DNA from: an uncultured Alphaproteobacteria bacterium
Lineage (GTDB): Bacteria; Pseudomonadota; Alphaproteobacteria; Rs-D84
Direction: 5' to 3'
Assembly (NCBI GenBank): GCA_937903135.1
Contig: CALDAH010000024.1
Span: forward strand, 18,471-82,470
DNA: 64,000 nt
Shown: one piece after another, positions 1 through 64,000 of the stretch
Layout of the letters: the number at the start of each line of letters is the position of its first letter
Position numbering within the stretch: the first letter of the stretch is position 1
Notes under the pieces: generated by a model
Told to the model about the DNA's origin: nothing
The model's database searches: none
The model's input: the letters and a program-made list of their open reading frames with translations, nothing else
Made by a program: the position numbers and the translations under genes

Positions 1-1101
1 GCGGATGCGGTGCTGTTTGTTGTTGATGGTCGCGTTGGCCTTATGGCCGAGGATTTGGACTGGGCACGATTAATTCGCCGTAAAACAAAAGCGCCCGTAT
101 TGTTATTGGTAAACAAGGCGGAATCCGAAAAAAGACTCGGCAACGTTCATGATTTTTATAAGTTGGGCTTTGGCGCGCCGAACAAAATATCGGCGGAACA
201 TAAATCTGGCTTTGATGCGATATATGATTTTTTGGATAATATCGCAGGTGACGCGCTGTTAAATAACGATGATGCGGCCGTGCCCGATTCGCGACTGCGT
301 ATTGCGATTTTGGGACAACCGAATGTCGGAAAATCCACGTTCGTAAATCGCGTCCTGGGTCAGACACGCCAGATTGTAAAGGATGCACCCGGTATAACCC
401 GCGATACAGTTAAAATTCCGGCGCACTTTTACGGCCGTGATATTATTTTAATGGATACCGCCGGCCTGCGGCGCAAGGCGGGGGTAACCGACGACGTGGA
501 AACGCTGTCCGCGCTAAAATCGTTGGATGCGATTGAAAAATCAGATGTTGTTATATTAATGGTTGATGCCACGCGCAATATTGAAAACCAGGCACTTGGG
601 ATTGCCGCACGTGTATATAACGCGGGCAAGATTTTATGCGTCGCGCTAAACAAATGGGATTTGGTCGAACCGGCGATCCGTGATGAAAAGCTGCTGCGGC
701 TGAAACATCAATTTACCAATTCTTTTCATCAGATAATAAAACCGATGATTTTGGCTGTATCCGCAGAAACCGGCACAGGTGTTCAGAATATGTTCCGGCG
801 AATATACGAACAGTGGGATATATCATCTGCATCTGTCCCGACAAGTTTGGTAAACAGAATTGTCGAACGACTGGTATCCGAACGTCAGCCGCCGATGTCC
901 CGGCTTAAACGCCCGATGAAGATAAAGTTCGCCCGTCAAACGGGTCGCCATCCGATGCGAATAACAATTAACGTCGGCGGTGCATCAGATATCCCGGAAT
1001 CATATACGCGATACCTGCGCCGGGGAATTGCGACGGCGTTAAAATGGGAACACCTCCCTGTTGTAATTGAATATGAAAAGTCTGATAATCCGTATGATTA
1101 A
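1..1101 (+). CDS. der: GTPase Der (EngA), 5'-truncated by the window edge. The second GTPase domain and the KH-like C-terminal domain are present.
   Basis: The ORF runs in frame from base 1 to the stop at 1101. It has a G1 motif GQPNVGKST, a DTAG motif, an NKWD motif, and a conserved Der C-terminal region. Confidence 0.85.
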   Translation, partial: ADAVLFVVDGRVGLMAEDLDWARLIRRKTKAPVLLLVNKAESEKRLGNVHDFYKLGFGAPNKISAEHKSGFDAIYDFLDNIAGDALLNNDDAAVPDSRLRIAILGQPNVGKSTFVNRVLGQTRQIVKDAPGITRDTVKIPAHFYGRDIILMDTAGLRRKAGVTDDVETLSALKSLDAIEKSDVVILMVDATRNIENQALGIAARVYNAGKILCVALNKWDLVEPAIRDEKLLRLKHQFTNSFHQIIKPMILAVSAETGTGVQNMFRRIYEQWDISSASVPTSLVNRIVERLVSERQPPMSRLKRPMKIKFARQTGRHPMRITINVGGASDIPESYTRYLRRGIATALKWEHLPVVIEYEKSDNPYD

Positions 1102-1134
1102 TATGAAAATGTTAATCATACTCTATCCGTCACG

Positions 1135-1160
1135 AATCCCCGCGCCCCGCGGGGATTTTT
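1135..1160. terminator. Bidirectional rho-independent terminator (aatccccgcgccccgcggggattttt) between der and the OMP gene.
   Basis: GC-rich perfect stem flanked by A- and T-runs. Confidence 0.6.
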
Positions 1161-1165
1161 ATATT

Positions 1166-2185
1166 CTAAAACGATATACGCATCGCGGTTGATATAAACG
1201 GTGTATCGGTGCTGATCCCGATAGATATCCATCCGTCTATGTTTTCGCTGTATTTATATCGCAGTGATCCGATAACGGTATGATCGGTATAATTCTGAAT
1301 ATCGCTGTGCCATATTCCCGTATCGGTATACAAATACGACAGCGATACACTGTATTTTAATAAATCATAGCTAACGCCGGTCCCGGCGGCAATTCCGTCC
1401 CCGGTCCGTCCGATCGGATTTTGATCATAAATTGCCCGGCCTGTTATGGCGAAAATCCAGCTGTTATATTGCAGGTTCAGCCCGGCCGATATCTGTGCCC
1501 GCCAATCGGCCGTAACATTCGGTGCATATTGATCGGCATTAAAATTATCAGGGGAATCCATAAATGATGCCCCGAGTGCGAATGCCGTTTTTAATTTTCC
1601 GGCGGATTGGCGAATTTTTAATCCGGCATCAATCGCATAGTTAAAATCATCGGTTATCCCGGCAAACGATATCCCGTATTGCACCGGCCCGGTCGGCAGC
1701 GTCGCCAGATTTAATCGTATGGACTGATCGCCCGAGTCCAGCGTCGTATCACCAATCACAGGGCCGTTCGGCGATATCTTTTTATAAAACAGCGGCGTAT
1801 CATTTATTCGCATTCCCCCGACGTCCGGCAGCCCCAGGCCCAGCTTCCCGGCAATAGATTCGGTTAGCCCTAGTTCCATGCGGCCATATCTGCGGTTTTC
1901 ATATAACAAAAACGCATCATCTATGTATTCGTCGTCGTCAACGGTCTGGGCATCAATTGCGTATACCGCGCCAATCGTTTGACCGGATGCCGGGGCATAG
2001 TTTAATTGTCCGCGCAGCCGCCAGTCGCCTAAAAAATCAGGCTTTTCAAAATCCGGCTCAATAATTCCGGCCGTCCCGTGACCGGTAATTCGCATTCCAA
2101 AACGCCCGTGGTTATATCGCCATGCGCTGGCATCGGTGGCGTATAATATCGCGATTACTGAAATGGCAATATATTTTATTTTCAT
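1166..2185 (-). CDS. Outer-membrane beta-barrel protein, porin-like.
   Basis: N-terminal signal peptide MKIKYIAISVIAILYATDASA. It has alternating amphipathic beta-strand-like segments and a C-terminal aromatic residue (…MRISF). The start is placed at the internal ATG encoding MKIKY. Confidence 0.5.
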   Translation of the reverse strand: MKIKYIAISVIAILYATDASAWRYNHGRFGMRITGHGTAGIIEPDFEKPDFLGDWRLRGQLNYAPASGQTIGAVYAIDAQTVDDDEYIDDAFLLYENRRYGRMELGLTESIAGKLGLGLPDVGGMRINDTPLFYKKISPNGPVIGDTTLDSGDQSIRLNLATLPTGPVQYGISFAGITDDFNYAIDAGLKIRQSAGKLKTAFALGASFMDSPDNFNADQYAPNVTADWRAQISAGLNLQYNSWIFAITGRAIYDQNPIGRTGDGIAAGTGVSYDLLKYSVSLSYLYTDTGIWHSDIQNYTDHTVIGSLRYKYSENIDGWISIGISTDTPFISTAMRISF

Positions 2186-2186
2186 A

Positions 2187-3101
2187 TTATTTTTCCTCTC
2201 CGGCATCGGCCAGTATCGCATTGCGCAGTTTATTAAATGCCCGTTCTTCTATTTGTCGGACGCGTTCACGGGATATTCCGTATTTTTGTGATAACGCCTC
2301 AAGCGTCATTACCGGATCGTGCAGCCGCCGGGCGGATAAAATGTCGCGGTCGCGTTCAGGCAGCTCTGCTAAATGCCGCCGCAGCAGTTCGTATCCGCGG
2401 CGACGAAATTCAATCCGTTCGGCAGTGTCTGCGATATCATGCTTTGTATCGGCCAGGTTTGATAAAATATCCTGTGAATCGCCATCGTTTGTCGCCGGTG
2501 CGTTTAACGATACGTCACGTGCCCCGATCCGCGTTGCCATGCGACGAACGTCGTTTTCAGGAACATCTAAGTATTCTGCGATCTGATGTGTTTGATCATC
2601 CGATAGGTTATTGTCCAAAATCCCCAATGCACGCTTTGCCCGGGCCAGGTTGAAAAATACGCGTTTCTGATTCGCCGATGTTCCAATTTTAACAATTGAC
2701 CAGTTATTAAGTATGGTTTCATAAATCTCGGCCTTGATCCAAAACATCGCGTACGTAGAGAAACGAAATCCCTTTTCCGGGTCAAATTTCTGCAGTGCCT
2801 GCATTAATCCCATATTACCGCTGGCGATTAAATCACCGACGGGAACGCCATAGTTTTTAAAATCGTACGCAACCGATACAACCAGTCGCAGATGACTCGC
2901 GATTAGCTTTTCAGCGGCGTCGGAATCTTGTTGTTTAACCCATTGACTGGCGTATTCATATTCTTGTTCGGCGGTTAATACCGGGAATTTTTGAATTGTT
3001 TGAATATATTGGGCCAAACCGGATTCATCACTAACCCCGCGGGCCGCAACCAGGCTGGTATTTTGTGTCGCCGGTAAAGCGTTCTTGATTTGCTTTTTCA
3101 T
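2187..3101 (-). CDS. rpoH: RNA polymerase sigma-32 factor RpoH.
   Basis: Sigma-70 regions 2-4 are present, together with the RpoH box-like QKRVFFNLARAKRAL. Length is about 300 aa. Confidence 0.85.
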   Translation of the reverse strand: MKKQIKNALPATQNTSLVAARGVSDESGLAQYIQTIQKFPVLTAEQEYEYASQWVKQQDSDAAEKLIASHLRLVVSVAYDFKNYGVPVGDLIASGNMGLMQALQKFDPEKGFRFSTYAMFWIKAEIYETILNNWSIVKIGTSANQKRVFFNLARAKRALGILDNNLSDDQTHQIAEYLDVPENDVRRMATRIGARDVSLNAPATNDGDSQDILSNLADTKHDIADTAERIEFRRRGYELLRRHLAELPERDRDILSARRLHDPVMTLEALSQKYGISRERVRQIEERAFNKLRNAILADAGEEK

Positions 3102-3166
3102 AACTTTTATAGTATAGCAATAAAATAAGATTTATCAAGATGCCATATAACAGAGGAGAATTTTCC

Positions 3167-3817
3167 ATGGCCAGTATTTTGGAAAGAAATAAAAAGGTAA
3201 AAACACCGAAAAAAACACGCGAAGACTACGCCGAAGATGCCCTCTATCGCGAGGTCTGGGAAGAGGTTAATAATGAAAAAACTATGCGTTTTATCAGGAA
3301 ATATTACCGCTATATGATTGCGGCCGCACTGGTTATACTAATCGCTGCGACGGCTGTTAATATCGGTATTCGTACGCATCGGGCGAATAAGATTGCCGTG
3401 GCAACAAATTATGAAAACGCGGTTGTAAATATGGATGCAAATGCATTGGCGGCGATCGGGGATAATTCTAATGGCGCGGCGGGTGATTTGGCATTGTTTC
3501 AGTCGTATCTGTTGGATAACGACGCATCCAAACTGGATCGGTTGGCGAATAACGGTGCAACCCGTGATTTTCGTGATTTGGCAAAAATGCATATCGCAAA
3601 TCTTCGCGGTGATGATATGTCGGCGACAGATCTGGAAAAATATTTATCGTCGCTGGATACAAAAAAATCACCGTATTATTACAGCAGTCGCCTGTTGATT
3701 GCCCAGAAGTATTTAGCCGAAGGTAACCGCGCGGCTGCAAATAAATGGCTGGATAAGATTTTATCGGACAAAGACGCGCCGGCAATGATATCTGCGGCGG
3801 CAACGACACTTAAATAA
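3167..3817 (+). CDS. Membrane-anchored periplasmic protein, YfgM-like, with TPR-like helical repeats.
   Basis: A single N-terminal TM (IAAALVILIAATAVNIGI) is followed by a helical periplasmic domain. An SD (agaggag) lies 8 nt upstream of the ATG at 3167. It sits next to a BamB-like gene, as yfgM does in E. coli. Confidence 0.4.
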   Translation: MASILERNKKVKTPKKTREDYAEDALYREVWEEVNNEKTMRFIRKYYRYMIAAALVILIAATAVNIGIRTHRANKIAVATNYENAVVNMDANALAAIGDNSNGAAGDLALFQSYLLDNDASKLDRLANNGATRDFRDLAKMHIANLRGDDMSATDLEKYLSSLDTKKSPYYYSSRLLIAQKYLAEGNRAAANKWLDKILSDKDAPAMISAAATTLK

Positions 3818-3835
3818 TAAAAAAGGGTAAAATAA

Positions 3836-4561
3836 ATGCGTAAAATTGCGTGCTTTATCGGATGTATTTTATTTTTATCGGCATGTGATAAACACGATCC
3901 GATATTACCGGGCGTTCGTACCGCAATTTTTGATGCCGGCAGTGTAACTGTTCTGCACGAAAACGTTCCCGATTTACCCGAAACCATAGATAACCCTGCC
4001 CCGGCGGCGTGTCCGTATCGTCAGGATTCGTCTAATGTAATCTGGCGCGGGGATAAAAAAATTTTCAGCGGCTTCCCGACCAGTAACTCGGTAAAAAGCG
4101 ACCAGAGTCCCGTATGCAGCGGCCGATATGTTTACGCCGGGCTAACCACCGGTGAATTGGTTAAGGTAAACGGCCAGACGCGTCAGATCGTATGGATCGC
4201 GGATATTTATCGGGCAAGTAATTTAACCGGCGGGGCATCTGTTTTGGATATTGTCGCGCCAATCGTTCTGCGTGGTGATTATGTATATGCCGGCAGTATT
4301 GGGGATGCGTTTTGCAAAATAAACGCGGGTAATGGCGCAAAAAAATGGTGCGCGGATATCGGTACGGCCATGCCGTTTATTGTCGCCGATAACGTGGTGT
4401 TTGTCGCAGGGGTGGATAACCACCTGTATGCGCTGCGCGTGCGCGATGGCGTTGCATATTGGCGTGCCCCGATAAAAAATCAGGCGGCCCCGCGATATGA
4501 AAACAAAATTATATCCGTCGGCACACAGAAATTTAATGCCGAAAACGGGTCAGAGATATAA
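3836..4561 (+). CDS. Short BamB-like PQQ beta-propeller lipoprotein.
   Basis: Lipobox LFLSAC. It has repeated 'YVYAG…G.L.A…G…W' PQQ-like blades. At 241 aa it is shorter than canonical BamB (about 390 aa). Confidence 0.45.
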   Translation: MRKIACFIGCILFLSACDKHDPILPGVRTAIFDAGSVTVLHENVPDLPETIDNPAPAACPYRQDSSNVIWRGDKKIFSGFPTSNSVKSDQSPVCSGRYVYAGLTTGELVKVNGQTRQIVWIADIYRASNLTGGASVLDIVAPIVLRGDYVYAGSIGDAFCKINAGNGAKKWCADIGTAMPFIVADNVVFVAGVDNHLYALRVRDGVAYWRAPIKNQAAPRYENKIISVGTQKFNAENGSEI

Positions 4562-4564
4562 ATA

Positions 4565-4594
4565 AAAATACCGGCATTTGCCGGTGTTTTTATT
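4565..4594. terminator. Bidirectional terminator of the accggcatttgccggt family.
   Basis: Perfect palindrome flanked by A- and T-runs, placed between a convergent gene pair. Confidence 0.6.
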
Positions 4595-4598
4595 TATT

Positions 4599-5066
4599 TT
4601 ATTTATTACGATTTTTGCGAAACTCATCCAATGAAACCACGCGGCCCGGATCGGATATACTGCTCGGTTTTTCATCCAGCGGCAATTCCATGTCATTATC
4701 CGCCGCCGCACTTTGGTTTTTCGGGTGAAATGACAGCATAAAATCAACAGACGGATCTTTGAATTCAACCAGTGCTGAAAACGGTACGCGTATAAAAAAC
4801 GGGCGGCCGTCAAATGTTAATTGAACACCGAATTCTTTGTCCGATACATGCAGATTATTGTATGAATACTGCAATACAATTGTCATTATATCCGGGTATC
4901 GTATACGCAGAAAATCAGGTAAAACAACGCCCGTGTCACGTGTTTTAAATGTAATAAAAAAATGTGTCCCATCGCCAAGTCCATTAAACTGGGCATGAAC
5001 CAGCGCATCTTTTACCACGGATTTTAATGCGTTATCTAGTAATGTTTGGTAATCAATCTTGCTCAT
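4599..5066 (-). CDS. sspB: ClpXP adaptor SspB (stringent starvation protein B), alphaproteobacterial type.
   Basis: Strong similarity to Caulobacter SspB (IDYQTLL…HFFITFKT…GVVLP…YPDIMTIVLQ…FKDPSV). The start is set at MSKIDYQ. Confidence 0.75.
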   Translation of the reverse strand: MSKIDYQTLLDNALKSVVKDALVHAQFNGLGDGTHFFITFKTRDTGVVLPDFLRIRYPDIMTIVLQYSYNNLHVSDKEFGVQLTFDGRPFFIRVPFSALVEFKDPSVDFMLSFHPKNQSAAADNDMELPLDEKPSSISDPGRVVSLDEFRKNRNK

Positions 5067-6153
5067 CGGTAAAATACTCCGTGGATAGTATATTATTAAT
5101 TTGTCCATCGGCGCAAGTAACAAATGCAGCATCGGGGACGTCTTTGAATATTGCCGCGTCAATTCCGGTTGCCCATACCTGTGCGTGGGCACGCCCAAGT
5201 TCACCGAACAGCCGACGGCGGGCATCTGCATCTAAATGGGCGGCCGCTTCGTCCAGTAAAATAATGGGGCGTTTTCCGGTTTTCGTATAAACAAGCTTTG
5301 CGTGGGCCAAAATCATATCCAGTAAAACCGTTTTTTGCTGGCCTGTGCTGGTTAAATGTGCCGGCAGCCCCAGCGTTTTATTATATACGCCAAAATCAGA
5401 TTTGTGCGGCCCGTCCAATAACATTTTATCCCCGACCAGTTCGCGGGTGTTTTTAAGATATTCTATGTACGCGCGTTCTGCATCCCCGGGTGTTTTACCG
5501 TTTATTAGCATCTGTTCTACGTATCCGTCAACGGATACGGCAGCATTGGTTAAAAAATAGTTAACCTCGCCCGCGTATTGTATACGTGCCGCGGCAATTG
5601 CCACAGCTGCGGCGGCGATCTGGATATCCAGGGCGTCAATCCATCGGTTATCCCGACCGGATTTCAGTGCAAATGCGCGTTCCGATAACAGCTTTGTAAT
5701 TCGGCCGACGCGTCCGGCATGGGCGGCATCAAAGCTGGCCGCAAGTCTGTCAAAAAATGTACGGCGTTCAGATGCGCTGGTCGTAAATATACGATCCTCG
5801 CGCGGGGTTATCCATACCATACGCAGTCGGGCGGCCATATCGGTCATTGTTGCCGGGTCGCCGTCAATACGCGCCCGTCGGTTCGCGTCACCGGGGGAAA
5901 ATGTAATTGATACCTCGCTGTCATCATCTAATGCCGCGAAAACAGAAAAACCGCCCGACGCGCCAAATCGCGCAATATCGGCCAGTGGTACGCCGCGCAT
6001 TCCCCTGTCGCCGGATAAAAACGAAACGGCCTCAAGTATTGCGGTTTTTCCCGCCCCGTTCGGGCCGGTAATAATAATATTACTGTGTCCGGCGGTCTGG
6101 ATTCGGCACATTTCATGATTGCGAAAATCAGATAGGGTTAATGAATTTATCAT
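5053..6153 (-). CDS. recF: DNA replication and repair protein RecF.
   Basis: Walker A motif GPNGAGKT and an SMC-like ABC ATPase signature. Length is about 366 aa. Confidence 0.9.
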   Translation of the reverse strand: MINSLTLSDFRNHEMCRIQTAGHSNIIITGPNGAGKTAILEAVSFLSGDRGMRGVPLADIARFGASGGFSVFAALDDDSEVSITFSPGDANRRARIDGDPATMTDMAARLRMVWITPREDRIFTTSASERRTFFDRLAASFDAAHAGRVGRITKLLSERAFALKSGRDNRWIDALDIQIAAAAVAIAAARIQYAGEVNYFLTNAAVSVDGYVEQMLINGKTPGDAERAYIEYLKNTRELVGDKMLLDGPHKSDFGVYNKTLGLPAHLTSTGQQKTVLLDMILAHAKLVYTKTGKRPIILLDEAAAHLDADARRRLFGELGRAHAQVWATGIDAAIFKDVPDAAFVTCADGQINNILSTEYFTDEQD

Positions 6154-6192
6154 AGCCCGATAATACAATTATAATATTAAAAATACAAAATA

Positions 6193-6230
6193 AAAATGCA
6201 TATAAACCGGTGGGCTTTATGCATTTTTTA
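6193..6230 (-). terminator. Hairpin (10-bp AT-rich stem) immediately 3' of tRNA-Cys, followed by a T-run on the minus strand.
   Basis: The sequence aaaatgcata…tatgcatttt forms a perfect inverted repeat. Confidence 0.35.
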
Positions 6231-6233
6231 AAC

Positions 6234-6307
6234 TGGAGGCATGGGTCGGAATCGAACCGGCATACAAGGATTTGCAGTCCTCTGCATAACCACTCTGCCA
6301 CCATGCC
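6234..6307 (-). tRNA. tRNA-Cys (anticodon GCA).
   Basis: The reverse complement folds as a cloverleaf with anticodon loop CUGCAAA, a T-arm GGTTCGATTCC, and a CCA end encoded. Confidence 0.85.
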
Positions 6308-6403
6308 ATACGGTTAAACGTAACTATACTACGCAAAAAAAATTTGTAATTCAACATAAAAATTGTAATATATAGTATATTGTAGAGTATGAGAGAGATT
6401 TTT

Positions 6404-7738
6404 ATGAAAAAAATTATATTGTTATTATGTTACGTGCCATATGCGGCGTTCGGATCGGCCATAGATGATTGCCTTAATCGCAAAACCGTTCCGACGGAAA
6501 AACTGTCGCTGCCCGAGATTATAAATCTAGGGCTGTGCCGAAACCCCCAGACTACGGCCGCGTATTTATCTGCGGAATCCGCGCGTTTTCAAAAAAATGC
6601 AGGTTATGCAAATTATCTGCCGCAGGTAAATGCATCCGCGTCCGCGTCATTGCCGTATCGTAATCAGGAATGGGGGGACTGGTCATATGGCGCATCACTG
6701 TCGGCATCATATTTAATATTTGATTTTGGCAAACGTTTGGCGGATTTAAATCAATTAGCGGCCGTTTGGTGTGCGACCGGGTTTGATTATGACGAAACGG
6801 TTCAGAGTTATGTATATGGACTAATTGCGTCGTATTATTCATTACTAAACGCGGATGCTGATGTAAACTCGGCATCGTCCCTGCGGGCGGTTGCCCAGAC
6901 GGCCAAAGAAACGGCCCAGAAAAAATTCAAAGCCGGCGCAGTCGCAAAAGCAGATGTGCTAAAGGCGGAAACGACCCTGGCGACGCGCGATCTGGAACTG
7001 GAACGGGCGAAAAATAACCGCGAGATTGCAAAAGGCACACTTTTATCCAAGCTTTCGTTCCCGGCGAATCAAAATATTGAAATCGCGGATATGCCATCTG
7101 AAATCGGAATGCCGCAGGAAAACGAAACAATTGACGAGTTGATCGCGACCGCGGAAAAGAAACGCCCGGATTTATTACGTGCAACCGCTAACAAGGACGC
7201 GGCATGGCATCGGCGCAATAGTGTATTTTTAAGTAACCTGCCGAGCATATCGGCCAGTGGGACACTGTCGTGGAATGATACGCCGGCCGAATCGTTTGGC
7301 GCAGGCAGCGATAAAATCAGCGGCAGTATTGGAATTCGTGCATCTATGCCGATATTTGCAGGTTTTGCAAATATGTACGGCGTTCGTTCGGCCCAGGCAA
7401 ACTATGAACGTGCGATCGAACAGGAACGTGCAACCATGGACTCGGCGGTGCTGGATATTTTCACGGCATATCAAAACTATAAAACCGCCCAGACCGTTCT
7501 GCGTCAAACCCAGACTCTGCTGGCGTCCGCGACGGAAAGCGAACGTGTTATCGCCGGTATGTATAAGGTCGGGCGCGCAACTATGCTGGACTGGCAGACG
7601 GCCCAGTCGGATTTAGTTGATGCCGAAAAACAAAACAACGCTGCTAAATACGATCTGTTTACAAAACGGGCCGCGGTCGCATTGGCAATTGGTGATATAA
7701 AAGTTCAACTCGAAGATGGGGAAAATAATAATGATTAA
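6404..7738 (+). CDS. TolC-family outer membrane efflux protein.
   Basis: Signal peptide, two OEP-type repeats, and an operon position ahead of an adaptor and a MacB-type ABC transporter. Confidence 0.75.
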   Translation: MKKIILLLCYVPYAAFGSAIDDCLNRKTVPTEKLSLPEIINLGLCRNPQTTAAYLSAESARFQKNAGYANYLPQVNASASASLPYRNQEWGDWSYGASLSASYLIFDFGKRLADLNQLAAVWCATGFDYDETVQSYVYGLIASYYSLLNADADVNSASSLRAVAQTAKETAQKKFKAGAVAKADVLKAETTLATRDLELERAKNNREIAKGTLLSKLSFPANQNIEIADMPSEIGMPQENETIDELIATAEKKRPDLLRATANKDAAWHRRNSVFLSNLPSISASGTLSWNDTPAESFGAGSDKISGSIGIRASMPIFAGFANMYGVRSAQANYERAIEQERATMDSAVLDIFTAYQNYKTAQTVLRQTQTLLASATESERVIAGMYKVGRATMLDWQTAQSDLVDAEKQNNAAKYDLFTKRAAVALAIGDIKVQLEDGENNND

Positions 7739-8906
7739 GGCAATAAAAAAATTACTTAAATGGGTATGGCGTAAAAAATGGTGGGTTTTAATAATTGCGA
7801 TTATTACAATCGCGCTGCTAATGATTTTCGGCGGATCGGATACTGAAAAATCAGAATTTGCAACCGTTCGCGTATCGCGCGGTGATATTCGCCAGGTCGT
7901 CAGTGCCACGGGTGAAATTCAACCGGTAAATACCGTAAACGTTGGATCACAGGTATCCGGGACAATTGATAATATTTTCGTTGATTATAATTCCAAGGTT
8001 AAAAAAGGCGACGTTTTATTAACAATTGAACCATCTGTATTACAGGCATCCGTTGACGAGGCGCGCGCATCACTTACCAGTTCCCAGTCCAAGCGTAACT
8101 ATGCAAAAAGCGAGTATGAACGTAATAAAATCCTCTATCAGGATGGGTTTATATCACGTGCCGAAATGGAACAATCACAGACCACATACGAACAGGCCGA
8201 ACAAGATGTTGTCCGCATGCAGTCGCAATATGACCGGGCGCAGACAAATCTGGGCTATGCGACCATTATATCACCGGTTGACGGCACGGTAATATCGCGC
8301 AAGGTTGATACCGGTCAAACCGTTGCAGCATCGTTTCAAACCCCGGATTTATTTGAAATCGCCGAAGATTTATCAAAAATGCAGATCGAGACATCCGTAT
8401 CCGAGGCAGATATTGGCGTTATCAAAGAGGGGCAGCGTGTAACATTTACCGTTGATGCATACCCGCTGCAGACGTTCGAAGGGATCGTACGTCAGATTCG
8501 TTTATCGCCTACGACTACGTCGAACGTTGTGGTATATACCGTTGTAATTGATGTTGATAATTCAGACCTGCGCCTGATGCCGGGGATGACTGCGTTTGTA
8601 ACGATTGTAATATCTGAAAAAGATGACGCGTTTAAAGCGCCCAATGCAGCGTTCTTGGTTCGAACATTTAACGGCGTTATTGAAAACCCAGGGGACGCGA
8701 CGCCAAAAACACATCTGGCGATCCAACGCGGAGCGGATGTTGTTTTAATCCCGTATCAAAAAGGGTTGGTAACCGCGACCGAAACCGAGATTGTTTCAGA
8801 TGATATCCGTGACGGGGATAAAATTATCACAGGGCGAATTGGCGCGGCCGCATCCGGTAAAAACGGTGCGCAGCGAATGCCGGGTATGGGCCCGGGGGCG
8901 CGTTAA
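7731..8906 (+). CDS. macA: Efflux transporter periplasmic adaptor subunit (HlyD/MacA family).
   Basis: N-terminal TM, coiled-coil and lipoyl/barrel motifs. It overlaps the end of the TolC-family gene. Confidence 0.75.
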   Translation: MIKAIKKLLKWVWRKKWWVLIIAIITIALLMIFGGSDTEKSEFATVRVSRGDIRQVVSATGEIQPVNTVNVGSQVSGTIDNIFVDYNSKVKKGDVLLTIEPSVLQASVDEARASLTSSQSKRNYAKSEYERNKILYQDGFISRAEMEQSQTTYEQAEQDVVRMQSQYDRAQTNLGYATIISPVDGTVISRKVDTGQTVAASFQTPDLFEIAEDLSKMQIETSVSEADIGVIKEGQRVTFTVDAYPLQTFEGIVRQIRLSPTTTSNVVVYTVVIDVDNSDLRLMPGMTAFVTIVISEKDDAFKAPNAAFLVRTFNGVIENPGDATPKTHLAIQRGADVVLIPYQKGLVTATETEIVSDDIRDGDKIITGRIGAAASGKNGAQRMPGMGPGAR

Positions 8907-8917
8907 TGGGGGAATAT

Positions 8918-9640
8918 ATGAAACAGTCACCTGAAATTGTAATCTCTATGCAGGATATTTCAAAAAGCTTTCCGCTGGAAATGGGCGGTCAGCAGCAGGT
9001 TTTATTTGACATAACGTTCAATGTTGCCTTAGGGGAATTTGTTGCAATCATGGGCCCGTCGGGGTCGGGGAAATCTACGTGTATGAATATTATCGGGGCA
9101 CTGGATACACCGACCGGTGGCGTATATAAGCTATACGGCCGTGATATAACAAACATGACCGCCGACGAATTGGCGGTTATACGAAACGAATATATCGGGT
9201 TCGTTTTTCAGCAGTTTAACCTGCTCTCGAAGCGATCGGTTTTAGATAATGTTATGCTGCCGCTTATGTATCGTGGCCTGCCGATGGATGAACGCATTCG
9301 CAGGGCACGTGAAATGTTGAAAAAGGTAGGACTGGAAAAATTTGAAACATATCTGCCGACCCAGCTATCGGGCGGTATGAAACAGCGCGTTGCAATCGCC
9401 CGGGCTTTGGCCGGCGATCCAAAGCTGATATTGGCCGACGAACCGACCGGTGCGCTGGACAGTAAAATGGGAAACGAGATATTAAAATTCTTTAAACAGC
9501 TAAACAAAGACATGGGAATAACCATCGTTATGATAACCCATGAATTTGATATTGCGAAATACGCCGACCGGTTAATTCATATACGTGACGGGCGAATTAA
9601 CTATGACGGTAAAATCCCCAAAAATGACGATAATCTATAA
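8918..9640 (+). CDS. macB: MacB/LolD-type ABC transporter ATP-binding protein.
   Basis: Walker A GPSGSGKST, ABC signature LSGGMKQRVAIARAL, and Walker B ILADEPTGALD. Confidence 0.85.
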   Translation: MKQSPEIVISMQDISKSFPLEMGGQQQVLFDITFNVALGEFVAIMGPSGSGKSTCMNIIGALDTPTGGVYKLYGRDITNMTADELAVIRNEYIGFVFQQFNLLSKRSVLDNVMLPLMYRGLPMDERIRRAREMLKKVGLEKFETYLPTQLSGGMKQRVAIARALAGDPKLILADEPTGALDSKMGNEILKFFKQLNKDMGITIVMITHEFDIAKYADRLIHIRDGRINYDGKIPKNDDNL

Positions 9641-9660
9641 ACATAAAACAGTGTAAAAAA

Positions 9661-10878
9661 ATGACATTTAACGATATTTTAAAAGAATCTTGGCTGTCGA
9701 TCAGCGGTAATAAAATTCGTTCGTTTTTAACCGTTCTCGGGATTGTTATCGGTGTTATGGCGGTGGTTATAATGGTTGCAGTCGGTGAAACGGTTCAGCG
9801 TCAGATTACCGATCAGTTTTCATCACTCGGGACAAATACGATAATGATTCGTGCCGGCGCGGCCCAGAGTGCAGGCGTTCGCACCGGGAATCGTCAAACA
9901 TTAACGATTGACGATGCCGAATTTATCGGCAAGCTGCCCGATGTTATGGCCGTAACCCCGGTTCAGAATAGCGGCGCCCAGGCGATATATGGTAATAAAA
10001 ACTGGGCAACGTCCATGGTCGGCGCATATCCCGATTATACGATTGTTCAAAACATAGAAATGCAAAGCGGTACGTTCTTTGACACATCGGCGGTTCGTAA
10101 TGCATCCACATACGCCGTAATTGGCCCGACAACGGCCCAGGAACTCGGGCTGCCCGAAAACCCCGTCGGCGAGGTAATTCGCGTCCAGAATACGCCGTTC
10201 GTAATTATCGGCGTAACCAAGGCCAAAGGTGACTCTGCCATGGGCAGCCAGGATGATATGATAATTATCCCGATTACAACGCTTAAAAAACGCCTCCAGG
10301 GGAGCCGTTTCCCGAACTCGGTTAGTATGATCGCATTAAAGCTATACGAGGACGCAGATAATACCCTGGCGATTGAAATGATAACCGCCCTATTACGGAA
10401 TCGGCATAAGCTAAAAGAAAACGCGGTTGATGATTTCCAGATAATGGATATGAAACAGGTTATGGAAACAATGAATACTGTAACGGGCTATCTAAAGCTT
10501 TTATTAATCGCGATTGCGGCTGTATCGTTGCTGGTCGGTGCAATCGGTATTATGAATATGATGCTGGTATCCGTTGCCGAACGAACGCGCGAAATCGGTA
10601 TCCGCAAAGCGATCGGCGCACGCGAACGGCAGATAATTATCCAGTTTTTATCAGAATCTATTTTAATATCATTTATCGGATCAATGGCCGGGCTTTTACT
10701 AGGGGTCGGGCTGTCCCAGGGGATCGGGCGATTGGTTTTGGGATATAACGTTCCGTTTAGTATATGGCCCGTTTTATTGTCGGTATCCGTTGCGGTTATC
10801 GTAGGACTGGCATCCGGGGTTGTCCCCGCGCTAAAGGCGGCAAAGCTAAACCCGATTGACAGCCTGCGCTATGAATAA
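9661..10878 (+). CDS. MacB-type ABC transporter permease (FtsX-like domain plus periplasmic MacB domain).
   Basis: N-terminal TM, a large periplasmic domain and a C-terminal FtsX 3-TM bundle. The permease is encoded separately from the ATPase. Confidence 0.8.
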   Translation: MTFNDILKESWLSISGNKIRSFLTVLGIVIGVMAVVIMVAVGETVQRQITDQFSSLGTNTIMIRAGAAQSAGVRTGNRQTLTIDDAEFIGKLPDVMAVTPVQNSGAQAIYGNKNWATSMVGAYPDYTIVQNIEMQSGTFFDTSAVRNASTYAVIGPTTAQELGLPENPVGEVIRVQNTPFVIIGVTKAKGDSAMGSQDDMIIIPITTLKKRLQGSRFPNSVSMIALKLYEDADNTLAIEMITALLRNRHKLKENAVDDFQIMDMKQVMETMNTVTGYLKLLLIAIAAVSLLVGAIGIMNMMLVSVAERTREIGIRKAIGARERQIIIQFLSESILISFIGSMAGLLLGVGLSQGIGRLVLGYNVPFSIWPVLLSVSVAVIVGLASGVVPALKAAKLNPIDSLRYE

Positions 10879-10879
10879 A

Positions 10880-10905
10880 AAACGCCCCACCGGGGCGTTT
10901 TTTAT
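10880..10905 (+). terminator. Rho-independent terminator after the efflux operon.
   Basis: acgccccaccggggcgt stem followed by a T6 run. Confidence 0.7.
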
Positions 10906-11057
10906 TCGGCGGCCCGTCTTTATCCGCCCGGGGGAAATTCTGCAATAAATTCCGATTAAATCACCAAAAACGGGTCGGAAAATGGCCGGGCGGCCATTAT
11001 ATCCCGGGCCAACGACCCACCCGCCACCTGGATTTATCGTTATACGGCCCGTGGTTA

Positions 11058-11092
11058 AAAAATATACCCACCTGATATGGTGGGTATTTATT
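11058..11092 (-). terminator. Rho-independent terminator after infC.
   Basis: On the minus strand a tacccacc/ggtgggta stem is followed by a T-run. Confidence 0.6.
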
Positions 11093-11639
11093 ACTTCGCC
11101 GGGGCGACAATTATTGATTTGGTTCGTTCATCGGGCTTTGATTTAGATTCCAATGCCCCACGTTCGCCGATAATTTCCAGAATACGTGCAAATAATTCCG
11201 GCACTGCATCCTTGCCGCGCGCCAAAACCTTTTTTGACCCCTTGGTCATAACTGAAATCTTTACCTTATTTCCGTCGGATAAAAATTCCAATACTTTTTT
11301 CATTTTGATATTTAAATCATTTTCTTCAATAAACGGCTTTACCCAGACTTCTTTCATCTCGACCGTTTTTTGATTTTTACGAGCCTCGTTCGCACGTTTT
11401 TTCTGTTCGTATTTAAATTTCCCATAATCCATAATTTTAACAATTGGGGGAATGTTATTAGCGTTGATTTCAACTAAATCCATACCTTCGTCCATTGCAA
11501 TCTGCAATGCCTGCGGCGTAGGCATAACCCCCAGGTTTTGGCCATCTTGGCTGATTACCTGAACAGATTTTGCGAAAATCCGATTATTCATGCGCGGACC
11601 TGTGTCACGGCGATTATCACGGTTAAATGTTGGTCTAAT
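11091..11639 (-). CDS. infC: Translation initiation factor IF-3, with an atypical ATT (AUU) start codon.
   Basis: Conserved IF-3 N- and C-domains are present. Reading upstream of the first in-frame ATG gives aaggagcttaccATT…, which is an SD plus the AUU start characteristic of infC autoregulation. Confidence 0.85.
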   Translation of the reverse strand: MRPTFNRDNRRDTGPRMNNRIFAKSVQVISQDGQNLGVMPTPQALQIAMDEGMDLVEINANNIPPIVKIMDYGKFKYEQKKRANEARKNQKTVEMKEVWVKPFIEENDLNIKMKKVLEFLSDGNKVKISVMTKGSKKVLARGKDAVPELFARILEIIGERGALESKSKPDERTKSIIVAPAK

Positions 11640-11682
11640 GGTAAGCTCCTTTGTATAAACCTGGAATGATTATTAATTATTT

Positions 11683-12459
11683 TTACGCGGTTTTCAACAT
11701 ATTTTGAACAGCCTGCAGCGCTATCCACGTGTCACGCTTTGCCGCGGGTTTTAATAATAAATAATTCGGGTGATATATCGGCACGATGCAATACCCCGCA
11801 TCGCTGTTTATTATTTTACCCATTGAATTGGCCAATGATACGCCGCCGATCTCGGTCGCCGGCAGCGCGCCAAGCGTTAATATCACGCGCGGCGATAGTA
11901 TTTCAATCGCGCGGTCTACGAACGGCCGGGACAGCTCCAGCTCTTCGTGCGATGGCGTCCGTCCCCCGGGCGTACGCCAAAAAAGCATCGGGATAATAGA
12001 AACCACATCACGCGACATTCCAATCGCGGCCAGCATTTTATCCATTAGCTCGCCCGCGTTACCGGATAAAATATTCCCGGACGCGTCATCTTCGCTGCCG
12101 GGGATATCGCTAATGATTACCAGGCCACCGGTATTTGCGGCCGCGTGTGGTAAAACGACATTTGTTGCCCCGGCCCGCAACGGGTGATTAAATTCAGATA
12201 TCATTCGCAGTAACGATGGCATATCCGCCGGTCGTGCGGCCATTGCACGTGCAATCTCAATTGACATCGGCTGAATAGGCGTAATCGGGGGAACAACGGT
12301 TGTTGCAACGCGTCCCGATGGCCCGGCCGTGTCTTTTTTAGGGGTCGGATTGCCATCCGCGGGTTTAGCGATGTTATTTGCGGCAAATACGGACGGTAAA
12401 TCCGTTATTTCCCATACAACCCCGGCCATAGTTAAATCCTGTAACGCGTCATATGACAT
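11683..12459 (-). CDS. Uracil-DNA glycosylase superfamily protein (family-4-like), with an N-terminal extension.
   Basis: The C-terminal domain has GNAGELMDKMLAAIG and HPNYLL motifs resembling the family 4 UDG motifs A and B. Confidence 0.5.
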   Translation of the reverse strand: MSYDALQDLTMAGVVWEITDLPSVFAANNIAKPADGNPTPKKDTAGPSGRVATTVVPPITPIQPMSIEIARAMAARPADMPSLLRMISEFNHPLRAGATNVVLPHAAANTGGLVIISDIPGSEDDASGNILSGNAGELMDKMLAAIGMSRDVVSIIPMLFWRTPGGRTPSHEELELSRPFVDRAIEILSPRVILTLGALPATEIGGVSLANSMGKIINSDAGYCIVPIYHPNYLLLKPAAKRDTWIALQAVQNMLKTA

Positions 12460-12536
12460 TTGTGTTTTCCCTTGATATTGCGAACGTTTTATTATACACT
12501 ATAACACGAGCAACAGAAACTCAAGGGAGTATTTTC

Positions 12537-12956
12537 ATGAAAATTAAAAACATTGCTATGTTGGCGGGCGTTGCGGGTATTTTGGCCGCATGTGGTGGGT
12601 CAACAAAGATCGTAGAACCGGCGGATTTAAATGATCAGCGCGTATTTTTCGCGTTTAATTCATCTGAAATTTCTGATGAAGCGCGCGATAACCTGTTAGG
12701 TCAGGCGCTGTATATGAAAAATCACGCAGATACAAAAATCCAAATCGCAGGTAATTGCGACGAACGTGGTTCAACAGAATACAACTTGGCATTGGGTGCA
12801 CGTCGTGCCAACGCAGCCAAGACTGTTATTGTAAAAGACGGTGTAGAAGCGAATCGTATTTCAACAATTTCATACGGCAAAGAACGTCCATTGGTAAAAG
12901 GAACGGGCGAAGCTGTATGGCAGTGGAATCGTAACGCAACAACAACTGTTAAATAA
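12537..12956 (+). CDS. pal: Peptidoglycan-associated lipoprotein Pal.
   Basis: Lipobox ILAAC and an OmpA-like domain (NCDERGSTEYNLALGARRA). An SD (aagggag) lies upstream. Confidence 0.85.
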   Translation: MKIKNIAMLAGVAGILAACGGSTKIVEPADLNDQRVFFAFNSSEISDEARDNLLGQALYMKNHADTKIQIAGNCDERGSTEYNLALGARRANAAKTVIVKDGVEANRISTISYGKERPLVKGTGEAVWQWNRNATTTVK

Positions 12957-12973
12957 TAACGAATGTTATGCGC

Positions 12974-13003
12974 AAAAACACCGGCAAACGCCGGTGTTTT
13001 TTT
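12974..13003 (+). terminator. Terminator of the acaccggcaaacgccggtgt family, after pal.
   Basis: Perfect palindrome followed by a T7 run. Confidence 0.7.
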
Positions 13004-13041
13004 AAATAAATATAGATAATGTGGATGTTTTAAATTTAATT

Positions 13042-13073
13042 AAAAAAAGCCGGTATTTGCCGGCCTTTTTTAA
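13042..13073. terminator. Bidirectional terminator (gccggtatttgccggc) between pal and parB.
   Basis: Inverted repeat flanked by A- and T-runs. Confidence 0.55.
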
Positions 13074-13078
13074 TATGT

Positions 13079-13954
13079 TTATTTTGTTAGTTTTTCAATT
13101 AACTCTTGCATCTGAACGCGCGTGGCAAATGATAATATAAATTGCCCCGCCCCGCCCCGTTTTTCATTTAGCTTTACCGGCACGCCCAAATTGCGGGAAA
13201 TACGCGATTGAATATCACGAACGGTATCCGGGTCTATTGTTTTTTGGCTATACCCGCGGCTGTTTTTTGCCCGGGCGGAATCCTTTACGCGTCGTTCGGT
13301 TTCCGCAACGGATAGTTTTTCTGCGATAATCTCATGCGCCAATACCTCCGGATTTTCGGCAACCGCAATCGTTCGGGCGTGTGACGCGGATATGCTGCCC
13401 TGTTCAACCAATTCCTTTACAGAATCGGGCAGCCCCCCCAGACGCATTATGTTTCGTATATAGCTTTCGGATTTTCCAATTAGCCGCGATACGTCCGCCA
13501 GTTCATATCCGCATTTTTCCATAAGGTTTTTATATGCGGCCGATTCTTCAATCGGGTTCAGATTTTCGCGCTGAACGTTTTCAATCAGCGCAATTTCCAT
13601 CGCGTTTTCATTTGATAATGTTTTTATCAACGCTGGGATTTCGTTTAATCCCGCCAATTTACTGGCGCGGAATCGGCGTTCGCCTGCGACGATTTCATAT
13701 AAATACGGCTGTCCCGATACGGCGCGCAGCAAAATCGGCTGTAATACGCCCTTTTCGCGTATTGACGCGGCCAGATCCGTTAATTCATCATCTGAAAATG
13801 TTTTGCGCGGCTGATCCGGGTTTGCGCCGATCTGCGCTAATGGAATCTGTTTAACGACAACGCGTTCTGCACCGGTTAATATGGTTATATCGGGGATTGT
13901 CCCCATTTCTTGTTTTAAATCGGCCAATCCACGACCCAGTCCGAATTTAGACAT
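13079..13954 (-). CDS. parB: Chromosome partitioning protein ParB.
   Basis: GLGRGL motif, ParB-box, HTH and a C-terminal dimerisation region. The start is chosen at MSKFGLGRGL, where a GGGGG SD is well spaced. Confidence 0.85.
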   Translation of the reverse strand: MSKFGLGRGLADLKQEMGTIPDITILTGAERVVVKQIPLAQIGANPDQPRKTFSDDELTDLAASIREKGVLQPILLRAVSGQPYLYEIVAGERRFRASKLAGLNEIPALIKTLSNENAMEIALIENVQRENLNPIEESAAYKNLMEKCGYELADVSRLIGKSESYIRNIMRLGGLPDSVKELVEQGSISASHARTIAVAENPEVLAHEIIAEKLSVAETERRVKDSARAKNSRGYSQKTIDPDTVRDIQSRISRNLGVPVKLNEKRGGAGQFILSFATRVQMQELIEKLTK

Positions 13955-14732
13955 TTTCTGCATCCCCCTGCTCTGTTCGTTCAATAACCTCGGTCGCGAC
14001 GCGCAGGTATGCCTGTGCGCCGGTTGAGTTAAAATCATAAAATAATGCGGGCTTTCCGTGGCTGGGTGCTTCGGATACACGGACATTTCGCGGTACAACG
14101 GTTTTAAATACCGTATCACCAAATGCGCGTCGTACATCGTCATCCACCGCACGGGTTAGCCCATAGCGTTTATCGTACATCGTTAATAATACGCCAAGTA
14201 CATTTAAATCAGGATTCCATTTCTGTTGAACAATGGATATTGTATCGGTTAGCTGCTGCACCCCTTCCAGGGCGAAAAATTCACATTGCAGCGGGATTAT
14301 AACAGAATCTGCGGCGGTTAGTGCATTTATCGTTAAATACCCCAGTGCCGGCGGGCAATCAATTAATATATAATCATAATGATCCCGAATTTGGTTTAAT
14401 GCATCGCGAAGACGATATTCGCGGTTTTCAATGTCGAGCAGATCCACCTCGGCCCCGGCGAGTGCCTGGGATGACGGCAGGATATGCATACCCGTTACGG
14501 CCGTAGATAAAATATTGTCGGCCGCGCTGGCTGTGCCCATTATAACGCCATATGCACTTTGGCGGTGCGATGCGCGAACAAAACCCAGGCCTGTGCCGGC
14601 GTTACCCTGGGGGTCCAGATCAATTAATAAAACGCGTTTTTTAATCGCGGCCAGCGATGCGCCGATATTAATTGCGGTGGTCGTTTTGCCAACCCCGCCC
14701 TTTTGATTTGCAAATGCTATTATTTTCGTCAT
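13947..14732 (-). CDS. parA: Chromosome partitioning ATPase ParA (Soj).
   Basis: Deviant Walker A KGGVGKTT. Confidence 0.9.
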   Translation of the reverse strand: MTKIIAFANQKGGVGKTTTAINIGASLAAIKKRVLLIDLDPQGNAGTGLGFVRASHRQSAYGVIMGTASAADNILSTAVTGMHILPSSQALAGAEVDLLDIENREYRLRDALNQIRDHYDYILIDCPPALGYLTINALTAADSVIIPLQCEFFALEGVQQLTDTISIVQQKWNPDLNVLGVLLTMYDKRYGLTRAVDDDVRRAFGDTVFKTVVPRNVRVSEAPSHGKPALFYDFNSTGAQAYLRVATEVIERTEQGDAENV

Positions 14733-14841
14733 ATCATTTCCTAAGATTAATAACGTTTAATAGCATATTAAATACCGATAACCCAGTCAAGTTATATGTT
14801 TTTGTTTGTAAAAAAATACGTAAAAATAATATGTTATGCGT

Positions 14842-14857
14842 TGTTTCATGTGAAATG
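14842..14857. promoter_or_regulatory. parS-like near-palindrome tgTTTCATGTGAAAtg.
   Basis: It matches the parS consensus TGTTTCACGTGAAACA except for a central C to T change. It lies in the parA-rsmG intergenic region. Confidence 0.45.
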
Positions 14858-14969
14858 ATGTGGCGCGCGTCGCGCTTTTGTGATAAAATAAAATATGCCG
14901 TTTTTGCCGGCATATTCTAATCGTTTGTGCGAAATATTTAAAAATGTCGTTCTTTCAATATGTTATTTT

Positions 14970-15545
14970 TTATTTCATGTGAAATTGCCGGCAATTTTCA
15001 ATAATTGTTATATATCCATCCCCGGTCTTTGATGGGATTAATTTATAATCAAATTTATATTTTGTTTTGGCGGTCGCGATTTCGGATTCAATTTCCCGGC
15101 CTTTTAATAGAAAAAGCCGGCAATTTGTTTTCGCAACATAGTCCAAAATTTTTATTAACGGTGCAAATGCCCGTGCGGTAAATACCAAATCATTATGTCC
15201 ACGGGGCAGGGATGCAACATAATCTTCAACGCGGCCGTGGTATACGCAGAGATTCGGCAGATCAAGACCGTCCTTTAACGCGGATAAAAATGCGGCCTTT
15301 TTCCCGATGGATTCAATGCATGTAACGTCCCGGCCCAGGATTGCCAGTACGACACCCGGGAATCCTGCGCCGCTGCCGAGATCCGCGATTTTAACGCCCG
15401 CGGGTATTACGTCGGCCAGTTGGGCCGAATCGGCAAAATGACGTTCGGTTATATTGGACAGCGTGCTTGGCGCGACTAAATTCATACGGCCCGACCAGTC
15501 GCGTAGCATAGATTCGTATTGTTCAAATTTGACTTTGTTCTTCAT
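14970..15545 (-). CDS. rsmG: 16S rRNA (guanine527-N7)-methyltransferase RsmG (GidB).
   Basis: SAM-binding motif DLGSGAGFPG. The rsmG-parA-parB gene order is conserved. Confidence 0.85.
   Translation of the reverse strand: MKNKVKFEQYESMLRDWSGRMNLVAPSTLSNITERHFADSAQLADVIPAGVKIADLGSGAGFPGVVLAILGRDVTCIESIGKKAAFLSALKDGLDLPNLCVYHGRVEDYVASLPRGHNDLVFTARAFAPLIKILDYVAKTNCRLFLLKGREIESEIATAKTKYKFDYKLIPSKTGDGYITIIENCRQFHMK
14971..14986. promoter_or_regulatory. Second parS-like site, taTTTCATGTGAAAtt, overlapping the last codons of rsmG.
   Basis: It has the same TTTCATGTGAAA core as the site at 14842. Confidence 0.4.
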
Positions 15546-15566
15546 AATCGCTATTCTAACATAATC

Positions 15567-17186
15567 ATGAGAAAAATAGAATGTTTATTTGTTGGCGCGT
15601 GTGCATTGGCGGTAATTGTGGTTGCGGGCAATGGTATATGGCGTTATGTTGGCGGCGCAGAATCTGCGAATGTTGTGTATCAAACCCCTGTGACGAAATA
15701 CGGGGCATTTTTGGCGGCGCAGCATGCGATTTATGTAAATGATTTTGATAACGCGGCCAGGTTTTCAAAAACACTGGAAAACACCGACTATGCGATTGTT
15801 AAAAATACGCAGTTTATGTCAGAATTCCTTAGCGGGAAATTACCCGCCGGGGTTGAGATATTAAAGAAAGAAAAAAATACCGCCGCACGTTTAATCTATG
15901 ATGCGTATCTGGCCGAACGGGGCGATTGGGACGAGATGTATAAGCGTCATAAAAATGACGAGTCTGCATTGGCATCGCCGCTGCGAATATGGTCGTCGGT
16001 TGCGACCAAGCGGCAAAAGGATGCGTTAAAGTTTATTGACACGCTGCAGACAAACGATTCATGGAAAGCGTTTGTTCGCGGCCAGATTTATGCTGTGTCA
16101 GGGGACGCGGCTGCGGCCGCAAAATCGTTTGCGGATGTTCGTACGGATTTTCTGAATATTAATGATTATTTATATATTATGTCGTTTTATCGTCATAATA
16201 ACATGAATGATGCGGCCGATGATCTGCGTGATGATTTTACGTCTCGGCCGGGTGGGATGTTTATGCTGGGGTATGATAATATCCCGGATTGGTCTTCTTT
16301 TTCCGGGTATAAAAACGCATTGGCGTTTAGCTTGTTGCAAAATGTTTCCCATACCCAGATTATGATGTATTCTGATTTGGCGATCCTGATGCTGCGTTTC
16401 GCAGAAATTGTCGGCCCGGGTTTCGCAAAGGATAATGATGCAATTAATTATTATATCGGCCAGTTCTTTTATAATAACAGCGGGGATTATCAGAAACATT
16501 TTGATAAAATATCACATAATAGCCCGTTTTATTCGTTCGCTATTTTACGCGCCGCGGAAAAGAATAACGATATATCAAGGCTTGAACGCGAGGTTGAAAA
16601 TAACCCGTTATTTGTTCCGGCGCTAAATAAACTAATTGCGTATCATATTCAAAATGGTAATCGTTCACGGGCATTACAGACCGTTAATCGGGCGATAAAA
16701 ACCAAGAACTTAAATGACGTCGGCCAGGCATTTTTTAAAAAGAGCAGGGCGCATATTTACTATGTTTTCGGGGATTTAGATAAAGCGCAGTCGGACCTGC
16801 GGGCGGCATCAGATGTTTTGGCGACCGACGGCGAGATTTTATCGCTCCAGGCAAAAATCTGGGCGGCACGTAATCGCGAGATTGATAATGCATATGAATA
16901 TGCCATGACGTTGGTGCGACAAAACCCGGCGGATATTTTTGCGTGGGATACACTCGGGCGGGTCGTTCATGCCCGCGAAGGCGCAGACGAGGCGCTGGAT
17001 ATACTTGCGCGCGTCGGCGAGATGGCAAATTCATGTTCGGCGTTGTTTGAACATTTAGGGGATCTGTATATGGAAAAGGGTAATGAAAAATTAGCGCGTG
17101 ATTCATATATCCGGGCGATTGAATTATCCGATGACGGTTTGATTGTTGTTCCAAATGTTCGTAAAAAGTTAAGGAAAATAAAATGA
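15567..17186 (+). CDS. TPR-repeat protein with an N-terminal membrane anchor.
   Basis: N-terminal TM (LFVGACALAVIVVAG) followed by a C-terminal run of TPR-like helical repeats. Confidence 0.5.
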   Translation: MRKIECLFVGACALAVIVVAGNGIWRYVGGAESANVVYQTPVTKYGAFLAAQHAIYVNDFDNAARFSKTLENTDYAIVKNTQFMSEFLSGKLPAGVEILKKEKNTAARLIYDAYLAERGDWDEMYKRHKNDESALASPLRIWSSVATKRQKDALKFIDTLQTNDSWKAFVRGQIYAVSGDAAAAAKSFADVRTDFLNINDYLYIMSFYRHNNMNDAADDLRDDFTSRPGGMFMLGYDNIPDWSSFSGYKNALAFSLLQNVSHTQIMMYSDLAILMLRFAEIVGPGFAKDNDAINYYIGQFFYNNSGDYQKHFDKISHNSPFYSFAILRAAEKNNDISRLEREVENNPLFVPALNKLIAYHIQNGNRSRALQTVNRAIKTKNLNDVGQAFFKKSRAHIYYVFGDLDKAQSDLRAASDVLATDGEILSLQAKIWAARNREIDNAYEYAMTLVRQNPADIFAWDTLGRVVHAREGADEALDILARVGEMANSCSALFEHLGDLYMEKGNEKLARDSYIRAIELSDDGLIVVPNVRKKLRKIK

Positions 17187-18046
17187 ATGTTGCAGTTATT
17201 GGCGCAGGCGCATGGGGAACAGCGTTGGCAATCACGGCGGCACGTGGCGCGTCGGATGTTGTGTTATGGTCGTATGATGGGAACTGTCGGTCTTTTCCGG
17301 GTGTTATGATGCCGAATAATATAAGCTTAACGCATGATATGGCGCATCTGCGCGGGGCGGATATATGGTTGGTTGTAACGCCTGCGGCGTATTTTCGCGA
17401 TGTTTTGACGAATGCCCGGGAATATTATAATAATCAGCCGATTATTATCTGTACCAAGGGCGCGGAACGCGATAGCGGTCTGTTTATGTCCGAGGTGTTA
17501 AGGGCTGTATTGCCGCAGTGCGATAGATACGGTGTTTTATCCGGCCCGCAGTTCGCGGCCGAGGTTGCGGCTGGAATCCCGACCGGATCAACCCTGGCGG
17601 CGGTGGCGGACGTATGTGCCACGGGCAAAAGCGTTTTGTCGCAATTATACATTGAATGCAGTGATGATATCATCGGGGCCGAGATTTGTGGTGTCGGTAA
17701 AAACGCGGTCGCGTTAATCTGTGGATATAACAGTGTTATGGCGGCCGGGGAAAATGAACGTGCGCTGATAGTTACCCGCGCCTGGGGCGAGGTTGTGCGC
17801 ATCGGCCAGGCCATCGGTGCGAAAACGCAAACGTTTTTAGAATTATGTGGCATCGGGGATTTATTTTTATCGGCAACGTCGCATACCAGTCGTAATTTTG
17901 CCGGCGGTGCGGCAATTGCGCGCGGTGATACCCCTGAGGGCACGGTTGAAGGGATATATGCGCTGCGTGCGCTGGTATCGCGCGCGGACAGTGTCGGGGT
18001 TGATGTTCCCGTATTGCGTGATATGCTGGTTAAGTTAAATATATAA
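17183..18046 (+). CDS. gpsA: Glycerol-3-phosphate dehydrogenase [NAD(P)+] GpsA.
   Basis: Rossmann motif VIGAGAWGTALA and a conserved GpsA C-terminal domain. At 287 aa it is shorter than the canonical protein. Confidence 0.8.
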   Translation: MNVAVIGAGAWGTALAITAARGASDVVLWSYDGNCRSFPGVMMPNNISLTHDMAHLRGADIWLVVTPAAYFRDVLTNAREYYNNQPIIICTKGAERDSGLFMSEVLRAVLPQCDRYGVLSGPQFAAEVAAGIPTGSTLAAVADVCATGKSVLSQLYIECSDDIIGAEICGVGKNAVALICGYNSVMAAGENERALIVTRAWGEVVRIGQAIGAKTQTFLELCGIGDLFLSATSHTSRNFAGGAAIARGDTPEGTVEGIYALRALVSRADSVGVDVPVLRDMLVKLNI

Positions 18047-18072
18047 AACGTCCCATTTTGGGGCGTTTTTTT
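18045..18072 (+). terminator. Rho-independent terminator after gpsA.
   Basis: acgtccc…ggggcgt stem followed by a T8 run. Confidence 0.65.
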
Positions 18073-18137
18073 ATGATAAATATTTGCTTTTCGCGTTTTT
18101 ATTTTGTATCGTTTTTTTATTGATAAAAGGAAAGAGT

Positions 18138-18338
18138 ATGGACGAAAAAAAGTTATCTTTTGAAGAGGCATATAAACAATTAACAGAACTGGTTAAAAAA
18201 ATGGAATCTGGTGAATTATCGCTGGCCGATTCTGTTGCCGCGTATGAACAAGGGATTAAATTAAAAGCATATTGCGAACAGCTGTTAAAAGAGGCTGAAT
18301 TAAAAATTGAAACTTTAAAAATAGATACACAAGCATAA
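18138..18338 (+). CDS. xseB: Exodeoxyribonuclease VII small subunit XseB.
   Basis: 66 aa protein with the XseB signature (LSFEEA…LE…VKKMESGELSL…S…YE.G). Confidence 0.8.
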   Translation: MDEKKLSFEEAYKQLTELVKKMESGELSLADSVAAYEQGIKLKAYCEQLLKEAELKIETLKIDTQA

Positions 18339-18348
18339 TGGATTAGTC

Positions 18349-20877
18349 GTGGCGGAAAAGAAATTAACACCGGTTATGCAGCAGTATATGGATATTAAGG
18401 CTGAAAATCCTGATGCGCTGTTAATGTTTCGTTTAGGGGACTTTTACGAATCATTCTTTGACGATGCAAAGGTTATTAGCCAGACCGTGGGTTTGGTTTT
18501 AACGCAACGTGGGACGGACGAAGACGGGGACGGTATCCCGATGTGTGGTATCCCATGGCATGCGGCGGATAATTATTTTGGCCGTCTGGTTCGTGCCGGG
18601 CATAAGGTTGCACTGGTAGAGCAGATGGAAACCCCGGCCGAGGCAAAGGCCCGTGGACATAAATTTATTGAACGAAAGGTTATTCGTGTTTTAACGCCAG
18701 GGACACTTACCGATGAAACGCTGCTGAATCCGAAAAGTTCTAATTTCCTGGTCGCGGTTGTTCCCGAAAGTGGTGATGTTTTTGACGTCGCCGGTTGTGA
18801 TATTTCAACGGGGGAATTCTTTATCGGTAAAACAAGTGATATCATAGATGATCTGGTTCGTACATCCCCGGCCGAGGTTATTTATCCCGCGGGTATGGCA
18901 GAAAATAAAACAATTATTCAGCTGCGCGAGATTTTTAAAACAACCCCGGTATATGAAAAGCTTTATCATCGCGGCGATATTGATAAAATTGTCGTTCGCG
19001 TTTTTGGTGGCGCAGCGCCGGTTACTACGTCGGCCAATACCGCCAGTGCGATAAAATTGCTCGCGGGGTATTTATTTAATACTCAGCGTGATGCAAATGT
19101 TATATTTCGGGCCGCCCATCCGTTTCATGCAGGCAATCAGTTGTTAATTGATTTCGCAACCTGGAAAAGTCTGGAGATTGACCGTGCAATAAACAGCGGC
19201 GGCATGTGCCTGTTAGATGTGCTGGATAAAACCAAAACTGCGGCCGGCGCACGAAAGCTGCGCGCGTATATGCGTATGCTATCGTCGGATCTGGACGAGA
19301 TTCACGCCCGCCAGGAACATATTGGTCATATGTTACTAAACCCAGAGCTAATGGGGATGATATCTGCGACACTGTCGTCGTTGCCGGACGTTGGGCGATG
19401 CCTGTCGCGGTTACTAACCAATCGCGGGACGCCGCGCGATTTAAAAAATATGGTGGATTTCTTAATAGAACTGCCAAATGCAAAAATGCTAGGGGCGCGT
19501 CTGTCCCATAATCTGGCTAAACGTTTCGAGGAAATGAATACTCATGACGCATTAGCGCTGGAATTAAAATCGGCATTATCAGATGAACTGCCGACGTTTT
19601 TCCGTGACGGCGGCATTATTCGCAAAGGTTTTGACCCATCCCTGGATAGTATGAGAAATCTATCGCACGGGGCAAAGGAAACAATTGCCGGCCTGCAGGC
19701 GGAATATATTAAAAAAACATCCGTAAATACGCTTAAGATAAAGTTTAATAATATTTTAGGTTATTTCGTAGAAGTCCCGTCAACGCGCGCAGATATTTTA
19801 TTAAACCCGGATATGGGATTTATTCATCGGCAAACGATGGCCGGCAGTATGCGATTTACGACCGAACGATTAATTGATTTAGATAACGAGGTTCGCAGTG
19901 CCGGGGAAAAGGCCACCGCAATAGAAGAAGAGATTATATCAACACTGGTAAATAAACTGCATGGGATATCGTCAGATTTACTTGCCGCGGCAGATCTGCT
20001 AGCCGAGCTGGATGCGATATACTCGCTGGCGGTATGTGCACATGAATATTCATGGACGCGCCCGGTAATTAGCAATGATAATACATTTGATGTTATCGGC
20101 GGCCGCCATCCGGTTATTGAATATGCACTGTCCCGTCAGGGCGATTTCTTTGTTAAAAACGACTGCGTTTTAAACGACCATCCAATCGCGTTGCTAACCG
20201 GGCCAAATATGGCCGGTAAATCCACATATCTGCGTCAGAATGCGCTGATTGTGGTTTTGGCGCATCTCGGGTCGTTTGTTCCGGCAACGTCGGCCCGTAT
20301 CGGTGTTTGCGATCAGCTATTCAGTCGCGTCGGGGCGTCGGATAATCTTGCCGCGGGGCAGTCTACGTTTATGGTGGAAATGAGTGAAACCGCAAATATC
20401 CTGCGCCGGGCAACGGGACGGTCGTTTATTATATTTGATGAAATCGGTCGTGGAACGGCGACATATGATGGTATGGCCATCGCCCAGGCCGTATTGGAAT
20501 TTTTAAACAGCAGATCACCGCGAACGCTGTTTGCGACGCATTATCACGAGCTTACGGCACTGGTCGGCGATACAGACGACCGGCTGAAAAAGGTTAAGTG
20601 TTTAACCATTGACGTATGCGAGCATAATAACGAGATTGTATTTATGCATAAAATCGTCCCGGGGGTCGCGAACCGTTCATATGGTATACACGTCGCGAAA
20701 ATGGCCGGGATGCCGGCCGAGGTTGTTGCACGTGCGCAAAGTGTTCTGGACGCGTTGGAATCGCGTGGGAATCTCGGGGCGTCAAATGCGGCCGCTGTCG
20801 CGCGTGAAAATAAACCCCACGGCGGGAATCGGGTCGCGGACAAGGATACGCCCCCGCAGTTAAGTTTATTTGGATAA
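18349..20877 (+). CDS. mutS: DNA mismatch repair protein MutS (GTG start).
   Basis: N-terminal TPVMQQY, Walker A GPNMAGKST, and a C-terminal HTH. Length is 842 aa. Confidence 0.9.
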   Translation: MAEKKLTPVMQQYMDIKAENPDALLMFRLGDFYESFFDDAKVISQTVGLVLTQRGTDEDGDGIPMCGIPWHAADNYFGRLVRAGHKVALVEQMETPAEAKARGHKFIERKVIRVLTPGTLTDETLLNPKSSNFLVAVVPESGDVFDVAGCDISTGEFFIGKTSDIIDDLVRTSPAEVIYPAGMAENKTIIQLREIFKTTPVYEKLYHRGDIDKIVVRVFGGAAPVTTSANTASAIKLLAGYLFNTQRDANVIFRAAHPFHAGNQLLIDFATWKSLEIDRAINSGGMCLLDVLDKTKTAAGARKLRAYMRMLSSDLDEIHARQEHIGHMLLNPELMGMISATLSSLPDVGRCLSRLLTNRGTPRDLKNMVDFLIELPNAKMLGARLSHNLAKRFEEMNTHDALALELKSALSDELPTFFRDGGIIRKGFDPSLDSMRNLSHGAKETIAGLQAEYIKKTSVNTLKIKFNNILGYFVEVPSTRADILLNPDMGFIHRQTMAGSMRFTTERLIDLDNEVRSAGEKATAIEEEIISTLVNKLHGISSDLLAAADLLAELDAIYSLAVCAHEYSWTRPVISNDNTFDVIGGRHPVIEYALSRQGDFFVKNDCVLNDHPIALLTGPNMAGKSTYLRQNALIVVLAHLGSFVPATSARIGVCDQLFSRVGASDNLAAGQSTFMVEMSETANILRRATGRSFIIFDEIGRGTATYDGMAIAQAVLEFLNSRSPRTLFATHYHELTALVGDTDDRLKKVKCLTIDVCEHNNEIVFMHKIVPGVANRSYGIHVAKMAGMPAEVVARAQSVLDALESRGNLGASNAAAVARENKPHGGNRVADKDTPPQLSLFG

Positions 20878-21766
20878 CAGGGGGCATAAATACGTGAATT
20901 CCGGCTGGGTTATTTTAGATAAAGACTCCGGGCTGTTTTCACGAACGGCCGGGGGGAGAATTGCCCGATTATTTGGAACGCGTAAATTCGGACATATCGG
21001 GACATTAGATCCGATGGCGTCCGGGGTATTGCCAATTGCCATAGGCGGCGCGACCAAGATTATTCCGTTCATAGAAGAAACCGCCGCTAATATCAAAGAG
21101 TATTTATTTGACATAGAATTCGGATATGAAACCGATACTTTGGATATATGCGGCAAAACGCTGCGCTGTGATAATGTTGTCCCGGCCCGGGAAACGGTAT
21201 TGGCCGCACTGCCATCATTTATCGGCGAGATTAGCCAGATCCCCCCGCGGTTTAGCGCGGTACATGTAAATGGCCAGCGTGCATATGATTTAGCGCGCGC
21301 CGGCCGTGATATTGAAATTCCGTCGCGCCGGGTCAGCGTTTTTTCGCTGGATTTAATCGGCGTGGACGAAAAAACGTGGCATTTTCGCATGCGCTGTTCG
21401 CGCGGGACATATGTTCGCAGCATTGCCCGTGATATCGCGGCGCACTGCGGTGCGATGGCAACCGTTACGATGATTCGCCGAACGCTTAGCAGTGGGTTTG
21501 AGATAAAAAATACTCTGAAACTTGATTTTTTAGAAAATCTGGTTAATAATGGCGCAGACATTAGCAAATATCTAATGCCGTCAGATTTTGGACTGGGGGA
21601 CATTCCGGTTCTGGGTCTGGATAATAAATCGGCCGGTTTTTATAAAAACGGTGGGTTTATTACAACGGATGTTGCGGACGGTCAATATCGTGTTTATTCC
21701 GGTAACGTATTTATTGGAATAGGGCGGGTTTTTGACAATAAACTGCATCCCGTACGAACAATTTAA
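20870..21766 (+). CDS. truB: tRNA pseudouridine(55) synthase TruB.
   Basis: Catalytic motif GTLDPMASGVL and a PUA-like C-terminus. It overlaps the end of mutS. Confidence 0.85.
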   Translation: MDNRGHKYVNSGWVILDKDSGLFSRTAGGRIARLFGTRKFGHIGTLDPMASGVLPIAIGGATKIIPFIEETAANIKEYLFDIEFGYETDTLDICGKTLRCDNVVPARETVLAALPSFIGEISQIPPRFSAVHVNGQRAYDLARAGRDIEIPSRRVSVFSLDLIGVDEKTWHFRMRCSRGTYVRSIARDIAAHCGAMATVTMIRRTLSSGFEIKNTLKLDFLENLVNNGADISKYLMPSDFGLGDIPVLGLDNKSAGFYKNGGFITTDVADGQYRVYSGNVFIGIGRVFDNKLHPVRTI

Positions 21767-21782
21767 AACAAAAGGAAAATAA

Positions 21783-22055
21783 ATGTCCATTACAAAACAA
21801 AAAACATCTGAATTAATTACAGCATACAAAACAACTGACCGTGATAACGGCGGATCTGCTGCGTCACAGGTTGCGGTTTTAACCGAACGTATCCGTAATT
21901 TAACAGAACATATGAAGGCTAATCATAAAGACCAGCATTCAAAACGCGGTCTGTTGTTAATGGTTAACCGCCGTAAAAAATTATTGGCATACATTAAAAA
22001 GAACAATGTTGCCGAATACGAAGAACTGATTAAAAAATTGGGTCTGCGTAAATAA
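21783..22055 (+). CDS. rpsO: 30S ribosomal protein S15.
   Basis: 89 aa protein with conserved S15 sequence (HSKRGLL…RRKLL.Y). Confidence 0.9.
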
Positions 22056-22058
22056 TAA

Positions 22059-22118
22059 GATTCCCGCATCGCGGGAATTTTTATTATAAGAAAACACCGG
22101 CAAATGCCGGTGTTTTTG
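22059..22118. terminator. Tandem terminators, ttcccgcatcgcgggaa followed by acaccggcaaatgccggtgt, between the convergent rpsO and TPR genes.
   Basis: Two perfect palindromes, each followed by a T-run. Confidence 0.65.
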
Positions 22119-22120
22119 AT

Positions 22121-23122
22121 TTATTTTGCTAGTTCCTGGATAAGATTCTGCAGTCTTTCCACGGTTTCACTGTCGTTTAATGCCAATGCGATGGTCATTG
22201 CAGATTCCAGATCCGCGCGCGCCCCGGCGATGTTCCCCGTGCTAAGATTCAGGGCCGCAGATTTTTCAAAATAGCTCATCGCGTTATTGGATAATGATTC
22301 GCGTTCCGCGGCAGTGGTTGCCCCCTGGATTTGTTCGGATATTACGCGAACCGCGGATGCATAGTCATTTATTGCATCGTTATAGTTACCCGTTGCTGTA
22401 TACGCCTCGGCGCGTTCGGCATATACCGCCGGATTTACGACGCCATCCGGGCGGGCAAGTGAATTGGTATAGTCTGCGATCGCGCCGTCCCAATTTTTCA
22501 GCCACAGGTTTAATTGCCCGCGTTTGGCATATAAATCGCGCAGCTGCAGGATATCATTGCCATTTTCAGCGCGTGCGGCCAATGCGTTGTTTATATCGTT
22601 CAGGGCCGCATTATAATCTTCCAGGCGTGTGTTTAATAACGCACGGTCATAGTATGCAACGGAACTTTTCGCGTCCTTTTCCAGTGCGGTATTAAAATCC
22701 GCCATGGCATTGCGATAATCACCGGATTGCATATATGCCTCGCCGCGCAGGATGTATGTATCAACCGATGCATTCCCGGCGTCAATTGCGGTGGTCAGAT
22801 CAGCGATTGCATCGTCAATATTCCCGGCCAGAAGTTTATTTTTCCCGCTTTCATAATAATCCGATGATTGCATTAATGCTTCTTCTGTAATCTCAACGTT
22901 ATTATTTCCCGGCTGATTTAAAACGCCGTGGCTGCGCCCTAGGATATAAAATGTTGCCGCGATAAAGAATAAAATTATAAACCAGTAAACATAGATTGAC
23001 AGCGACCACGGGTTAAAGCATGGTTTTGCGTCATTTGAACACGTCGCTGCACGCGCCGGCGTACTGCGTGGTTTTAGATTCTTTTTTGTACTAGGATTTT
23101 TTTTCGCAGGTGTTTTTTTCAT
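22121..23122 (-). CDS. TPR-repeat protein with a basic N-terminus and a single TM.
   Basis: Lys/Pro-rich N-terminus, TM YVYWFIILFFIAATFYIL, then multiple 34-aa TPR-like repeats (…A…Y…G.Y..A…). Confidence 0.5.
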   Translation of the reverse strand: MKKTPAKKNPSTKKNLKPRSTPARAATCSNDAKPCFNPWSLSIYVYWFIILFFIAATFYILGRSHGVLNQPGNNNVEITEEALMQSSDYYESGKNKLLAGNIDDAIADLTTAIDAGNASVDTYILRGEAYMQSGDYRNAMADFNTALEKDAKSSVAYYDRALLNTRLEDYNAALNDINNALAARAENGNDILQLRDLYAKRGQLNLWLKNWDGAIADYTNSLARPDGVVNPAVYAERAEAYTATGNYNDAINDYASAVRVISEQIQGATTAAERESLSNNAMSYFEKSAALNLSTGNIAGARADLESAMTIALALNDSETVERLQNLIQELAK

Positions 23123-23149
23123 ATAAATCTCCCTTCCTTAATTGGAATA

Positions 23150-23848
23150 TTAGAGAGATTTTAGCATTTCGTCAATTGTTTTCTGTGAAATTTTGCGAAT
23201 TTCCCCGACGGATAGATTACCTAATTCAATATTGCCGAACGATACGCGGTGCAATTTTTTTACCGGCGATCCGCATGCACGCAGAACTATTCTAACCTCG
23301 TTCTTTTTTCCCTCGGTTACTGTAACGCGCAGTACGTTATCTGATATCTGTTTTATTTTCATCGGTCGGTATTTTATCCCGTCAACCGTAACCCCCGCGC
23401 GCGCCCGGTTAAGTTTTTTTTCATCCGCCCGCGCAACCGTTGCGATATACGTTCGCGAAATCCCAGATGACGGCAACGTTAATTTTCGTGCGATTTCGCC
23501 GTTATTCGTCAGCAATAACAGGCCGGTTGTTTTATAGTCCAGCCGTCCGATATATTTCAGGTTTTTATATTCGTCGGGAATTATATCGTATATCGTTGCG
23601 CGGCCATCCGGATCATGACGTGTGGTTACGGTATTAATTGGTTTATAAAACGCATATATATCGGTATTTGTATCGCGTGTTATTTTTTTCCCATTAACAA
23701 TCACGGTATCGTTTTGATCAACAAAACATACCGGCCCGGTAATCGTTTCGCCGTTTACACTAACCCGGCCCTGGGATATTAAATCTTCGGCCGCGCGGCG
23801 TGATGCCGCACCGGAATCTGCGATAAACTTTGCAATACGTATTTTCAT
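23150..23848 (-). CDS. rRNA pseudouridine synthase (RsuA/RluB family) with an S4 domain.
   Basis: N-terminal S4 RNA-binding domain and a catalytic GRLDYKTTGLLLLTNNG motif. Confidence 0.7.
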   Translation of the reverse strand: MKIRIAKFIADSGAASRRAAEDLISQGRVSVNGETITGPVCFVDQNDTVIVNGKKITRDTNTDIYAFYKPINTVTTRHDPDGRATIYDIIPDEYKNLKYIGRLDYKTTGLLLLTNNGEIARKLTLPSSGISRTYIATVARADEKKLNRARAGVTVDGIKYRPMKIKQISDNVLRVTVTEGKKNEVRIVLRACGSPVKKLHRVSFGNIELGNLSVGEIRKISQKTIDEMLKSL

Positions 23849-24501
23849 TGGGTAATTTTTGATATCGCGATTATGGCCGCAACCTCGGCCCGCAGGATGG
23901 TTCGCCCCAGGGATATTCCCCGTGCGCCGGCCGCGTCCAGGGCCGCAAACTCGCTGTCGGAAAATCCGCCCTCGGGCCCGATAAGGATAGATTTTGCCCC
24001 GGCCGCGGCGTCGGATGTGACGTTGCCGTATGCGGCACGTTCATCGGCAAATACAATATCCGAGAGTGCCAATTCGCTAAATTTTACCGCGGGCAATATC
24101 ACAGGGACGCTATTGCGATTGGATTGCTCTGATGCCTCGGTTGCGATTTTTTTCATTCGTCCCCAGTTTATATGGTGGGCGGTTGTTCGGTCGGTTATTA
24201 CCGGTAAAAACGCGGCGACGCCCATCTGGGTTGCCATGTTAATAATATCGTCGGTTCGTTTTATCGGGGCAAACATTAACGTAATATCACCGCTGGGGTC
24301 ATTATGATCGGTTTTTTCGCCGATAATCAGCCCATCGCCGCGTTCGTTTACGCGTGCGTTAAATTCATCGCCGCCCCCGAATACTAAACATTTATCCGTT
24401 CGCATAACCCGCGTTAGATAATGGGCGGTATCACGCGATATAGGCATAATTTTCCCAGGGGTTATATTATCGCCTATAAATATACGGGGAATATTTTTCA
24501 T
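23845..24501 (-). CDS. rsmE: 16S rRNA (uracil1498-N3)-methyltransferase RsmE.
   Basis: RsmE N-terminal PUA-like motif (…HYL..VMR) and a C-terminal SPOUT domain. Confidence 0.75.
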   Translation of the reverse strand: MKNIPRIFIGDNITPGKIMPISRDTAHYLTRVMRTDKCLVFGGGDEFNARVNERGDGLIIGEKTDHNDPSGDITLMFAPIKRTDDIINMATQMGVAAFLPVITDRTTAHHINWGRMKKIATEASEQSNRNSVPVILPAVKFSELALSDIVFADERAAYGNVTSDAAAGAKSILIGPEGGFSDSEFAALDAAGARGISLGRTILRAEVAAIIAISKITQ

Positions 24502-24556
24502 TTAATTGCAATTCCTGATTTATCATTGCTCTTTTTTCTGATATAATAATACCATA

Positions 24557-26812
24557 ATGGCAGAAAAGTTCAAGATTTTATCAGCTGGCAAGGGTAAGGG
24601 TTTGAATATATTCAAATCCAGTGCGTATAAGGAACACGAACGTACGCCCCTGGCGCGTGAGTTTTGGGAACTGCGCTGGGCAATTGGTATATGGCTGGCA
24701 TGTGCGCTGGCGTTCGGTTTATCGTTTATTGCCGAGCATATATGGCGTTATGGCTGGTCGCCGGCATCGGTAAAATGGACGTCGTTATATCTGCATAATA
24801 TGCTAACAACTGGCGGCCTGTCGGTTATTGCCGAGATACCGTCATGGCTATGGCGATGCATTGCTAATACCGATTTGGCGTGTATGACGCCGTTGTTCCC
24901 GATAATTGCGTATTATTTCATGTCGGATAAAACGCTGGTATCGGAATTTAACCCGAATTCCAAGGATAAGTTTGATGAAAAAACATCAAACAAGGCCACA
25001 GCCGATGATATTAAAAAAATGGCCGCAGATCATAAAAACAAAGAAGGGCTGTTTAACGGTTTTATGATGGTTCTGGGGTATTTTAAGAACAAGGGTAAAA
25101 ACGCCCCGTTAAAGATGGATGAATGCTTATCGGCACTATTACTTGCCCCGGCGGGAACGGGTAAAACGGTTGGTGTCGTTATTCCGACGATATTGGAATG
25201 CGATAATGTTTCAATGATTATTAACGACCCTAAGCCTGAATTGAACGAAAAAACATCAGGGTATCGTGCATCAATCGGGCCGACGTTTATTATTAACTGG
25301 GGCGCACGTGATGAACCGGAACGTGGGATATACTATCCGTCATGGAATCCGCTGTCCCCGGAAAATATGCCATCCGACGCCGAGGCAAAAAGTACATACA
25401 TTCAGGTTATCGTAAATACATTAATAGAAGAAGCCCGCGGGAGTGCCGATCCCCATTGGTCGCAAAGTGGGCGTGCGGGTCTGACCGGATTTATTAATTT
25501 TATTGTATCAAAGGTTGAACGGGCCAAGGCAAACGATTATTTCTATTCGCGTATATCCAGCGGCGAATTTGACGCAGATGATGCGGCGATTCTGGCTGAC
25601 TATTATTTAACAATGACAAGCGACCCGAATGCGATCGCCGCGTTGGCATTGCTGCAAAGGGGCGAACTAAACGCGATGAATTATGTCCATGTCGGCACAT
25701 GGGACGGTGTTCCGGCCGAATGGCGCGGCCGCGAAGCGTCGTTCCCGATGTTTTTAGCATGGTACGCCGAGGGGCTGCTGCGCGTCGGCCGGGAAATTGA
25801 AAACCGCAAGCGTCAGGGCGATCAAATGGTTATGATGGCCGACCCGATGAAAGATTTTCTGTTATCGGCGGTGAACGAGGCGCAGCTATACTCATACGAA
25901 CAAGATGCCGTAACCGCGCTATTAAACCTGGCCAATACACCGGATAAGGAACGTGGATCGGTTATATCTACGATTAATACGGGGCTGAATATTTTCCGAC
26001 ACCCGGCCGTAAATAAACACACACAGCATTCGGATTTTCATTTTTCAGATATCCGCGGTATGCGTGACCCGCGCGATGGAAAAATTAAACCGGTTACGAT
26101 CTATCTGTCAATTAACGTCGCGGATTCTACGGCATTCAGTCAGATTACAAGTATGTTTATTGAACTGCTGTCAAAATACCTGATTGCGCACAAACCCGAC
26201 AGCGAGGCAAACGGAATAAAACAAGGCCCGTACCCCGCGCTGTTCGTATTGGACGAAATGCCGACGATGAATAAGCTTGAGGCGATTATCCAAGGGCCGG
26301 CGGTCGGCCGCGGCCAGAAAGTATCATACCTGATCGTCGGGCAGGACATAAGCCAGATTGCCGAAAAATACGGGGACAAAGCGGCCGATACAATTATCGC
26401 CAATACCGCGGCAAAGGTTATCTTGCGCGTAAATGAACCGATGACCGCGCGACGCTTTTCGGAAATGATGGGCGAAAAAATGAAAAAGAAAACGGTCAAA
26501 GGCCCGGATGGCAAAGATACCGAACAGACCGATAGTAGCCCGTTATTTACACCAATGGATTTAATGACACTGGATAAAAGCAAGCAGCTGGTTTTATTCC
26601 AAGGATTTTATAATCGCCCGATTGAAGCGTCCCAGGAACGCTGGTATCTGAATAAAAGCGATATAGAAAAACAGCTCTATCAGAAGGTATCCATGGGCGA
26701 AGCGTCCCCTGTACCGGAATTTATAATAAAATCCCATCATGCGGCACTGGGATACAGCGGCGATGCGCGTTTATACGACCCGGTCGCAAAAGAGGTTAAG
26801 GTATTAGCATAA
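24557..26812 (+). CDS. virD4: Type IV secretion coupling protein (VirD4/TraG family).
   Basis: Two N-terminal TM helices. Walker A (LLLAPAGTGKTVGVVIPTIL) closely resembles VirD4. A Walker B/DE region is also present (LFVLDEMPTMNKL). Length is 751 aa. Confidence 0.65.
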   Translation: MAEKFKILSAGKGKGLNIFKSSAYKEHERTPLAREFWELRWAIGIWLACALAFGLSFIAEHIWRYGWSPASVKWTSLYLHNMLTTGGLSVIAEIPSWLWRCIANTDLACMTPLFPIIAYYFMSDKTLVSEFNPNSKDKFDEKTSNKATADDIKKMAADHKNKEGLFNGFMMVLGYFKNKGKNAPLKMDECLSALLLAPAGTGKTVGVVIPTILECDNVSMIINDPKPELNEKTSGYRASIGPTFIINWGARDEPERGIYYPSWNPLSPENMPSDAEAKSTYIQVIVNTLIEEARGSADPHWSQSGRAGLTGFINFIVSKVERAKANDYFYSRISSGEFDADDAAILADYYLTMTSDPNAIAALALLQRGELNAMNYVHVGTWDGVPAEWRGREASFPMFLAWYAEGLLRVGREIENRKRQGDQMVMMADPMKDFLLSAVNEAQLYSYEQDAVTALLNLANTPDKERGSVISTINTGLNIFRHPAVNKHTQHSDFHFSDIRGMRDPRDGKIKPVTIYLSINVADSTAFSQITSMFIELLSKYLIAHKPDSEANGIKQGPYPALFVLDEMPTMNKLEAIIQGPAVGRGQKVSYLIVGQDISQIAEKYGDKAADTIIANTAAKVILRVNEPMTARRFSEMMGEKMKKKTVKGPDGKDTEQTDSSPLFTPMDLMTLDKSKQLVLFQGFYNRPIEASQERWYLNKSDIEKQLYQKVSMGEASPVPEFIIKSHHAALGYSGDARLYDPVAKEVKVLA

Positions 26813-26837
26813 AAAAAATCCCCGATCGGGGATTTTT

Positions 26838-26840
<3 letters not shown>
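26811..26840. terminator. Bidirectional terminator (aaaaaaaatccccgatcggggattttttt) between virD4 and mreB.
   Basis: Perfect stem with symmetric A- and T-runs. Confidence 0.7.
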
Positions 26841-27968
<1,128 letters not shown>

Positions 27969-27998
27969 TTATCCATATATTTTGTTATTATAGGGATC

Positions 27999-28358
27999 AT
28001 GCGATATACAATAAAAAAACATAAAGAATTTTTAATGGCCGAAGATAGCCCAACGGCAAAGTGCAGTTTCTTTGTCGTCAGGGAAAAACCGGCACGTTTC
28101 CCGGGATTTACCCGATACGGACTGATTGCGTCAAAACGTTCGTTTCGTTTAGCGGTTCAGCGTAACCGGGCCAAGCGTTTATTGCGGGACTGGCTGCGGT
28201 ATAATAAAAAGCTAATGCTGCCCGGGATGGATTATGTATTTATTGCACGTGTGGCGATATTAAACGCCGATCGAACCGAAGGGCGCGTCGCAATGAAAAA
28301 AGCATTGCGTTATTTATCGCACATTAATAACGATACGCAAAATGCAGCCGATAAATAA
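27999..28358 (+). CDS. rnpA: Ribonuclease P protein component RnpA.
   Basis: RNR motif (AVQRNRAKRLLRDWLR). The protein is basic and 119 aa long. Confidence 0.75.
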   Translation: MRYTIKKHKEFLMAEDSPTAKCSFFVVREKPARFPGFTRYGLIASKRSFRLAVQRNRAKRLLRDWLRYNKKLMLPGMDYVFIARVAILNADRTEGRVAMKKALRYLSHINNDTQNAADK

Positions 28359-28578
28359 TTTTTTAAAGCGCGCGGCAATATCTGCCGTGCGTTTATATCA
28401 GGTCGGAATATCCCCATTCTTTGGCGGCCGCGCTGCGTGCCGATTTACCCCGACGTGCAGTGAATACACGCGCATGGCAATTGAAAAATACGGTGTTTTT
28501 CGTGGCAGCTATATCGGGCTGCGTCGTATAATGCGCTGCAGACCCGGCGGCGGGTGCGGTTATGACCCTGTCCCTTGA
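28342..28578 (+). CDS. yidD: Membrane protein insertion efficiency factor YidD.
   Basis: YidD signature (YQ..ISP…CRF.PTCSEY). It overlaps the end of rnpA. Confidence 0.85.
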   Translation: MQPINNFLKRAAISAVRLYQVGISPFFGGRAACRFTPTCSEYTRMAIEKYGVFRGSYIGLRRIMRCRPGGGCGYDPVP

Positions 28579-28640
28579 CAAGTGGGTCAATTATGCTAAA
28601 ATTTTCATTAACCCGAAATTTTTAATAAAGGAATAAAGAA

Positions 28641-29087
28641 ATGTCTTTTCGTGCAAACGTAGAATCTATGTCCAAAATTATGGACGAAATGGGAATTACT
28701 GAACTGGATCTGGAACGTCAGTTCTTATTCGGTGTTTATCGTAAACATATTCATCTATCTAAACAACAGGCGGCGACGGTTGCTATGCCGGCGCTTGGTG
28801 CTGCACCGGCCGCTGTTCGGTCATCGGATTCAGGGGCGGATTCTAAAACATCTGGATATTCATTAAAATCCCCAATGGTTGGTGTCGCATACCTGGCGCC
28901 GGAACCGGGGGCAAAACCATTCGTTACCGTCGGCGCATCGGTTAAGGCCGGTGATACCGTCGCACTGGTCGAAGCGATGAAAACATTTAACCCGATTAAA
29001 TCTGACAAAGACGGAATAGTTAAAGAAATATTAGTAACCGACGGTCAGGCCGTTGAATTTGAACAACCGTTGATTATTATTGAATAA
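28641..29087 (+). CDS. accB: Acetyl-CoA carboxylase biotin carboxyl carrier protein AccB.
   Basis: Biotinyl-lysine motif EAMKT, with an Ala/Pro linker. Confidence 0.85.
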   Translation: MSFRANVESMSKIMDEMGITELDLERQFLFGVYRKHIHLSKQQAATVAMPALGAAPAAVRSSDSGADSKTSGYSLKSPMVGVAYLAPEPGAKPFVTVGASVKAGDTVALVEAMKTFNPIKSDKDGIVKEILVTDGQAVEFEQPLIIIE

Positions 29088-29088
29088 A

Positions 29089-30453
29089 ATGTCACAAATA
29101 AAAAAAGTCTTGATTGCCAATCGCGGGGAAATCGCGCTGCGTATTATACGGGCGTGCCGTGATATGGGAATTCGTACAGTTGCCGTTTACTCAACGGTTG
29201 ATAAAAATGCAATGCATGCACAGCTCGCCGATGAATCTGTATGTATCGGGCCCGGCCCGTCAAAGGATTCGTATTTAAATGAATCTGCGATTTTAACAGC
29301 TGCGTTATTAACAAATTCTGATGCAATTCATCCCGGATACGGATTTTTATCCGAACGTGCTGATTTCGCGAAAAAGGTTGAACAGCATGGCATGATATGG
29401 ATTGGCCCGTCACCTGATATGATTGTTCGTATGGGGGATAAGGTTAATGCAAAACGTACCGCGATTGAATGCGGTCTGCCGGTTGTGCCGGGATCAGATG
29501 GTGCGGTCGCAACCTTAGATGATGCATTGGCATGTGCGGAACAGATCGGATACCCCGTAATGCTAAAGGCGGCGGCCGGTGGTGGCGGCCGTGGTATTCG
29601 CCCGGTAATGTCCCCAGATCAGATGGCCGAAGCGTTTCAGATGACCAAGAACGAGGCAAAATCGGGATTCGGCGATGATACACTGTATATGGAAAAGCTG
29701 CTGCTGCACCCGCGTCATATTGAATTTCAGGTGCTGGGTGATAAACACGGCAATGTCGTAATTTTCGGTGAACGCGATTGTTCCCTGCAGCGTAAAAATC
29801 AAAAGGTGATGGAGGAATGTCCGGCCGCGATTCTGACGCAAAAACAACGCGATGATATGATCGAGATCTGTAAAACTGCGGCAAAAAAAATGGGATATAC
29901 CAACGCCGGCACGTTTGAGTTTATGTTCGAGGATGGAAAGTTTTACTTCCTGGAAATGAACACACGTCTGCAGGTTGAACATCCGGTAACGGAAATGGTA
30001 TATGGCGTTGATCTTGTCCGCGAACAGATTCGTATCGCCGCCGGGGAAAAGCTGGGCTATACCCAGTCTAATGTCGTTGCGCACGGTCATGCGATTGAAT
30101 TTCGCATTAATGCCGAAGATCCGGAAACATTCATCCCGAACCCGGGAAAAATATCCCTTTATGCGCCGTCGGGGGGACTCGGGGTGCGCGTAGATAGTGC
30201 CGTTTATACGGGATATATCATTCCGCCGACATACGATTCAATGATTGCAAAATTAATTGTTCATGCGCAATCACGTCCGGCATGTATTATGCGTGCCCAG
30301 CGTGCGCTGGATGAATTCGTCATAGAAGGCGTAAAAACCACAATCCCGCTGCAAAAGAAATTGTTAAACAACCGTGATGTTCGTCAGCTAAACTTTGACA
30401 ATCACTGGCTGGAAACATATCTGCAGGGCGAAAAAGAAAAAACTGAAAAATAA
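29089..30453 (+). CDS. accC: Acetyl-CoA carboxylase biotin carboxylase subunit AccC.
   Basis: N-terminal KVLIANRGEIA and an ATP-grasp fold. The ATG at 29089 lies 1 nt after the accB stop. Confidence 0.9.
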   Translation: MSQIKKVLIANRGEIALRIIRACRDMGIRTVAVYSTVDKNAMHAQLADESVCIGPGPSKDSYLNESAILTAALLTNSDAIHPGYGFLSERADFAKKVEQHGMIWIGPSPDMIVRMGDKVNAKRTAIECGLPVVPGSDGAVATLDDALACAEQIGYPVMLKAAAGGGGRGIRPVMSPDQMAEAFQMTKNEAKSGFGDDTLYMEKLLLHPRHIEFQVLGDKHGNVVIFGERDCSLQRKNQKVMEECPAAILTQKQRDDMIEICKTAAKKMGYTNAGTFEFMFEDGKFYFLEMNTRLQVEHPVTEMVYGVDLVREQIRIAAGEKLGYTQSNVVAHGHAIEFRINAEDPETFIPNPGKISLYAPSGGLGVRVDSAVYTGYIIPPTYDSMIAKLIVHAQSRPACIMRAQRALDEFVIEGVKTTIPLQKKLLNNRDVRQLNFDNHWLETYLQGEKEKTEK

Positions 30454-30454
30454 T

Positions 30455-30481
30455 AAAATCCCCCATATTGGGGGATTTTTA
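30455..30481 (+). terminator. Rho-independent terminator after accC.
   Basis: aaaatcccccatattgggggattttt. Confidence 0.7.
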
Positions 30482-30552
30482 TATAAATATATTTTTTGTG
30501 TTTTTATATAAAATACGATAAAATAATTCATGGATTAGATAAGGAGAAAGTA

Positions 30553-31200
30553 ATGAAAAAAATTGCATTATTTATGGCATTTGCCGGACTGCTGTCCGCG
30601 TGTACAACGGTAAATCCATATACAGGCCAGACCCAGACGTCCAAGGCCGTATGGGGATCTGCGATCGGCGCGGCAACCGGGGCAGCGACCGGCGCATTGG
30701 TCGCGAAAAAAAGCGGCACGGGCGCGATCGTTGGTGGTCTGGCCGGGGCAGCACTTGGCGGGGGCGTTGGATATTATCTGGACGCGCAAGAGGCAGAACT
30801 GCGTCAGGAATTGGAATCAACCGGGGTAAGCGTTGTTCGCGCCGACGACAGCATTCGTTTGGTTATGCCGGGAAATATTACATTTAAAACAGATTCATCG
30901 GATATAAACGCATCATTTTATGCGACATTAAATTCCGTTGCAAAGGTATTAAAGAAATACAGCAATTCAACCGTAATGGTATCCGGATTTACCGACAGCA
31001 CGGGCAGTGCGGAATATAACCAGGCACTGTCAAAGCAGCGTGCGACGGCCGTTGCCGCATACCTGGAAGGTCAGGGCGTCGCAGCACGTCGCTTTGAAAT
31101 TATCGGCATGGGCTCGTCCAATCCGATTGCGTCAAACGATACGGCCGCCGGGCGTGCCCAGAACCGCCGCGTAGAGATTAAAATTATTCCGAATAAGTAA
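30553..31200 (+). CDS. OmpA-family lipoprotein with a glycine-zipper segment.
   Basis: Lipobox LLSAC, a Gly-zipper (GSAIGAATGAATGALVA…GGLAGAALGGGVGY), and a C-terminal OmpA-like domain (TDSTGSAEYNQALS..RA…RRVEI). Confidence 0.7.
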   Translation: MKKIALFMAFAGLLSACTTVNPYTGQTQTSKAVWGSAIGAATGAATGALVAKKSGTGAIVGGLAGAALGGGVGYYLDAQEAELRQELESTGVSVVRADDSIRLVMPGNITFKTDSSDINASFYATLNSVAKVLKKYSNSTVMVSGFTDSTGSAEYNQALSKQRATAVAAYLEGQGVAARRFEIIGMGSSNPIASNDTAAGRAQNRRVEIKIIPNK

Positions 31201-31210
31201 TTTTAATGCT

Positions 31211-31242
31211 AAAAAAAAACACCGGATGCCGGTGTTTTTTTT
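31211..31242. terminator. Bidirectional terminator of the acaccggatgccggtgt family.
   Basis: Palindrome flanked by A9 and T8 runs, between convergent genes. Confidence 0.7.
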
Positions 31243-32299
31243 ATGGCGTATAATAACAATAATCCCATTCGCCGGACGGGGATCGGAATTCATATGTCCC
31301 GGTTTCATCACTGCCGCGATATGCATAGCACGACGTTAGATCATCGTATACATAATCCGTCCATTTGCAATCGCTGCTGATGCCCTTGCCGTATGCTTCC
31401 GGGTCGCCGTTGCAGCTTTGCAGTGTGTCTGTATAGTAAACATTTTGGGCCATTCCCGCGCCGGGGCATTTAACACATGACGGGTATGTTGCATCGTCGC
31501 CGGGATAGTATATAAACGACCCCGCCGGACAGAATATCTGTTCCCCGTTACACTTTGCCCCCGCCGGACACGATATGCATTTTGTTCCATCAACGTCAGA
31601 GAAGTATTGACCTAAATCATATTGGCCGGATGTGCAGATTTCGCTATCGCCGCCGTCGGGGGATTTGCAGGCGCTGGCCTGGGGCAGGGAATGATATCCG
31701 GCGACGCCGCTGGCCGCACCATTTGGGCACGAGAGGCATTTGCCGTTATTTAGATAATATCCCGAAATGCAATACGGCCCGCTGGTATTATTCAGGCTGT
31801 ATCTGCATGTCCCACTGCGTTCGCCGGTAAAATATAATTTAACATTCCCGCGCGTATAAGTACCGGTCGCCGCGTTATATGAATACACCCCCGTTTGCGG
31901 ATAGCTGCTGCTTAAACAAAATCCATTATAATCGCCAGTATATGGCGGGCTGCAAAAGTCAATATCGGATGTATCGGTATCTTCGCTGGTTCGCACGCGG
32001 GTATTTGCGGGGATTTCAATAACCTCTGCGTTGCTGCATTCAGATGCACTGCTGCATGAATTTTGCGCACCGGCGCATTGAAAGCATCCAACCGTTGCCC
32101 CGTTCTGATTATCATATACCGATACGCAGCCGGTGTTATTATAAACCGTGCCGATTGAATAACGCCCGGCAGAGTTATAAATAACATATTCTTCGGCGTT
32201 CCCGATGCTCTCGGTTGAATAATTCGGCATATCATAACGCGCATTCGCCGGATTGGATATGCAAAATAGTGTAAAAAAACCAACCTTTTGATTCGGCAA
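31241..32299 (-). CDS. Cysteine-rich secreted protein with CxxCPxG-type repeats. The start is TTG if the full ORF is used.
   Basis: The putative signal peptide is MPNQKVGFFTLFCISNPANA. About 40 Cys occur in 352 aa, arranged in recurring motifs such as CLSCPNGAASG, CISCPAGAKC, CVKCPGAGMA and FCPAGSF. No SD was recognised. Confidence 0.45.
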   Translation of the reverse strand: MPNQKVGFFTLFCISNPANARYDMPNYSTESIGNAEEYVIYNSAGRYSIGTVYNNTGCVSVYDNQNGATVGCFQCAGAQNSCSSASECSNAEVIEIPANTRVRTSEDTDTSDIDFCSPPYTGDYNGFCLSSSYPQTGVYSYNAATGTYTRGNVKLYFTGERSGTCRYSLNNTSGPYCISGYYLNNGKCLSCPNGAASGVAGYHSLPQASACKSPDGGDSEICTSGQYDLGQYFSDVDGTKCISCPAGAKCNGEQIFCPAGSFIYYPGDDATYPSCVKCPGAGMAQNVYYTDTLQSCNGDPEAYGKGISSDCKWTDYVYDDLTSCYAYRGSDETGTYEFRSPSGEWDYCYYTP

Positions 32300-32429
32300 T
32301 AATATCGCGAGGGAAATATGCAGAAATCCAAAAGATTATATAAAATAAATAACGCCGATCTAATTGTTGGTTTAGATTCGGCGCTATTTTTTGTTATCTA
32401 TGCTATGAATTATATGCCGTTGCAGGATT

Positions 32430-33551
32430 TTATTCAATTGTTTTTTTATTGTTCCCCCGGGCGTTATTTAATCGCAGCTGGCCGCATGCAGATCCGATAT
32501 CTGTTCCGCGTTCACGGCGAATACGTGTATGAATTCCGTTGCGGATTAAAATATCTTGAAAACGATGCACAGCATTACCCGACGGGGATGCAAAATCACG
32601 TTCATCAACCGCGTTCCACGGGATTAAATTTACCATACAGTTTTTCCCACGCAGCAGATCGGATAATTTTTCCGCATATTCGGCCGTTGCGTTATATAGA
32701 ACTGTATCGCCGTTTTCGTCCTTTTTCCCTAATAAAATATATTCAATCATTAACTGACGGTGATGCAGGTCGGTAAACGCATCTGCGGCCGTTAAAACAT
32801 CGGATAGTTTATATTTATTATTAATCGGCATTATCTGCCCGCGCAGATCGTCCGTCGGTGCATGCAACGATATCGCCAGGTTAATTGGCCGACCCCATTT
32901 AATCAGATCATAAATACCCGGGACAATCCCACACGTAGATAATGTAATTCGTCGCCAACCGATTCCCATATCGCGATTTGCCCGTTCAATAAATCCGATA
33001 ACATTTTCTGTATTCATCAGCGGTTCGCCCGTCCCCATTATAACGATATGCGACACATCACCGTTATTCGGGTCGCCATTGGGGCGAATAGGGCGGTCGG
33101 CGGCGCGATCGGTGCGCAGTTGCCATTGGGCGACCAGGATCTGGGAAAATATTTCATTCGCAGTCAGATTGCGTTTCAGCCCCAGCAAAGTACTGGCACA
33201 GAAACGGCATCCCATCGCACATCCCGCCTGAGAGCTGACGCAGACGCTGTTGCCGTATGTTGTGCGCATTAATACGCATTCTATTTGCTCGCCATCATTT
33301 AATTGCAACAAAAACTTAGTGGTTTCGCCATCGGCCGAGTCCAGTTTTTGTATGATTTCAACAGGCAGTGTTCGTGCGGTGTTGTTTAAATCACGTCGCA
33401 GGGACTCGGGCAGATTTTTCATAACACTGAAATCAGGTGCGCCGCGGTTTAACCATTCACGAATTTGTCGTGCGCGAAATCGCGGTTGACCCATGTCGGC
33501 GACAAACTGATCCAGCTCTGCGTCGGTTAAGTTAAATAATATAGGTTTCAT
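32430..33551 (-). CDS. rlmN: 23S rRNA/tRNA adenine-C2 methyltransferase RlmN (radical SAM).
   Basis: CxxxCxxC cluster GCAMGCRFCAS, with the conserved RlmN N- and C-terminal Cys residues. Confidence 0.9.
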   Translation of the reverse strand: MKPILFNLTDAELDQFVADMGQPRFRARQIREWLNRGAPDFSVMKNLPESLRRDLNNTARTLPVEIIQKLDSADGETTKFLLQLNDGEQIECVLMRTTYGNSVCVSSQAGCAMGCRFCASTLLGLKRNLTANEIFSQILVAQWQLRTDRAADRPIRPNGDPNNGDVSHIVIMGTGEPLMNTENVIGFIERANRDMGIGWRRITLSTCGIVPGIYDLIKWGRPINLAISLHAPTDDLRGQIMPINNKYKLSDVLTAADAFTDLHHRQLMIEYILLGKKDENGDTVLYNATAEYAEKLSDLLRGKNCMVNLIPWNAVDERDFASPSGNAVHRFQDILIRNGIHTRIRRERGTDIGSACGQLRLNNARGNNKKTIE

Positions 33552-34366
33552 AGTTTATATCTATCGTCGTTAATTACAACCACGGCTTTGCGACGCAGTT
33601 GTTTTAGTTGTTGGTCGGCCATAAACATTGCCTGTTTATACATCGCGTTTTGCCGAATTATATCATCCAGTTTTCCGTATTCGGATGTTTTTTTTGTGCT
33701 GCATACCAGTAACACAGAATCATCTATGCGCGGTGACCATGTTAACAGCGGCATCCCGACGACGCGTTTGCGAATATCCGCCGACAGTTCATATTGCACG
33801 GCGGTAAATTTTTGTGGGACGCCGCCTAAGTCTTCGGCCATTTTCATCGCCGCGTCACAGTTTTTCGGACGGGATAATTTCGCCGCACTATCCGCGGGGA
33901 TATCAACCAGGCGAATAATTGTCATTTCAATCGGCAGGCCGTGTTCACGTGCCAGTGCGTTTTTTTCGGCGGCTATATCTTCCTTGGATACATCAACTGT
34001 CGGCAGAATTGTTCGGGCAACAACAATCTGCCATGCGATATCAGATTTCATCGCCGCGCGGGCCATCGCCATTTCAGATGCCGATAAATCACCAAGATTT
34101 AATTTCTTTATCTCTTTTTCAACATCGTCGTCGGACGGGACGGCTTTGAAGTTTTCTGCATAGCTAAGCTTTATATGATCATCAATAATATTTTGCAGTG
34201 CCACGCGACGATTATCGGTTGACGTTTTCCCCTGGCGCGACATTAGTTTAGTGCGCGTCGTAACGTCAGTATCTGTAATCGGGACGCCGCCAATCGTTGC
34301 AACAACACTGGCCGCGTGTGCATACGGGGCGACCAAAATTAAAAATAACAGACTGATTTTTTTCAT
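33548..34366 (-). CDS. surA: SurA-like periplasmic chaperone, lacking recognisable parvulin PPIase domains.
   Basis: Signal peptide MKKISLLFLILVAPYAHA, a SurA N-terminal-like domain and a C-terminal tail. It lies immediately downstream of lptD, as surA does in E. coli. It is 272 aa against about 430 aa for canonical SurA. Confidence 0.5.
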   Translation of the reverse strand: MKKISLLFLILVAPYAHAASVVATIGGVPITDTDVTTRTKLMSRQGKTSTDNRRVALQNIIDDHIKLSYAENFKAVPSDDDVEKEIKKLNLGDLSASEMAMARAAMKSDIAWQIVVARTILPTVDVSKEDIAAEKNALAREHGLPIEMTIIRLVDIPADSAAKLSRPKNCDAAMKMAEDLGGVPQKFTAVQYELSADIRKRVVGMPLLTWSPRIDDSVLLVCSTKKTSEYGKLDDIIRQNAMYKQAMFMADQQLKQLRRKAVVVINDDRYKL

Positions 34367-34386
34367 TCTCTTTTCCTTTTTAAATT

Positions 34387-36399
34387 TTAATAATGCTGAC
34401 CTTCTATGCTCATACCAAATCTAAACTGAACGGTCGTTGTTCCGACATACTCGTCTTTGACCGTGTTATCCCGGCGGTAGCCAATAGACATATAATAACA
34501 CGGGTGGTTATAATACAGTCCGGCCGTATGACGCTGAAAATTCCCGTATGTCATATTATATATCGCATCAAATCGTAATGACCAGCGATCGGATAAACGA
34601 ATGCCAATGCCCGTTATCGCTTCGTTTATATTATCGGCCTGGGTCTGGGCATCAATAAATTGCTGTGACCATATATGACCAATGTTTATATAGTTCCCAT
34701 CCGTTCCGATTACCGCAGACGTTTCCATATGACGCAGCGACAGATCTTCTTCGGCCATGCGAAAACGCGTAGATACGTCCAGCCATTTAGAGTTATTATA
34801 GCTAATACGGCCGACATAATCCGATGCACCGTTATGAAAACCGCTATTGGGGTCGGTTGCCGCGCGATCGGTTAAATCGTACGATTGCCCAAAGAATAAT
34901 TCAATGTTATGCAGATCATTATCAAACGCCGCAAATCGCACGCCATAATCAGCAAACGTTCCGTTTTCCCATAAATCCAGTCCCGAAAAACGATTATTAG
35001 AAAACAAAGTAGAGTCTGATAAAAACGCCCCGGCCGAATCGTTATTTATTGCAAAACGTTCGTGATCCATATGACGCATAACAGTTATTCGGGCACGCGG
35101 TTCTATGATCTGTGTCCATGTGGCGGTCGGGCGAAATAACGGCAGTGCCCATTCGAGATATCCGCTTGGTAAAAATCGCGTTTTCATCCCGGAATATAAA
35201 TCACCGCTGGTCATTTCGGTTTTGTTAAAATTATAAATATCATACCGGGCATCCACACTGGCGGTTATGCGATTGCCGCCCCATATCGTCCACGGTGATG
35301 TTAAACGAACGTCCCCGATAATTCGCTGCGATGATGTCCCAGATCCGGATATACCTAAAATATCGCCGGCAAATGTTGCATATGTTTCCGCGAACAGCGG
35401 CGCTGTTTGATGAACGGCGCGAATATTTGGTAAAATATTACCGTTCGGGACAGAATAATAATTACTGCTGCTGCGCAGTTCCTGGAATATATGCGCATCG
35501 GCAACCGCATAGCTTGATTGCCCGAATAGTTCCAGTTTAGCCCCGGAATCCAGATACGGCTGATCGCCGTAAAAACCGTATTTCTGAAGATATGTTTTAT
35601 CCGATGCACGTTCTAAATATACCGATGCACGGGCGTATTCGCCAAGTTCTATGATGTCGTTATTAAAAATGTGCCAACGGTTTTCCCCGTCGCGATTATG
35701 CGTAAACGACCCGCGTGTCCGGTATTGAGAATGCGCCGCATTCAGACGATGTTCCAACTGAAATAACGGGTTTTCCTGGGTCAGATATGATAAAGTAACC
35801 GTTGCGTCATGCGTGTCCGATATAGATATATATACCGGCAGGTTTATCTGAGTTCCCATTTTATTCGTTGATTCAAAATCGGGCATTAACAGACCGGTTT
35901 TATATTTTACCCCCGGATCTGGCATTTCATAAAACGGAAACCAGAGCAATGGTATGCCATATGTCCACCATACGGGGTTATAAAATTGCAACATCCGGGT
36001 TTCCATGTTATGAACAATCCGGGTCGCCGATATTTCCCATGCGTTGCCATACGGGTCGCAGTTATCGCATGCGGTAAACATCGCATCTGTTGCGATTGTT
36101 TTATCCCCGTCGCGCGTTATGCTATCGGATTCAACATATACATGATTGCCCAGCCAAATCTTTATATCATCACCGGATAAATTTTCGCCTGTTTTTGATA
36201 TATACGAATCCGTTAGTGTCATCCGTTGCCCGGATGCATTTATGATTTCAGTATTCCCACTGGTTTTTATACTTTCGGATTTCAGATCATATTCAATTTT
36301 ATCCGCCGTAATCGTTTTCGGCTGATTTATATCAACCGATGCGGCCCGTAGTGTAACAGGACAAATGCATGCGATAAAAATCGGGGCAATTTTTCTCAT
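34387..36399 (-). CDS. lptD: LPS-assembly outer membrane protein LptD.
   Basis: Signal peptide, an OstA-like N-terminal domain and a large C-terminal beta-barrel. It overlaps the upstream permease gene by 4 nt. Confidence 0.8.
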   Translation of the reverse strand: MRKIAPIFIACICPVTLRAASVDINQPKTITADKIEYDLKSESIKTSGNTEIINASGQRMTLTDSYISKTGENLSGDDIKIWLGNHVYVESDSITRDGDKTIATDAMFTACDNCDPYGNAWEISATRIVHNMETRMLQFYNPVWWTYGIPLLWFPFYEMPDPGVKYKTGLLMPDFESTNKMGTQINLPVYISISDTHDATVTLSYLTQENPLFQLEHRLNAAHSQYRTRGSFTHNRDGENRWHIFNNDIIELGEYARASVYLERASDKTYLQKYGFYGDQPYLDSGAKLELFGQSSYAVADAHIFQELRSSSNYYSVPNGNILPNIRAVHQTAPLFAETYATFAGDILGISGSGTSSQRIIGDVRLTSPWTIWGGNRITASVDARYDIYNFNKTEMTSGDLYSGMKTRFLPSGYLEWALPLFRPTATWTQIIEPRARITVMRHMDHERFAINNDSAGAFLSDSTLFSNNRFSGLDLWENGTFADYGVRFAAFDNDLHNIELFFGQSYDLTDRAATDPNSGFHNGASDYVGRISYNNSKWLDVSTRFRMAEEDLSLRHMETSAVIGTDGNYINIGHIWSQQFIDAQTQADNINEAITGIGIRLSDRWSLRFDAIYNMTYGNFQRHTAGLYYNHPCYYMSIGYRRDNTVKDEYVGTTTVQFRFGMSIEGQHY

Positions 36400-37451
36400 T
36401 CTTTATACAGTATAAATAATATTGCAATCAGTGCAATTATCTGAAACGTCGCCAGCAGAGCAAATTCAAAAACACCACCGATCATATTTGATGCGGACAT
36501 AAACAATGCCATTGCAATTGCCATTGCGCCAACGGCGATGGCCGGTGCAAAGCTGGCGCGACGGCGCAGCAGGGATGAACGTAATAATATCGCGGCACAC
36601 ATCGCGGCCAGTATTAGGTTCATAATCGGCCCTAGCAGTCGGGTCGCTAATTCCGATAAAACCATTTTGTGCTGTTTAAATGACGGGGCATCAAACAGTG
36701 ATTTTATTAATTCCAGTGTCGGGACGCGACGAACGCGGAATGTATTTCCGCCACTTTTTGTTGCGACGCCTAAGTCCATGTCAAATGTTTCAAATGTTCC
36801 GGTTGTCATTGTTCGGCCACTGGACTGCAATGAACCGTTATTCATAACGATTGACAGGCCGCGATTGGTTGAAACCAGCTTGCCTTTTTCTGCGAATATT
36901 GTTGTACTATTTTTTTCATCGCGCGTATCAGATAACATAACCTGCGACAGGTCATGTCCGGATACTTTATCAACATATACGACCAACCCGCGGGCAAGTT
37001 CGGTAAATGCGGATTCCTGCAGCTTCATATGGGCCAGGCCATAACGCAGATTCCATTGCGTGTTATAGAAATTTGACTGCGTTGCGGGAACGATCCATAT
37101 ATTTAAGATTAAATGGGCCACAGTTAAAATAACGGCCAGCCGCAGGGCGGGGCGGGCAATCTGGCCCGGGGCCAGTCCCGATGCGGTTAAAACGGTAATC
37201 TCGTTATCTGATATTAATTTATTATAAACGAATATTACGGCGATAAATGTTACAAACGGTATAATAATTGATACAATAAATGGTATCATTAGCATGGTTA
37301 GCCCCAGAAAGCTGGAGATATTAATGCCATAGTTTAACAGAAACTTCATCATAGACATAATCTGTACCATCCATGCCAGGCCGGTTAAAACCAATAATAA
37401 CATAATGAATATAGCCACCAGCTGGCGGGAAAAGTATCTGTTAATTATCTT
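36396..37451 (-). CDS. lptG: LPS export ABC permease (LptF/LptG, YjgP/YjgQ family).
   Basis: Six TM segments with a periplasmic beta-jellyroll insert between TM3 and TM4. Confidence 0.75.
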   Translation of the reverse strand, partial: KIINRYFSRQLVAIFIMLLLVLTGLAWMVQIMSMMKFLLNYGINISSFLGLTMLMIPFIVSIIIPFVTFIAVIFVYNKLISDNEITVLTASGLAPGQIARPALRLAVILTVAHLILNIWIVPATQSNFYNTQWNLRYGLAHMKLQESAFTELARGLVVYVDKVSGHDLSQVMLSDTRDEKNSTTIFAEKGKLVSTNRGLSIVMNNGSLQSSGRTMTTGTFETFDMDLGVATKSGGNTFRVRRVPTLELIKSLFDAPSFKQHKMVLSELATRLLGPIMNLILAAMCAAILLRSSLLRRRASFAPAIAVGAMAIAMALFMSASNMIGGVFEFALLATFQIIALIAILFILYKE

Positions 37452-37530
37452 CATGATTTGCAGTATAAATCCCAAAAACCTTAGCGTCAAATATATTATG
37501 GGGGAAAATATAGTATTTTTGACTTTTCCC

Positions 37531-37558
37531 TTGCATTTATGCGATTCGGGGTTATAAT
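37531..37558 (+). promoter_or_regulatory. Sigma-70-like promoter for the nusA-infB operon: TTGCAT, 16-nt spacer, TATAAT.
   Basis: The -35 element is at 37531-37536 and the -10 element is at 37553-37558. Confidence 0.45.
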
Positions 37559-37583
37559 TATAACGTTCTTAAAAAAGTTTTTT

Positions 37584-37614
37584 AAGGGCGGGGACTGAAA
37601 AGACCCCGCCTTTT
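37584..37614 (+). terminator. Leader hairpin plus T-run (attenuator-like) in the nusA 5' UTR.
   Basis: agggcggggactgaaaagaccccgcctttt lies between the predicted promoter and the nusA ATG at 37650. Confidence 0.45.
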
Positions 37615-37649
37615 CAGTAAAGACATGTAACATAACAAGGAGAAAACAA

Positions 37650-39182
37650 ATGTCTTTTGTTTCTATGCCTCGTCAGGATTTGCTGTTGGCAATTGATTCC
37701 CTGGCCCAAGAAAAACAAATTGACCGTGAAATCGTTATTGAATCATTAGAAGCGGCCATTGCAAAAATTGCAAAACATAAATACGGCGAAGAATTTAATA
37801 TATCGGCCAGTATTGACAGAAAAAATGGGGCAATTTACGTAAAGCGTTTGTTTACAGTTATTCAATCCCCGGAATCTGTTGGTGACGAATATGATTCAAA
37901 TACTATGCTAACCGTCGCCGAGGCTAAAAAATATTCTAAAAACCCAACTGTCGGGGATATAGTAGAAGACCCACTGCCGGAACCTGAATTCGGACGTATG
38001 GCATTTCAGACCGCAAAACAGATTATGACCGCCCGCGTTCGTGACGCAGAAAAGGGCCGTCAGTACGAAGAATTCAAAGATAATATCGGCGATATCGTAA
38101 GTGGTGTTGTAAAACGTATTGAATTCGGAAATGTATTCGTTGATATTAACGGCAAAGCCGAAGGGTATATCAAAGGCAGCGAGCTGATCCCCGGCGAACG
38201 TTTAGCCGTAGGTGATCGCGTTCGTGCATTAATTATGGATGTCGCGCGTTCTAATTCCGGGCCTCAGATTTTCTTAACACGTACGCACCCGATGTTTATG
38301 GAAAAACTGTTTGTTCAGGAAGTTCCAGAGATATACGAAGGTATTATTAAAATTAAATCTGTATCACGTGCCCCGGGATCACACGCAAAAATTGCCGTTG
38401 AAACCCAAGATCCGTCAATTGACGCCGTAGGTATGACCGTAGGTATCAAAGGTACACGTATTCAGCCGGTTATTAATGAATGCCACGGTGAAAAAATTGA
38501 CGTTATTTTATATTCAGACGACCCGGCCGTATTTATCGTTAACGCCATGCAACCGGCCAAGGTAGCCAAGATTATCGTAGACGAGGATACACGTACCGCC
38601 GCCGTCGTTGTTAACGAGGATCAGCAATCCCTGGCAATCGGTCGTCGCGGTCAAAACGTTCGCTTAGCGTCCCAGCTTACCGGTTGGAATATTGACGTTA
38701 TGAACGAAGCCGAAGAACAGGAACGCCGTGCAAAAGAGTTTAAGGAAAAAACAGAATTATTTATCCGCGGCCTGGACGTTGATGAAATGATCGCCCACCT
38801 GTTAATTACCGAAGGTTTCCGCACCATAGAAGAAATCGCATTCGTTGACAGCGGTGAACTGGAAAGCATAGAAGGCTTTAACCCGGAATTAGCAACAGAA
38901 TTACAAAAGCGTGCAAACGACTACCTGGCCAAGGTTGAACAGGACTATCTTGACGAAGGTCATAAATTGGGTATGTCCGACGATCTAATGGGATTTGATT
39001 TTATCAAGCGTCCGATTATTATGAAATTGGGTGCTGCCGGAATTAAATCATTGGCGGATCTGGCCGATCTTGCCGCGGACGAATTAATTGAAATCCTAGG
39101 CGAGGATACGATGAGCCAACGCTTGGCCGGTCGCGTTATTATGAAAGCGCGTGAATTGGCATATGGCATTGGCGAAGAATAA
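37650..39182 (+). CDS. nusA: Transcription termination/antitermination factor NusA.
   Basis: N-terminal domain, S1 domain, two KH domains and a C-terminal acidic repeat region. Length is 510 aa. Confidence 0.9.
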   Translation: MSFVSMPRQDLLLAIDSLAQEKQIDREIVIESLEAAIAKIAKHKYGEEFNISASIDRKNGAIYVKRLFTVIQSPESVGDEYDSNTMLTVAEAKKYSKNPTVGDIVEDPLPEPEFGRMAFQTAKQIMTARVRDAEKGRQYEEFKDNIGDIVSGVVKRIEFGNVFVDINGKAEGYIKGSELIPGERLAVGDRVRALIMDVARSNSGPQIFLTRTHPMFMEKLFVQEVPEIYEGIIKIKSVSRAPGSHAKIAVETQDPSIDAVGMTVGIKGTRIQPVINECHGEKIDVILYSDDPAVFIVNAMQPAKVAKIIVDEDTRTAAVVVNEDQQSLAIGRRGQNVRLASQLTGWNIDVMNEAEEQERRAKEFKEKTELFIRGLDVDEMIAHLLITEGFRTIEEIAFVDSGELESIEGFNPELATELQKRANDYLAKVEQDYLDEGHKLGMSDDLMGFDFIKRPIIMKLGAAGIKSLADLADLAADELIEILGEDTMSQRLAGRVIMKARELAYGIGEE

Positions 39183-39240
39183 ACGCATTATTTGATGCCG
39201 CGGGGGGATGTTCTCCCCGCGGATACACAAAGGTTATATT

Positions 39241-41637
39241 ATGGCAACATTAACACTTGGAAAATCTGTAACAGTTGACGCGGTACAAAGCAAAAAAGGC
39301 GATGCCGTTTTCGTTGAACGCCGCCGTCGTGTTGTTGCGCCCGGCACGCGTGAGCTGCGTGATGAACCGTCTGCGCCGGCAACGCCACGTAATGCGGCAG
39401 ATGAAAAACTGCGCGCCGTATTAGAGGCCGCACGTGCCCGCGAAGAGGAACGCAAAAAACGTGCCGCCGAAGAAGCTGCGGCCGCCGCCGCCCGCGAGGC
39501 CGAGATTGAACGCGATGCACGTGAATACGAACAGGTCAAAGAACAGCTCGCGGCACGTGAAAACGCATCAGCGTCCGCAGATGTTGCCCCGGAAAAAAAT
39601 CGTCCGGCGGGCGTTCAAAAAACATTTGCCCCGGCCGCGGCCGCGCCCGCACGTGGTGGTAAATCACGCAGTGCCGATGACGACGATGGACGTCCTGGAA
39701 ATAAATTTAATAACTCTAAAAAAGATTTCAAAAAAAGCGGTAAAATCTCACTGCACGATATCGTAATCGGTGACGGGGATGATGACGATGAAATCGCCCT
39801 GCGTGGTGCAAATCGTCGCCGGTCCGAAGCGTCGCTTAAACGATTCCGCGAAAAGGCCCGGGCGATATTTTCCGCCCCGCAAAAGGTTGAACGTGTCGTA
39901 ACCTTAGGGGATACGATAACGGTCAAAGATCTGGCCGCGGCAATGGCGGAAAAGGTTGGCAACGTTATAAAAAAATTAATGGAAATGGGTATGATGGCGT
40001 CTGTTAATCAGTCCATTGATGCCGATACCGCAGAACTGATTGCAACCGAATTCGGTGCGACGGTTAAACGCGTTGATGTAAAACCGTATGCCGATATTTT
40101 AGAACGCGCCCCGGATGCAAATAAACTGCAGCCCCGTGCGCCCGTTGTAACGGTTGTTGGACACGTTGATCACGGTAAAACATCCCTGCTGGATGCGTTC
40201 CGTAATGCAAACGTCGCCGCGGGCGAGGCCGGCGGAATAACCCAGCATATTTCATCGTACGAGGTACGAACCAAATCCGGTGCGATGATTACGTTTTTGG
40301 ATACCCCGGGACACGAAACATTTACAGCCATGCGTGCGCGTGGTGCACAGATGGCGGATATCGTTGTATTGGTTGTTGCGGCAAATGATTCAATTATGCC
40401 CCAGACGATCGAGGCGATAAATCATATCCGCGCAGCAAATGTTCCGTTTATTGTCGCGATTAATAAAATTGATTTACCAGAGGCCAACCCGACACGTGTT
40501 AAAACAGACCTGCTTCAGCAAGAGGTTCAGGTAGAGGACATGGGCGGCGACGTTCAGTGCGTTGAAATATCCGCGACCAAGAAAATCGGTTTAGATAAAC
40601 TAGAAGAAGCGATTTTATTACAGGCTGAAATGATGGATCTAAAGGCTGATCCGGAAATGCCCGCCGTTGCGTATGTTGTTGAGGCTAAGATGGAAAAGGG
40701 CCTAGGGGCGGTTGCAACAATATTAATGCGTCACGGGACACTGAAAATCGGTGATGTATTTGTTGTCGGCGAAACATTTGGGCGTGTTCGTGGCCTGATC
40801 GGGTCGGACGGCGCACGCGTGAAATCCGTTCGCCCGGGCCAGCCTGCGGTTGTTCTGGGACTGAATTCTGTCCCGAGTGCCGGTGACGAACTGCGCGTTA
40901 TGGAATCCGAAGCACAAACGCGCGAGGTCGCAGAATATCGCATCCAAAAGGCAAAAGATAAAGCAAACGCGATTAAGCGTTCATCACTGGAAGAATTATT
41001 CGCAAAACGCGATGATAACAAGAAATTAATTCTGCCAATTATTTTACGTGCCGACGTTCAGGGGAGTGTAGAGGCGATTAACGACATGCTAAAGGATATC
41101 AATACCGAAAAAGCGGGTGTTGAGATACTCTCGTCCGGGGTCGGTCAGATAACCGAAGGCGATATTCGTTTAGCCGCCGCATCAAATGCTGTAATTATCG
41201 CGTTTAATGTTCGTGCCGACGCGGTCGTTCGTGATATGGCACGCACCGGGGGCGTTGATATCCGCTATCACAGTGTTGTATATCGTATCACAGACGAGAT
41301 AAAGGAAATACTATCTGGGAAACTTGCCCCGGAAAAGCACGAAACCTTTATCGGGTATGCCGATGTTATCGCACTGTTTACAGTCGGCAAAGGTGTTCGC
41401 GTTGCCGGTTGCCGCATGACCGAAGGTGTGATAAAGAAAGATGCTTTTGTTCGTCTGCTGCGTAATAACGTCGTTATTTATGACGGTAAAATCGGACAGC
41501 TGCGCCGTGAAAAGAACGAGGTTAAGGAAGTATCGGGTGGCGTTGAGTTCGGTATGAGCTTTGATAAATATAACGACCTAAAGGAAGGCGATCGCGTTGA
41601 ATGCTACGAGGTAGAAGAGGTTCGCGCACAGCTGTAA
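39241..41637 (+). CDS. infB: Translation initiation factor IF-2.
   Basis: Ala/Glu/Arg-rich N-terminus, G-domain motifs [18 protein letters not shown] and NKID, and C-terminal beta-barrels. Confidence 0.9.
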
Positions 41638-41640
41638 CCC

Positions 41641-41666
41641 AAATCGCCCTGCGGGGCGATTTTTTT
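41641..41666 (+). terminator. Rho-independent terminator after infB.
   Basis: aaatcgccctgcggggcgattttttt. Confidence 0.7.
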
Positions 41667-41716
41667 ATATACATAACCGCTATTACTTTTGCTTTTTTTG
41701 TGATAAAATATACGGC

Positions 41717-44005
41717 ATGGAAAAACAATCTAATTTTTTACCGGAACGTGTATCCGGTGCATTAAAAAGTATGCTTGTTCGCATCGCGGGCGGTATGTTG
41801 TTGGTATTTGGCGCATGGGCGGTTATCGCACTGATTTTTCATAACCCGTATCTGGACGGATTTGCCGCCGCCAGTACATTCGGCAATCAGTCGCTAATGG
41901 GAAATATCGTAGGGACAATACGATACGGTATTGGTTTTATCCCGGCTGTGTTTTTATTTTTATTAATTATGCGCTGGGGGATTTCATGGCTGGCCGGCTG
42001 GGCCGATAATGGCGCGCCTGAATATAATGTACTGCGTGGCTTTATCGCGATTTGCGTCGGTGCGGCCGGGTTTGGATTAATTATGCCGCGGGCAACATAC
42101 GGCGGTATCGCCGGCAGTATTGTCGCGGCGGATCTGGGGCGGTTAATCGGTGGCTGGGGGCTGCTGGTGGGGCTGGTCTGTGTCGCGGTGTTTTTTATTA
42201 TCGCGGCCATGCTGCTGCATATTAAATGGTCGCATGTAACGGCTGTTGCGCGCCGCACGTATCGTGCGATTGCGTGGTTGTTATCGGTATTTCATTTAAC
42301 GCGCGGTTCTGCGTACGATTACGAGAGCACCGAAGATGACACCGCGGATGCAGACGATGACGAAGATATCGGTGAAGATGACGATGAATACTACGAAGAT
42401 ACGGCCGAAGAGAAAGTAGAGGAAGAGGTTCGACCAACGCCGCGGCGCGCGCCAGCAAAACGTCAGCCGGCACGCCGCAGTGCCGCCGCAAAGGACGGCG
42501 ATGCGTTTGAATACGAGCTGCCGAGTCCTAAATTACTGGAACGTTCAAATTTCGGAAAGAATATTGTAACGCCGGAACTGAAACGCAATGCGGCCGCAAT
42601 GGAAACGCATTTCGCAGAATACGGTGTCCGTGGCAAGGTTGTCGGAATTCGCCCCGGACCGATTGTTACATTATATGAGTTCCTGCCCGATAGCGGGACG
42701 CGCATGAATGACGTTAGTGGCACGGTTAAGGATATGACGCGTGCAATGGCAACTGAAAATATTCGTATCGCGCATATCCCCGGGACGCAGTTTATTGGCG
42801 TTGAAATGGTAAATGCCAACCGCCAGACGGTGCGTTTTCAGTCTTTGGTGGATAACCCTGCGTTTATTAATTCAAAATATCGCGTGCCGTTGGCCCTTGG
42901 GGTGGATATCGGTGGTAATTCTATGTATTTTGATTTAGCAAAAATGCCGCATATGCTAATCGCGGGGCGAACAGGGTCGGGGAAATCTGTATTCGTTCAG
43001 TCAATCATTGTTTCAATTGTATATCATTTCACGCCGGATAAATGTAAGTTAATGATTATTGACCCAAAAGGTGTTGATTTTACCATGTGGGATGATATTC
43101 CCCATCTGATTACGCCGATTATTAAAATGGATGCTGTTGCTGCGGTAAATGCATTAAAGTGGTCGGTTGGTGAAATGGAAAACCGTTATAAACGACTGCA
43201 GGAAATGGGCGCGCAGAATATTGAAAGCTATAACGAGATTGTATCAAAAAAGCGGGCGGCAGGCGAGGCGATGACGCGTCAGGTTGTTGTCGGCACAGAC
43301 CCTGAAACGGGCGAGTTCGAATACGAAACCCAGGAAGTGGATTTATCAGATATGCCGTATCTGGTAATAATAATTGACGAGGTGGCCGATTTAATGTCCG
43401 TCGCCCGCAAGGACGTAGAAATGGGCGTTCAGCGATTAGCGCAAAAGGCGCGTGCCGCGGGAATTCACCTGGTTATGGCGACGCAGCGACCCGATGCCCA
43501 GACGATTACCGGGGTTATTAAGGCTAATTTCCCGACACGTATATCGTTCCAGGCGCGCAGTGCAATTGACTCGCGAACGACCCTCGGCGAGGGCGGGGCA
43601 GAAAACCTGTTATCATGCGGGGATATGCTGTTTAGCGAGGCCGGTCGCGTCCCTGTTCGTATTCACGGCGCGTTTATCCAGGATGCGGAACTGTCGCGGA
43701 TCGCAGATTTCCTGCGCACCCAGGGGACGCCGGTATATGTTGACGGCGTAGGTGATGATGCAGATTCACCTGTGGCCGGCCCGATGCCCGGAATCCCCGG
43801 TGCAGTCCCGTCCAAGGGCGATAAGGATGCAGATTTATACGCCCAGGCCAAAGAATGCGTTCTGCGTGATAAAAAGCCCACGATATCATACATTCAACGT
43901 CGCCTGCAGATCGGGTATAACAAAGCGGCGGGTTTCATGGAACGGATGGAACAGGACGGAATCGTTAGTGCCCCGGACGCAAATAACAAGCGGCATATAT
44001 TATAA
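41717..44005 (+). CDS. ftsK: DNA translocase FtsK.
   Basis: N-terminal TM domain, an acidic linker, a motor domain with Walker A AGRTGSGKS, and a gamma wHTH domain. Confidence 0.9.
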   Translation: MEKQSNFLPERVSGALKSMLVRIAGGMLLVFGAWAVIALIFHNPYLDGFAAASTFGNQSLMGNIVGTIRYGIGFIPAVFLFLLIMRWGISWLAGWADNGAPEYNVLRGFIAICVGAAGFGLIMPRATYGGIAGSIVAADLGRLIGGWGLLVGLVCVAVFFIIAAMLLHIKWSHVTAVARRTYRAIAWLLSVFHLTRGSAYDYESTEDDTADADDDEDIGEDDDEYYEDTAEEKVEEEVRPTPRRAPAKRQPARRSAAAKDGDAFEYELPSPKLLERSNFGKNIVTPELKRNAAAMETHFAEYGVRGKVVGIRPGPIVTLYEFLPDSGTRMNDVSGTVKDMTRAMATENIRIAHIPGTQFIGVEMVNANRQTVRFQSLVDNPAFINSKYRVPLALGVDIGGNSMYFDLAKMPHMLIAGRTGSGKSVFVQSIIVSIVYHFTPDKCKLMIIDPKGVDFTMWDDIPHLITPIIKMDAVAAVNALKWSVGEMENRYKRLQEMGAQNIESYNEIVSKKRAAGEAMTRQVVVGTDPETGEFEYETQEVDLSDMPYLVIIIDEVADLMSVARKDVEMGVQRLAQKARAAGIHLVMATQRPDAQTITGVIKANFPTRISFQARSAIDSRTTLGEGGAENLLSCGDMLFSEAGRVPVRIHGAFIQDAELSRIADFLRTQGTPVYVDGVGDDADSPVAGPMPGIPGAVPSKGDKDADLYAQAKECVLRDKKPTISYIQRRLQIGYNKAAGFMERMEQDGIVSAPDANNKRHIL

Positions 44006-44035
44006 AAAAGCGCCCCGCATTCCTGCGGGGCTTTT
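44003..44035. terminator. Bidirectional terminator between ftsK and fabZ.
   Basis: aaaaaagcgccccgcattcctgcggggcttttt. Confidence 0.7.
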
Positions 44036-44050
44036 TATCGGGTGTGTTTT

Positions 44051-44488
44051 TTATTTATCCACGGTATCTAAAATCGCGGTAAATGTTGCCTCGGCCACTT
44101 TCTTGCCGCCGACCATCGCGATGCCGTGGAATTTATATAGGCGCATTTTTGTCATTAACAGCTCTACGTGTAATTCCAGTGTATCGCCAGGTTTTACCAT
44201 ATGGGAAAACTTAATCTTTTCCATGGTTGTAAAATACCCCAGTGTTTTACCATCCGTTGCACCGATATGCGTCAGCGCGATAAAGCACGCCGTCTGGGCC
44301 AGAGCTTCTATCTGTAAAACGCCCGGCATAATCGGGTTGCCTGGGAAATGGCCGCTGCACCAAAATTCATCTTCGCGTACGTATTTAATACCGACCCCGC
44401 TGGTTTCGTTATATTCACGAATTTCGTCAATTAAACGCATATCACCACGGTGGGGAATTACCTTTTCTATACCTGTTGCATCTATCAT
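44051..44488 (-). CDS. fabZ: 3-hydroxyacyl-ACP dehydratase FabZ.
   Basis: Hot-dog fold motifs HFPGNPIMPGVL…EA.AQ. Confidence 0.9.
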   Translation of the reverse strand: MIDATGIEKVIPHRGDMRLIDEIREYNETSGVGIKYVREDEFWCSGHFPGNPIMPGVLQIEALAQTACFIALTHIGATDGKTLGYFTTMEKIKFSHMVKPGDTLELHVELLMTKMRLYKFHGIAMVGGKKVAEATFTAILDTVDK

Positions 44489-44509
44489 GTTTTCATCCTC
44501 TCGTATAAA

Positions 44510-45553
44510 TTATTTTGTTGAATTTTTTTTCAGCCACGCATAGTGACGCATAAATTCAATCCCCGGGCCCGCCGGATACCCCATATGACGTTCGCCCGCG
44601 GGGATATTGCGAAATACACCACTGTTCGCACCAACCTCGGCGTCATTGCCGATCCGTACCCCGTTTGCAATGCCGACGTGTCCGCCTAATAATACGCGGT
44701 CGCCGACGATAACGCCCCCTGCGATTCCAACGCCCGATGCCAAAAAGCATTCACGGCCGATAACAACACCGTGTGCAATCTGACACAGGTTATCAATTTT
44801 TGTCCCGTCGCCGACGATTGTATCCGTCATCGCACCGCGGTCAATGCATGTATTTGCACCAACCGATACGCGATCACCCAATACTACGCGCCCGACGTGG
44901 GGAATGAATATGTTATGACCATCCTGGCGGGTATAGCCAAACCCGTCTTTGCCGATAACGGCGCCGACATTTATAACGCATTCCGCACCGATGGTTGCAT
45001 TTTCAATATGTGCGCCCGATCGAACAATTGTTCCGCGCCCGATTGTTACATTTCGTCCGATATATGCGCCCGGGTAAATCTTTACATCCGGTTCAATAAC
45101 CGCACCGCGTTCAACTGTGGCGCATTGACCGACATATACACTGCGACGATTACGAAAAAATACACCACGTTCAATAAACGAATTTCTGTCAATGCCAAAG
45201 CGTGGTTTTTCTTTGTATATTTCGCCAAGTATTTTTACGATATTTCCGCGCGGACTGTCGGTTATTAGAAGTGTTGCACCCGCCGGGGCGTTTTTTATTT
45301 GTTCAGGTTGCAATAATATAACAGACGCGCGTGTGTTTTTTAATACCTCTATGGGCAGGATTTTAAATGCCGCGCTGTTCTGTTCTGTGGAATAAAATGC
45401 CAACTGGCCCGGTCGTGCGTCTGCAATCGGGGCAATGCCGATAACCGGGGTGTTTTCATCGCCATGCAATTGCAGGCCGAATTGTTTAGCCAACGCACCG
45501 GCAGTTGTTTTCGTGGCACGTGGTCCGATAAGATTTTTTATTATATTTAACAT
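44510..45553 (-). CDS. lpxD: UDP-3-O-acylglucosamine N-acyltransferase LpxD.
   Basis: LbH hexapeptide repeats run throughout. The start is set at MLNIIKNL, which matches the LpxD N-terminus. Confidence 0.85.
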   Translation of the reverse strand: MLNIIKNLIGPRATKTTAGALAKQFGLQLHGDENTPVIGIAPIADARPGQLAFYSTEQNSAAFKILPIEVLKNTRASVILLQPEQIKNAPAGATLLITDSPRGNIVKILGEIYKEKPRFGIDRNSFIERGVFFRNRRSVYVGQCATVERGAVIEPDVKIYPGAYIGRNVTIGRGTIVRSGAHIENATIGAECVINVGAVIGKDGFGYTRQDGHNIFIPHVGRVVLGDRVSVGANTCIDRGAMTDTIVGDGTKIDNLCQIAHGVVIGRECFLASGVGIAGGVIVGDRVLLGGHVGIANGVRIGNDAEVGANSGVFRNIPAGERHMGYPAGPGIEFMRHYAWLKKNSTK

Positions 45554-45673
45554 GTCGCGATTATAGACTAAAAAAAATAAATTAAAAGAAAAAATAGCGA
45601 TGCGGTTATATCTTATAAAATCCAATATAAAAAAAGGGCCGACACTTTCATGCCGGCCGGATGTTGGTATTAA

Positions 45674-46336
45674 TTAAAAACCTTGTGGTTTTTCCATTTT
45701 TACGCTGGTAACCTTTTTATCCAATGCTGATACTACGTCGTTTGTAATATCCAGGTTTTGGGCGTCTGCACCTGTACGGGCAAAGCGGCCGTCAATTACC
45801 AATGATAATTTTTTCTTTGCGATAATACCTTCTATGATCGGGTCAAGGTGTTTTGTCTGCATTTCATTTAATGCCTTTTGAAATGACATTTCAATGCTCT
45901 GGGCACGTTCGGCCAGGTCACGCTGCAGTTTTGTTACGCGGTTTTGATAATCAACAACGCGGCGCTGCAGTGCTTCGCGTGATAAAACGTCCTGAGATTT
46001 TTCAATCTCTGCTTTTTCTTTTTCCAATGCTTTCTGGTCACGGGTTAGTTCATCGCGCAGTTTGTTTTCATATGATTCTTTTTGTTTACGCAGATCCTGT
46101 AATGCTTTTGCATCGGATTGAATCGCGTCCATGCGAATAACCGCAATACGCAGGTTTGCACCATTCGCGGCATCGGTTGATACCTCTTCTATGGCGTCGG
46201 TTACGGTTGCCCCGCCACGGTTAAACGATGATACCGCCCATACGCCGATGGCCGCAATCGCGATAACTGCCGCCGCAATAATACCCATGCGGGCATAGCT
46301 TTTTGCTGCCGGATTAACATTTTTTGTATTTGCCAT
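45674..46336 (-). CDS. OmpH/Skp-family periplasmic chaperone with an N-terminal membrane anchor.
   Basis: Coiled-coil-rich and basic protein. It lies immediately upstream of lpxD-fabZ, as skp does in the bamA-skp-lpxD-fabZ cluster. Confidence 0.6.
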   Translation of the reverse strand: MANTKNVNPAAKSYARMGIIAAAVIAIAAIGVWAVSSFNRGGATVTDAIEEVSTDAANGANLRIAVIRMDAIQSDAKALQDLRKQKESYENKLRDELTRDQKALEKEKAEIEKSQDVLSREALQRRVVDYQNRVTKLQRDLAERAQSIEMSFQKALNEMQTKHLDPIIEGIIAKKKLSLVIDGRFARTGADAQNLDITNDVVSALDKKVTSVKMEKPQGF

Positions 46337-46407
46337 AATTTTCCATCCTTTGTTTTTTTAGTTCCAAAGGTACTATAACAATAAAAAAAAGAAATGAAAA
46401 GGGAAAG

Positions 46408-47100
46408 TTATCGGACCGGGGCGATGCGAATCTCTACGCGGCGATTGGTTAATCGGCCGATATCATCCTGGGCGGCAATTGGGCGTGCCGCCCCGCGCCC
46501 GACAATAAACAATCGTTCGGGGATAATCCCGTGCTGGGCAAAATATACCCCAACCCGTTGTGCCATATCAAATGACAATGCACGTGCCGCATTATTGTCG
46601 CGCGTTGCATCGGTATAGCCTGCGATTTCAATAAACGTTGCATCGTATTTTTTCAAAATTTTTGTAATTATGGACAATGTATCCGACCCAGTGGCCGATA
46701 TATCCGCCACGTTTAATTCCATAATTGCATCGCGAACAAGTATTACCACAACCTCGGTCCCGGCGCGCTGAACAGATATGCCGGGTTTGCGCAGCGCATC
46801 ATATAGGGCGTATTCCAGAGACGACATATAGCCGAGCAACGCCATGTTGTCATTCGTGGTTTTATCACCGTATTCCGCCCGTGCCCCGGCGTTATTATTA
46901 ATATCGCTGTTCGCGACGGTGCGTCCCCCCGCGCCAAGCAGTACCTGGCGCTTGGCAATACGGGATGTTTCGGTCATATCCGTTACGCTTGCGCCGCGCA
47001 GGATTTGACCCCACGTCGCCCGATCGGGGCTGTGATATTGCATGCATCCGGCGATGCAGAGAACGGATATAAATAAAAAAGATATTTTAAATTTATTCAT
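46408..47100 (-). CDS. OmpA/MotB-family peptidoglycan-binding lipoprotein.
   Basis: Lipobox LCIAGC and a C-terminal OmpA-like domain (AGYTD…N..L…RA..V…RRVEI). Its ATG directly abuts the stop codon of the upstream pilin-like gene. Confidence 0.7.
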   Translation of the reverse strand: MNKFKISFLFISVLCIAGCMQYHSPDRATWGQILRGASVTDMTETSRIAKRQVLLGAGGRTVANSDINNNAGARAEYGDKTTNDNMALLGYMSSLEYALYDALRKPGISVQRAGTEVVVILVRDAIMELNVADISATGSDTLSIITKILKKYDATFIEIAGYTDATRDNNAARALSFDMAQRVGVYFAQHGIIPERLFIVGRGAARPIAAQDDIGRLTNRRVEIRIAPVR

Positions 47101-47559
47101 TTATTCCGCGATGAATGAAATTTGATTTGTTTGTGATGAAAAACAATGCGACCCCGGATCGGTTTCATATCCGTTAACTAATACCGCGCTGGCCCATTTT
47201 GGAATCGCCGTGGTAAAATAATCACATTCACCTTCGCTGAGGTTAGTTAGGTTAATAGAAAACGTTTTACCATCCGCGCCGGCCGATACGGACCAATTAT
47301 TATCGCCAATCGGTGCATTGGCGTTTTTAAGTGCCCCGGCCTTAATCAAATAATCCACAGAGAGGCCCGAGTACGTACCGCGCACCTGCATTAGCAGTCG
47401 TACGTTTTTCGCAATGCTGTCTATTTCCGATGTTGCAATCGCACGTATCTGGTTTTGACGTATTGCGCGATATATTCCGATCGTACTTACGGTCATAACA
47501 CCGGCAATTGCCATAACGCCAATAATTTCAATCAAAGAACGTCCTGATTCTGCCTTCAT
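47101..47559 (-). CDS. Prepilin-type N-terminal domain protein (type IV pilin or pseudopilin-like).
   Basis: The N-terminus MKAES-G-RSLIE-IIGVMAIAGVMTVSTIGIY fits the class III signal, with Gly at -1, Glu at +5 and about 20 hydrophobic residues. A strong SD (gcaagaggaaacataATG) lies upstream. Length is 152 aa. Confidence 0.55.
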   Translation of the reverse strand: MKAESGRSLIEIIGVMAIAGVMTVSTIGIYRAIRQNQIRAIATSEIDSIAKNVRLLMQVRGTYSGLSVDYLIKAGALKNANAPIGDNNWSVSAGADGKTFSINLTNLSEGECDYFTTAIPKWASAVLVNGYETDPGSHCFSSQTNQISFIAE

Positions 47560-47575
47560 TATGTTTCCTCTTGCT

Positions 47576-49147
47576 TTATTTTGTTACGCTAATAATCTCG
47601 GCGTTTTCAAACAGGCTCATTGCGCTGGCGATCATCGGGTCGGCTGCGAGCTCTTGTTGTTTTTGTTCGGTAACCGTTTGCGCATGCGCGGATTCGGCCG
47701 TCCGGGTTAATTGCCACGTATGACCCGTTTTATCCGACAGCCATACGGTTAGTTTATGTGCGAAATCCGGTTCGCCCTTGCGGTCAAAGTATGTTATTGC
47801 GCCGTCGCTGAATTCTGTGATTTCAATATTGGCGGTATAGTATGAATATAGCATAATCTCTTTTGATTCATGCAATGCCGTGGCCAGATCCGCCGCGGAT
47901 ATTATTTTGCGAAACGCAGGTTTTGCAGCTTCAAGGGCCGCCCCCGGTGTGGCCGATGTGCCGGGCGTCGGTTTTTTTATCCCCCCCGCCGGCGGCGTTT
48001 GCTGTGATTGTTGTTTTAAAATATCTGATACAGACGGCATATCCGCGATATGCATCATCCGAACAATCAGCATGTCAAAGCATTGTTTTTGATTCCCAGA
48101 TGCCTGCATTTCAGGGACGGCGGCAACCATAACCTGCCAGATGCGCGATAGTGTATTTAGTGATACGTTTGCGTTAATCGTGCGAATCTGGGCGCGTTGA
48201 TCGGCCGAATACGGGGAATTAATCGCATCGCCCGCGCGCAGTGCCGGGTGCATACGTGTCGCCCAGTGTGTCCATTCCATCATATCGGTTAACAGCATCG
48301 CTAAATCCGCGCCGTTATTATAAATCTGGTCGGCACGTTCCAATGCATCGGCGGTATTGCCCGATAGCAGCGTTTTCATAAAATCAACGACAACACCACG
48401 GTCGGCGCGTTTTAGCATGTCGAGTACCGCTGCCTCGTCTACGTTACCGCCGGTCTGGGCGATTGCCTGATCCAATAGCGACAGGCCATCACGGACCGAC
48501 CCATCGGCCGCACGCGCCAGCAGTTCGTTTGCAGAATCTGATAACGTAATTTTTTCCTGATCTGCGATCCAGGCAAAGTGTTTCTTTAGTGTTTCAACGG
48601 GGACGCGCGCTAAATCAAACCGTTGACAGCGGGATAAAATCGTAACAGGGACTTTTCGGATTTCCGTCGTCGCTAAAATAAATATAACGTGTGCAGGCGG
48701 TTCTTCTAGTGTTTTTAGCAGCGCGTTAAACGCACTGGTTGATAGCATATGGACTTCGTCAATAATATAAACTTTATATCGGCCGTTCGTTGGGCGGTAT
48801 TGTGCAGCATCCAAAATATCGCGCATGTTATCAACGCCCGTATGCGATGCGGCGTCAATTTCCATAACGTCAATATGTTGCCCCGCGGCAATCGCGCGAC
48901 AGTTTTCACATTGCCCGCATGGCGTCGCAGTCGCCCGATCCGCCGACAGGCAATTTAATGCCTTGGCCAGGATTCGTGCGGTACTGGTTTTTCCCGTTCC
49001 GCGAATACCGGTAAATATATATGCGTGTGCAATGCGTGATGTATTAATCGCGGTCGTTAATGTTTTTACCAAAACATCCTGCCCGATAAGGGTTTGAAAA
49101 TCCTGACTGCGATACTTTCGCGCTAAAACGGTATAATTGCTATCCAT
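47576..49147 (-). CDS. dnaX: DNA polymerase III subunit gamma/tau DnaX.
   Basis: AAA+ Walker A GIRGTGKTS and a zinc-module CxxC…CxxC. Confidence 0.9.
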   Translation of the reverse strand: MDSNYTVLARKYRSQDFQTLIGQDVLVKTLTTAINTSRIAHAYIFTGIRGTGKTSTARILAKALNCLSADRATATPCGQCENCRAIAAGQHIDVMEIDAASHTGVDNMRDILDAAQYRPTNGRYKVYIIDEVHMLSTSAFNALLKTLEEPPAHVIFILATTEIRKVPVTILSRCQRFDLARVPVETLKKHFAWIADQEKITLSDSANELLARAADGSVRDGLSLLDQAIAQTGGNVDEAAVLDMLKRADRGVVVDFMKTLLSGNTADALERADQIYNNGADLAMLLTDMMEWTHWATRMHPALRAGDAINSPYSADQRAQIRTINANVSLNTLSRIWQVMVAAVPEMQASGNQKQCFDMLIVRMMHIADMPSVSDILKQQSQQTPPAGGIKKPTPGTSATPGAALEAAKPAFRKIISAADLATALHESKEIMLYSYYTANIEITEFSDGAITYFDRKGEPDFAHKLTVWLSDKTGHTWQLTRTAESAHAQTVTEQKQQELAADPMIASAMSLFENAEIISVTK

Positions 49148-49220
49148 GCTAAAACTTCCTTTTGCAAAAAGGATAGCAAACCGTTGTTAAATTTCAACAA
49201 ATAAAGTATAAGATTTTTTA

Positions 49221-49511
49221 TTACAGGTTTGTAATAAAATCAGGGAATGCAGCGTCATCTTCTTCGGTCGTGTCGTTTGTTTCTGCGGGCTCGGCCGGTG
49301 CTTTTTCTTTTGGATCACGGCTGGAATCAATTTTTCCCTGCTCGGCACTGACGATACGCCCGTAGTGTTCGGCGGCCTGCATTAAACGTTCGCGTTCAAT
49401 TTCGTCTGCTGTTTGACGCGCTTGGTCCATGTATTGTTTTCTTTTCTGACGCCATTTATGACAGCGCTGAATCATCATCCCGACCGAGGATTGGTTTTTT
49501 TTGTTTTGCAT
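49221..49511 (-). CDS. Small conserved alphaproteobacterial protein, DUF4167-like.
   Basis: Basic N-terminus plus a Q.AEHY motif (MQAAEHYGRIV), with an acidic C-terminus. Confidence 0.4.
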   Translation of the reverse strand: MQNKKNQSSVGMMIQRCHKWRQKRKQYMDQARQTADEIERERLMQAAEHYGRIVSAEQGKIDSSRDPKEKAPAEPAETNDTTEEDDAAFPDFITNL

Positions 49512-49660
49512 TTTTATTCTTTTTAACAGGAAATATTATCCAATAATTTTATGACAATAATTTGTCACACCTCGCCTTATAAGCAATATGGATAATATAG
49601 TATCTTAAAACTGATTGCAATATTTTTTTTCTATTGCTATTCTAAAAATACGTAGGAGGG

Positions 49661-51022
49661 ATGATTTTGCAATCGCAACGTGGTAATTTTTTACTTCAGG
49701 CATTATTAGCACTTGCGTGCATATTTGCATTCATTCCGTTTTTTGCAAACACTATTGCCGCGCGCGACACTAACGAACGAATGTTCGCCGCAACCGGTCA
49801 AATTGAACAGGCCCAGGCCGCCGCGCGAATTTTCATACGTGAAAACGCAAACGCGCTGCCATATGATAAAACGGTTATCGCCGGTAATCAATTCGCCGAT
49901 ACGCTTGAAGCGTACGGACTGCCGCTGGGGTTTGTACCGCGAACGGCACTGGGACAGGATATTGCATTGGTTATAAATAAAACCGCGACAGATATAACGG
50001 CGCATCTGGAAGTTACGGGCGGTGATCTATCGGCGATTGCCCGGGCAGAGCTAATACGCCGTATCGGTTTTTACGCCACGCCGTTCGGGGATGCAATACG
50101 CGTCGGAATTGCGCTGGAAAATATTTATTCAGATGTTGTTCGCCGAAATGAACCCGATACGGATAATAACGGTTTTTTAACTAATCTGGATATGGGGGGA
50201 AATACATTTAATAACGCCGGCACGGCGATTGCACGCCAAGGGGATTTCGCCACGGGGGAATTTAAAACACTTTCCATCATCGGGTTTGAAAACGGGCGCA
50301 GGGTTCGCAATTCAATTGCTGCGATTTCCGCGAATAAGGCGGTGTTTCAAACCAAATCAGGCGAGGCGGCATTATCCATTACCCGCGGGGTTTTATCGGC
50401 GGATGAAATAAATGCAAAAACAATTGCTAAGTTCGGGGACACGGGGAATTTTACATCAAATTCCGCATCGGTTTATGATTTTGCAATGACGGCGGGGCGG
50501 ACGGGTTTTTCCGGCCCGGATAAATGGAACGTTCGCGGAAACCTTGTATCGGATCGGGTTACGTTTAGTGTTGAACGACTGGACGTGGATTCATTTGTAA
50601 ACGCGTCCCGCGGCCAGGATGTTTATATTACCCCGGATGATTTGGAATATAATTCGCGCAGTGGAATTGACGCCGGGGTTTTAATCGCATCAAATATAAC
50701 GCTGCGCGATCAAACGTCCGCTGCATTGGCGAACGGCGAAAGCGGTGCTGTGGTGGTTGATATTCGCCCGGCCGGGACGTCTGTGCTGCCGGATGTTTTG
50801 CTGGAAACAATTGATAATAACGCGTTTAGTATAATTGCCCGGCCGGGGGCGAACGATGATAAGATGCAGAATTGTCGTACGATAATATCTGATCTGAATG
50901 CATCATATAACCAGCGTTCGCTGGCGCAATATATTATTTGCCAGTATGTATATTGGCAGCGACTGGAAAAAAGAATTGATATAAAGGAATGTTTGTTATC
51001 AGGCAGGGGGGGCTGTGTATAA
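49661..51022 (+). CDS. Large pseudopilin-like protein 1 (prepilin-type N-terminus, Gln at +5).
   Basis: The N-terminus is …QR-G-NFLLQ-ALLALACIFAFIPFF. An SD (aggaggg) abuts the ATG, and a TTG at 49667 is an alternative start. The gene overlaps the next gene by 8 nt. Confidence 0.45.
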   Translation: MILQSQRGNFLLQALLALACIFAFIPFFANTIAARDTNERMFAATGQIEQAQAAARIFIRENANALPYDKTVIAGNQFADTLEAYGLPLGFVPRTALGQDIALVINKTATDITAHLEVTGGDLSAIARAELIRRIGFYATPFGDAIRVGIALENIYSDVVRRNEPDTDNNGFLTNLDMGGNTFNNAGTAIARQGDFATGEFKTLSIIGFENGRRVRNSIAAISANKAVFQTKSGEAALSITRGVLSADEINAKTIAKFGDTGNFTSNSASVYDFAMTAGRTGFSGPDKWNVRGNLVSDRVTFSVERLDVDSFVNASRGQDVYITPDDLEYNSRSGIDAGVLIASNITLRDQTSAALANGESGAVVVDIRPAGTSVLPDVLLETIDNNAFSIIARPGANDDKMQNCRTIISDLNASYNQRSLAQYIICQYVYWQRLEKRIDIKECLLSGRGGCV

Positions 51023-52217
51023 ACGGAATGGGATTTTTTCGGATCTATCGCGTGGCGCCAGTGTAACAGAGGTTTTACTGGCCATGGCAATTGTTACCAT
51101 GGCGGCCCCGTTTGTTTATAACCAGATCGCCCAGACCAACCGGGATATTCGCGATATATCCATGGCACGTGATATAATCGCACTGCGTGATCCGGCGTTG
51201 AATTTTATTCGCATAAACCAAGACTCGTGGCCCGATGCCGCGCAGATACAATTATCAGACGATGAATTGGATCAGATATCAGATACAGCATTTGCGGGAT
51301 TTATTGATAAATATTCTGTTAAGGGCGCAGGTATTACGGATGTTTATTTGGCGTTTAATACACATGATTCACAGTTGCATGCGAACCGCATCGCGCGTCA
51401 GATTGGTGATAGCGCGGCCGTGGTTGACGCATCCGGCGTTGCATATGGCAATACATGGGCGATATCCGCACCGGATTTAAAGCCCGGGGATTTAATATAT
51501 CGCATATCACGTGATTTTTCCGGGAACGATAAAACCAAATACCTGCATCGTGCAACGTCCGGGGATGATAATTTAAATGTTATGCAGCGTGATTTACATA
51601 TGGGCGGGTTTAATGCGTATAATATCGGGACTGCGTCGGCGGAATCTGCGCGGATTAATTCGGCCGTTGCGATGTTTGTCACATCGGACGATGTGTCGGC
51701 CGAAAATATATATTTTTCATCGGGCGCAAATATGGACGGTGGAAACGCTGCAATTGGAACTATGCGCGTATCGGGTGATATAACGGGATTTCGGAATATA
51801 TACGCGGATAATCTAAACGGCGGGGGATATACCACGGCCGGGCGTATTATTGCCGATCGCGCACGGGTAAATAATTCTGTAAACGTTGCCGGGGATTTTG
51901 TTTTAAAATCAGATTCTGCGCGAACGATCAGTGCGTTTACCGGGATTCGGGCAAATTCTGTTTATACAACATCAATAACCGCATCCGAGATGGTGTTCTA
52001 CGGTAACGTCGGGCTGACGGTATCGGGCGAGCTGTTAATGTCAACAACCCCTGCGTTAAAGATCGGCGGTTGGTCATTCCCATCGCTGACGCCGCCACGG
52101 TTTGATGAACTGTCGCTGTCGCGCGCGGCAATCCCGGCAACGCCGGTCGCGGATGAATTTGCGCCGCTAATGTCGTCCGGATGGCAGGATATTCCCCCAA
52201 TAACAGAGGTACAATGA
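51015..52217 (+). CDS. Large pseudopilin-like protein 2 (GTG start).
   Basis: The N-terminus is …SR-G-ASVTE-VLLAMAIVTMAAPFVY. A GGGGGG SD lies upstream. The gene overlaps the next gene by 4 nt (ATGA). Confidence 0.45.
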   Translation: MYKRNGIFSDLSRGASVTEVLLAMAIVTMAAPFVYNQIAQTNRDIRDISMARDIIALRDPALNFIRINQDSWPDAAQIQLSDDELDQISDTAFAGFIDKYSVKGAGITDVYLAFNTHDSQLHANRIARQIGDSAAVVDASGVAYGNTWAISAPDLKPGDLIYRISRDFSGNDKTKYLHRATSGDDNLNVMQRDLHMGGFNAYNIGTASAESARINSAVAMFVTSDDVSAENIYFSSGANMDGGNAAIGTMRVSGDITGFRNIYADNLNGGGYTTAGRIIADRARVNNSVNVAGDFVLKSDSARTISAFTGIRANSVYTTSITASEMVFYGNVGLTVSGELLMSTTPALKIGGWSFPSLTPPRFDELSLSRAAIPATPVADEFAPLMSSGWQDIPPITEVQ

Positions 52218-53527
52218 AAACGCAAAATCGGATCTTTAACAACGAAGCGCGCGGCAGCATGCTGGTTGAATTACTGCTAAGTGTTGCGCTGGCGGTATTG
52301 ATTATTCCGTTTATATTTCGCTATCAGCATGATGCGGCCCGGCGCGCTGAAAATATTGCAATCGTTAATCAGATGGAAACAGTTCAGGCCGCATTAGAAC
52401 GATATATTATTGATAACCGCGTGGAATTATTAAAAACCGTTGGCAAAAATATTACGCGCGTTGAAATCACAGATTTAATTAACTATGGCGTTCCGGAAAG
52501 TATTGTTGATAAATTCGGGGCCGACTATCAGCTGCGTGTATTAAAAACAAATGATATAAATAATCAGTCCACGCTTCAGGGGGTCGTTGTTTTATCATCG
52601 CGCGATATCACACCGGTTCGTACGCGTGAAATTGTTGGAATCGGCGGCACTTCTATGGGGTTTGTTGATGGTAATCATGCGTATGGATCATTCGGGGCAT
52701 GGCATACGGATTTAATTGATCTCGGGATCGCGGGCGACGGCGGTGTTATTCAGACCACGCCCGTTCAGCGTGATAATGCGCTTTATCTATGGCGCGTCCC
52801 GTCGGATAACGACAGCGATGCGACAATGATGACGTCATTAAACCTTGGTGGGCATGATATTACAGGGGCGAAGTATTTTGATATCGCCACCGCCCGATTT
52901 GACGAGGTTATTAATTCATCAATTATTGCGGCCGGGGATATTATTTTTCAAAACCGCACGACCATAGATAAAACATTTATTGCAAACTCTGCGGCGGTTG
53001 CCGGTACATTATCTGCGGATTCGCGTAATATGGAAATCACAGGTGCATTAAAGCTGGCGGATGTTGGAAAATTTTCAAACTTTACAACGAATGATTTATG
53101 GGTAACGAACTTAAATCTATCGGGGTTAACGGTATCCGGGGATGAATACGGTGCGGTTATGATAAACATAAATCGTTCGCTGGATATGAACGCCGGTCGT
53201 ATTGATGCGATGTTTGCAACGGTCGGTTTTACAGGATCTATTACGCCGCGATTGGTCGTCCGCGAAAGAATAGAAGATTCAACAAACCCTGAATATTTTT
53301 GGGATACAGAATATCGTGTTGCGAACTTTATGGATCTGACCTCGCGAGAGCTTAATCGCATGGCGACATTAATCGTGGCGCGGGAAAAGGGTGGCAATAC
53401 TGCCGCGGGCAAAGCATTCGCAGCGGTTGCCGCGAACAAGAACGCAACAGTCGCGGATTTTATGAACGTAATTACAGATATTCAGAATAAAGTCCGCGCA
53501 AAATATCGCCTGTTGAATTTAGAATAA
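52214..53527 (+). CDS. Large pseudopilin-like protein 3.
   Basis: The N-terminus is MKTQNRIFNNEA-R-G-SMLVE-LLLSVALAVLIIPFIF. An SD (agagg) lies upstream. The 'N/R-IF' segment before the RG is shared with protein 2. Confidence 0.5.
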   Translation: MKTQNRIFNNEARGSMLVELLLSVALAVLIIPFIFRYQHDAARRAENIAIVNQMETVQAALERYIIDNRVELLKTVGKNITRVEITDLINYGVPESIVDKFGADYQLRVLKTNDINNQSTLQGVVVLSSRDITPVRTREIVGIGGTSMGFVDGNHAYGSFGAWHTDLIDLGIAGDGGVIQTTPVQRDNALYLWRVPSDNDSDATMMTSLNLGGHDITGAKYFDIATARFDEVINSSIIAAGDIIFQNRTTIDKTFIANSAAVAGTLSADSRNMEITGALKLADVGKFSNFTTNDLWVTNLNLSGLTVSGDEYGAVMININRSLDMNAGRIDAMFATVGFTGSITPRLVVRERIEDSTNPEYFWDTEYRVANFMDLTSRELNRMATLIVAREKGGNTAAGKAFAAVAANKNATVADFMNVITDIQNKVRAKYRLLNLE

Positions 53528-53547
53528 TTTATGGTATAAATCCAATT

Positions 53548-54054
53548 ATGAAAGTAACGTGTGAATTTTGTAAAACAGAATATTCCCTGCCGCGCGCGCC
53601 GGCATCTGCGGTAAAGTGTGCAATATGTGGTCGCGTATGGTCGGTTGCAAATGCCCCGCGGCGCAGTGCGACATTGATGTTTATCGCGGCCGTATGCGCA
53701 TTACTCGCGGCGGTTGTGTTTACGGTTACCATAATCGGACGTCATAAAATAAACGATGTTCAAAATCGTCCGCTGGTCGCGTCTATATCCGATATAAAAA
53801 CTGTTGTGGATGCAGATGGCGTTCCCCATTTTGTCGTAAGTGGAAACGTTATAAACCGTTCTGATGAAATATACGGCGTGCCGGATTTAATTATTGTATC
53901 GCGTGATGCCGACGGGAATCCGATTACGCGTCAGAAGTTTATGCCATCGGCAACGCTGCTGGATGCCGGGGCGCATGCATCGTTTTCGCATACACTGTCG
54001 TCACCGGCGGCCGGGGTTAAAAAAATTACAGTTGAACTGGGGGGCGATGAATGA
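53548..54054 (+). CDS. MJ0042-type zinc-ribbon membrane protein (DUF3426-like architecture).
   Basis: The N-terminal motif is CEFC…x15…CAIC, followed by a TM (LMFIAAVCALLAAVVFTVTII) and a periplasmic domain of about 100 aa. Confidence 0.5.
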   Translation: MKVTCEFCKTEYSLPRAPASAVKCAICGRVWSVANAPRRSATLMFIAAVCALLAAVVFTVTIIGRHKINDVQNRPLVASISDIKTVVDADGVPHFVVSGNVINRSDEIYGVPDLIIVSRDADGNPITRQKFMPSATLLDAGAHASFSHTLSSPAAGVKKITVELGGDE

Positions 54055-54515
54055 AGTGGTTATTGACACTGTTCATAATAATGCTAAGCGCTGTGGCAAA
54101 CGCCGCGGATGAAAAACCGGTTGTACGCCGGGTTAGTATTTTTTCAACCAGCACCGACTGGGAAGCGATAACGGGTCTATCGCTGTCCGAGTTTCGTGGA
54201 AAGTTTATATCAGATTCTAAACTGGTCGGGAACAAGGGGCTGGTATTGTATTATTTAGATGGATTCCCCTGCTATGGCCTTGGCGAAGGGGTTCGCGTAT
54301 GGATTGACCCGCGTGGGCGTGCGGATAATGACCTGCGGATTGTATGTTTGCGCCCGCCGCAGCAGATAAATTTTGCATGGCGAAATATGACGCGCGACGC
54401 GGATCAGGGTGTAACAACGGGGATTTTAACATGCCCTGTATCGGCATCGGGTCGTGATTTAACGATTGAGTTATCAAAGTGTAAAAAAGGCCCGGATTGG
54501 CCAGATTATGAATAG
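54051..54515 (+). CDS. Small secreted hypothetical protein.
   Basis: Signal peptide MKWLLTLFIIMLSAVANA, with 4 Cys. It overlaps the end of the previous gene by 4 nt. Confidence 0.4.
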   Translation: MKWLLTLFIIMLSAVANAADEKPVVRRVSIFSTSTDWEAITGLSLSEFRGKFISDSKLVGNKGLVLYYLDGFPCYGLGEGVRVWIDPRGRADNDLRIVCLRPPQQINFAWRNMTRDADQGVTTGILTCPVSASGRDLTIELSKCKKGPDWPDYE

Positions 54516-54523
54516 GGTATAAA

Positions 54524-55477
54524 ATGCAGCGGGAATTTATTGTATCAGAATCAGATGTTGGAAATCGCACGGATAAATTTTTATCTGCCCAGATGCCGGA
54601 ATTTTCACGCAGCGAGATTCAGCGTTTTAACGTTACGCGCAACGGCGCGCCGGTAAAGTTTTCCGAACGCGTACGCGCCGGGGATGTGTTTGTCGTAGAT
54701 ATTCCGGATGTTAAAACCGATGTCGCAACGGATAATATATCGCATGATTTTGATCTGGATATTTTATACGAAGACGACGATATTATCGTAATTAATAAAC
54801 CGCGCGGTGTTGTTATGTACCCGTCGGCGGGGAATAAAACGGGAACATTTGTTCAAAATATTTTATCACATACGCAGTTGTCTGCACTTGGCGGGCAAAC
54901 GCGTCCGGGGGTTGTTCATCGCCTGGATAAGGATACCAGTGGCGTTATGGTTTTTGCAAAATCTGATGCGGCATTTCGTGCGCTGGTAAAAACATTTTCT
55001 GCCCATGATCTGGTGCGAAAATATATTGCATTTGCCTGGGGAATTCCAAATTGGGAAAGTGCCGATATTACCGGGAATATTGCCCGTTCATCACGTAATC
55101 GTCAAAAAATGACGATGGTTAAATCCGGCGGAAAACCCGCCCAGACGGAGGTGTCGGTGGTTAATACATGGCCGCGCGCGGGGGTATCTGAATTTCGTTG
55201 TAATCTGCTAACGGGGCGAACGCATCAAATACGCGTTCATCTATCCGCGCATGGTTTTCCGGTTCTCTGTGATCCGATTTATGGTCGCGGCGCGGGACGC
55301 CTTGGGACGGTAAAAGATCCGGATTTATTAGAATTTCTAAAAACACATACCGGGCAGATGCTGCACGCCGAAGTATTGGAATTCACGCACCCGACGTCCG
55401 GGCAGCCGATGCGTTTCAAAGCACCGTTGCCCGATGATATGGCGGAATTAAAATATATACTAAACGATATTTACTAA
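54524..55477 (+). CDS. rluD: 23S rRNA pseudouridine synthase RluD (RluA family).
   Basis: S4 domain plus the catalytic motif HRLDKDTSGVMVFAKS. Confidence 0.8.
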   Translation: MQREFIVSESDVGNRTDKFLSAQMPEFSRSEIQRFNVTRNGAPVKFSERVRAGDVFVVDIPDVKTDVATDNISHDFDLDILYEDDDIIVINKPRGVVMYPSAGNKTGTFVQNILSHTQLSALGGQTRPGVVHRLDKDTSGVMVFAKSDAAFRALVKTFSAHDLVRKYIAFAWGIPNWESADITGNIARSSRNRQKMTMVKSGGKPAQTEVSVVNTWPRAGVSEFRCNLLTGRTHQIRVHLSAHGFPVLCDPIYGRGAGRLGTVKDPDLLEFLKTHTGQMLHAEVLEFTHPTSGQPMRFKAPLPDDMAELKYILNDIY

Positions 55478-55556
55478 AATACGACAAAACCATTATTTTT
55501 GTTTGTCAGAATATCTTTTTATGATATAATGAAACAATAAATCATGGAGTGAGTCA

Positions 55557-58500
55557 ATGTTTGTCCTGAAAAAAACTATCAGTTTTATCGCTGTTTTCAG
55601 CGTATTACCGGCGGCATTCGCGGTTACGGCACGCCCGAGTATTGTAATGAAGGCGTCACCACGTATGCCGACAATGACGGCAAATATAAACAATAATAAT
55701 ACAACCACGTCCGGGACAACGGTTAATTCATCAACCCTATTGGCGAACGCCGAATGCATAGAGGCGTATACTTCATGTATGAAATCAGCGGATGCATGTG
55801 GCCCGAATTTTGAAGAATGCACAAACAAGGTATTATTCCACGGAAAAATGCCCCAGTGTTTAAGTACACTTGCCCAGTGTTCAGCGGCCGGTGTAACCAG
55901 CCTTTACGGGACAAGTAATACTGCCGCATTATCCACGGTCGCATCAACCAACAGCTATGGCGAGGTTACAAACTACACATACCCGACCGACGGCAGTGTT
56001 TTAGGGCAGTTAATCACCGGTGCGGCGATAACTAACCGTTATGATACGTCAACCTGCGTTCGTCGTTATACATCGTGTTTAAAGAAAGACACCGTATGCG
56101 GTAATGATTTTGAATTATGCACAACAAACGCAGAATTTAAAAAACAACGCGTATTTTGCGATTCAACCCTTGCACGCTGCCAGGGCGAAGGGATAACAGA
56201 ATTATTCGGATCAGCCTCTCTAACGGCGGCCCCGAGTGCGAGCAGTCGCGTCGGTGAAATGATCGCCGAAGGTGCGGCACTGGCGGCCGTTAATGCCGTT
56301 TCAACGTGTTATAAGGTAATTGATAACTGCATCCTGGGGGCATGTGCGGCGAACCCGTATAAGTGTTATGAAAACACCCCGGTTGTAAATGCCGAATTGG
56401 CCGATGCAATAAACAGCGGCGATGATAAAAATCCGGATATAAACAATACCGATACGACCACGGCGTCGTCGGTCGCGGCATATATCCGCAATTCGTGCAA
56501 GGATACAATCGGCGCAAATAAATACTGCTATGCGACATTTATCGGTAACGGTAATATGCCAACCGCATCCCAGCTGCGCGACGAAGATAACCAAGACGAA
56601 ATTTATTCCGAAGCCTACAGCGCACGTATGGGCGACGGGATGAAGGCACAGATAACAGAGCTGGTAAATAAATTTGATACCAAGGCTAAAAATAAATGTA
56701 TTGATACAATTAAATCCTGTGCGATGCGCGTTTGCGGCAGTGGCAGTGGCGCGGCATGCTATTCCCAGGTATTCGGATCAACGTCTAAATCCATTAACGC
56801 CGGGAATAATTATAATGAAATTAAAACCGGATGCGCGGCGATTGTAAATACGGACGCGAATTGCAAATATGCAGCTAAAAATACAACTGGCGTTGGCACG
56901 TATTCATATGCATTTATTAACACAGATGCATTTGATACGCTGTTCCCGGAATACGACACCAACAGCACAGACAATGACCCGATCGGCGTAATTGCGTCGC
57001 TGAACGCGTCATTGGCAAACAGCTACAGCGATGCGGCGATTGCGCAGATGAAAAAGCAGTGTCAGTCGGTTGCCAGCAGCTGTGTTAAATCAATGTGCGG
57101 GGCAGATTATCAAAACTGCTATCGTAACCGTACGGATGTATATTCGTCATTAACAGATACAGGTGATACACGTTTTGATAAATCCATGAACAAGGTAGGC
57201 GGCGTACTTGACTACACTATCGTTCTGGGGCTGTGCGTTGATACAGTTAAAAACGCATCTGTATGCGAAGAACATTTGGCAATTGAACAACAAAAATTAA
57301 AAATGAACAATTCAAATGCCGCCACCAGCTGGGGTGATGCAAATAACGTCCGCGGCGGCTGGATTGATGCCGGCTCAACATCCAAGATGGAATTTGCAGC
57401 CGAGAGTGTTCAGGCCGTTGATGAAAACGGTAATAACCTCTGCACGGTCAAAGGTGGCACGGAACAGGGCGTATGCTATACCGTTGACGCCAACGGCAAG
57501 GTATATGATACCCCGGCGATGATTTCGTATTCTACGTATGTTGAATCCCAGGCGGCAAATACGTTGTTTAAAGATTTAATATACGACCTAGAGATCGAAG
57601 CCCAGGCAAAATATAACGCGAAACTAACCAAAGAACAGAATATGTGCATGGCCAATAATGATGGTGGCCTGATGGGGAATCGTGATGCCGGCAGCACATT
57701 TATGTGGGTAAAACTGCGTTCTGCGAAAGTCCCGGCGAACTATGCGACGGCCGGACTTACCCCGAAACAGTTCGTGGCCAGCAATGATTTATACGGTTCA
57801 TTCTGTCGCGTTCGTGTTACATTGCAATCCGACGATCGTCGTATCCAGGATGTAATTAACAAAGGCGCAGACTGGGCAACCGCGTATTTCGCAACAGGTG
57901 ACGTATTTACCTGCGGCAGCTGGATACCGGCCGAAGCATTAGAAGAAATTGCAAAAGACGTTGCAAAAGATGCAACCGAGGATCAGGCCGCGGCACAGAA
58001 ACGTACCCGGACATGGCTGACCATATTAGGTGGACTGGGCGGTACAACGGGCGGCGCGTTCTTAGGTGAATCTATCCGCACCGGGAATACACTGGGTGGC
58101 CTAACGGGGCTAGGTGACGGGAATAAGGCGGATAAGAGCTCTAAAACCGATGCTAAAATGTGCCTTAATAACCTGGAATATGCCGCAGATGATCTAAATG
58201 ATGATAGTCTGTCAAATGCTGCGTACTCTATTGACACGGCCATAAGCTATGCTAAAAAGGCAAAGGTTTCGGATTCTGCGCTGACCGTTGCATCAAATGC
58301 CGCCAGCAATTTAAGAAAGGTTGTTGATGAATCCAGCGTTAGCGCCGAAAACAAAACAGTTGATAAAACCACTGCAATCAGAGAGGCCGAAACCGCGATT
58401 CGCAATCTGGAAACACTATGCGAACGCGTTGACGATGAAAAAAGCGATAAAGATAATAGTGGCAAGGGTTGGATTACAGGCGTTTCAACCGTCGCAATGG

Positions 58501-58682
58501 GTACGGCAGGTGCATTGTTGATTAACAAGGCCACCCGTGACATCCAGCAAACAAATCTGGATAAGGCACAAAGAGAGGCCTATGATGAATGGATGAATGC
58601 GATCGGGCGTCATATCAACTGCTATATCGGCGCAGAAGAAGCCGGACAGTATGGTGATATCGTATCAACGTCGCTGGAATAA
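55557..58682 (+). CDS. Giant cysteine-rich secreted or surface protein (1041 aa) with an internally duplicated Cys module.
   Basis: The signal peptide MFVLKKTISFIAVFSVLPAAFAVTA follows an SD (ggagtgag). An Asn/Thr-rich stretch comes next. Two modules of about 95 aa are clearly repeated (…CIEAYTSCMKSADACGPNFEECTNK…C…C and …CVRRYTSCLKKDTVCGNDFELCTTN…C…C). Further Cys-pair motifs follow. The C-terminal region has Gly-rich hydrophobic stretches (LTILGGLGGTTGGAFLG and GVSTVAMGTAGALLI). Confidence 0.55.
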   Translation: MFVLKKTISFIAVFSVLPAAFAVTARPSIVMKASPRMPTMTANINNNNTTTSGTTVNSSTLLANAECIEAYTSCMKSADACGPNFEECTNKVLFHGKMPQCLSTLAQCSAAGVTSLYGTSNTAALSTVASTNSYGEVTNYTYPTDGSVLGQLITGAAITNRYDTSTCVRRYTSCLKKDTVCGNDFELCTTNAEFKKQRVFCDSTLARCQGEGITELFGSASLTAAPSASSRVGEMIAEGAALAAVNAVSTCYKVIDNCILGACAANPYKCYENTPVVNAELADAINSGDDKNPDINNTDTTTASSVAAYIRNSCKDTIGANKYCYATFIGNGNMPTASQLRDEDNQDEIYSEAYSARMGDGMKAQITELVNKFDTKAKNKCIDTIKSCAMRVCGSGSGAACYSQVFGSTSKSINAGNNYNEIKTGCAAIVNTDANCKYAAKNTTGVGTYSYAFINTDAFDTLFPEYDTNSTDNDPIGVIASLNASLANSYSDAAIAQMKKQCQSVASSCVKSMCGADYQNCYRNRTDVYSSLTDTGDTRFDKSMNKVGGVLDYTIVLGLCVDTVKNASVCEEHLAIEQQKLKMNNSNAATSWGDANNVRGGWIDAGSTSKMEFAAESVQAVDENGNNLCTVKGGTEQGVCYTVDANGKVYDTPAMISYSTYVESQAANTLFKDLIYDLEIEAQAKYNAKLTKEQNMCMANNDGGLMGNRDAGSTFMWVKLRSAKVPANYATAGLTPKQFVASNDLYGSFCRVRVTLQSDDRRIQDVINKGADWATAYFATGDVFTCGSWIPAEALEEIAKDVAKDATEDQAAAQKRTRTWLTILGGLGGTTGGAFLGESIRTGNTLGGLTGLGDGNKADKSSKTDAKMCLNNLEYAADDLNDDSLSNAAYSIDTAISYAKKAKVSDSALTVASNAASNLRKVVDESSVSAENKTVDKTTAIREAETAIRNLETLCERVDDEKSDKDNSGKGWITGVSTVAMGTAGALLINKATRDIQQTNLDKAQREAYDEWMNAIGRHINCYIGAEEAGQYGDIVSTSLE

Positions 58683-58710
58683 AAAAATCGCCCCATATGG
58701 GGCGATTTTA
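58681..58710 (+). terminator. Rho-independent terminator after the giant Cys-rich gene.
   Basis: aaaaaaatcgccccatatggggcgatttta. Confidence 0.65.
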
Positions 58711-59332
58711 TTGATGTATAATCAACGCCTGTGGCGTTTTATATCCGGCCCTGGGATGATATATGCGCCAGAGGGGGAATGTTCCAACAGCGGATGCTGA
58801 ATAATCAAACGCATATATCGGTTGCCTAAAATAATAAATCGCACATCCCATAATATCGCTGCCGCCCTGTTCGTGATTGGTGTATCTCCAATTTTTTTTC
58901 AGGTATTCATGTGCCCTAGAATATCGCTGCGCACCGTTCGGGGTTTATATATATCTTTGTATGGTTTATATGCATTCGCATGCGGCGTCCCCCGATTTAT
59001 TATTGAATAACATATATTTTTGATTGTGCGAATCGGACGCCCCGGCGTGGCGTTTGTGCGGGGGCCTTTTGGCATGTTATTTCATCTCCATAAACCCAGA
59101 GACGTGCCGCCGCACCCGCGGGATGCCCGATATTTTAATAAAAATTTCCCGGCGGTTTCCGGGCGGACCGGCAGTTACCGGTTTTTTTCTCTGGCGCGCA
59201 TTGGGCCGCACGATGTATGCATATATTATATACTAAATGATATTTTTTCCCCTGAATACGAACTTTTGCGCCGCATGTATGCCGGGGGAATTATGTATTG
59301 CCCGCGGCCGGTCGGGACGATGCGGTAAAATA

Positions 59333-59356
59333 AAAATCCCCGGGCGGGGATTTTTT
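59333..59356. terminator. Terminator (aaaatccccgggcggggatttttt) at the 3' end of the minus-strand secreted-protein gene.
   Basis: Perfect GC stem with flanking A- and T-runs. Confidence 0.6.
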
Positions 59357-60647
59357 ATGGACACATCTCCAATTGATTTAAAACATTTTGAACGTCGTTA
59401 TTAACCGATACCGTTATCTCGCGCTGCAGGCCATCGGTGTATGTATAATAAAACTTTTGGCGGGCAAATTCCGGCATCTGTTTATATACCTCGGCAAACG
59501 GGGCCAGCATTGCGCTGAACCATTGGCGTCCGCGGCACAGACATCCGTTTCGTACGTCCGCCGCAACTGCCGCCGTCGCGGTATTCGGGTATTTCGTATC
59601 AAAGTCTTTGTCCGTCATCATTAAACAGCGCGCCCCTAGGCCGTAAAAATTAGCATCATCGGCCAAGAATTTATATACCAGGCCATCGGATGCCCCCGCC
59701 TGGCGCAGGGAATATGCCATCCCGTCTGTACAGCATGCGTTTGCCGACCCCATTAGCATTTTATAGCGCTGCAGCAACGGCGCGGCCGCCGGATGTGATG
59801 CGCTAATCTCAGGGTTGCAGCGGGCGGCGTTGATAAATTCCGCCATATTTATATCACGGATTTTCGGGCTTCGCGGCGATACGGTTTCGCGAATTATTGG
59901 TTTTCTGCGCCATATCTCGCATTCGGTCTCGGCCTCAAACGGGCAGCCATCGGCGCGGCCGAATGTCTGCTCTACTATCACCGTCATATCCTGGGCGGTA
60001 TATTCCGGGCGCGGCGCAGGAACGGCGACAGCCTCTGGGGCGGGGGGCGTTTCTGTGACCGAAACGTTTTCGGCCCAGATATTCCCGGATGGCCGTTTAG
60101 GGCTCAGCAGCTCTTCTACGCGGGCACGCGTCGCCGCCGCATCCGCCATATTTTGGTTATATAGCTCGGTTATATTTATATCTTCGGTCATTACCGCCGG
60201 TGCGATCGGCCGAGTGTCTGCCTCGCGCAGGTAAATCTCGGGCAGTGGCTCTAAGAACCAGTCGCTAAAATCCTTGGACTTATAATTTACAATAGAATCG
60301 TCCCAGATCGGAACGCCATCGCGCCAGTCCACCGTTTTATCCGCCGCGCGTGCGGTATATTTACCCGTCGTGCCATCCCATAATGGCGCACGAGTATCCG
60401 CCGGGACCGGCTTTATAGATAATGTTTTTACCGAACGCATTGGAATCTGCGTTGCATATATATATTCCGTCGGACCGGCATATGACGGTACGGCCGCCAT
60501 CGGGGCGGGTAATACTGCCGGCTCTTGAATCTGGTCTATATATAAAGGTTCAATATAACATCCCGCGCCAGTGCATTCGGACGCCATGGCCGGAATTGCC
60601 CCACATAAACATATCAGGGACGAAAAAGTTACAATTTTCATTTTCAT
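59355..60647 (-). CDS. Secreted hypothetical protein.
   Basis: The ORF extends to 60875, but the signal-peptide-like MKMKIVTFSSLICLCGAIPAMASE begins at 60647. The protein is Pro/Ala-rich with 10 or more Cys, and no family was recognised. The start is uncertain. Confidence 0.4.
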   Translation of the reverse strand: MKMKIVTFSSLICLCGAIPAMASECTGAGCYIEPLYIDQIQEPAVLPAPMAAVPSYAGPTEYIYATQIPMRSVKTLSIKPVPADTRAPLWDGTTGKYTARAADKTVDWRDGVPIWDDSIVNYKSKDFSDWFLEPLPEIYLREADTRPIAPAVMTEDINITELYNQNMADAAATRARVEELLSPKRPSGNIWAENVSVTETPPAPEAVAVPAPRPEYTAQDMTVIVEQTFGRADGCPFEAETECEIWRRKPIIRETVSPRSPKIRDINMAEFINAARCNPEISASHPAAAPLLQRYKMLMGSANACCTDGMAYSLRQAGASDGLVYKFLADDANFYGLGARCLMMTDKDFDTKYPNTATAAVAADVRNGCLCRGRQWFSAMLAPFAEVYKQMPEFARQKFYYTYTDGLQREITVSVNNDVQNVLNQLEMCP

Positions 60648-60960
60648 AATACGAATCATATCATAAAAAGCAGTGCTTTGAAAATATAAAATTTGATCTG
60701 GCGGCATTATTAGTAAGGTTTTTTCGGTATATATCGGTATATATAAAACGAATCGTTGCCGATTCTGTCGTATTTTTACAATAAATTTATAAAAATGAAT
60801 CGGTTTTTTGCATAAAACCGAATCGTAAAAGGGGTAAAAAAACAAAAAAATCAAAAAAATAAAAAAATTTTTCAATAGGATAAAATGGCGGAAATCCGGC
60901 GTTTTTCCTATGTTTTTATGGCCGGGGATAAATTTTTTTAAAATTATTTTTCAAAAAGCG

Positions 60961-60966
60961 CTTGAC
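60961..60966 (+). promoter_or_regulatory. Candidate -35 element (TTGACT) of an rRNA promoter (P1).
   Basis: Consensus -35 hexamer in the long leader upstream of the 16S gene. The -10 element is ambiguous. Confidence 0.25.
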
Positions 60967-61196
60967 TTTTGAGAAGATTAGACACATACTAAGCGGGCTT
61001 TCAAGTTGAGAACAAACGAAAAAAAGAAATCTCAACCCCTGAAATTCTGCGGTTTACGGAACAACCAAAAAGAATCGGGTTCTGTTAAATACGCAAACAT
61101 TGTGAATAAAAGCAGCTCATCAAAAGATTTTTGATGCAAATCAAGAATCTGTTCAAGAAGGGATATGCAGACAGTTGAATTTGGAAATATCCAAAC

Positions 61197-61211
61197 TTTG
61201 ACTAAGTCAAA
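61197..61211 (+). promoter_or_regulatory. Perfect 15-nt palindrome TTTGACTaAGTCAAA containing a TTGACT -35-like hexamer (candidate rRNA P2 or regulator site).
   Basis: It lies about 145 nt upstream of the 16S 5' end. Confidence 0.3.
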
Positions 61212-61353
61212 TGTGCATATCCTAGACAGGTAGTAGGTTTACATATTAAACCTCGTTAAAAACTTGTCTTGCGAATATATATATGTAAAGACGAACTGAT
61301 TTATATGTCAGCTTTGTTTAAATGCGCAGGGCTTAAACCACAAGTTTTTTTTA

Positions 61354-62855
<1,502 letters not shown>

Positions 62856-62938
62856 ATAGAGAATACCGTTTACACGAAAACGGTCAAATCCAAAGCGACT
62901 GTCTGAATATCTCTTTTTGAAATGTGCATAGTTTTGCT

Positions 62939-63015
62939 GGGTCAGTAGTTCAGTTGGTTAGAATGCCGCTCTGATACAGCGGAGGTCGAAGATTCGAGTT
63001 CTTCCTGACCCACCA
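62939..63015 (+). tRNA. tRNA-Ile (anticodon GAT) in the 16S-23S spacer.
   Basis: Cloverleaf with acceptor gggtcag/ctgaccc, anticodon loop CUGAUAC, T-loop TTCGAGT, and an encoded CCA. Confidence 0.9.
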
Positions 63016-63319
63016 TATTTGATGAGGTTGGAATCAAAAACATATGTGTGTTTTTGATTCCAGATATTCTGATGGATATCTTCGGGATCTGCTTTTATAG
63101 CAATATATTGTTAATCGGTTTTTATGTCGCAAGTTAAAATTTTATAGAAATATGACTTTTTAATTTGTTGAACATCGTAATCTCAAAAAATCTTTCTAAA
63201 TAGAGTAATCACGAAAGTGATAATTCAATTAGAGAAGCAAGAATCAACTTAAATGCTTAAAAAACTCATTAAGTTCTTTTACTGTGTTTGAAGACTTTCT
63301 CTTCAAGCATAAGATAAAA

Positions 63320-64000
<681 letters not shown>

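Follow-up and report, generated by a model that had tools for sequence, protein, structure and literature searches.

A cysteine-rich gene between rlmN and an ompA-like gene

Within the 64,000-nt stretch of DNA analysed here (the window), a minus-strand ORF for a cysteine-rich protein lies between rlmN and a convergent ompA-like gene, and its start is embedded in a compact array of promoter, hairpin and inverted-repeat elements (Table 1). A first-pass annotation, made from the letters of the DNA, had described a 352-codon ORF with a weak TTG start and terminators on its flanks, and all of this is borne out: no Shine-Dalgarno (SD) sequence precedes the TTG, and hairpins stand on both sides of the gene, the upstream one accompanied by a U-run. 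The same annotation put the number of cysteines at about 40, which is wrong, as the protein has 24 (6.8%). The four motifs it listed, CLSCPNGAASG (residues 188-198), CISCPAGAKC (residues 241-250), FCPAGSF (residues 256-262) and CVKCPGAGMA (residues 275-284), are all present, as is the richness in Tyr, Gly and Thr (35, 38 and 27 residues, along with 40 Ser). These motifs exceed what composition would give, since the pattern C..CP.G occurs twice and CP.G three times, counts that 4 and 34, respectively, of 100,000 shuffled versions of the mature protein attained. In the C-terminal domain, three C-x-x-G-x-Y...C-x-x-C-P-x-G modules are followed by a beta-hairpin region.

The signal peptide suspected from the first reading is also supported, as the N-terminus (MPNQKVGFFTLFCISNPANA|RY) combines a hydrophobic core with an AxA cleavage site, both kept in the orthologues. 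Assessed by rule, the present form MPNQK-VGFFTLFCI-SNPANA|R reads as n-, h- and c-regions with an AxA site, consistent with Sec export. No conserved lipobox Cys was found at the end of the signal peptide among the family members: about half of them have a signal-peptide Cys, mostly in a poor lipobox context, and it is absent from P0003, P0005, P0008 and P0012.

Table 1. Features of the cysteine-rich gene and its upstream cassette in window coordinates (OFF, present orientation).
Feature	Position	Strand	Basis or remark
Bidirectional terminator-like hairpin, joint with the convergent ompA-like gene	31211..31242	.	CACCGG-ATG-CCGGTG between an A-run and a T-run
Cysteine-rich protein ORF, present (OFF) reading	31241..32299	-	352 aa, TTG start, 24 Cys; orthologues of 59% and ~40% identity
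C-terminal cysteine-rich domain, residues 171-352, 15 Cys, common to the whole family	31244..31789	-	Family alignment, AF2 model, fold searches
N-terminal mature region, residues 21-170, 8 Cys, subfamily-specific	31790..32239	-	Residues 117-176 predicted with low confidence
Signal-peptide-like N-terminus, OFF form (MPNQKVGFFTLFCISNPANA, predicted cleavage after ANA)	32240..32299	-	Read from sequence, kept family-wide
Inverted-repeat arm A, gene strand TTGCCGAATCAAAAGGTTGGTTT, comprising the present start codon and codons 2-8	32277..32299	.	Repeat search; arm position as in the inversions at other loci
Inner invertible segment	32300..32352	.	Conserved in family alignment; orientation scored
Start module facing away from the gene: SD GAGGG 32309-32313, 4-nt spacer, ATG 32318-32320	32309..32320	+	
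Inverted-repeat arm B, + strand CGCCGATCTAATTGTTGGTTT	32353..32373	.	8-bp perfect outer core GTTGGTTT / AAACCAAC
Leader hairpin, box 1 (GCGCCGAATCTAA) with arm B	32347..32389	-	RNAfold, z = -4.2
Sigma-70-type promoter TTGAAT-17-TATAAT	32409..32437	-	Fixed, outside the inverton; -35 hexamer overlaps the rlmN stop codon

Conservation and distribution of the family

Lack of conservation had been named at the outset as grounds for abandoning the ORF; orthologues of 59% and ~40% identity exist, the former in the same slot between rlmN and the ompA-like gene, and 23 of 23 mature-protein cysteines are invariant in these three closest sequences. Compared with the L001 orthologue, dN is 0.36, roughly twice that of LptD and four times that of RlmN, and dS lies far above it and is saturated, so that dN/dS cannot be expressed as a ratio. 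These comparisons indicate that the ORF is under constraint, and that it is a real, conserved gene for an exported protein of cysteine-rich repeats. The window sequence itself recurs with at most one SNP in four other assemblies.

When 1.84 billion representative proteins were searched with a profile, 12 family proteins alone were returned, all with one bacterial architecture and with residues ~113-352 in common. The family is small and without a name, its members are 336-428 aa long, every named one is called hypothetical, and wherever a source is labelled, it is an alphaproteobacterial or 'Rickettsiales' MAG. Family patterns found no relative among GTDB representative genomes and matched two loci only in JGI metagenomes. 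None of 80 related species has the gene beside rlmN, where the adjoining slot is variable and either empty or filled with unrelated cargo. In L093, a 224-aa neighbour has the upstream cassette described below and one C-x-x-G-Y-Y...C-x-x-C-P module; it was rejected as a family homologue, the similarity not being significant. In our reading, the family is peculiar to Candidatus Enterousia and its relatives among the gut Alphaproteobacteria of Rs-D84.

The window comes from Candidatus Enterousia, a gut alphaproteobacterium in the order Rs-D84 that is uncultured and has a reduced genome. Its lineage, likewise uncultured and widespread in the gut, has genomes of ~1 Mb and is presumed to be partner-dependent, and the bacterium is an anaerobe in which respiratory chains are reported absent (PMC12306168).

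A shared upstream cassette

Family members at several loci have a ~165-nt cassette in common, consisting of a sigma-70-type promoter, a hairpin and an inverted-repeat segment of ~87-89 bp. The repeats are imperfect, the ORF begins with one of the arms, and an SD, an ATG and 11-16 codons are contained in the segment. Across six or more genomic contexts (downstream of rlmN, of prfA, of RNase PH and of other genes), nine leaders align nearly without gaps over 166 nt, with the spacing between box 1 and box 2 exactly 85 nt in all instances, the promoter hexamers kept in 8 of the 9, and the inverted-repeat arms at one position throughout. The starts in the OFF orientation are TTG or GTG in five of the nine, and the intact flip-in starts are all ATG.

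The window copy has the same architecture, with its start module intact and in frame. Its arms (32277-32292 and 32358-32373) are 81% complementary over 16 nt, 65 nt apart, with an 8-bp perfect core, and box 1, which lies 85 nt before the start, repeats the start sequence a third time. The leader hairpin lies just after rlmN and is terminator-like because, in the present orientation, the U-rich run 32331-32346 comes next. The outward-facing start module opens an otherwise spurious plus-strand ORF at 32318..32776 (MQKSKRLYKINNADLIVGL...). A U-run after the leader hairpin is likewise found in L001, L087 and L002, and not in L092, L095 or L096; the predicted folds of the leader RNA vary between instances.

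Several other explanations of these elements were tried and rejected. As to GCCGAATC being a genome-wide repeat, its 9 occurrences do not differ significantly from the 4.5 expected; a sigma-54 or EcfG promoter at the conserved motif is unsuitable by inspection in spacing and conservation; the motif of a CsrA-type GGA loop is missing from the window and L001; and the similarity is too weak for the 85-nt repeat to come from a tandem duplication of promoter and start.

Inversion at sister loci

Inversion occurs at two other family loci. L092 and L093/L094 have no other difference in 7,239 bp, and their positions 2583-2669 (87 bp) are exact reverse complements of each other. At one locus of another species, L097-L100 and L090 are OFF, and L103 and L104 are ON; among orthologous loci, L087 is OFF, and L088, L089 and L102 are ON. 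Both orientations are therefore represented in public assemblies at two sister loci, in two species. In all intact OFF instances, the SD and ATG lie on the opposite strand and read in frame across the Val-Gly codons that the repeat contains, and in both ON instances they lie on the gene strand at -33, in frame. The ON protein P0028 (MGIFSKTQTGIIN-VGFW...) is exactly what is predicted from the outward SD and ATG of the OFF DNA, and P0015 is a second in-frame ON product deposited from gene callers. P0037 (417 aa) was considered as the OFF allele of P0015; the DNA of the two is identical, so they merely differ in the start call.

A model for the window copy

These observations indicate that the weak start of the window ORF is explained by orientation: it has a TTG and no SD because the inverton that carries the SD and ATG stands OFF. 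In the model that we propose, the fixed promoter would transcribe the leader, and a segment of ~89 bp (roughly 32281-32369) between the imperfect inverted repeats, one arm of which is the first eight codons of the ORF, would supply the SD, the ATG and the codons for a Lys/Arg-rich n-region of the signal peptide. In the OFF state of the window, the start module would face away and leave the ORF with its TTG, the leader is predicted to form the terminator-like hairpin with its U-run, and a second predicted hairpin pairs the TTG region; this OFF leader folds to -32.5 kcal/mol. Upon inversion, with predicted junctions ...AAACCAAC|CTTTTGATTCGGCAA... and ...CTAATTGTTG|GTTTTTTTACA..., the SD and ATG would be fused in frame to give a predicted product MQKSKRLYKINNADLIVGFFTLFCISNPANA|RYD... 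(363 aa), with a net charge of +4 in the first 12 residues, unchanged h- and c-regions and a maximum 9-aa Kyte-Doolittle value of 2.6. The modelled ON leader reaches -20.5 kcal/mol; its box 1 hairpin has 8 bp and no U-run after it, and the SD is unpaired. The OFF orientation probably silences the gene, to judge from the position of the SD and ATG, the deposited in-frame ON products and the leader folds. The missing SD alone is no proof of silence, as ~60% of the genes in the window are without an SD-like motif. A site-specific recombinase encoded elsewhere presumably catalyses the inversion; no recombinase gene appeared in a Pfam scan of 49 of the 61 window ORFs that reach 150 aa, the remaining 12 overlapping annotated genes in another frame or strand.

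It is possible that the switch in the window has decayed and that the gene is a silent relic, permanently OFF, with its ORF kept by chance or inactivated very recently. All five assemblies of the species (the window and four others) have the OFF orientation and none the flipped locus, and an exact look-up of the predicted ON protein in a collection of 15 billion proteins found no match, so the window copy could be locked OFF. In a related leader, L029, the flip-in ATG is lost and a disrupted gene follows. However, the 352 codons of the window ORF are intact, with all cysteines kept relative to both orthologues, and the SD, ATG, reading frame and repeat core have survived as well. Moreover, OFF is also the majority state at loci that demonstrably flip: the OFF-type 368-aa form P0017 is found in 151 collection blocks, as against two contigs for the ON form P0028. 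We therefore regard a relic as unlikely, and the window copy presumably still flips.

The leader might also act mainly as an RNA riboregulator, through alternative pairings among box 1, the complement of box 1 and the start region, the DNA inversion being incidental. The minimum-energy folds of L087 and L088 do pair the 3' arm of the hairpin with the start region over 14 bp (z = -4.2 and -3.5), and in the predicted OFF fold of the window the start region pairs with CUUUUGGAUU. Across instances, however, the folds are inconsistent, with a start-region pairing probability that ranges from 0.28 to 0.84 and non-significant z-scores for L001 and L090, and the leader was rejected as a structured RNA, given that neither an RNAalifold consensus structure nor an Rfam match was found. 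Inverted repeats in the DNA, for which inversion was observed, account directly for the complementarity, and we consider regulation chiefly through RNA structure to be quite improbable.

Fold, disulfides and origin of the protein

The first-pass annotation likened the repeats to furin-like, EGF-like or VSP-type domains. This stands in part: the nearest structural class is that of furin-like, TNFR and ephrin-receptor domains, but the protein does not belong to the furin-like, EGF or VSP families of Pfam. When the window protein and 14 family members were searched against Pfam-A with hmmscan (E <= 10), furin-like, GCC2_GCC3/Ephrin_rec_like, EGF, VSP and TNFR_c6 all remained without a match, and the best hits, DUF723 (E = 0.11) and DUF7631 (best E = 0.0023), fell below their own cut-offs. 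The same proteins gave nothing usable in NCBIfam, and two profiles gave no match in a PDB sequence search. In the fold prediction that had been recommended, AF2 produced a model of the C-terminal half with a pLDDT of 77.7 and a pTM of 0.72. In three Foldseek searches (PDB, BFVD), TNFR, ephrin-receptor and furin-like cysteine-rich domains prevail in the top ranks; the PDB lists are headed by the cysteine-rich domains of TNFR, DcR3, CD40, CaSR and EphA2, and the BFVD list by viral TNFR homologues. The best E-values are 0.06, 0.044 and 0.0095, with TM-scores of ~0.15-0.3, and the matches are local, none of them significant.

The family resembles TNF-receptor, ephrin-receptor (Ephrin_rec_like, GCC2_GCC3) and furin-like domains in its predicted beta-hairpin modules, probably disulfide-stapled, and its C-x-x-G-x-[YF]...C-x-x-C pattern. 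By contrast, it has no sequence-profile match to them, the low TM-scores imply another overall arrangement, its cysteines are odd in number, and its proteins are bacterial and periplasmic or secreted. The mature-protein Cys totals range from 21 to 27 across the family in steps of two, and C222 and C241 are jointly missing in P0007, P0010 and P0011; because the cysteines change in number by twos and this pair is lost together, the alignment supports disulfides rather than metal sites.

That the protein is a host-mimicking effector, acquired from a eukaryote or another endosymbiont and imitating furin-, EGF- or VSP-type surface proteins of the host, was suggested in the first reading and is very unlikely. 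The C-x-x-C-P-x-G and C-P-x-G-[ST]-[FY] patterns and the AF2 model do resemble eukaryotic and viral TNFR and ephrin-receptor domains, and the host lineage is thought to be partner-dependent (PMC12306168). Nevertheless, no eukaryotic or viral homologue was found in the 1.84 billion representatives or in a word search of 5.8 billion clusters, the sequence-family searches were negative, and the fold matches are local and short of significance. The GC content of the gene is ordinary for the genome (0.492 vs. 0.474 +/- 0.026), as is its GC3 (0.50 vs. 0.47 +/- 0.04), and codon usage is merely ~1.5 SD low. With no sequence-family match, bacterial-only relatives and ordinary GC and GC3, nothing points to a eukaryotic or a recent horizontal origin, and the lineage-specific cassette of promoter, leader and signal peptide argues for long residence in these bacteria. 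Our preferred reading, which we hold to be probable, is that the protein is an exported, disulfide-rich member of an Enterousia/Rs-D84 family, most likely a surface-exposed or secreted binding (adhesin-like) protein, switched on and off by DNA inversion. Its action at the cell surface is suggested by this reading, as is a putative binding function.

Comparison with known invertible switches

Invertible promoters in gut bacteria have been catalogued with PhaseFinder, and in the mpl system of M. penetrans each gene has one invertible promoter, hence combinatorial ON/OFF states. The cwpV switch of Clostridioides difficile, which is 195 bp long (Emerson et al., 2009; PMC2784873), likewise places a fixed promoter upstream of an invertible leader segment and a surface-protein gene, is proposed to form an intrinsic terminator when OFF, as we propose for the window, and depends on a recombinase encoded elsewhere in the genome. 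The Enterousia segment differs in being shorter (~87-89 bp) than this and other well-studied switches, in having a repeat arm inside the ORF, in being repeated across a gene family, and in holding 11-16 codons together with the SD and the start codon, which means that the N-terminus of the protein changes too. The vpma genes of M. agalactiae (PMC2268961) and mba/UU172 of Ureaplasma (PMC3047005) also encode variable surface-lipoprotein families in host-associated bacteria with reduced genomes; the 5' regions and signal peptides are conserved, and the inversion is site-specific and uses short repeats that lie within the 5' end or close to it. The mycoplasma and ureaplasma systems relocate a promoter or exchange entire genes at one expression site, whereas in Enterousia the promoter is fixed and the translation-start module alone flips; in addition, Enterousia is an alphaproteobacterium, and the proteins in question are not lipoproteins.

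A further likeness is to the 'partial intergenic' invertons of PhaVa (10.1101/2023.03.11.532203): in gut bacteria, an inverted-repeat segment overlaps a gene end ahead of a surface-related gene, with both orientations visible in sequence data; most of those in the preprint are long, shufflon-like domain swaps, unlike the very short ON/OFF start-codon module of Enterousia. That the orientation differences reported here are assembly artefacts at short inverted repeats, with no biological inversion behind them, is scarcely credible even though the evidence consists entirely of metagenome assemblies. The arms match imperfectly, and their perfect cores, at 4-8 bp, are far shorter than the assembler k-mers (contig names k119, k141), so that real reads must span each junction. 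Both orientations recur in independent samples and two species, and the flipped form always yields an in-frame SD and ATG with a canonical signal-peptide n-region, which would not be expected of an artefact.

Among the top-ranked literature matches, no paper names Enterousia and invertons together. We tentatively suggest, at just short of even chances, that Enterousia/Rs-D84 has a mini-inverton of a hitherto undescribed kind, which spans ~87 bp, inverts nothing but a translation-start module (SD, ATG and signal-peptide n-region), has one arm inside the ORF and a third repeat copy that forms an OFF-only terminator hairpin, and is deployed as a cassette on several cysteine-rich secreted proteins per genome, giving a combinatorially variable coat whose possibly TNFR-like modules may be aimed at a host or partner cell.

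Implications for Enterousia and for inverton detection

Cysteine-rich secreted proteins that are individually switched by inversion would point to molecules that the cell exposes and needs to vary, with adhesins, immune targets and phage receptors as candidate roles. If the suggestion above is true, a partner-dependent gut bacterium of ~1 Mb gains a combinatorially variable surface coat, since one cassette would stand on several such proteins in a genome. The compactness of the design would be of interest in itself, as ~87 bp holding only the SD, start codon and n-region would be combined with an orientation-dependent terminator and an arm within the coding sequence. The ON/OFF ratios can be read from existing metagenomes, which makes the ecology of the switch testable against host species, diet, inflammation and phage load.

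The OFF state also leaves a trace in gene calls, which are inconsistent: the start is placed at Met24 (329 aa) in one assembly and at the TTG (352 aa) in another, and for one locus in the OFF state gene callers give a truncated fragment only. ORFs with a 'weak start' can therefore flag invertons in assemblies.

Conservation of the Cysteine-Rich Gene

The cysteine-rich ORF proposed in the first-pass annotation was confirmed, and the elements around it are listed in the table below. All four of the motifs quoted at that time occur in the protein, which is indeed rich in Ser, Gly, Tyr, and Thr; the cysteines, put at about 40, number 24. The motifs are more than compositional: when the mature sequence was shuffled 100,000 times, its two C..CP.G occurrences were equalled in only 4 shuffles and its three CP.G occurrences in only 34. 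Farther out, one side carries accB/accC and the other a SurA-like gene, lptD, and lptF/G; close to the window end lie a gene for 16S rRNA and the beginning of one for 23S rRNA.

Coordinates of the cysteine-rich gene, its flanking genes, and its leader elements in the window
Feature	Position	Strand	Remarks
OmpA-family protein gene with glycine zipper	30496..31200		Convergent to the cysteine-rich ORF; other flank
Cysteine-rich ORF	31241..32299	minus	352 codons, TTG start
Repeat arm A	32277-32299		
SD GAGGG	32309-32313	plus	
ATG	32318-32320	plus	Opens otherwise meaningless ORF 32318..32776
Repeat arm B	32353-32373		
Sigma-70-type promoter TTGNNN-17-TATAAT	32437..32409		Conserved in leader alignment
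rlmN	32430..33551	minus	Flanks the cysteine-rich ORF

A word-index protein search found only three relatives: the same protein with its start called at Met24, P0002 (59% identity), and P0003 (~40% identity). All three full-length sequences start MP(N/K) and have 23 of 23 mature-protein cysteines in common. The P0002 gene lies in the same slot between rlmN and an ompA-like gene, plus two inserted genes, and the identical window gene was found in four more assemblies (at most one SNP). Between the window gene and P0002, dN is 0.36 with synonymous sites saturated, which is about twice the value for LptD or LptF/G and four times that for RlmN or the OmpA-like protein. The conservation among relatives and this comparison of substitution rates indicate that the gene is real, constrained, and evolving fast. 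The earlier suggestion of a horizontally acquired, eukaryote-like effector fared less well: GC, GC3, and codon usage are all ordinary, and no evidence points to a eukaryotic origin.

An Invertible Start Module in the Leader

Codons 1-5 of the ORF are kept at the nucleotide level ((A/T/G)TGCCGAATCYAA), though the member proteins are only ~30% identical, and this start sequence recurs as a second copy (box 1) at a constant 85 nt upstream in all loci. Nine leaders from at least six genomic contexts align nearly gap-free over 166 nt, in the order sigma-70-type promoter, box 1, an inverted box copy that pairs with box 1 to form a hairpin, a conserved motif (AAAAATCCCAGATTTCTGCAT-TTTT-CTC), and box 2, which is the ORF start. 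The leader matches no Rfam family and gives no consistent consensus fold as RNA.

Read in reverse, the conserved motif proves to be a start module: CCCTC complements an SD (GAGGG or GGGAG) and CTGCAT complements ATGCAG. In the common orientation (OFF), SD and ATG are on the opposite strand in every intact instance, and the ATG opens 11 codons whose reading frame carries on across the inverted box (“...MPRTIVPL”, “...NADLIVGL”). In two flipped instances (ON), SD and ATG stand at -33 on the gene strand, in frame, and the products begin MRVSRLFLNIK-MPNLIIGF... (P0015) and MRKTGIFICEF-MPRTIVGL....

Inversion was evident from a locus in which an nhmmer leader profile identified two divergent copies and which was then compared between samples. 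Within 7,239 bp, its versions L092 and L093/L094 differ only at 2583-2669, and that stretch is an exact reverse complement. The invertible segment extends from the inverted box to box 2. Its crossover coincides with the Val-Gly codons, reading GACG...CGTC here and AACG...CGTT at a second locus; the window counterpart of the crossover core is GTTGGTTT/AAACCAAC. The ON product predicted from the OFF DNA of the common family member (locus L097), starting MGIFSKTQTGIIN-VGFW, is exactly matched by P0028 in the protein collection (376 aa vs. 368 aa), and in the P0028 loci (L103 and L104) the segment is inverted. Both orientations occur across samples in two species, and in a third orthologous pair the orientation differs between species (L087 vs. 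L088/L089/L102). It is implausible that these differences are assembly artefacts, since the repeat arms are imperfect and their perfect cores span only 4-8 bp.

In L092/L093, two cassettes lie back to back and divergent at 2581-2955. The minus-strand cassette is the one seen flipping and controls a 213-224-aa cysteine-rich secreted protein ending CYYSN, while the plus-strand cassette, with two box copies spaced by 85 nt, is promoterless and is followed by P0030, whose GTG start with a strong SD lies further 3′. In a roe-deer MAG (JAFTPS01; L029, 7109-8645), a leader cassette follows rlmN with its flip-in ATG mutated to ATC, and the downstream frame is broken into a 54-codon MPNLNGGL... ORF, a 108-aa lipoprotein-like ORF, and a 360-aa glycine-rich ORF. 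It looks like a switch that has decayed or been re-used, standing before a different surface-type gene.

Orientation of the Window Copy

The window arms show 81% complementarity over 16 nt with an 8-bp perfect core. The leader in its present orientation has a predicted fold of -32.5 kcal/mol, in which UUAUUUAUUUU follows a 17-bp hairpin and another hairpin pairs with the TTG region. In silico inversion of 32281-32369 fuses SD and ATG in frame, giving a predicted 363-aa protein that starts with MQKSKRLYKINNADLIVGFFTLFCISNPANA followed by RYD; its N-terminus is a canonical signal peptide, with a net charge over the first 12 residues of +4 vs. +1 for OFF. The modeled ON leader folds at -20.5 kcal/mol, with a box 1 hairpin of only 8 bp, no U-run after it, and the SD unpaired. 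By its module orientation and leader fold, the window copy is in the OFF state, which explains the weak TTG start without an SD noted in the first-pass annotation. TTG or GTG serves as the start in five of nine OFF orientations, and intact flip-in starts are all ATG.

OFF is the only orientation seen for the window species (five assemblies), and the predicted 363-aa ON protein is absent from the protein collection. The OFF state may leak, since ~60% of window genes have no SD-like motif; the terminator-like U-run is not universal among family leaders. No recombinase gene was found in the 49 of 61 window ORFs of at least 150 aa scanned against Pfam, the other 12 overlapping annotated genes in another frame or strand.

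Cysteine Pattern and Predicted Fold

A profile run against 1.84 billion representative proteins retrieved 12 of them, 266-421 aa long, with residues ~113-352 in common. In cluster look-ups, all members that carry a name are annotated “hypothetical protein” and derive from Alphaproteobacteria or Rickettsiales MAGs, and the P0016/P0017 group is the common member (151 blocks of the collection). The shared C-terminal domain comprises three modules, C-x-x-G-x-[YF]-x(n)-C-x-x-C-P-x-G-x(n)-C, with a beta-hairpin region C-terminal to them terminating in C-[YP]-Y.

C222 and C241 are jointly missing in P0007, P0010, and P0011, and the mature-protein cysteine totals (21, 23, 25, or 27) step by twos; the joint loss and these steps point to disulfides rather than metal sites. 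The totals are odd in every member (family alignment A2/A6, window protein residues 21-352), and the unpaired cysteine is placed in the C-terminal domain, where the window protein has 15 Cys and P0005 has 17. This pattern hints at a conserved free thiol, possibly for an intermolecular disulfide or covalent dimer.

Sequence searches against Pfam, NCBIfam, and PDB yielded no usable hit. The AlphaFold2 model is mediocre for the whole protein (pLDDT 63) and good for the C-terminal domain (pLDDT 77.7, pTM 0.72), where 10-residue blocks from domain residues 51 to 180 average 70-94. Foldseek found no significant match in PDB or BFVD (TM-scores 0.1-0.3). Almost all of the PDB leaders are TNF-receptor-superfamily and CaSR cysteine-rich domains, meckelin, the EphA2 cysteine-rich domain, and ErbB/insulin-receptor regions, and the BFVD leaders are viral TNFR homologues. 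With the top ranks taken by one module class and none significant, the modeled protein locally resembles TNFR/Eph cysteine-rich modules and is not a demonstrable member of the class.

Possible Role and Related Systems

We propose that the gene encodes an exported, disulfide-rich protein composed of TNFR-like modules and that DNA inversion switches it. In gut bacteria, surface structures are what phase variation typically governs (PMC11892184; PMC2784873). A surface or secreted binding protein would fit the fast protein evolution, the N-terminal half that varies between subfamilies, and the several switch-equipped cysteine-rich genes in a single genome, that of JAFTPS01, which has P0030, a 224-aa protein on the divergent cassette, and the decayed copy after rlmN. 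These features suggest a variable repertoire that may serve host or partner contact, or immune or phage evasion.

In Clostridioides difficile cwpV, too, the promoter is fixed, a leader segment is invertible, and OFF has a terminator, although the segment is 195 bp and includes no part of the ORF. Mycoplasma/Ureaplasma inversion systems share a surface-protein family, conserved 5′ ends, and a reduced genome, but what moves in them is promoters or whole genes, not a start module. The Enterousia switch falls in the class of “partial intergenic invertons” (PhaVa preprint 10.1101/2023.03.11.532203), which, however, were described mostly as long, shufflon-like elements. Among the top-ranked papers of the library that was searched, none names both Enterousia and invertons.

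Organism and Genomic Slots

The window RlmN shares 79-87% identity with RlmN of 80 species-representative MAGs from mammalian and bird guts, labeled Candidatus Enterousia, “Alphaproteobacteria bacterium”, or “uncultured Rickettsiales”. Enterousia (order Rs-D84) are described as uncultured gut bacteria with genomes of ~0.75-1 Mb that have neither a TCA cycle nor respiratory chains and probably depend on a partner (PMC12306168). An SD-like motif, laxly defined, lies within 20 nt upstream of only 14 of 36 window genes, so translation initiation in the organism is often SD-independent. Window ORFs of 351-1041 aa at 49661-53527, 55557-58682, 59355-60875, 1166-2221, and 15519-17186 have no Pfam match. 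A VirD4/TraG-type type IV secretion coupling protein (T4SS-DNA_transf, TraG-D_C, TrwB_AAD_bind) is encoded next to mreB at 24557-26812 (+). Its presence in a reduced genome suggests a Rickettsiales-like T4SS; no link was found between it and the Sec-exported cysteine-rich protein.

None of the 80 Enterousia representatives has a family homologue beside rlmN. The slot between rlmN and the ompA-like gene (window 32430-31200; loci L007-L086) is a gene-content hot spot among Enterousia species, being empty in some (38-124 bp) and elsewhere occupied by unrelated genes, such as a 189-aa histidine-phosphatase-like ORF, a ~250-aa ORF, a 325-aa glycosyltransferase-like ORF, a TrmH-like ORF, or, in L001, a BstA_C-domain protein. 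Other family members lie after prfA, after the RNase PH gene, by an ompA-UDG-infC group, and among outer-membrane-protein genes. Further cysteine-containing, apparently exported ORFs adjoin family members at L090 6-758 and L002 1568-2341, one of 250 aa starting MRGCINALDSCMQDDFVCGSDYENC... and one of 257 aa with ~10 Cys. L090 also has, nearby, two genes whose predicted products are outer-membrane beta-barrel-like and end in F. More than one family of disulfide-rich envelope proteins, perhaps several, may exist in the lineage.

Follow-up and report, generated by a model that had tools for sequence, protein, structure and literature searches.

A compact type IVb-like pilin with arginine at position +1, encoded between dnaX and an OmpA-like lipoprotein gene in Candidatus Enterousia, and three large prepilin-like proteins encoded nearby

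Introduction

The major pilins of type IVb pili include TcpA of V. cholerae, CofA and LngA of ETEC, BfpA of EPEC, and PilS of S. Typhi and plasmid R64. They are made with a class III signal peptide that ends in a Gly at position -1, and the mature protein carries a Glu at position +5, a long α1-helix, a β-sheet head and a Cys pair in its C-terminal half. The leader is about 15-30 aa long and the mature protein about 180-200 aa, and the gene lies in a pilus operon. A residue other than Phe at position +1 is normal in this class; to our knowledge, the +1 residue of all characterised type IVb pilins is Met, Leu, Val, Ser or Trp. TcpB and CofB are large type IVb minor pilins of 400-500 aa. They have a pilin-type N-terminus, are encoded near the major pilin, and are located at the tip of the pilus as initiators or adhesins. 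In type II secretion, GspG is accompanied by GspI, GspJ and GspK, and the tip subunit GspK has no Glu at +5. The usual pili of Alphaproteobacteria are Flp/Tad pili, whose pilins have about 50-60 aa, the processing motif G|xxxxEY and no globular head.

Here we describe a small pilin gene of Candidatus Enterousia in a 64-kb stretch of DNA, which was analysed as a whole and is referred to below as the window. The encoded protein has the class III signal peptide, the Gly at -1 and the Glu at +5 in common with the type IVb major pilins, as well as the long α1-helix, the β-sheet head and the C-terminal Cys pair. It differs from them in the Arg at position +1 and in its host, an uncultured alphaproteobacterium with a reduced genome. 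In addition, its leader and mature part are short (6 aa and 146 aa), and its gene is situated between dnaX and an OmpA-like gene instead of in a pilus operon. The alphaproteobacterial host and the predicted prepilin-type processing are shared with Flp/Tad pili, whereas the full head domain and the membership in the Bundlin/PilS family are found only in the Enterousia pilin.

Results

The type IVb-like prepilin gene lies at 47101..47559 on the minus strand, and its 152-aa product, as read from this ORF, has the N-terminus MKAESGRSLIEIIGVMAIAGVMTV. The leader MKAESG takes up the six codons at 47542..47559 (minus strand) and ends in the Gly at -1, which is invariant. Prepilin peptidase is predicted to cut at G6|R7, between 47542 and 47541 on the same strand, which would leave a mature protein of 146 aa. 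Around this site, Gly at -1, Arg at +1 and Glu at +5 are followed by about 20 uncharged residues, and E11 is the only charged residue between positions 8 and 30. The first-pass annotation had given the N-terminus as MKAES-G-RSLIE with the same residues at -1, +1 and +5, and all of this was borne out in the translated ORF. The 16-nt spacer between dnaX and the pilin gene (47560..47575, minus strand) holds, as read from the sequence, the SD motif AGAGGA (47571-47566), which is located 7 nt upstream of the pilin ATG and was graded strong. At the other end of the gene, the TAA (47101-47103) abuts the ATG (47098-47100) of a 230-aa OmpA-family lipoprotein to form TAAATG. The strong SD and the TAAATG had both been noted before, and both are present in the sequence. 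An alignment of 32 homologues showed that G6, E11, C112 and C139 are invariant, and C112 and C139 probably form a disulfide bond.

The profile check proposed with the first-pass annotation gave a divided answer. The type IVb pilin family PilS (Pfam PF08805) scored above its cut-off, with 23.8 bits against 22, while N_methyl (PF07963) stayed below, with 12.0 bits against 21.2. The low N_methyl score is due to the unusual +1 residue. The AlphaFold2 model, built from the 32-homologue alignment, had a pLDDT of 83 and a pTM of 0.71. It showed a helix of about 55 residues (residues 6-60), then a four-stranded sheet with two short helices. When the model was compared with the PDB by Foldseek, the best 15 matches were all type IVb pilins, namely TcpA of the toxin-coregulated pilus, CofA, the ETEC type IVb pilus and PilS of S. 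Typhi. The best E value was 2.6e-5 with a TM score of about 0.7 normalised to the query, and no other fold in the PDB was matched at E < 0.1. The sequence identity to solved structures was low, at 11-17%. Sequence and profile searches of the PDB aligned the G-R-S-L-I-E of the query on the G-F-T-L-I-E of geopilin, and placed query residue 8 opposite residue 2 of mature TcpA. Since R7 thus falls on the Phe or Met at +1 of the mature pilins in the PDB, Arg7 occupies the canonical +1 position.

Among the features of type IV pilins, the Gly at -1, the Glu at +5, the hydrophobic stretch of about 20 residues and the pilin fold were all found in the small protein, but a hydrophobic +1 residue and a gathering score for N_methyl were not. 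With regard to the type IVb class, the match to the PilS/Bundlin/TcpA family was present, while the long leader, the large mature protein and the pilus-biogenesis operon were missing. Its sequence and predicted structure place the product of the small gene firmly among the type IV pilins, in the type IVb (bundlin/PilS/TcpA-like) superfamily. The pilin-like nature put forward in the first-pass annotation is therefore supported by the family match, the predicted fold and the conserved N-terminus; structure prediction, which had been named there as a check, returned a pilin-like fold.

The Arg at +1, where Phe or Met is usual according to the first-pass annotation, proved to be real. It was conserved in 76 of 80 species-level orthologues, and the N-terminus GRSLIE was found in 72 of them, the other eight having close variants; the N-terminus is thus conserved in homologues, a point on which the pilin assignment had been said to depend. 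When a profile of the Enterousia pilin was searched against 1.84 billion representative proteins, 794 relatives were found, and G|R-S-[LM]-[IV]-E was present in 134 of the 136 top matches with a readable N-terminus. The length of the leader in the relatives ranged from 6 to more than 100 residues, while G-R-S-x-x-E remained unchanged. When the distant members were made into a second profile, this recovered at least 6,224 clusters, of which the best 120 all had precomputed Pfam Bundlin and PilS domains, and each of the 115 new clusters among these 120 showed G|R…E. The leaders of the 115 distant clusters had 7-22 aa (median 10 aa), with a median mature length of 196 aa. Such variable leaders beside an invariant Gly argue for cleavage at the Gly. 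Among 25 very divergent members, with a mean column identity of 26%, Gly-1, Arg+1, Glu+5, Gly+8, Val+9, Ala+11 and two cysteines were invariant. Bundlin and PilS made up the Pfam content of the relatives, one of which also had TcpA. Every organism-named match listed was an 'Alphaproteobacteria bacterium' MAG.

The genes of the distant Arg+1 pilins are typically orphans amid housekeeping genes, for example adjoining tolB. One related lineage carries five tandem pilin paralogues between uvrC and an rluD-like gene, as expected for real pilins. A link to phages was considered as a general explanation and rejected: although a T7-like prophage region harbours one distant homologue, no viral relatives came to light when IMG/VR was scanned. 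Pilins with Arg at +1 were not described in any paper found by a literature search. Taken together, the Arg at +1 is a conserved trait and no quirk, and the small protein represents a compact form within a very large, undescribed family of Arg+1 pilins in uncultured Alphaproteobacteria.

The pilin gene is embedded in a compact row of genes on the minus strand. Pfam searches with the called genes gave the order dnaX, pilin, OmpA-like, OmpH/Skp, LpxD and FabZ, which confirmed the order claimed in the first-pass annotation. The gene dnaX (47576..49147, minus strand; assigned from the Pfam families of the called gene) is the first of the apparent transcription unit. The skp/OmpH chaperone gene (45674..46336, minus strand; Pfam OmpH E 4.5e-15) is the last before a terminator-like hairpin with a T-run at 45658-45637 on the minus strand, and another such hairpin follows fabZ. 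By pattern alone, dnaX–pilin–OmpA-like–skp looks like one transcription unit. The order dnaX–pilin–OmpA-like was kept in all 80 fetched species loci. Wherever the contig reaches, the divergent upstream block consisted of three large prepilin-like genes, the genes of a Zn-ribbon protein and a 154-aa secreted protein, and an RluD-like gene.

The spacing of these genes allowed the tight junction between the pilin and OmpA-like genes to be judged. The distance from the pilin stop to the OmpA-like start was 0 nt in 50 of the 80 loci and -1 in 14, and lay within ±8 nt in all of them. The dnaX stop and the pilin start overlapped (-1 nt) in 45 of the 80 loci and were within 25 nt in all. As no joint role of dnaX and a pilin can be conceived, the gene serves as an internal control for packing. 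It is packed equally tightly, so the abutment reflects genome compaction and not function, and we rejected the abutting stop and start as a sign of functional coupling. The gene order dnaX–pilin–OmpA-like was also kept in two more distant Rs-D84 relatives, in one of which the three large genes were not found nearby; the pairing thus has a long history in this order. Outside Rs-D84, the related pilins of other alphaproteobacterial lineages did not adjoin OmpA-like genes in the loci examined. Of the proposed coupling of the pilin with the OmpA-like protein, the conserved pairing stands, in 80 of 80 species loci and in distant Rs-D84 relatives, and the synteny check proposed earlier is answered in its favour. 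The use of the abutment as functional evidence does not stand.

The OmpA-family lipoprotein (230 aa; 46408..47100, minus strand), whose start abuts the pilin stop, matched Pfam OmpA with an E value of 8.8e-12 and 45.7 bits against a cut-off of 27.2, and has the lipobox …LCIAGC. A lipobox and a C-terminal OmpA-like domain are common to this protein and to Pal, YiaD, YfiB, DotK/IcmN, TssL/TagL and MotB, peptidoglycan binders that serve as anchors of envelope machines. The best match in NCBIfam was YiaD with 95 bits; YiaD, YfiB and similar models were all below their cut-offs. The protein was aligned with E. coli Pal and with the other OmpA-like proteins of the window (12453-12956 and 30496-31200). 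The Asp of the GxTD motif was kept (GYTD), but the Arg of LSxxRAxxV was replaced by Met (LSFDMAQRV), so that 'DMAQR' stands in place of 'ERRAN'. This replacement in the OmpA_C domain was found in at least 90% of 80 orthologues, whereas the two other OmpA-like proteins of the window retain the Arg. In published structures of Pal, OmpA and MotB-type domains, this Arg is the residue that contacts diaminopimelate; in this respect the Enterousia lipoprotein departs from them, with Met at the site and scores below every NCBIfam cut-off. Because the canonical diaminopimelate-binding Arg is lost, a 'peptidoglycan-anchoring' function is not established for this protein, and the claim of such anchoring in the first-pass annotation is doubtful. 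Its pairing with the pilin is not good evidence of joint function, though it is conserved within Rs-D84.

Three large ORFs begin 2.1 kb from the pilin gene on the plus strand, in agreement with the first-pass annotation, which had placed a large pseudopilin-like operon 2 kb off on the opposite strand. Large protein 1 (453 aa; 49661..51022) has the N-terminal motif …QRG|NFLLQ, with Gly at -1 and Gln instead of Glu at +5. Large protein 2 (400 aa; 51015..52217) has …SRG|ASVTE, and large protein 3 (437 aa as called; 52214..53527, in an ORF that opens at 52181) has …ARG|SMLVE. They are followed in the same orientation by the genes of a Zn-ribbon/TM/DUF3426-like protein (168 aa) and of a secreted 154-aa protein (53548..54515, plus strand). 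The matches of the 168-aa protein to Pfam Zn_ribbon_4 and DUF3426 were below the cut-offs, and PDB sequence searches gave no match for either protein. Both genes are always syntenic with the locus, and their products may be members of the pilin system. A six-frame scan of the window revealed only four ORF N-termini with a prepilin motif, all located at 47.1-52.3 kb, and the four prepilin-like genes span 6.5 kb.

The processing motifs of the large proteins were well preserved. The Gly at -1 was kept across about 70 species in all three. In large protein 1, G|N…Q, with the Gln at +5, was found in 73 of 74 orthologues, and in large protein 2, G|A…E was found in most of 71. In large protein 3, the Glu at +5 was invariant in one alignment and kept in most orthologues overall. 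Pfam and NCBIfam held no family for any of the three, although large protein 2 gave a faint match to the GspI N-terminus (NCBIfam, E 0.058), and a PDB sequence search detected no similarity. Among themselves they show weak paralogy (E about 1e-4 to 0.025). An AlphaFold2 model of large protein 3, from a 27-sequence alignment, reached a pLDDT of 42, with only helix 14-67 and strands at moderate confidence. In hhalign comparisons of the large proteins with the small pilin, 22 N-terminal residues were aligned at E 0.12. This is not significant, and we therefore claim no homology between them.

The median cross-species identity was 53-61% for the four prepilin-like proteins as well as for the Zn-ribbon and 154-aa proteins, compared with 76-83% for the housekeeping neighbours and 69% for the OmpA-like protein. 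This shared fast rate lends weak support to a common module that may be exposed. In their size, their pilin-type N-terminus and their nearness to a small pilin gene, the large proteins recall TcpB and CofB. However, TcpB or CofB is a single protein, while here there are three weak paralogues that have no sequence similarity in the PDB, and the fold prediction for one of them reached a pLDDT of only 42. On the strength of their N-terminal motifs, it is plausible that the three are minor or tip pilins. The suggestion of the first-pass annotation that the small protein is the major subunit of the same system is likewise plausible: the clustering, the type of signal and the similar rate fit with it, while peptidase and assembly genes were not found in the DNA searched.

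The composition of the cluster also brings a type II secretion-like pseudopilus into consideration, in which the small protein would take the role of GspG and the three large proteins would form a tip like GspI/J/K, exporting folded proteins with no long fibre. Like the GspG and GspI/J/K set, the Enterousia set comprises one small and three other prepilin-like proteins, one of which, like GspK, has no Glu at +5. The short leader and the length of about 146 aa are GspG-like as well, and databases tag the homologues as 'type II secretion system protein', 'GspH family' or 'PulG'. The family of the small protein, on the other hand, is Bundlin/PilS; neither GspG nor any other pseudopilin was among its significant Foldseek matches, no NCBIfam Gsp model matched it, and it has a probable disulfide pair that sets it apart from that system. 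The large proteins, with 400-450 aa, are much bigger than GspI/J/K and unrelated to them beyond the N-terminus, and a secretin and gsp genes were not found nearby. Type II secretion cargo is not known for Rs-D84; a genome survey reported an absence of secreted hydrolases only for another lineage, UBA9783, and did not address the secreted enzymes of Rs-D84 (PMC12306168). We regard such a pseudopilus as quite unlikely.

A Pfam search of nearly every sizeable ORF of the window turned up no GspE/PilB-type ATPase, no platform protein, no A24 peptidase and no secretin, and none of this set was present among the called genes in the 10 kb that precede the window. The Walker A motif of GspE/TadA and the GxGDxK motif of A24 peptidases were absent from 1.75 Mb of fetched related loci. 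A check of transmembrane segments found no polytopic membrane proteins among the window's ORFs without a family. The contiguous DNA searched for assembly genes amounts to about 74 kb, or about 8% of one genome of about 0.9 Mb, so an absence of the machinery is not demonstrated. Without a peptidase, it is difficult to account for an invariant Gly beside variable leaders, both in the four proteins and in thousands of relatives. In our judgement, the pilus assembly machinery is probably encoded in another part of the genome, and the small pilin would assemble into a filament.

These searches nonetheless bear on a different explanation, namely a pilin fold without a pilus. The small protein would then be a bitopic inner-membrane protein, cleaved or not, that never polymerises; its periplasmic head and the co-translated OmpA-like lipoprotein of the outer membrane would form a tether or organiser of the envelope, and the machinery would have been lost from the reduced genome. 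Assembly genes were not found in any DNA searched, and the Rs-D84 genome survey mentioned type IV pilus genes only for UBA9783 and reported none for Rs-D84 (PMC12306168). The small gene lies amid the envelope genes skp, lpxD and fabZ, and the distant relative that keeps dnaX–pilin–OmpA-like with no large genes nearby also fits. Against these points, a Gly at -1 and a Glu at +5 that four proteins strictly keep throughout an order-level clade, and that recur in more than 6,000 clusters with varied leaders, are the signature of a peptidase and of helix assembly rather than of a simple anchor. Moreover, related lineages have tandem pilin arrays, the pilin genes evolve fast like those of surface proteins, and the gene search spanned only about 8% of one genome. 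We consider this explanation unlikely. Its broader form seems similarly improbable: Enterousia and its relatives would have no type IV machinery at all, and the GRS pilin fold would have been re-used as a membrane-anchored envelope protein which, in Rs-D84, forms a new connector of inner and outer membrane with the degenerate OmpA-like lipoprotein. If true, a pilin fold without a pilus would be a more novel outcome than a filament.

The homologues came from gut and rumen MAGs labelled Candidatus Enterousia, 'Alphaproteobacteria bacterium' or 'uncultured Rickettsiales', and the host of the locus is Ca. Enterousia, order Rs-D84. When one genome per GTDB species was scanned, 226 stretches encoding a relative of the small pilin were obtained, among them one circular chromosome of 958,618 bp (OZ007020.1). 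The genomes of Rs-D84 are mostly smaller than 1 Mb and are without several glycolytic enzymes, the TCA cycle, respiratory chains and standard transporters (PMC12306168). The order has been proposed to depend on partner organisms, and its metabolic deficiencies have been likened to those of Patescibacteria, which obligately depend on partners (PMC12306168).

In a host with so little biosynthetic capacity, the pilins could also belong to a DNA-uptake (competence) pilus that scavenges DNA for nucleotides. Both the resemblance of the deficiencies to those of Patescibacteria and that of the four-pilin set to a minimal competence pseudopilus would suit this possibility. However, the surroundings of the Enterousia locus contained no comEC, comEA or dprA, the small protein belongs by fold and family to type IVb and not to Com or type IVa, and the sequence gives no hint of DNA binding. 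A competence pilus is therefore very unlikely in our estimate.

Discussion

The small protein is probably the main subunit of a type IV filament of Ca. Enterousia, with the three large proteins as its minor or tip pilins. An A24-type prepilin peptidase, encoded elsewhere, would cut at G6|R7, and the hydrophobic helix of the cut pilin would pack into the core of the filament. There, the guanidinium group of Arg+1 and the α-amine might together neutralise the Glu+5 of an adjacent subunit. The three large proteins of the divergent cluster could act as minor or tip pilins or as adhesins, and the one with Gln at +5 may be located at the very tip, like the E5-less GspK in type II secretion. The most likely function of such a filament would be attachment or uptake, in a host that is thought to be partner-dependent. 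The position of the pilin gene in dnaX–pilin–OmpA-like–skp is best explained by packing in a genome smaller than 1 Mb. The OmpA-like lipoprotein is possibly an outer-membrane accessory of the filament, and this is the weakest step of the proposal.

Ca. Enterousia and other members of Rs-D84 are common gut bacteria that are suspected to live off partner cells. Four conserved pilin-type genes in a genome of less than 1 Mb represent a concrete candidate for the apparatus by which they make contact. Beyond this host, there are thousands of alphaproteobacterial pilins of the Bundlin/PilS type, orphans amid housekeeping genes, that have Arg where the pilins studied so far have a hydrophobic residue. 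These Arg+1 pilins raise the questions of which peptidase cuts them and of how the core of a filament accommodates a charged N-terminus.

Corrected gene starts and other features of the window

The mechanical ORF starts were overlong for two genes, with an excess of 52181-52213 and 2186-2221, respectively. The third of the large prepilin-like genes was called from 52214, giving a product of 437 aa. The true start of the 351-aa ORF at 1166-2221 lies at 2185, where it is preceded by the Shine-Dalgarno sequence GGAGAGG, and the protein has 339 aa. A 751-aa coupling protein for type IV secretion, of the VirD4/TraG type (24557-26812, plus strand; Pfam T4SS-DNA_transf, E 5e-56), is encoded in isolation, surrounded by housekeeping genes. 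An rRNA operon occupies 61354-64000 on the plus strand, comprising the 16S gene (61354-62855), tRNA-Ile (62939-63015) and, from 63315 onward, the first part of the 23S gene, and no tRNA-Ala was detected in its spacer.

Surroundings of the pilin gene

The usual ybaB-recR pair does not come after dnaX (47576-49147 and surroundings). In this genome ybaB lies about 7 kb past the window start (L100, the extended locus, 17204-17497), and in the genome bearing P0120 it follows the OmpA-like gene at a distance of a few kb downstream. Three OmpA-family proteins are encoded in the window: a Pal-like protein, a glycine-zipper/OmpA protein and the one that follows the pilin (46408-47100). When the last was compared with the other two (12453-12956 and 30496-31200), it was the only one of the three whose peptidoglycan-binding motif no longer has the canonical Arg.

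Two large Cys-rich proteins with signal peptides, of 1041 aa (55557-58682, plus strand) and 506 aa (length as ORF; 59355-60875, minus strand), matched no Pfam or NCBIfam family. The former carries repeated C-x-C-type motifs, and among the 80 species-level loci carrying a pilin orthologue, 53 show synteny between its gene and the pilin cluster.

Pilin homologues in other loci

One homologue (MKNESG↓RTLME; arrow, predicted cleavage site) was located at 10001-10456 of L095, a 194-kb contig of a 'Rickettsiales bacterium' MAG (JGI 3300042617). Its neighbours on either side are a T7-type terminase fragment and a head-tail connector gene, and genes for phage capsid, DnaB and lysozyme occur in the same region. 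An IMG/VR scan found no viral relatives.

Five tandem paralogous genes for GRS-type (Arg+1) pilins were observed at 8407-11175 of L099 (ENA ERZ28653429 scaffold_6, 281 kb). Their products span 150-179 aa and all contain QQSG↓RSMIEM. L091 and L092 have only one pilin at the equivalent slot. The array is flanked by uvrC on one side and by an rluD-like gene, then asmA, on the other; the large-pilin cluster of the window likewise ends with an rluD-like gene. Pilin–rluD adjacency is thus recurrent across lineages.

Follow-up and report, generated by a model that had tools for sequence, protein, structure and literature searches.

A chromosomal triplet of PilV-like minor pilin paralogues as a candidate pilus-tip module in Rs-D84 Alphaproteobacteria

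The operon described here lies in a 64-kb stretch of DNA from an uncultured Rs-D84 alphaproteobacterium of the gut with a reduced genome (Candidatus Enterousia), the whole of which was analysed and is referred to as the window. Three consecutive genes, which code for proteins P1, P2 and P3, are followed on the same strand by genes for a zinc-ribbon membrane protein and a signal-peptide protein, and a smaller pilin-like gene is positioned 2 kb upstream of P1 on the opposite strand. The features are listed below, with a slash after Gly(-1) in the N-termini.

46408..47100, minus strand: OmpA-family lipoprotein gene, directly adjoining the pilin gene (zero gap); OmpA domain E 8.8e-12
47101..47559, minus strand: putative PilS-like type IV pilin, 152 aa, major-pilin candidate; N-terminus MKAESG/RSLIE
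49512..49660, no strand: AT-rich divergent intergenic region between a 96-aa DUF4167-like gene (minus strand) and P1 (plus strand)
49661..51022, plus strand: P1, PilV-like minor pilin paralogue, 453 aa, ATG start; N-terminus MILQSQRG/NFLLQ
51015..52217, plus strand: P2, PilV-like minor pilin paralogue, 400 aa, GTG start; N-terminus ...SRG/ASVTE
52214..53527, plus strand: P3, PilV-like minor pilin paralogue, 437 aa, ATG start; N-terminus ...ARG/SMLVE
53548..54054, plus strand: ZitP-type bitopic protein, 168 aa, with an N-terminal CxxC-x15-CxxC, one transmembrane segment and a periplasmic DUF3426-like domain
54051..54515, plus strand: signal-peptide protein, 154 aa, with a predicted cleavable signal peptide; 4-nt overlap with the zinc-ribbon gene

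The reading frames of P1 and P2 overlap by 8 nt and those of P2 and P3 by 4 nt (ATGA, in which the ATG of P3 lies on the stop codon of P2), in agreement with the translational coupling proposed in a preliminary description made from the sequence alone. The CxxC/CxxC transmembrane protein and the signal-peptide protein that it had placed downstream are also present, as open reading frames of 168 and 154 aa. The ribosome-binding site of P1 is AGGAGG at positions 49654-49659, and scans of the intergenic region 49512..49660 for promoters and terminators did not exceed the shuffled expectation. The OmpA-family gene and the 152-aa pilin gene are possibly co-expressed; the best NCBIfam matches of the OmpA-family lipoprotein are all under their cut-offs. 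The locus is surrounded by envelope and housekeeping genes, namely lpxD, skp, ompA-like, dnaX and rluD.

The N-termini of P1, P2 and P3 are, letter for letter, those quoted earlier. Each is formed by a short, mostly basic leader that extends up to Gly(-1) and is followed by about 20 hydrophobic residues. A regular expression that requires G-x4-[EQ] with 13 or more hydrophobic residues after it, applied to all six-frame open reading frames of the 64-kb window, gave five matches: the N-termini of P1, P2, P3 and the 152-aa protein, and one internal, spurious match. The prepilin-type N-terminus of P1-P3 is kept in at least 80 species. In a superfamily alignment of 82 diverse sequences, Gly(-1) never varies, and the conservation of Glu(+5) and of Pro(+18) is at least 90 %; the motif highlighted in the preliminary description is conserved. 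Glutamate occupies position +5 in P2, P3 and the 152-aa pilin, whereas P1 has a conserved glutamine. Gly(-1) and Gln(+5) occur together in 72 of 75 P1 orthologues, the other three being register shifts, so that the GspK-like lack of Glu(+5) ascribed to the first gene is a property of its orthologues as well. The leader '(K/R)IF....RG' is conserved in P2 and P3. Residue +1 is Asn, Ala or Ser in P1-P3 and Arg in the 152-aa pilin, the usual Phe or Met being absent. Pfam N_methyl (PF07963) did not match P1-P3 at E<=1 and reached E 0.16 with the 152-aa protein. Four C-terminal cysteines of P1 (Cys405, 427, 444 and 452) are 100 % conserved in its orthologues, as are Cys112 and Cys139 of the 152-aa pilin, which correspond to a D-region-type disulfide. 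The invariant cysteines in the two proteins fit an extracytoplasmic location.

PilV (PF04917) is a minor pilin and the tip adhesin of the type IVb thin pilus of R64, ColIb-P9 and TP114 (IncI1, IncI2 and IncK), and is also present in S. Typhi SPI-7 and P. aeruginosa PAPI-1. Profile comparisons indicate that P1, P2 and P3 are very divergent, paralogous, remote homologues of PilV (Pfam Shufflon_N). When aligned to a PilV alignment by hhalign, P3 reaches a probability of 99.3-99.4 %, P2 98.0 % (E 1.7e-13, 204 columns), and P1, represented by its orthologue alignment, 95.9 % (E 6e-9, 192 columns). A profile of P3 orthologues matches PilV proteins at 1e-8 to 1e-11, and the proteins that it retrieves, one of them named 'shufflon system plasmid conjugative transfer pilus tip adhesin PilV [Salmonella enterica]', score as Pfam Shufflon_N up to 3.8e-74. 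A single PilV of an IncK2/Z plasmid, used as a phmmer query, matches orthologues of P3 and P2 (best E 1.4e-11; P2 about 1e-6). About 225 residues after the leader are homologous, and Gly(-1), Glu+5 and a proline at about +18 are shared. The type IVb pilin-like head of P1-P3, which corresponds to the constant region of PilV, contains the signature 'LYR..P....M.T.(I/L)(D/N)(M/L)GG(N/H).I' ('LYR..VPG.P.LN.M.T.IDMGGN.INN' in PilV and 'LYLWRVPS....DATM.T.LNLGGHDI' here). However, the identity is only 20-25 %, and the Pfam Shufflon_N model itself misses P1-P3 (no match at E<=1). Direct matches of P1-P3 to a Pfam or NCBIfam family are lacking; their profile family, which these databases do not cover, is a rare one (313 representatives in a set of 1.84e9 proteins) and includes relatives of 900-1236 aa.

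The AlphaFold model of P3 (pLDDT 85.5) combines a long α1 helix and a type IVb pilin-like domain with a β-helix and a C-terminal helical bundle. A trait of type IV pilins, an extended α1 helix at the N-terminus that packs against a β-sheet head, is present in the model, and the structure prediction suggested in the preliminary description thus returned a pilin-like protein for P3.

The gene for the 152-aa protein was overlooked in the preliminary description. Its product matches Pfam PilS_N (PF08805) with 23.8 bits (E 4.8e-5), which exceeds the gathering score (22), and hhalign aligns it to plasmid PilS over 105 columns with E 1.5e-4 and a probability of 52 %. Gly(-1) and Glu+5 are found in 66 of 71 orthologues. 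The protein can be weakly assigned, from these similarities, as PilS-like and a candidate for the major pilin. Some sources name its orthologues 'type II secretion system protein' or 'PilE'.

The 168-aa protein matches Zn_ribbon_4 (2.6e-5) and DUF3426 (0.012), both below the gathering thresholds. Among 18 orthologues, Zn_ribbon_4 was detected in 17, DUF3426 in nine at E<=0.01 (best 2.7e-6) and Zn_ribbon_5 in one. The protein appears to share the three-part architecture of zinc ribbon, transmembrane segment and DUF3426 with ZitP of Caulobacter crescentus, in which Tad pilus biogenesis depends on the DUF3426 domain (PMC5182063). However, it is 168 aa long, compared with 311 aa of ZitP, its cysteines are arranged as CxxC-x15-CxxC rather than CxxC-x19-CxxC, and its matches favour Zn_ribbon_4 over Zn_ribbon_5; the likeness is one of architecture, and a PDB sequence search with the protein gave no match to a ZitP structure. 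The 154-aa protein has no Pfam or NCBIfam match, and in hhalign comparisons it resembled none of the R64-type Pil proteins.

The locus is chromosomal and has been passed on vertically, and its synteny is kept throughout the order. The whole block is kept in 71-80 of 80 species; the zinc-ribbon gene and the 154-aa gene are each present at 80 of 80 loci, and the gene order pilin-OmpA-Skp at 71 of 80, as well as in two of the more distant loci, L094 and L095. The order Gln+5, Glu+5, Glu+5 in the three paralogues is found in Enterousia and in four more distant alphaproteobacterial lineages known from metagenome-assembled genomes (L092-L095). The genomes of Rs-D84/Enterousia are only 0.75-1.0 Mb in size (PMC12306168), or roughly 0.9 Mb.

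The search for assembly genes covered about 75 kb of the source genome and ±10 kb of the related loci. An assembly ATPase, platform protein, secretin and A24 peptidase were all absent from the 64-kb window, as had been described before, and from about 10 kb upstream; in 90 related genomes, none of the four was found in the 10 kb on either side of the locus. When all Pil proteins of plasmid pDV10 were compared by phmmer to the window and all loci, only the PilS-like and PilV-like reading frames were matched. The pilI-pilU biogenesis operon, including secretin PilN, ATPase PilQ, platform PilR and peptidase PilU, is not located beside P1-P3. Repeats in the operon are short and at chance level, and no recombinase reading frame is present in or beside it. 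In a published survey of Rs-D84 genomes (PMC12306168), type IV pilus genes are listed for another lineage only, which is indirect evidence against a pilus here; its silence on pili of Rs-D84 may be caused by annotation centred on T4a systems.

The locus resembles the plasmid thin-pilus genes in that a PilS-type pilin gene is close by in both. In contrast to the plasmids, in which one pilV gene has shufflon-switched C-termini, the locus contains three fixed tandem paralogues, lacks sfx repeats and Rci, is chromosomal and vertically inherited in Alphaproteobacteria, and does not adjoin pilI-U. The first paralogue has Gln for Glu5, and the C-terminal domains differ from those of PilV. CofB of ETEC CFA/III and TcpB of V. 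cholerae TCP are likewise large type IVb minor pilins, with zero detectable sequence similarity to P1-P3; the cof and tcp operons include their own assembly genes, and the homotrimer of CofB derives from one gene, whereas this locus codes for three distinct paralogues. Tandem sets of different minor pilins or pseudopilins are also formed by GspK-GspI-GspJ of type II secretion systems (T2SS) and by PilV/W/X-FimU of T4aP, in which one member without Glu5 (GspK, PilX) caps the fibre; P1 likewise lacks Glu5. However, the subunits of those sets are 100-330 aa long and belong to unrelated families.

P1-P3 most likely constitute a minor-pilin or tip module, and the probable, best reading of the locus is an adhesive, type IVb-like pilus that carries a PilV-like heterotrimer as its tip complex. 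Known type IVb minor pilins, CofB among them, occupy the tip of the pilus (PMC9045228), and a homotrimeric structure of CofB has been reported (PMC9045228 and its references). The precursors would be cleaved after Gly by a prepilin peptidase encoded elsewhere in the genome, and the α1 helices of P1, P2 and P3 would hold the three together as a heterotrimer, which would be the tip or priming complex. P1 may be placed at the apex, because there no Glu5 is needed to neutralise a subunit above. The 152-aa PilS-like pilin would polymerise below the complex. The β-helix domains could act as fixed adhesins, replacing the shufflon-switched C-termini of plasmid PilV, and may bind glycans on the surface of host or partner cells in the gut. 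The ZitP-type protein may assist in positioning or constructing the envelope machine, the part that ZitP plays for the Tad pilus of Caulobacter.

It is conceivable, but unlikely, that P1-P3 are pilin-derived proteins that do not form filaments, with an uncleaved N-terminal anchor in the inner membrane and periplasmic β-helices, serving together with the ZitP-like protein as a scaffold of the envelope or cell pole. The lack of assembly genes near the locus in every lineage examined, the envelope and housekeeping neighbours, the role of ZitP as a polarity factor and the omission of type IV pili for Rs-D84 from the published survey (PMC12306168) agree with such a scaffold. However, a plain anchor hardly explains why Gly(-1), Glu+5 and Pro+18 are near-invariant in more than 80 divergent sequences or why the leader '(K/R)IF....RG' is maintained in P2 and P3, and a small pilin with a D-region-type disulfide is conserved beside the block. 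Similarly doubtful is an IncI-like accessory thin pilus, a functional sub-variant of the adhesive tip complex, that would stabilise cell-cell contact for the transfer of DNA or effectors to a partner or host cell by a chromosomal type IV secretion system (T4SS). PilV and PilS are known components of a thin pilus that is associated with conjugation and keeps mating pairs stable (PMC9045228), Rs-D84 bacteria have been suggested to live in dependence on partners, and a VirD4/TraG-type coupling protein is encoded at 24557-26812, 25 kb upstream, and near the block in L095. Nevertheless, there is no genetic linkage closer than 25 kb, neither a relaxase nor oriT nor any further tra gene was observed, the shufflon and Rci recombinase are absent, and the locus is chromosomal, vertical and syntenic across the order.

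A short periplasmic piston in place of an external adhesive fibre, in which P1-P3 would correspond to GspK/I/J of a T2SS-like pseudopilus and the 152-aa protein to GspG, appears very improbable. The trio with a first member lacking Glu5 parallels GspK-I-J, TIGR01707 gspI weakly matches the N-terminal helix of P2 (E 0.058, 13.9 bits versus a cut-off of 44.35), and some sources label the orthologues 'type II secretion system protein' or 'PulG'. The sequence homology, however, points to the type IVb pilus proteins PilV and PilS and not to GspH-K; the T2SSK, T2SSI and T2SSJ Pfam families gave no matches, no gsp genes were seen, and subunits of 400-650 aa with adhesin-like β-helix domains are unlike pseudopilins. 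The preliminary description proposed the tip or minor-pilin module of an undescribed apparatus, with subunits of 400-453 aa far larger than known minor pilins. The module role stands as the most likely one, and the class-III-signal-like N-termini are genuine. A new class of pilus, to which we give almost no credence, has in its favour the lack of a direct Pfam or NCBIfam family and the rarity of the proteins. However, profile searches and hhalign reveal a clear though remote homology to PilV, with the same N-terminal features and internal signature, and the claim about size is wrong, as PilV is equally large (415-470 aa in IncI plasmids, 415-475 aa for IncI/R64 thin pili). As distant relatives of PilV, P1-P3 would represent a divergent, chromosome-borne form of an already known pilus kit rather than a new kind of apparatus.

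Rs-D84/Enterousia are abundant in animal and human guts, uncultured, and suspected to depend on partner cells. All species examined retain a pilin together with three large, adhesin-like minor pilins, and this set is a strong candidate for the attachment apparatus of the group. There is a small chance that Enterousia and the other genome-reduced alphaproteobacteria that bear the triplet have no canonical type IV filament assembly genes, as the published survey hints, and that the strictly conserved PilS/PilV-like set is exported and assembled in another way or works unassembled; if so, the set could serve for attachment in a proteobacterium that lives, much like Patescibacteria, in dependence on a partner. 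With this locus, the PilV family of enterobacterial conjugative plasmids also reaches into the chromosomes of Alphaproteobacteria. It also offers an alternative to the shufflon, in which three fixed paralogues, one of them without Glu5, point to a heterotrimeric tip complex in type IVb-like pili.

The genes of P1, P2 and P3, the three coupled products with prepilin-type N-termini, open a closely packed run of five plus-strand genes that ends with the gene of the 154-aa protein. The RluD gene starts 8 nt past it.

Genes of the locus (window positions)
47101-47559, minus strand: 152-aa protein, N-terminus MKAESG/RSLIE..., absent from the preliminary description
49661-51022, plus strand: P1, 453 aa, AGGAGG ahead of the start
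51015-52217, plus strand: P2, 400 aa, GTG start, overlaps P1 by 8 nt
52214-53527, plus strand: P3, 437 aa, counted from the ATG overlapping the P2 stop by 4 nt
53548-54054, plus strand: 168-aa protein, CxxC...CxxC, one TM segment
54051-54515, plus strand: 154-aa protein, signal peptide

Every ORF in the six frames of the 64-kb window was searched for G-x4-[EQ] followed by at least 13 hydrophobic residues. There are five matches: the N-termini of P1, P2, P3 and the 152-aa protein, and one that is internal to its ORF and was rejected as spurious. The pattern search and the window ORFs confirm the three consecutive overlapping genes with prepilin-type N-termini that the preliminary description had reported. 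Promoter and terminator scans yielded nothing exceeding the shuffled background. A 96-aa basic protein (49221-49511, minus strand) with a sub-threshold DUF4167 match is encoded divergently from P1, and is kept in 75/80 loci at 73 % identity.

Neither Pfam nor NCBIfam matched P1–P3 above noise, and the sole return of PDB sequence searches was the Geobacter PilA-N helix (E about 0.07). Paralogy of the three proteins is weak by pairwise BLASTP, P1 and P3 being 26 % identical over 317 aa (E 8e-5). Searched with a 22-sequence profile of P3 orthologues, 1.84 billion representative proteins yielded 313 matches at E<=1e-3. The matches listed have approximately 230 N-terminal residues in common, range from 370 to 1236 aa in total length, and all open with G-x4-E and a hydrophobic stretch. 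An HMM built from residues 1-300 of 84 family proteins matches P2 at 2e-36 and P1 at 2e-21, indicating that P1, P2 and P3 are paralogues.

The weakest significant matches of the P3 profile, the relatives P0253, P0249, P0229 and P0223 (E 7e-9 to 1e-11), match Pfam Shufflon_N (PF04917) at 3.8e-74, 1.9e-73, 2.3e-45 and 3.1e-25, respectively. The NCBI name of P0253 is 'shufflon system plasmid conjugative transfer pilus tip adhesin PilV [Salmonella enterica]'. These Shufflon_N matches are decisive for the identity of P1–P3. Profile-profile comparison of the P3 orthologues with a seven-sequence PilV alignment scored 99.3 % (E 9e-21) over 225 columns, pairing P3 residues 11-238 with PilV residues 11-247. 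Local hhalign against PilV gave 95.9 % for P1 (E 6e-9), 98.0 % for P2 (1.7e-13) and 99.4 % for P3 (3.8e-21), and phmmer with the single PilV of the IncK2/Z plasmid pDV10 found P3 and P2 orthologues, with a best E of 1.4e-11 in the local set. The two groups are alike in Gly(-1), Glu+5 and a Pro at about +18, and have an internal signature in common, 'SDRLYR..VPGRPDLN.MHTAIDMGGN.INNAG' in PilV and 'ALYLWRVPS.N..DATMM..LNLGGHDI.NA' in P3. P1–P3 are a very divergent chromosomal subfamily of PilV. The preliminary reading of these proteins as pilins was right in kind, but Shufflon_N and hhalign homology place them in a known family. It was wrong in taking 400-453 aa to be beyond the size of every known minor pilin, because PilV proteins are 415-470 aa long.

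Several relatives of 900-1236 aa (P0207, P0216, P0219, P0232 and P0255; for example at 10001-13702 of L004, a locus in another MAG) have the same approximately 230-residue PilV-like N-terminus as well as a C-terminal block that is strongly conserved, 'VNPAYTSVMHDIKLTTRGGARLSDILPDFINKGIY'. None of them matches Pfam, and no pilus genes lie within ±10 kb of them. A shufflon at the locus of P1–P3 was ruled out, as neither sfx-like repeats nor a recombinase are present.

With an alignment of just 22 close orthologues the AlphaFold prediction of P3 reached a pLDDT of 41; with 82 diverse sequences it reached 85.5. The model begins with a helix (residues 12-67) immediately past the predicted cleavage site, continues as an α/β domain to about residue 185 (pLDDT >90) and a β-rich region spanning residues 223-371, and ends with three helices between residues 378 and 433. 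The N-terminal helix and the α/β domain that follows agree with the proposed pilin-like fold. A Foldseek search of the PDB with the model found no match with E<=1.

The 152-aa protein shows a weak link to PilS, which is the type IVb major pilin in R64 and S. Typhi. It scores 23.8 bits against Pfam PilS (gathering score 22) and aligns with plasmid PilS over 105 columns in hhalign (E 1.5e-4, probability 52 %); phmmer with PilS matched its orthologues at up to 3.6e-5. Some of these orthologues carry the database labels 'type II secretion system protein' or 'PilE'. The gene abuts that of an OmpA-family lipoprotein with zero gap. With a PilS-like 152-aa protein and PilV-like P1–P3, the locus would encode both kinds of filament subunit found in R64-type thin pili, with the PilV component present three times.

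The 168-aa protein combines a zinc ribbon and one TM segment with a DUF3426-like periplasmic domain. Of 18 orthologues, 17 matched Zn_ribbon_4, nine DUF3426 (best 2.7e-6) and one Zn_ribbon_5. This domain architecture is that of Caulobacter ZitP, the likeness being one of architecture; Tad pilus biogenesis in Caulobacter needs the DUF3426 domain of ZitP (PMC5182063). A PDB sequence search with the zinc-ribbon protein gave no match, and no relatives of the secreted 154-aa protein were detected in Pfam or among the R64 Pil proteins. Both proteins were rejected as R64 Pil counterparts, with hhalign probabilities of <=2 % against PilI, PilL, PilM, PilO2, PilP and the plasmid pil operon's other proteins.

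The window is chromosomal DNA; its genes include dnaX, nusA, infB, ftsK, mutS, mreB, lptD/F, lpxD, skp and an rRNA operon. A large protein collection holds 1013 relatives of P3, and the names given among the P3 matches listed are all 'hypothetical protein [Alphaproteobacteria bacterium]', from MAGs. Scanning GTDB species, each represented by one genome, confirmed 149 loci; the 80 retained come from MAGs of gut and rumen, and many of them bear the name Candidatus Enterousia. The genes of P2, P3, the zinc-ribbon protein and the 154-aa protein are kept in 80/80 loci and that of P1 in 77/80, and the 152-aa pilin-like gene, dnaX and the ompA-like gene are each kept in 71/80. Median identity over the loci is 57-61 % for P1–P3 compared with 76-78 % for RluD and DnaX. 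The RG-x4-E-type N-terminus is conserved in orthologues, as the preliminary description would predict: Gly(-1) and Gln(+5) occur in 72/75 P1 orthologues, the remaining three being register shifts, and P3 orthologues retain ...(R/Q)G(S/G)ML(V/I)E... with an invariant Glu. Gly and Glu+5 are also present in 66/71 orthologues of the 152-aa protein. Invariant cysteines, four at the C-terminus of P1 and two in the 152-aa protein, fit disulfide-bonded, extracytoplasmic proteins.

The triplet extends to other lineages. Three tandem members are present in L092, from a mouse- or animal-gut MAG (444, 461 and 487 aa), in L093, from a MAG labelled Rickettsiales (443, about 435 and 483 aa), and in two deeper Rs-D84 relatives, L094 (531, 455 and 653 aa) and L095 (457, 395 and 438 aa). 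In all four loci the first member has Gln at +5 and the second and third have Glu. Because this order persists at about 20 % identity between lineages, [Gln5, Glu5, Glu5] is a conserved design and not drift. In type IV filaments, Glu5 of one subunit neutralises its neighbour's N-terminal amine; GspK and PilX, which are fibre caps, do not have it. CofB, which is a minor pilin of the type IVb class, sits at the pilus tip (PMC9045228), and that paper and its reference list refer to a published homotrimeric structure. By analogy, three different PilV-like subunits including one of cap type point to a possible heterotrimeric tip.

Pfam on 38 window ORFs and phmmer with 14 plasmid pil-operon proteins, run on six-frame ORFs from the window and from 97 loci, upheld the earlier statement that the window holds no pilus assembly genes. 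None was found in the 10 kb upstream either, or within ±10 kb of the locus in fetched related loci. Searches with pDV10 PilL, M, N, O2, P, Q, R, T and U gave one marginal, evidently spurious PilL match (E 0.003), and 11 neighbourhoods, those of distant family members and the 10 kb upstream of the window, have only housekeeping genes as neighbours. PMC12306168 places Enterousia in the order Rs-D84, with genomes of 0.75-1.0 Mb, no flagella, no respiratory chain, incomplete glycolysis and a suspected partner-dependent lifestyle; type IV pilus genes are mentioned in it for another lineage only. This silence is indirect evidence and may stem from an annotation geared to type IVa genes. Across >80 divergent sequences Gly(-1) and Glu+5 hardly vary, which argues that selection probably still acts on processing and on assembly through α1. 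It appears improbable that these genomes have no canonical assembly machine.

A VirD4/TraG-type type IV secretion coupling protein (24557-26812, plus strand; T4SS-DNA_transf 5e-56) is encoded amid housekeeping genes, and in L095 it lies near the pilin block. It may matter because plasmid PilS/PilV pili act alongside a T4SS. A four-gene TolC-like/HlyD-like/MacB-type ABC efflux operon occupies 6389-10878 (plus strand). Directly past rluD lies the gene of a 1041-aa cysteine-rich protein (55557-58682, plus strand), which has a signal-like segment at the N-terminus and, at the C-terminus, a hydrophobic stretch rich in Gly (LTILGGLGGTTGGAFLG). A Pfam scan of this protein gave no match; 69/80 loci keep it, as do the deeper relatives L094 (1239 aa) and L095 (978 aa), and it may be a further surface protein encoded in this neighbourhood. 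Just upstream of its gene, at 55503-55530, is the region's best promoter-like site (11/12 matches). The ORFs at 59355-60875 (506 aa), 31241-32299 (352 aa) and 33548-34366 (272 aa), all on the minus strand, match no Pfam family at E<=1e-3. The rRNA operon at the window end (61354-64000) comprises 16S (61354-62855), tRNA-Ile (62939-63015) and 23S from 63315; tRNA-Ala was not found in the spacer. The related contigs listed extend only about 7-10 kb past the P3 gene, roughly to where the rRNA operon sits.

What is new is a PilV triplet without linked assembly genes, in which a fixed [Gln5, Glu5, Glu5] set takes the place of a shufflon, and which gut alphaproteobacteria with reduced genomes strictly conserve alongside a pilin resembling PilS and a protein resembling ZitP.

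What the first reader, a model, noticed from the sequence alone, without database searches (positions are those of the whole stretch)
55557..58682. 1041-aa cysteine-rich secreted protein with an internally duplicated module and a Gly-rich hydrophobic C-terminus
The gene has a clear Sec signal peptide and an Asn/Thr-rich low-complexity segment. Two modules of about 95 aa are visibly repeated, sharing the core C-x3-YTSC-[ML]-K-x-[AD]-x-x-CG-x-[ND]-FE-x-CT-[NT] and downstream CxxxxxC spacing. Further paired-Cys motifs follow (CILGACAANPYKCY, CIDTIKSCAMRVCGSGSGAACY, QCQSVASSCVKSMCGADYQNCY). The C-terminal 250 aa contain Gly-rich hydrophobic stretches and predicted helical regions that could anchor or oligomerise the protein. 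I recognise no known family. It lies 2 kb downstream of the pseudopilin-like cluster and next to the rRNA operon. It is a candidate surface antigen, adhesin or secreted effector of a host-associated bacterium.
Basis: seen in the sequence. Interest (0 to 1): 0.65.

Follow-up and report, generated by a model that had tools for sequence, protein, structure and literature searches.

The report
Cysteine-rich envelope protein with hypervariable head
This gene encodes an undescribed 1041-residue exported protein of tiny-genome gut bacteria (Candidatus Enterousia): most of it is a strictly conserved, disulfide-rich body, but a small helical "head" near the C-terminus differs sharply between strains of one species, as expected for a part exposed on the cell surface.

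Summary
The ORF (55557-58682, +, 1041 aa) is real, intact and conserved. The architecture is a signal peptide, two A modules (6 Cys each) and three B modules (4+2 Cys each), then an alpha/beta domain. All 38 Cys are invariant among close relatives.

No Pfam, NCBIfam, PHROGs, PADLOC, PDB or viral-structure match exists. The family has only 262 hits among 1.84 billion representatives and is confined to Rs-D84/Enterousia-type Alphaproteobacteria.

Residues ~856-971 lie between the two Gly-rich segments and form a strain-level hypervariable four-helix bundle.
- Within one species, nucleotide diversity there is 0.20-0.27, against about 0.01 elsewhere in the locus.
- dN/dS there is about 0.9-3.7, against 0.03-0.15 for the rest of the gene, in two independent lineages.
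- Alleles are exchanged between lineages.
- Cys counts in the insert are almost always even.

The flanking segments resemble the two halves of an outer-membrane "2TM glycine zipper".

Best model: a periplasmic disulfide-stapled body, a split glycine-zipper anchor in the outer membrane, and a surface-displayed variable head. The function (adhesin or recognition module, or phage/antibody target) is inferred, not shown.

The parts
55503..55530 (+). Promoter-like site: TTGTCA, 16-nt spacer, TG-n-TATAAT (extended -10; 11 of 12 matches)
   Evidence: The same motif lies at -54/-55 in 13 of 22 orthologous loci. This is a consensus match only; function is not shown.
55546..55549 (+). Ribosome-binding site GGAG, 7 nt before the ATG
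   Evidence: Read from the sequence. 'ATGGAGTGAG' is conserved upstream of nearly all orthologues.
55557..55622 (+). Sec-type signal peptide, aa 1-22, with predicted cleavage after A-F-A
   Evidence: KD18 = 2.16. N-termini are conserved across the family. No dedicated predictor was run.
55626..55676 (+). Conserved post-signal motif T-A-R-P-S...R-M-P-T-M (aa 24-40)
   Evidence: R26, R36 and P38 are at least 90% conserved across 80 sequences that go down to 22% identity. The motif is seen in distant members. It occurs in no other exported ORF in the window. Its role is unknown.
55677..55736 (+). Asn/Thr-rich low-complexity linker (aa 41-60), variable in length
   Evidence: conservation 0.37-0.59; pLDDT below 50.
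55737..56036 (+). Module A1 (aa 61-160): helical, 6 Cys with gaps 7,7,7,13,7
   Evidence: pLDDT 84-95. It is absent from distant members, which have a single A module.
56037..56246 (+). Module A2 (aa 161-230): a duplicate of A1
   Evidence: z = 19; hhalign 99.6%.
56247..56636 (+). Module B1 (aa 231-360): helical, Cys gaps 7,5,7 then a C-x9-C pair
   Evidence: pLDDT 76-95.
56637..56987 (+). Module B2 (aa 361-477)
   Evidence: hhalign B1-B2 83%, E = 9e-6.
56988..57356 (+). Module B3 (aa 478-600)
   Evidence: hhalign B1-B3 88% and B2-B3 84%.
57357..58013 (+). Conserved alpha/beta domain plus a long helix (aa 601-819). It holds 5 Cys: 629, 640, 697, 750, 786.
   Evidence: Strands and helices in the AF2 model, pLDDT mostly 74-94. 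C697, C750, C786 and C1022 are invariant in the 29-sequence alignment of distant members; C697, C786 and C1022 are invariant and C750 is at least 90% conserved across 80 sequences.
58014..58121 (+). Gly-rich hydrophobic segment 1 (aa 820-855; core W-LTILGGLGGTTGGAFLG)
   Evidence: No charged residue in 75 of 80 sequences; 34% Gly; zipper motif in 73 of 80; pLDDT below 50.
58122..58469 (+). Hypervariable region (aa 856-971): four-helix bundle with a conserved Cys pair (C869, C955) near its base
58470..58532 (+). Gly-rich hydrophobic segment 2 (aa 972-992; W-ITGVSTVAMGTAGALLI)
   Evidence: KD18 = 1.52. No charged residue in 56 of 80 sequences; zipper motif in 61 of 80.
58533..58682 (+). Conserved C-terminal helix and beta-hairpin tail (aa 993-1041, invariant C1022), plus the stop codon
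   Evidence: The W-x-x-x-[VI]-G-x-x-I-x-C...G-x-Y-G-D tail is kept in the most distant members. pLDDT 79-94.
58684..58709 (.). Perfect 11-bp GC-rich hairpin flanked by A and T runs, right after the stop codon; a likely bidirectional intrinsic terminator
   Evidence: A hairpin lies within 30 nt of the stop codon in 21 of 22 orthologous loci, with different but complementary stems.

Best explanation
The protein is a lineage-specific envelope protein of Ca. Enterousia (order Rs-D84).

Shown: it is exported with a Sec-type signal, strongly conserved, and has a hypervariable insert.

Inferred mechanism:
1. The roughly 760-residue N-terminal part (two A and three B helical modules plus an alpha/beta domain) folds in the periplasm as a body stapled by about 15-16 disulfides.
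2. The chain then passes through the outer membrane on Gly-rich segment 1.
3. It forms a disulfide-pinned four-helix bundle on the cell surface.
4. It returns through Gly-rich segment 2.
5. Its conserved C-terminal tail packs back onto the body, probably disulfide-linked through C1022.

The two Gly-rich segments together act like a split '2TM glycine zipper' of the SlyB/YfgH/YiaD kind, with the short hairpin loop expanded into a display domain. Such zippers usually self-associate, so an oligomeric ring is likely.

Only the head is seen by outside agents (phages, host antibodies or partner cells). It therefore evolves under diversifying selection and is swapped between strains by recombination across the conserved zipper-coding DNA.

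The most likely role is a strain-specific surface recognition or attachment module, or an unavoidable exposed target, mounted on an essential conserved envelope scaffold.
For: Export and disulfides:
- Signal peptide.
- All 38 Cys invariant among close relatives.
- Cys count is even in 171 of 174 mature proteins. It is even in 172 of 174 inserts, although the insert count ranges from 0 to 8.
- Parity: the alpha/beta domain has 5 Cys and the tail has 1, which implies a tail-to-body disulfide.

Hypervariable head:
- 59-88 variable columns per 100 aa, against 0-7 in the Cys-rich and alpha/beta core (aa 61-800), in four separate 90%-identity clusters.
- In one species the body is 98.3-99.7% identical, while insert identity goes down to 22%.
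- Nucleotide diversity is 0.20-0.27 in the insert against about 0.01 across the 9-kb locus.
- dN/dS is 1.2-3.7 in the insert against 0.07-0.15 in the rest.
- Replicated in a second lineage: 0.86-1.84 against 0.03-0.07, with similar dS; Fisher p = 6e-6 to 8e-15.
- Variable sites show helical periodicity (peak at 95-100 degrees, permutation p = 0.018).
- AF2 models the region as a confident four-helix bundle (pLDDT 88-96).
- An allele is shared across lineages: insert 98% identical, body 94.6% identical.

Anchor:
- The segments are about 18-19 aa, uncharged, 26-34% Gly and carry zipper motifs.
- Their hydrophobicity (1.0 and 1.5) brackets a bona fide same-genome glycine zipper (1.35). It is far below an inner-membrane TM helix (2.98).
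- With the insert spliced out in silico, 3 of 10 family members pass Pfam's threshold for PF05433 'Glycine zipper 2TM' across both segments, and 4 more give weaker hits.
- SlyB, YfgH and YiaD are described as outer-membrane transmembrane glycine-zipper lipoproteins that oligomerise (bioRxiv 10.64898/2025.12.22.696046).
- The conserved R-x-R-x-W on the body side of segment 1 contradicts an inner-membrane positive-inside topology (sequence).

Importance:
- Present in at least 134 species, essentially single copy, in genomes under 1 Mb.
- Own strong promoter-like site and a conserved terminator.
Against: - No localisation data exist. The outer-membrane topology is inferred by analogy.
- The window's own spliced segments do not hit any glycine-zipper Pfam family. 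The reciprocal profile search hits the genomic zipper first, but at a non-significant E of 0.43.
- Glycine-zipper matches are partly compositional.
- Known 2TM zipper proteins are lipoproteins delivered by Lol. This protein has no lipobox, so how it would reach and insert into the outer membrane is unexplained.
- AF2 gives pLDDT below 50 for both segments.
- Region-wide dN/dS near 1 is also compatible with relaxed constraint rather than positive selection.
- The organism is an anaerobe without a respiratory chain, and no Dsb- or VKOR-type oxidase was seen in the 64-kb window. The source of oxidising power for about 19 disulfides is unverified.
Confidence: 0.5

Rival explanations
1. The whole protein is outside the cell, as a surface-layer or fibril component, or is released. 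It could be exported across the outer membrane by a type II/type IV-pilus-like machine related to the neighbouring pilin-like genes. In this reading the Gly-rich segments are flexible or self-associating hinges that hold the variable bundle at the tip. The conserved body would be buried in an oligomeric lattice and so shielded from selection.
For: - Sec-dependent, disulfide-rich folded proteins are typical type II secretion substrates (established knowledge).
- A PilS-like pilin and three pilin-like genes with G-x4-E/Q N-termini lie within 2-8 kb. They are syntenic with the target in about 68 of 83 loci.
- AF2 does not model the Gly-rich segments as confident helices.
- There is no lipobox and no beta-barrel to explain insertion into the outer membrane.
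Against: - Linkage to the pilin-like cluster is lost in divergent members, and the gene is a separate transcription unit.
- No secretin or secretion ATPase was seen in the window.
- Solvent-exposed linkers are rarely this hydrophobic, charge-free and conserved in length across sequences only 22% identical.
- A body fully exposed on the surface would be expected to show at least some strain-level variation, but it is 98-99.7% identical within a species.
Confidence: 0.2
2. It is an inner-membrane protein. The cleaved signal peptide puts the Cys-rich body in the periplasm, the two Gly-rich segments are ordinary transmembrane helices, and the variable bundle is a cytoplasmic loop under weak constraint.
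For: - Two hydrophobic segments after a signal peptide is the classical pattern for such a topology.
- Segment 2 reaches KD 1.4-1.5.
- dN/dS near 1 could simply mean a poorly constrained linker.
Against: - Cys in the insert are gained and lost in pairs (even in 172 of 174; counts 0-8), and a Cys pair near the bundle base recurs in the alleles examined (C869 at least 90% conserved). This points to disulfides, hence a non-cytoplasmic location.
- Both segments are far less hydrophobic than a real inner-membrane helix in the same genome (1.0 and 1.5 against 2.98).
- The conserved K/R-x-R-x-W lies on the periplasmic side of segment 1, which violates the positive-inside rule.
- Variation has helical periodicity and the fold is confidently predicted, so this is not a floppy linker.
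- Allele exchange between lineages and a 20-fold local diversity peak are not expected for a cytoplasmic loop.
Confidence: 0.1
3. It is a contact-dependent membrane-active protein, such as a pore former or fusogen used on a partner or host cell. The Gly-rich helices would insert into the target membrane, as in alpha-helical pore-forming toxins of the ClyA/YaxA/XaxA type, and the variable bundle would set target specificity.
For: - A profile built from the family gives marginal matches of the C-terminal region to YaxA and XaxA (E = 0.04-0.06).
- Glycine zippers are a recurrent feature of oligomeric membrane channels (Kim et al. 2005, cited in the paper read).
- Rs-D84 bacteria are proposed to take metabolites from partner cells (PMC12306168).
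Against: - The matches are not significant and lie in low-information helical sequence.
- No fold match to any toxin was found in the PDB.
- A 116-339-residue folded, disulfide-bonded domain between the two hydrophobic helices would have to cross the target membrane for hairpin insertion.
- Conservation comparable to housekeeping envelope genes, and single-copy presence in every species, fits a structural role better than a toxin.
Confidence: 0.08

Closest known systems
Outer-membrane '2TM glycine zipper' proteins (E. coli SlyB, YfgH, YiaD, Pcp; Rickettsia 17-kDa antigen; Pfam PF05433, PF13488, PF13441)
   Same: - Two short, uncharged, Gly/Ala-rich hydrophobic helices with GxxxG-type spacing.
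- Hydrophobicity too low for inner-membrane retention.
- Both flanks on the same (periplasmic) side.
- Spliced segments of some family members pass the PF05433 threshold.
- A canonical example (zipper plus OmpA C-terminal domain) is encoded in the same window at 30496-31200.
   Different: - No lipobox.
- The two helices are separated by a folded insert of 71-339 residues instead of a loop of a few residues.
- A roughly 760-residue Cys-rich body is attached.
- The unspliced protein matches no zipper family, and the window's own spliced sequence does not either.
Hypervariable surface antigens of Rickettsiales (Anaplasma Msp2/P44, Orientia TSA56) and comparable variable outer-membrane proteins. 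Comparison from general knowledge; not tested here.
   Same: A conserved framework flanks a central hypervariable region that differs between strains and is replaced by recombination. The hosts are Alphaproteobacteria with reduced genomes.
   Different: - Those proteins are beta-barrel or otherwise unrelated, without Cys-rich helical modules.
- P44/Msp2 variation draws on silent donor cassettes in the same genome. No second copy of the variable DNA exists in this 64-kb window.
- No sequence similarity to them was detected.
F-type conjugation protein TraN (Pfam PF06986). Comparison from general knowledge.
   Same: A large, Sec-exported, cysteine-rich envelope protein with conserved ends and a variable region that sets cell-cell recognition specificity.
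   Different: No match to the TraN models in Pfam or NCBIfam at E <= 0.1. There is no F-type transfer operon nearby; the only type IV secretion gene in the window is a lone VirD4-like gene 29 kb away.
Helicobacter pylori CagY middle repeat region. Comparison from general knowledge.
   Same: Tandem helical modules with regularly spaced cysteines, in an envelope-spanning protein of a host-associated bacterium.
   Different: CagY varies by recombination among its own Cys-containing repeats and ends in a VirB10 domain. Here the Cys modules are the invariant part and the variation sits in a separate insert. No similarity was detected.

Membership tests
Glycine zipper 2TM domain (PF05433) and related Gly-zipper families (PF13488, PF13441) | Match to the family profile at or above the curated threshold | tested here: inconclusive
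   The full-length protein gives no hit at E <= 0.1. With the insert spliced out, 3 of 10 family members score 24.6-24.8 bits (cut-off 24.2) over profile positions 1-40 of 43, and 4 more give weaker hits. The window's own protein gives none.
Glycine zipper 2TM domain (PF05433) and related Gly-zipper families (PF13488, PF13441) | Two adjacent uncharged Gly/Ala-rich helices with (G/A/S)xxxGxxx(G/A/S) spacing | tested here: met
   The motif is present in 73 of 80 (segment 1) and 61 of 80 (segment 2) sequences. There are no charged residues in 75 of 80 and 56 of 80. However, the helices are not adjacent: an insert of 71-339 aa separates them.
Glycine zipper 2TM domain (PF05433) and related Gly-zipper families (PF13488, PF13441) | N-terminal lipobox (outer-membrane lipoprotein), as in SlyB/YfgH/YiaD | tested here: not met
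   The signal peptide ends ...PAAFA|VT, with no Cys at +1. The same-genome YiaD-like protein does have LLSAC.
Glycine zipper 2TM domain (PF05433) and related Gly-zipper families (PF13488, PF13441) | Outer-membrane localisation and oligomeric ring formation | not testable with these tools
   This needs fractionation, cryo-EM or multimer modelling.
TraN (F-type mating-pair stabilisation protein) | Match to PF06986 or the NCBIfam TraN models | tested here: not met
   No Pfam or NCBIfam family at E <= 0.1.
Autotransporter / type V secreted adhesins | C-terminal beta-barrel translocator domain | tested here: not met
   No Pfam hit. The C-terminal 250 aa are predicted helical, with only a 3-strand tail.
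ClyA/YaxA/XaxA alpha-pore-forming toxins | Significant sequence or fold similarity to a solved family member | tested here: not met
   The profile search against PDB sequences gives E = 0.04-0.06 only. Foldseek against the PDB gives no hit at E <= 0.001.
Diversity-generating retroelement (DGR) target protein | A template repeat nearly identical to the variable region, plus a reverse transcriptase nearby | tested here: not met
   No second copy of the variable DNA exists in the window (best off-target match is 40 nt at 77.5%). No reverse transcriptase was found among the scanned window ORFs or the called genes of related loci. Alleles also differ by indels and by wholesale replacement.
Cassette-based antigenic variation (Msp2/P44 type) | Silent donor copies of the variable region in the same genome | tested here: inconclusive
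   None was found within the 64-kb window. The rest of the genome could not be searched.

The most novel reading that the evidence does not exclude
This family is a previously unrecognised way of displaying a protein domain on a Gram-negative cell surface. An alpha-helical glycine-zipper hairpin crosses the outer membrane, and its loop has been expanded into a disulfide-pinned, recombining hypervariable helical bundle. The bundle is carried on a large periplasmic body with a fold not seen in the PDB. In the partner-dependent, genome-reduced Enterousia/Rs-D84 bacteria it would be the strain-specific determinant of which cell (or which phage or antibody) the bacterium engages.
Probability: 0.35. 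Interest if true: 0.78.

Novelty: new variant of a known kind. Interest (0 to 1): 0.62.

Why it matters
Ca. Enterousia and other Rs-D84 bacteria are widespread in human and animal guts. They have genomes under 1 Mb, lack most biosynthesis, and are thought to live off other cells. Nothing is known about how they interact with those cells (PMC12306168).

This protein takes 0.3% of such a genome. It is present in every species sampled, appears to have a strong private promoter, and is the only diversity hotspot within a gene in the 9-kb loci compared (the only other variable stretch is the intergenic GIY-YIG indel). That makes it the best current candidate for the molecule at the organism's interface with partners, phages or host immunity.

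Practical and broader consequences:
- The variable head is a ready-made strain-typing marker for metagenomes.
- The conserved body is a lineage marker and a possible antibody handle for enrichment or imaging.
- If the split glycine-zipper topology is right, it would extend the small set of known alpha-helical outer-membrane anchors to a surface-display role.
- The body is a candidate new fold, with two kinds of disulfide-stapled helical modules.

Tried and rejected
Searches that found nothing:
- Pfam, NCBIfam, PHROGs and PADLOC scans of the protein and of distant relatives. The only hits were weak Gly-rich ones (C19orf12, DUF2076) in 2-3 distant members.
- PDB sequence searches with the single sequence and with an 80-sequence profile: nothing convincing.
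- Foldseek against the PDB with both AF2 models, and against BFVD: only generic four-helix bundles or long helical proteins, none at E <= 0.001.
- Viral contig scans: one pattern set was too degenerate to run; the other found no relative.

Ideas rejected:
- DGR or silent-cassette origin of the variation: no repeat of the variable DNA in the window.
- The 'ARPS' post-signal motif as a general sorting tag: it occurs in no other exported ORF in the window.
- Operon membership with the pilin-like cluster: the gene has its own promoter and terminator, and synteny breaks in divergent loci.
- Pseudogene status: the gene is intact in at least 134 species, and the body's dN/dS is 0.03-0.15.

Other negatives:
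- A and B modules as one repeat family: only weak, short profile similarity around the Cys motif (A1-B3 81%, A2-B3 51%, the other pairs below 1%). Left open.
- First AF2 run with 26 close homologues was poor (pLDDT 59.7). It was superseded by the 80-sequence run (pLDDT 80).

Full report
OBSERVATION

The ORF at 55557-58682 (+) is real: ATG start, 1041 aa. It is identical to a protein called on NCBI MAG GCA_948762305.1.

The N-terminus (MFVLKKTISFIAVFSVLPAAFA|VTARPS) has the layout of a Sec signal peptide and is the most hydrophobic stretch of the protein. An Asn/Thr-rich linker follows at aa 41-60.

- Two 'A' modules, C67/74/81/88/101/108 and C167/174/181/188/201/208, have identical spacing.
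- Three 'B' modules, C251/258/263/270+314/324, C381/388/393/401+426/436 and C502/509/514/521+560/570, follow.
- Eight further Cys complete the set.

A1 and A2 align with z = 19 against shuffles. Profile-profile comparison gives 99.6% probability for A1-A2 and 83-88% (E = 3e-6 to 9e-6) for each B pair, while the unrelated control pairs (A2 vs the alpha/beta domain, A1 vs HVR, B3 vs HVR) score at most about 6%.

ORGANISM AND FAMILY

The window is a housekeeping region of a diderm bacterium. It encodes LptD, LptF/G, LpxD, Skp, OmpA-family proteins, a BamB-like protein, NusA, IF2, FtsK, MutS, ParAB and an rRNA operon.

Relatives come from 'Candidatus Enterousia', 'uncultured Alphaproteobacteria' and 'uncultured Rickettsiales' gut MAGs. 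One is a circular 958,618-bp genome. This is the order Rs-D84, whose members have genomes under 1 Mb, lack respiration and most biosynthesis, and are proposed to depend on partner cells (PMC12306168).

The family is large within that lineage and absent outside it.
- The word-indexed search found 904 proteins; the best 120 are all full-length, 58-100% identical and unnamed.
- The exhaustive search found only 262 of 1.84 billion representatives.
- At least 134 species-level genomes carry it.
- All named distant members come from Alphaproteobacteria or Rickettsiales MAGs.
- No viral contig carries it.

Distant members (19-31% identical) keep the signal peptide, a conserved 'ARPS...R-x-P' motif, one A module, three B modules, the alpha/beta Cys pattern, two Gly-rich segments and the C-terminal tail. 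The A duplication is therefore specific to the Enterousia clade.

No Pfam, NCBIfam, PHROGs, PADLOC or PDB-sequence family matches.

STRUCTURE

AF2 with 26 close homologues was poor (pLDDT 59.7). With 80 diverse sequences it was good: mean pLDDT 80, pTM 0.57, and 497 residues at 90 or above. The model shows:
- an all-helical Cys-rich region, aa 61-600;
- an alpha/beta domain, aa ~617-790, followed by a long helix;
- a low-confidence Gly-rich stretch, aa 820-857;
- a confident four-helix bundle (H857-881, H885-901, H906-927, H937-960);
- a second low-confidence Gly-rich stretch, aa 962-992;
- a confident helix plus a three-strand tail.

THE KEY FINDING: A HYPERVARIABLE HEAD

Conservation along the protein is high for aa 61-800 and lowest for aa ~855-980.

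Strain-level protein variation. In four clusters of proteins at least 90% identical to each other, variable columns number 59-88 per 100 aa in that stretch. The Cys-rich and alpha/beta core (aa 61-800) has 0-7 per 100 aa. In one cluster the bodies are 98.3-99.7% identical while the insert drops to 22% identity (median 68%). The boundaries fall at the conserved Gly-rich segments. Across the family the insert is 71-339 aa long; in one lineage it carries an extra ~120 aa with additional Cys.

DNA level, lineage 1. Five alleles of one species show nucleotide diversity of about 0.01 across 9 kb, but 0.20-0.27 over ~390 nt of the insert, returning to 0.017 in the last 150 nt of the gene. dN/dS is 1.2-3.7 in the insert for the closer alleles and 0.07-0.15 elsewhere. 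One allele is saturated at synonymous sites.

DNA level, lineage 2. In an independent lineage, dS is similar inside and outside the insert (0.02-0.10 against 0.03-0.08), but dN is 20-50 fold higher inside. dN/dS is 0.86-1.84 against 0.03-0.07, and Fisher p = 6e-6 to 8e-15.

Further properties of the insert:
- Variable sites recur with alpha-helical periodicity (peak at 95-100 degrees, permutation p = 0.018). One face of each helix varies while the core is kept.
- One allele is shared (98% identity) between lineages whose bodies are only 94.6% identical, where typical cross-lineage insert identity is 25%. Heads are therefore exchanged by recombination.
- No second copy of the variable DNA exists in the window, and no reverse transcriptase was found. 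A DGR or local silent cassette is not the source.
- The window's own head allele has no close relative among 174.

COMPARTMENT AND TOPOLOGY (INFERENCE)

Cys counts are even in 171 of 174 mature proteins. They are even in 172 of 174 inserts, although the insert count ranges from 0 to 8. Cysteines are gained and lost in pairs, as expected for disulfides. Both the body and the head are therefore likely extracytoplasmic. The alpha/beta domain has five Cys and the tail one invariant Cys (C1022), which implies a tail-to-body disulfide and hence that the chain returns to the body's side.

The two Gly-rich segments:
- are about 18-19 aa long and uncharged (75 of 80 and 56 of 80 sequences);
- are 26-34% Gly and carry (G/A/S)xxxGxxx(G/A/S) motifs;
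- have hydrophobicity (KD18 1.0 and 1.5) that brackets a bona fide glycine zipper in the same genome (the YiaD-like lipoprotein at 30496-31200, 1.35), far below a true inner-membrane helix (LptF/G, 2.98).

A conserved R-x-R-x-W lies on the body side of segment 1, against the positive-inside rule for an inner-membrane helix.

E. coli SlyB, YfgH and YiaD are described as outer-membrane lipoproteins with an oligomerising transmembrane 2TM glycine zipper (bioRxiv 10.64898/2025.12.22.696046).

Splicing out the head in silico makes 3 of 10 family members pass Pfam's threshold for PF05433 across both segments, with 4 weaker hits. The window's own protein does not hit. In the reverse direction, a family profile hits the genomic zipper first, but not significantly.

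I therefore propose a split 2TM glycine zipper whose loop has become a displayed, hypervariable bundle. The body and tail would be periplasmic and the head on the surface. This is an inference and has gaps: there is no lipobox, the insertion route is unknown, and no oxidase has been identified.

GENOMIC CONTEXT

The gene has a near-consensus extended -10 promoter-like site (55503-55530), a GGAG ribosome-binding site, and a perfect hairpin right after the stop codon (58684-58709). The hairpin is kept in 21 of 22 orthologous loci with different but complementary stems. The promoter motif is kept at -54/-55 in 13 of 22. It is a monocistronic unit.

The upstream block (three pilin-like genes, a Zn-ribbon/DUF3426-like gene, a small exported protein, then rluD) is syntenic in about 68 of 83 loci. 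It is separated or inverted in others, and it is absent next to a distant homologue. The neighbourhood is thus conserved like the rest of this small genome, with no evidence of a functional tie.

VERDICT

- Its interpretation is partly right, for a reason it did not see: the antigen-like part is a ~116-aa head between the Gly-rich segments, whereas the Cys-rich repeats are an invariant scaffold.
- The family is undescribed and lineage-restricted, and the body has no detectable fold relative.
- Conceptually it combines known ideas (a variable surface determinant and a glycine-zipper outer-membrane anchor) in an arrangement I could not find described. I rate it a new variant of a known kind.
- Function is still inferred. 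The most likely role is strain-specific surface recognition or attachment, or an exposed target of phages or antibodies, on an essential envelope scaffold.

Noticed in passing
window 47101-47559 (-) and 49661-53527 (+): A 152-aa ORF matches the PilS type IVb pilin N-terminus (PF08805, 23.8 bits against a 22-bit cut-off). Three unusually large (400-453 aa) pilin-like ORFs lie on the other side of dnaX. Two have the canonical G-x4-E prepilin motif (RG|ASVTE, RG|SMLVE) and one has Q at +5. None matches a pilin family in Pfam or NCBIfam. No secretin, assembly ATPase or prepilin peptidase is in the window.
   Followed up: partly
window 24557-26812 (+): A lone VirD4/TraG-type type IV secretion coupling protein (PF02534, E = 5e-56) sits among housekeeping genes (rRNA methyltransferase, pseudouridine synthase, MreB). 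This recalls the scattered type IV secretion genes of Rickettsiales.
   Followed up: no
window 30496-31200 (+): A lipoprotein (lipobox LLSAC) with a canonical glycine zipper (PF13488, E = 3e-8) plus an OmpA C-terminal domain, the same architecture as E. coli YiaD. I used it as the in-genome comparator for the target's Gly-rich segments.
   Followed up: partly
window 59355-60707 (-): The convergent downstream gene encodes a ~450-aa exported protein with a Pro-rich middle and a Cys-rich C-terminal part (…ANACCTDG…, …NGCLCRGRQWF…). It matches no Pfam, NCBIfam or PHROGs family. It was detected in 39 of 83 related loci (57-82% identity), at variable distance (3.3-10.6 kb) and orientation from the target.
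   Followed up: partly
L087 6266-6586, L088 6264-6584, L089 6307-6627, L090 6295-6615; absent in L086: A 106-aa GIY-YIG (homing-endonuclease-like) gene lies just downstream of the target's 3' end in four of five strains of one species. Its orientation differs between strains, and it is missing in the fifth strain. A mobile nuclease next to the hypervariable end of the gene could promote local recombination.
   Followed up: no
L085 (JGI 3300042594, 46-kb contig of a 'Rickettsiales bacterium' MAG), gene at 10001-12706: The most divergent family member (P0255, 901 aa) is flanked by phage-type genes: a T7-like terminase, a portal, a capsid protein, a lysozyme and DUF5131, plus DnaB. It may sit beside a prophage or a gene-transfer-agent-like element. 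No PHROGs or viral-contig match for the protein itself was found.
   Followed up: partly
window 58710-59354: A ~650-bp stretch with no convincing ORF lies between the target's terminator and the downstream gene. It contains back-to-back terminator-like hairpins at 59148-59184. No Rfam family matches.
   Followed up: no
L006 (CAVGNU010000002.1) and protein P0107: Two public records that carry this alphaproteobacterial gene and its syntenic neighbours are labelled 'Bacteroides fragilis' and 'Muribaculaceae bacterium'. These are probably mis-binned or mislabelled MAG contigs.
   Followed up: no
window 55626-55676 (aa 24-40): The motif T-A-R-P-S-[VI]...R-[MA]-P-T directly after the signal-peptide cleavage site is conserved down to the most distant family members. 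AF2 predicts it as disordered. It could be a docking or processing signal. It occurs in no other exported ORF in the window.
   Followed up: partly
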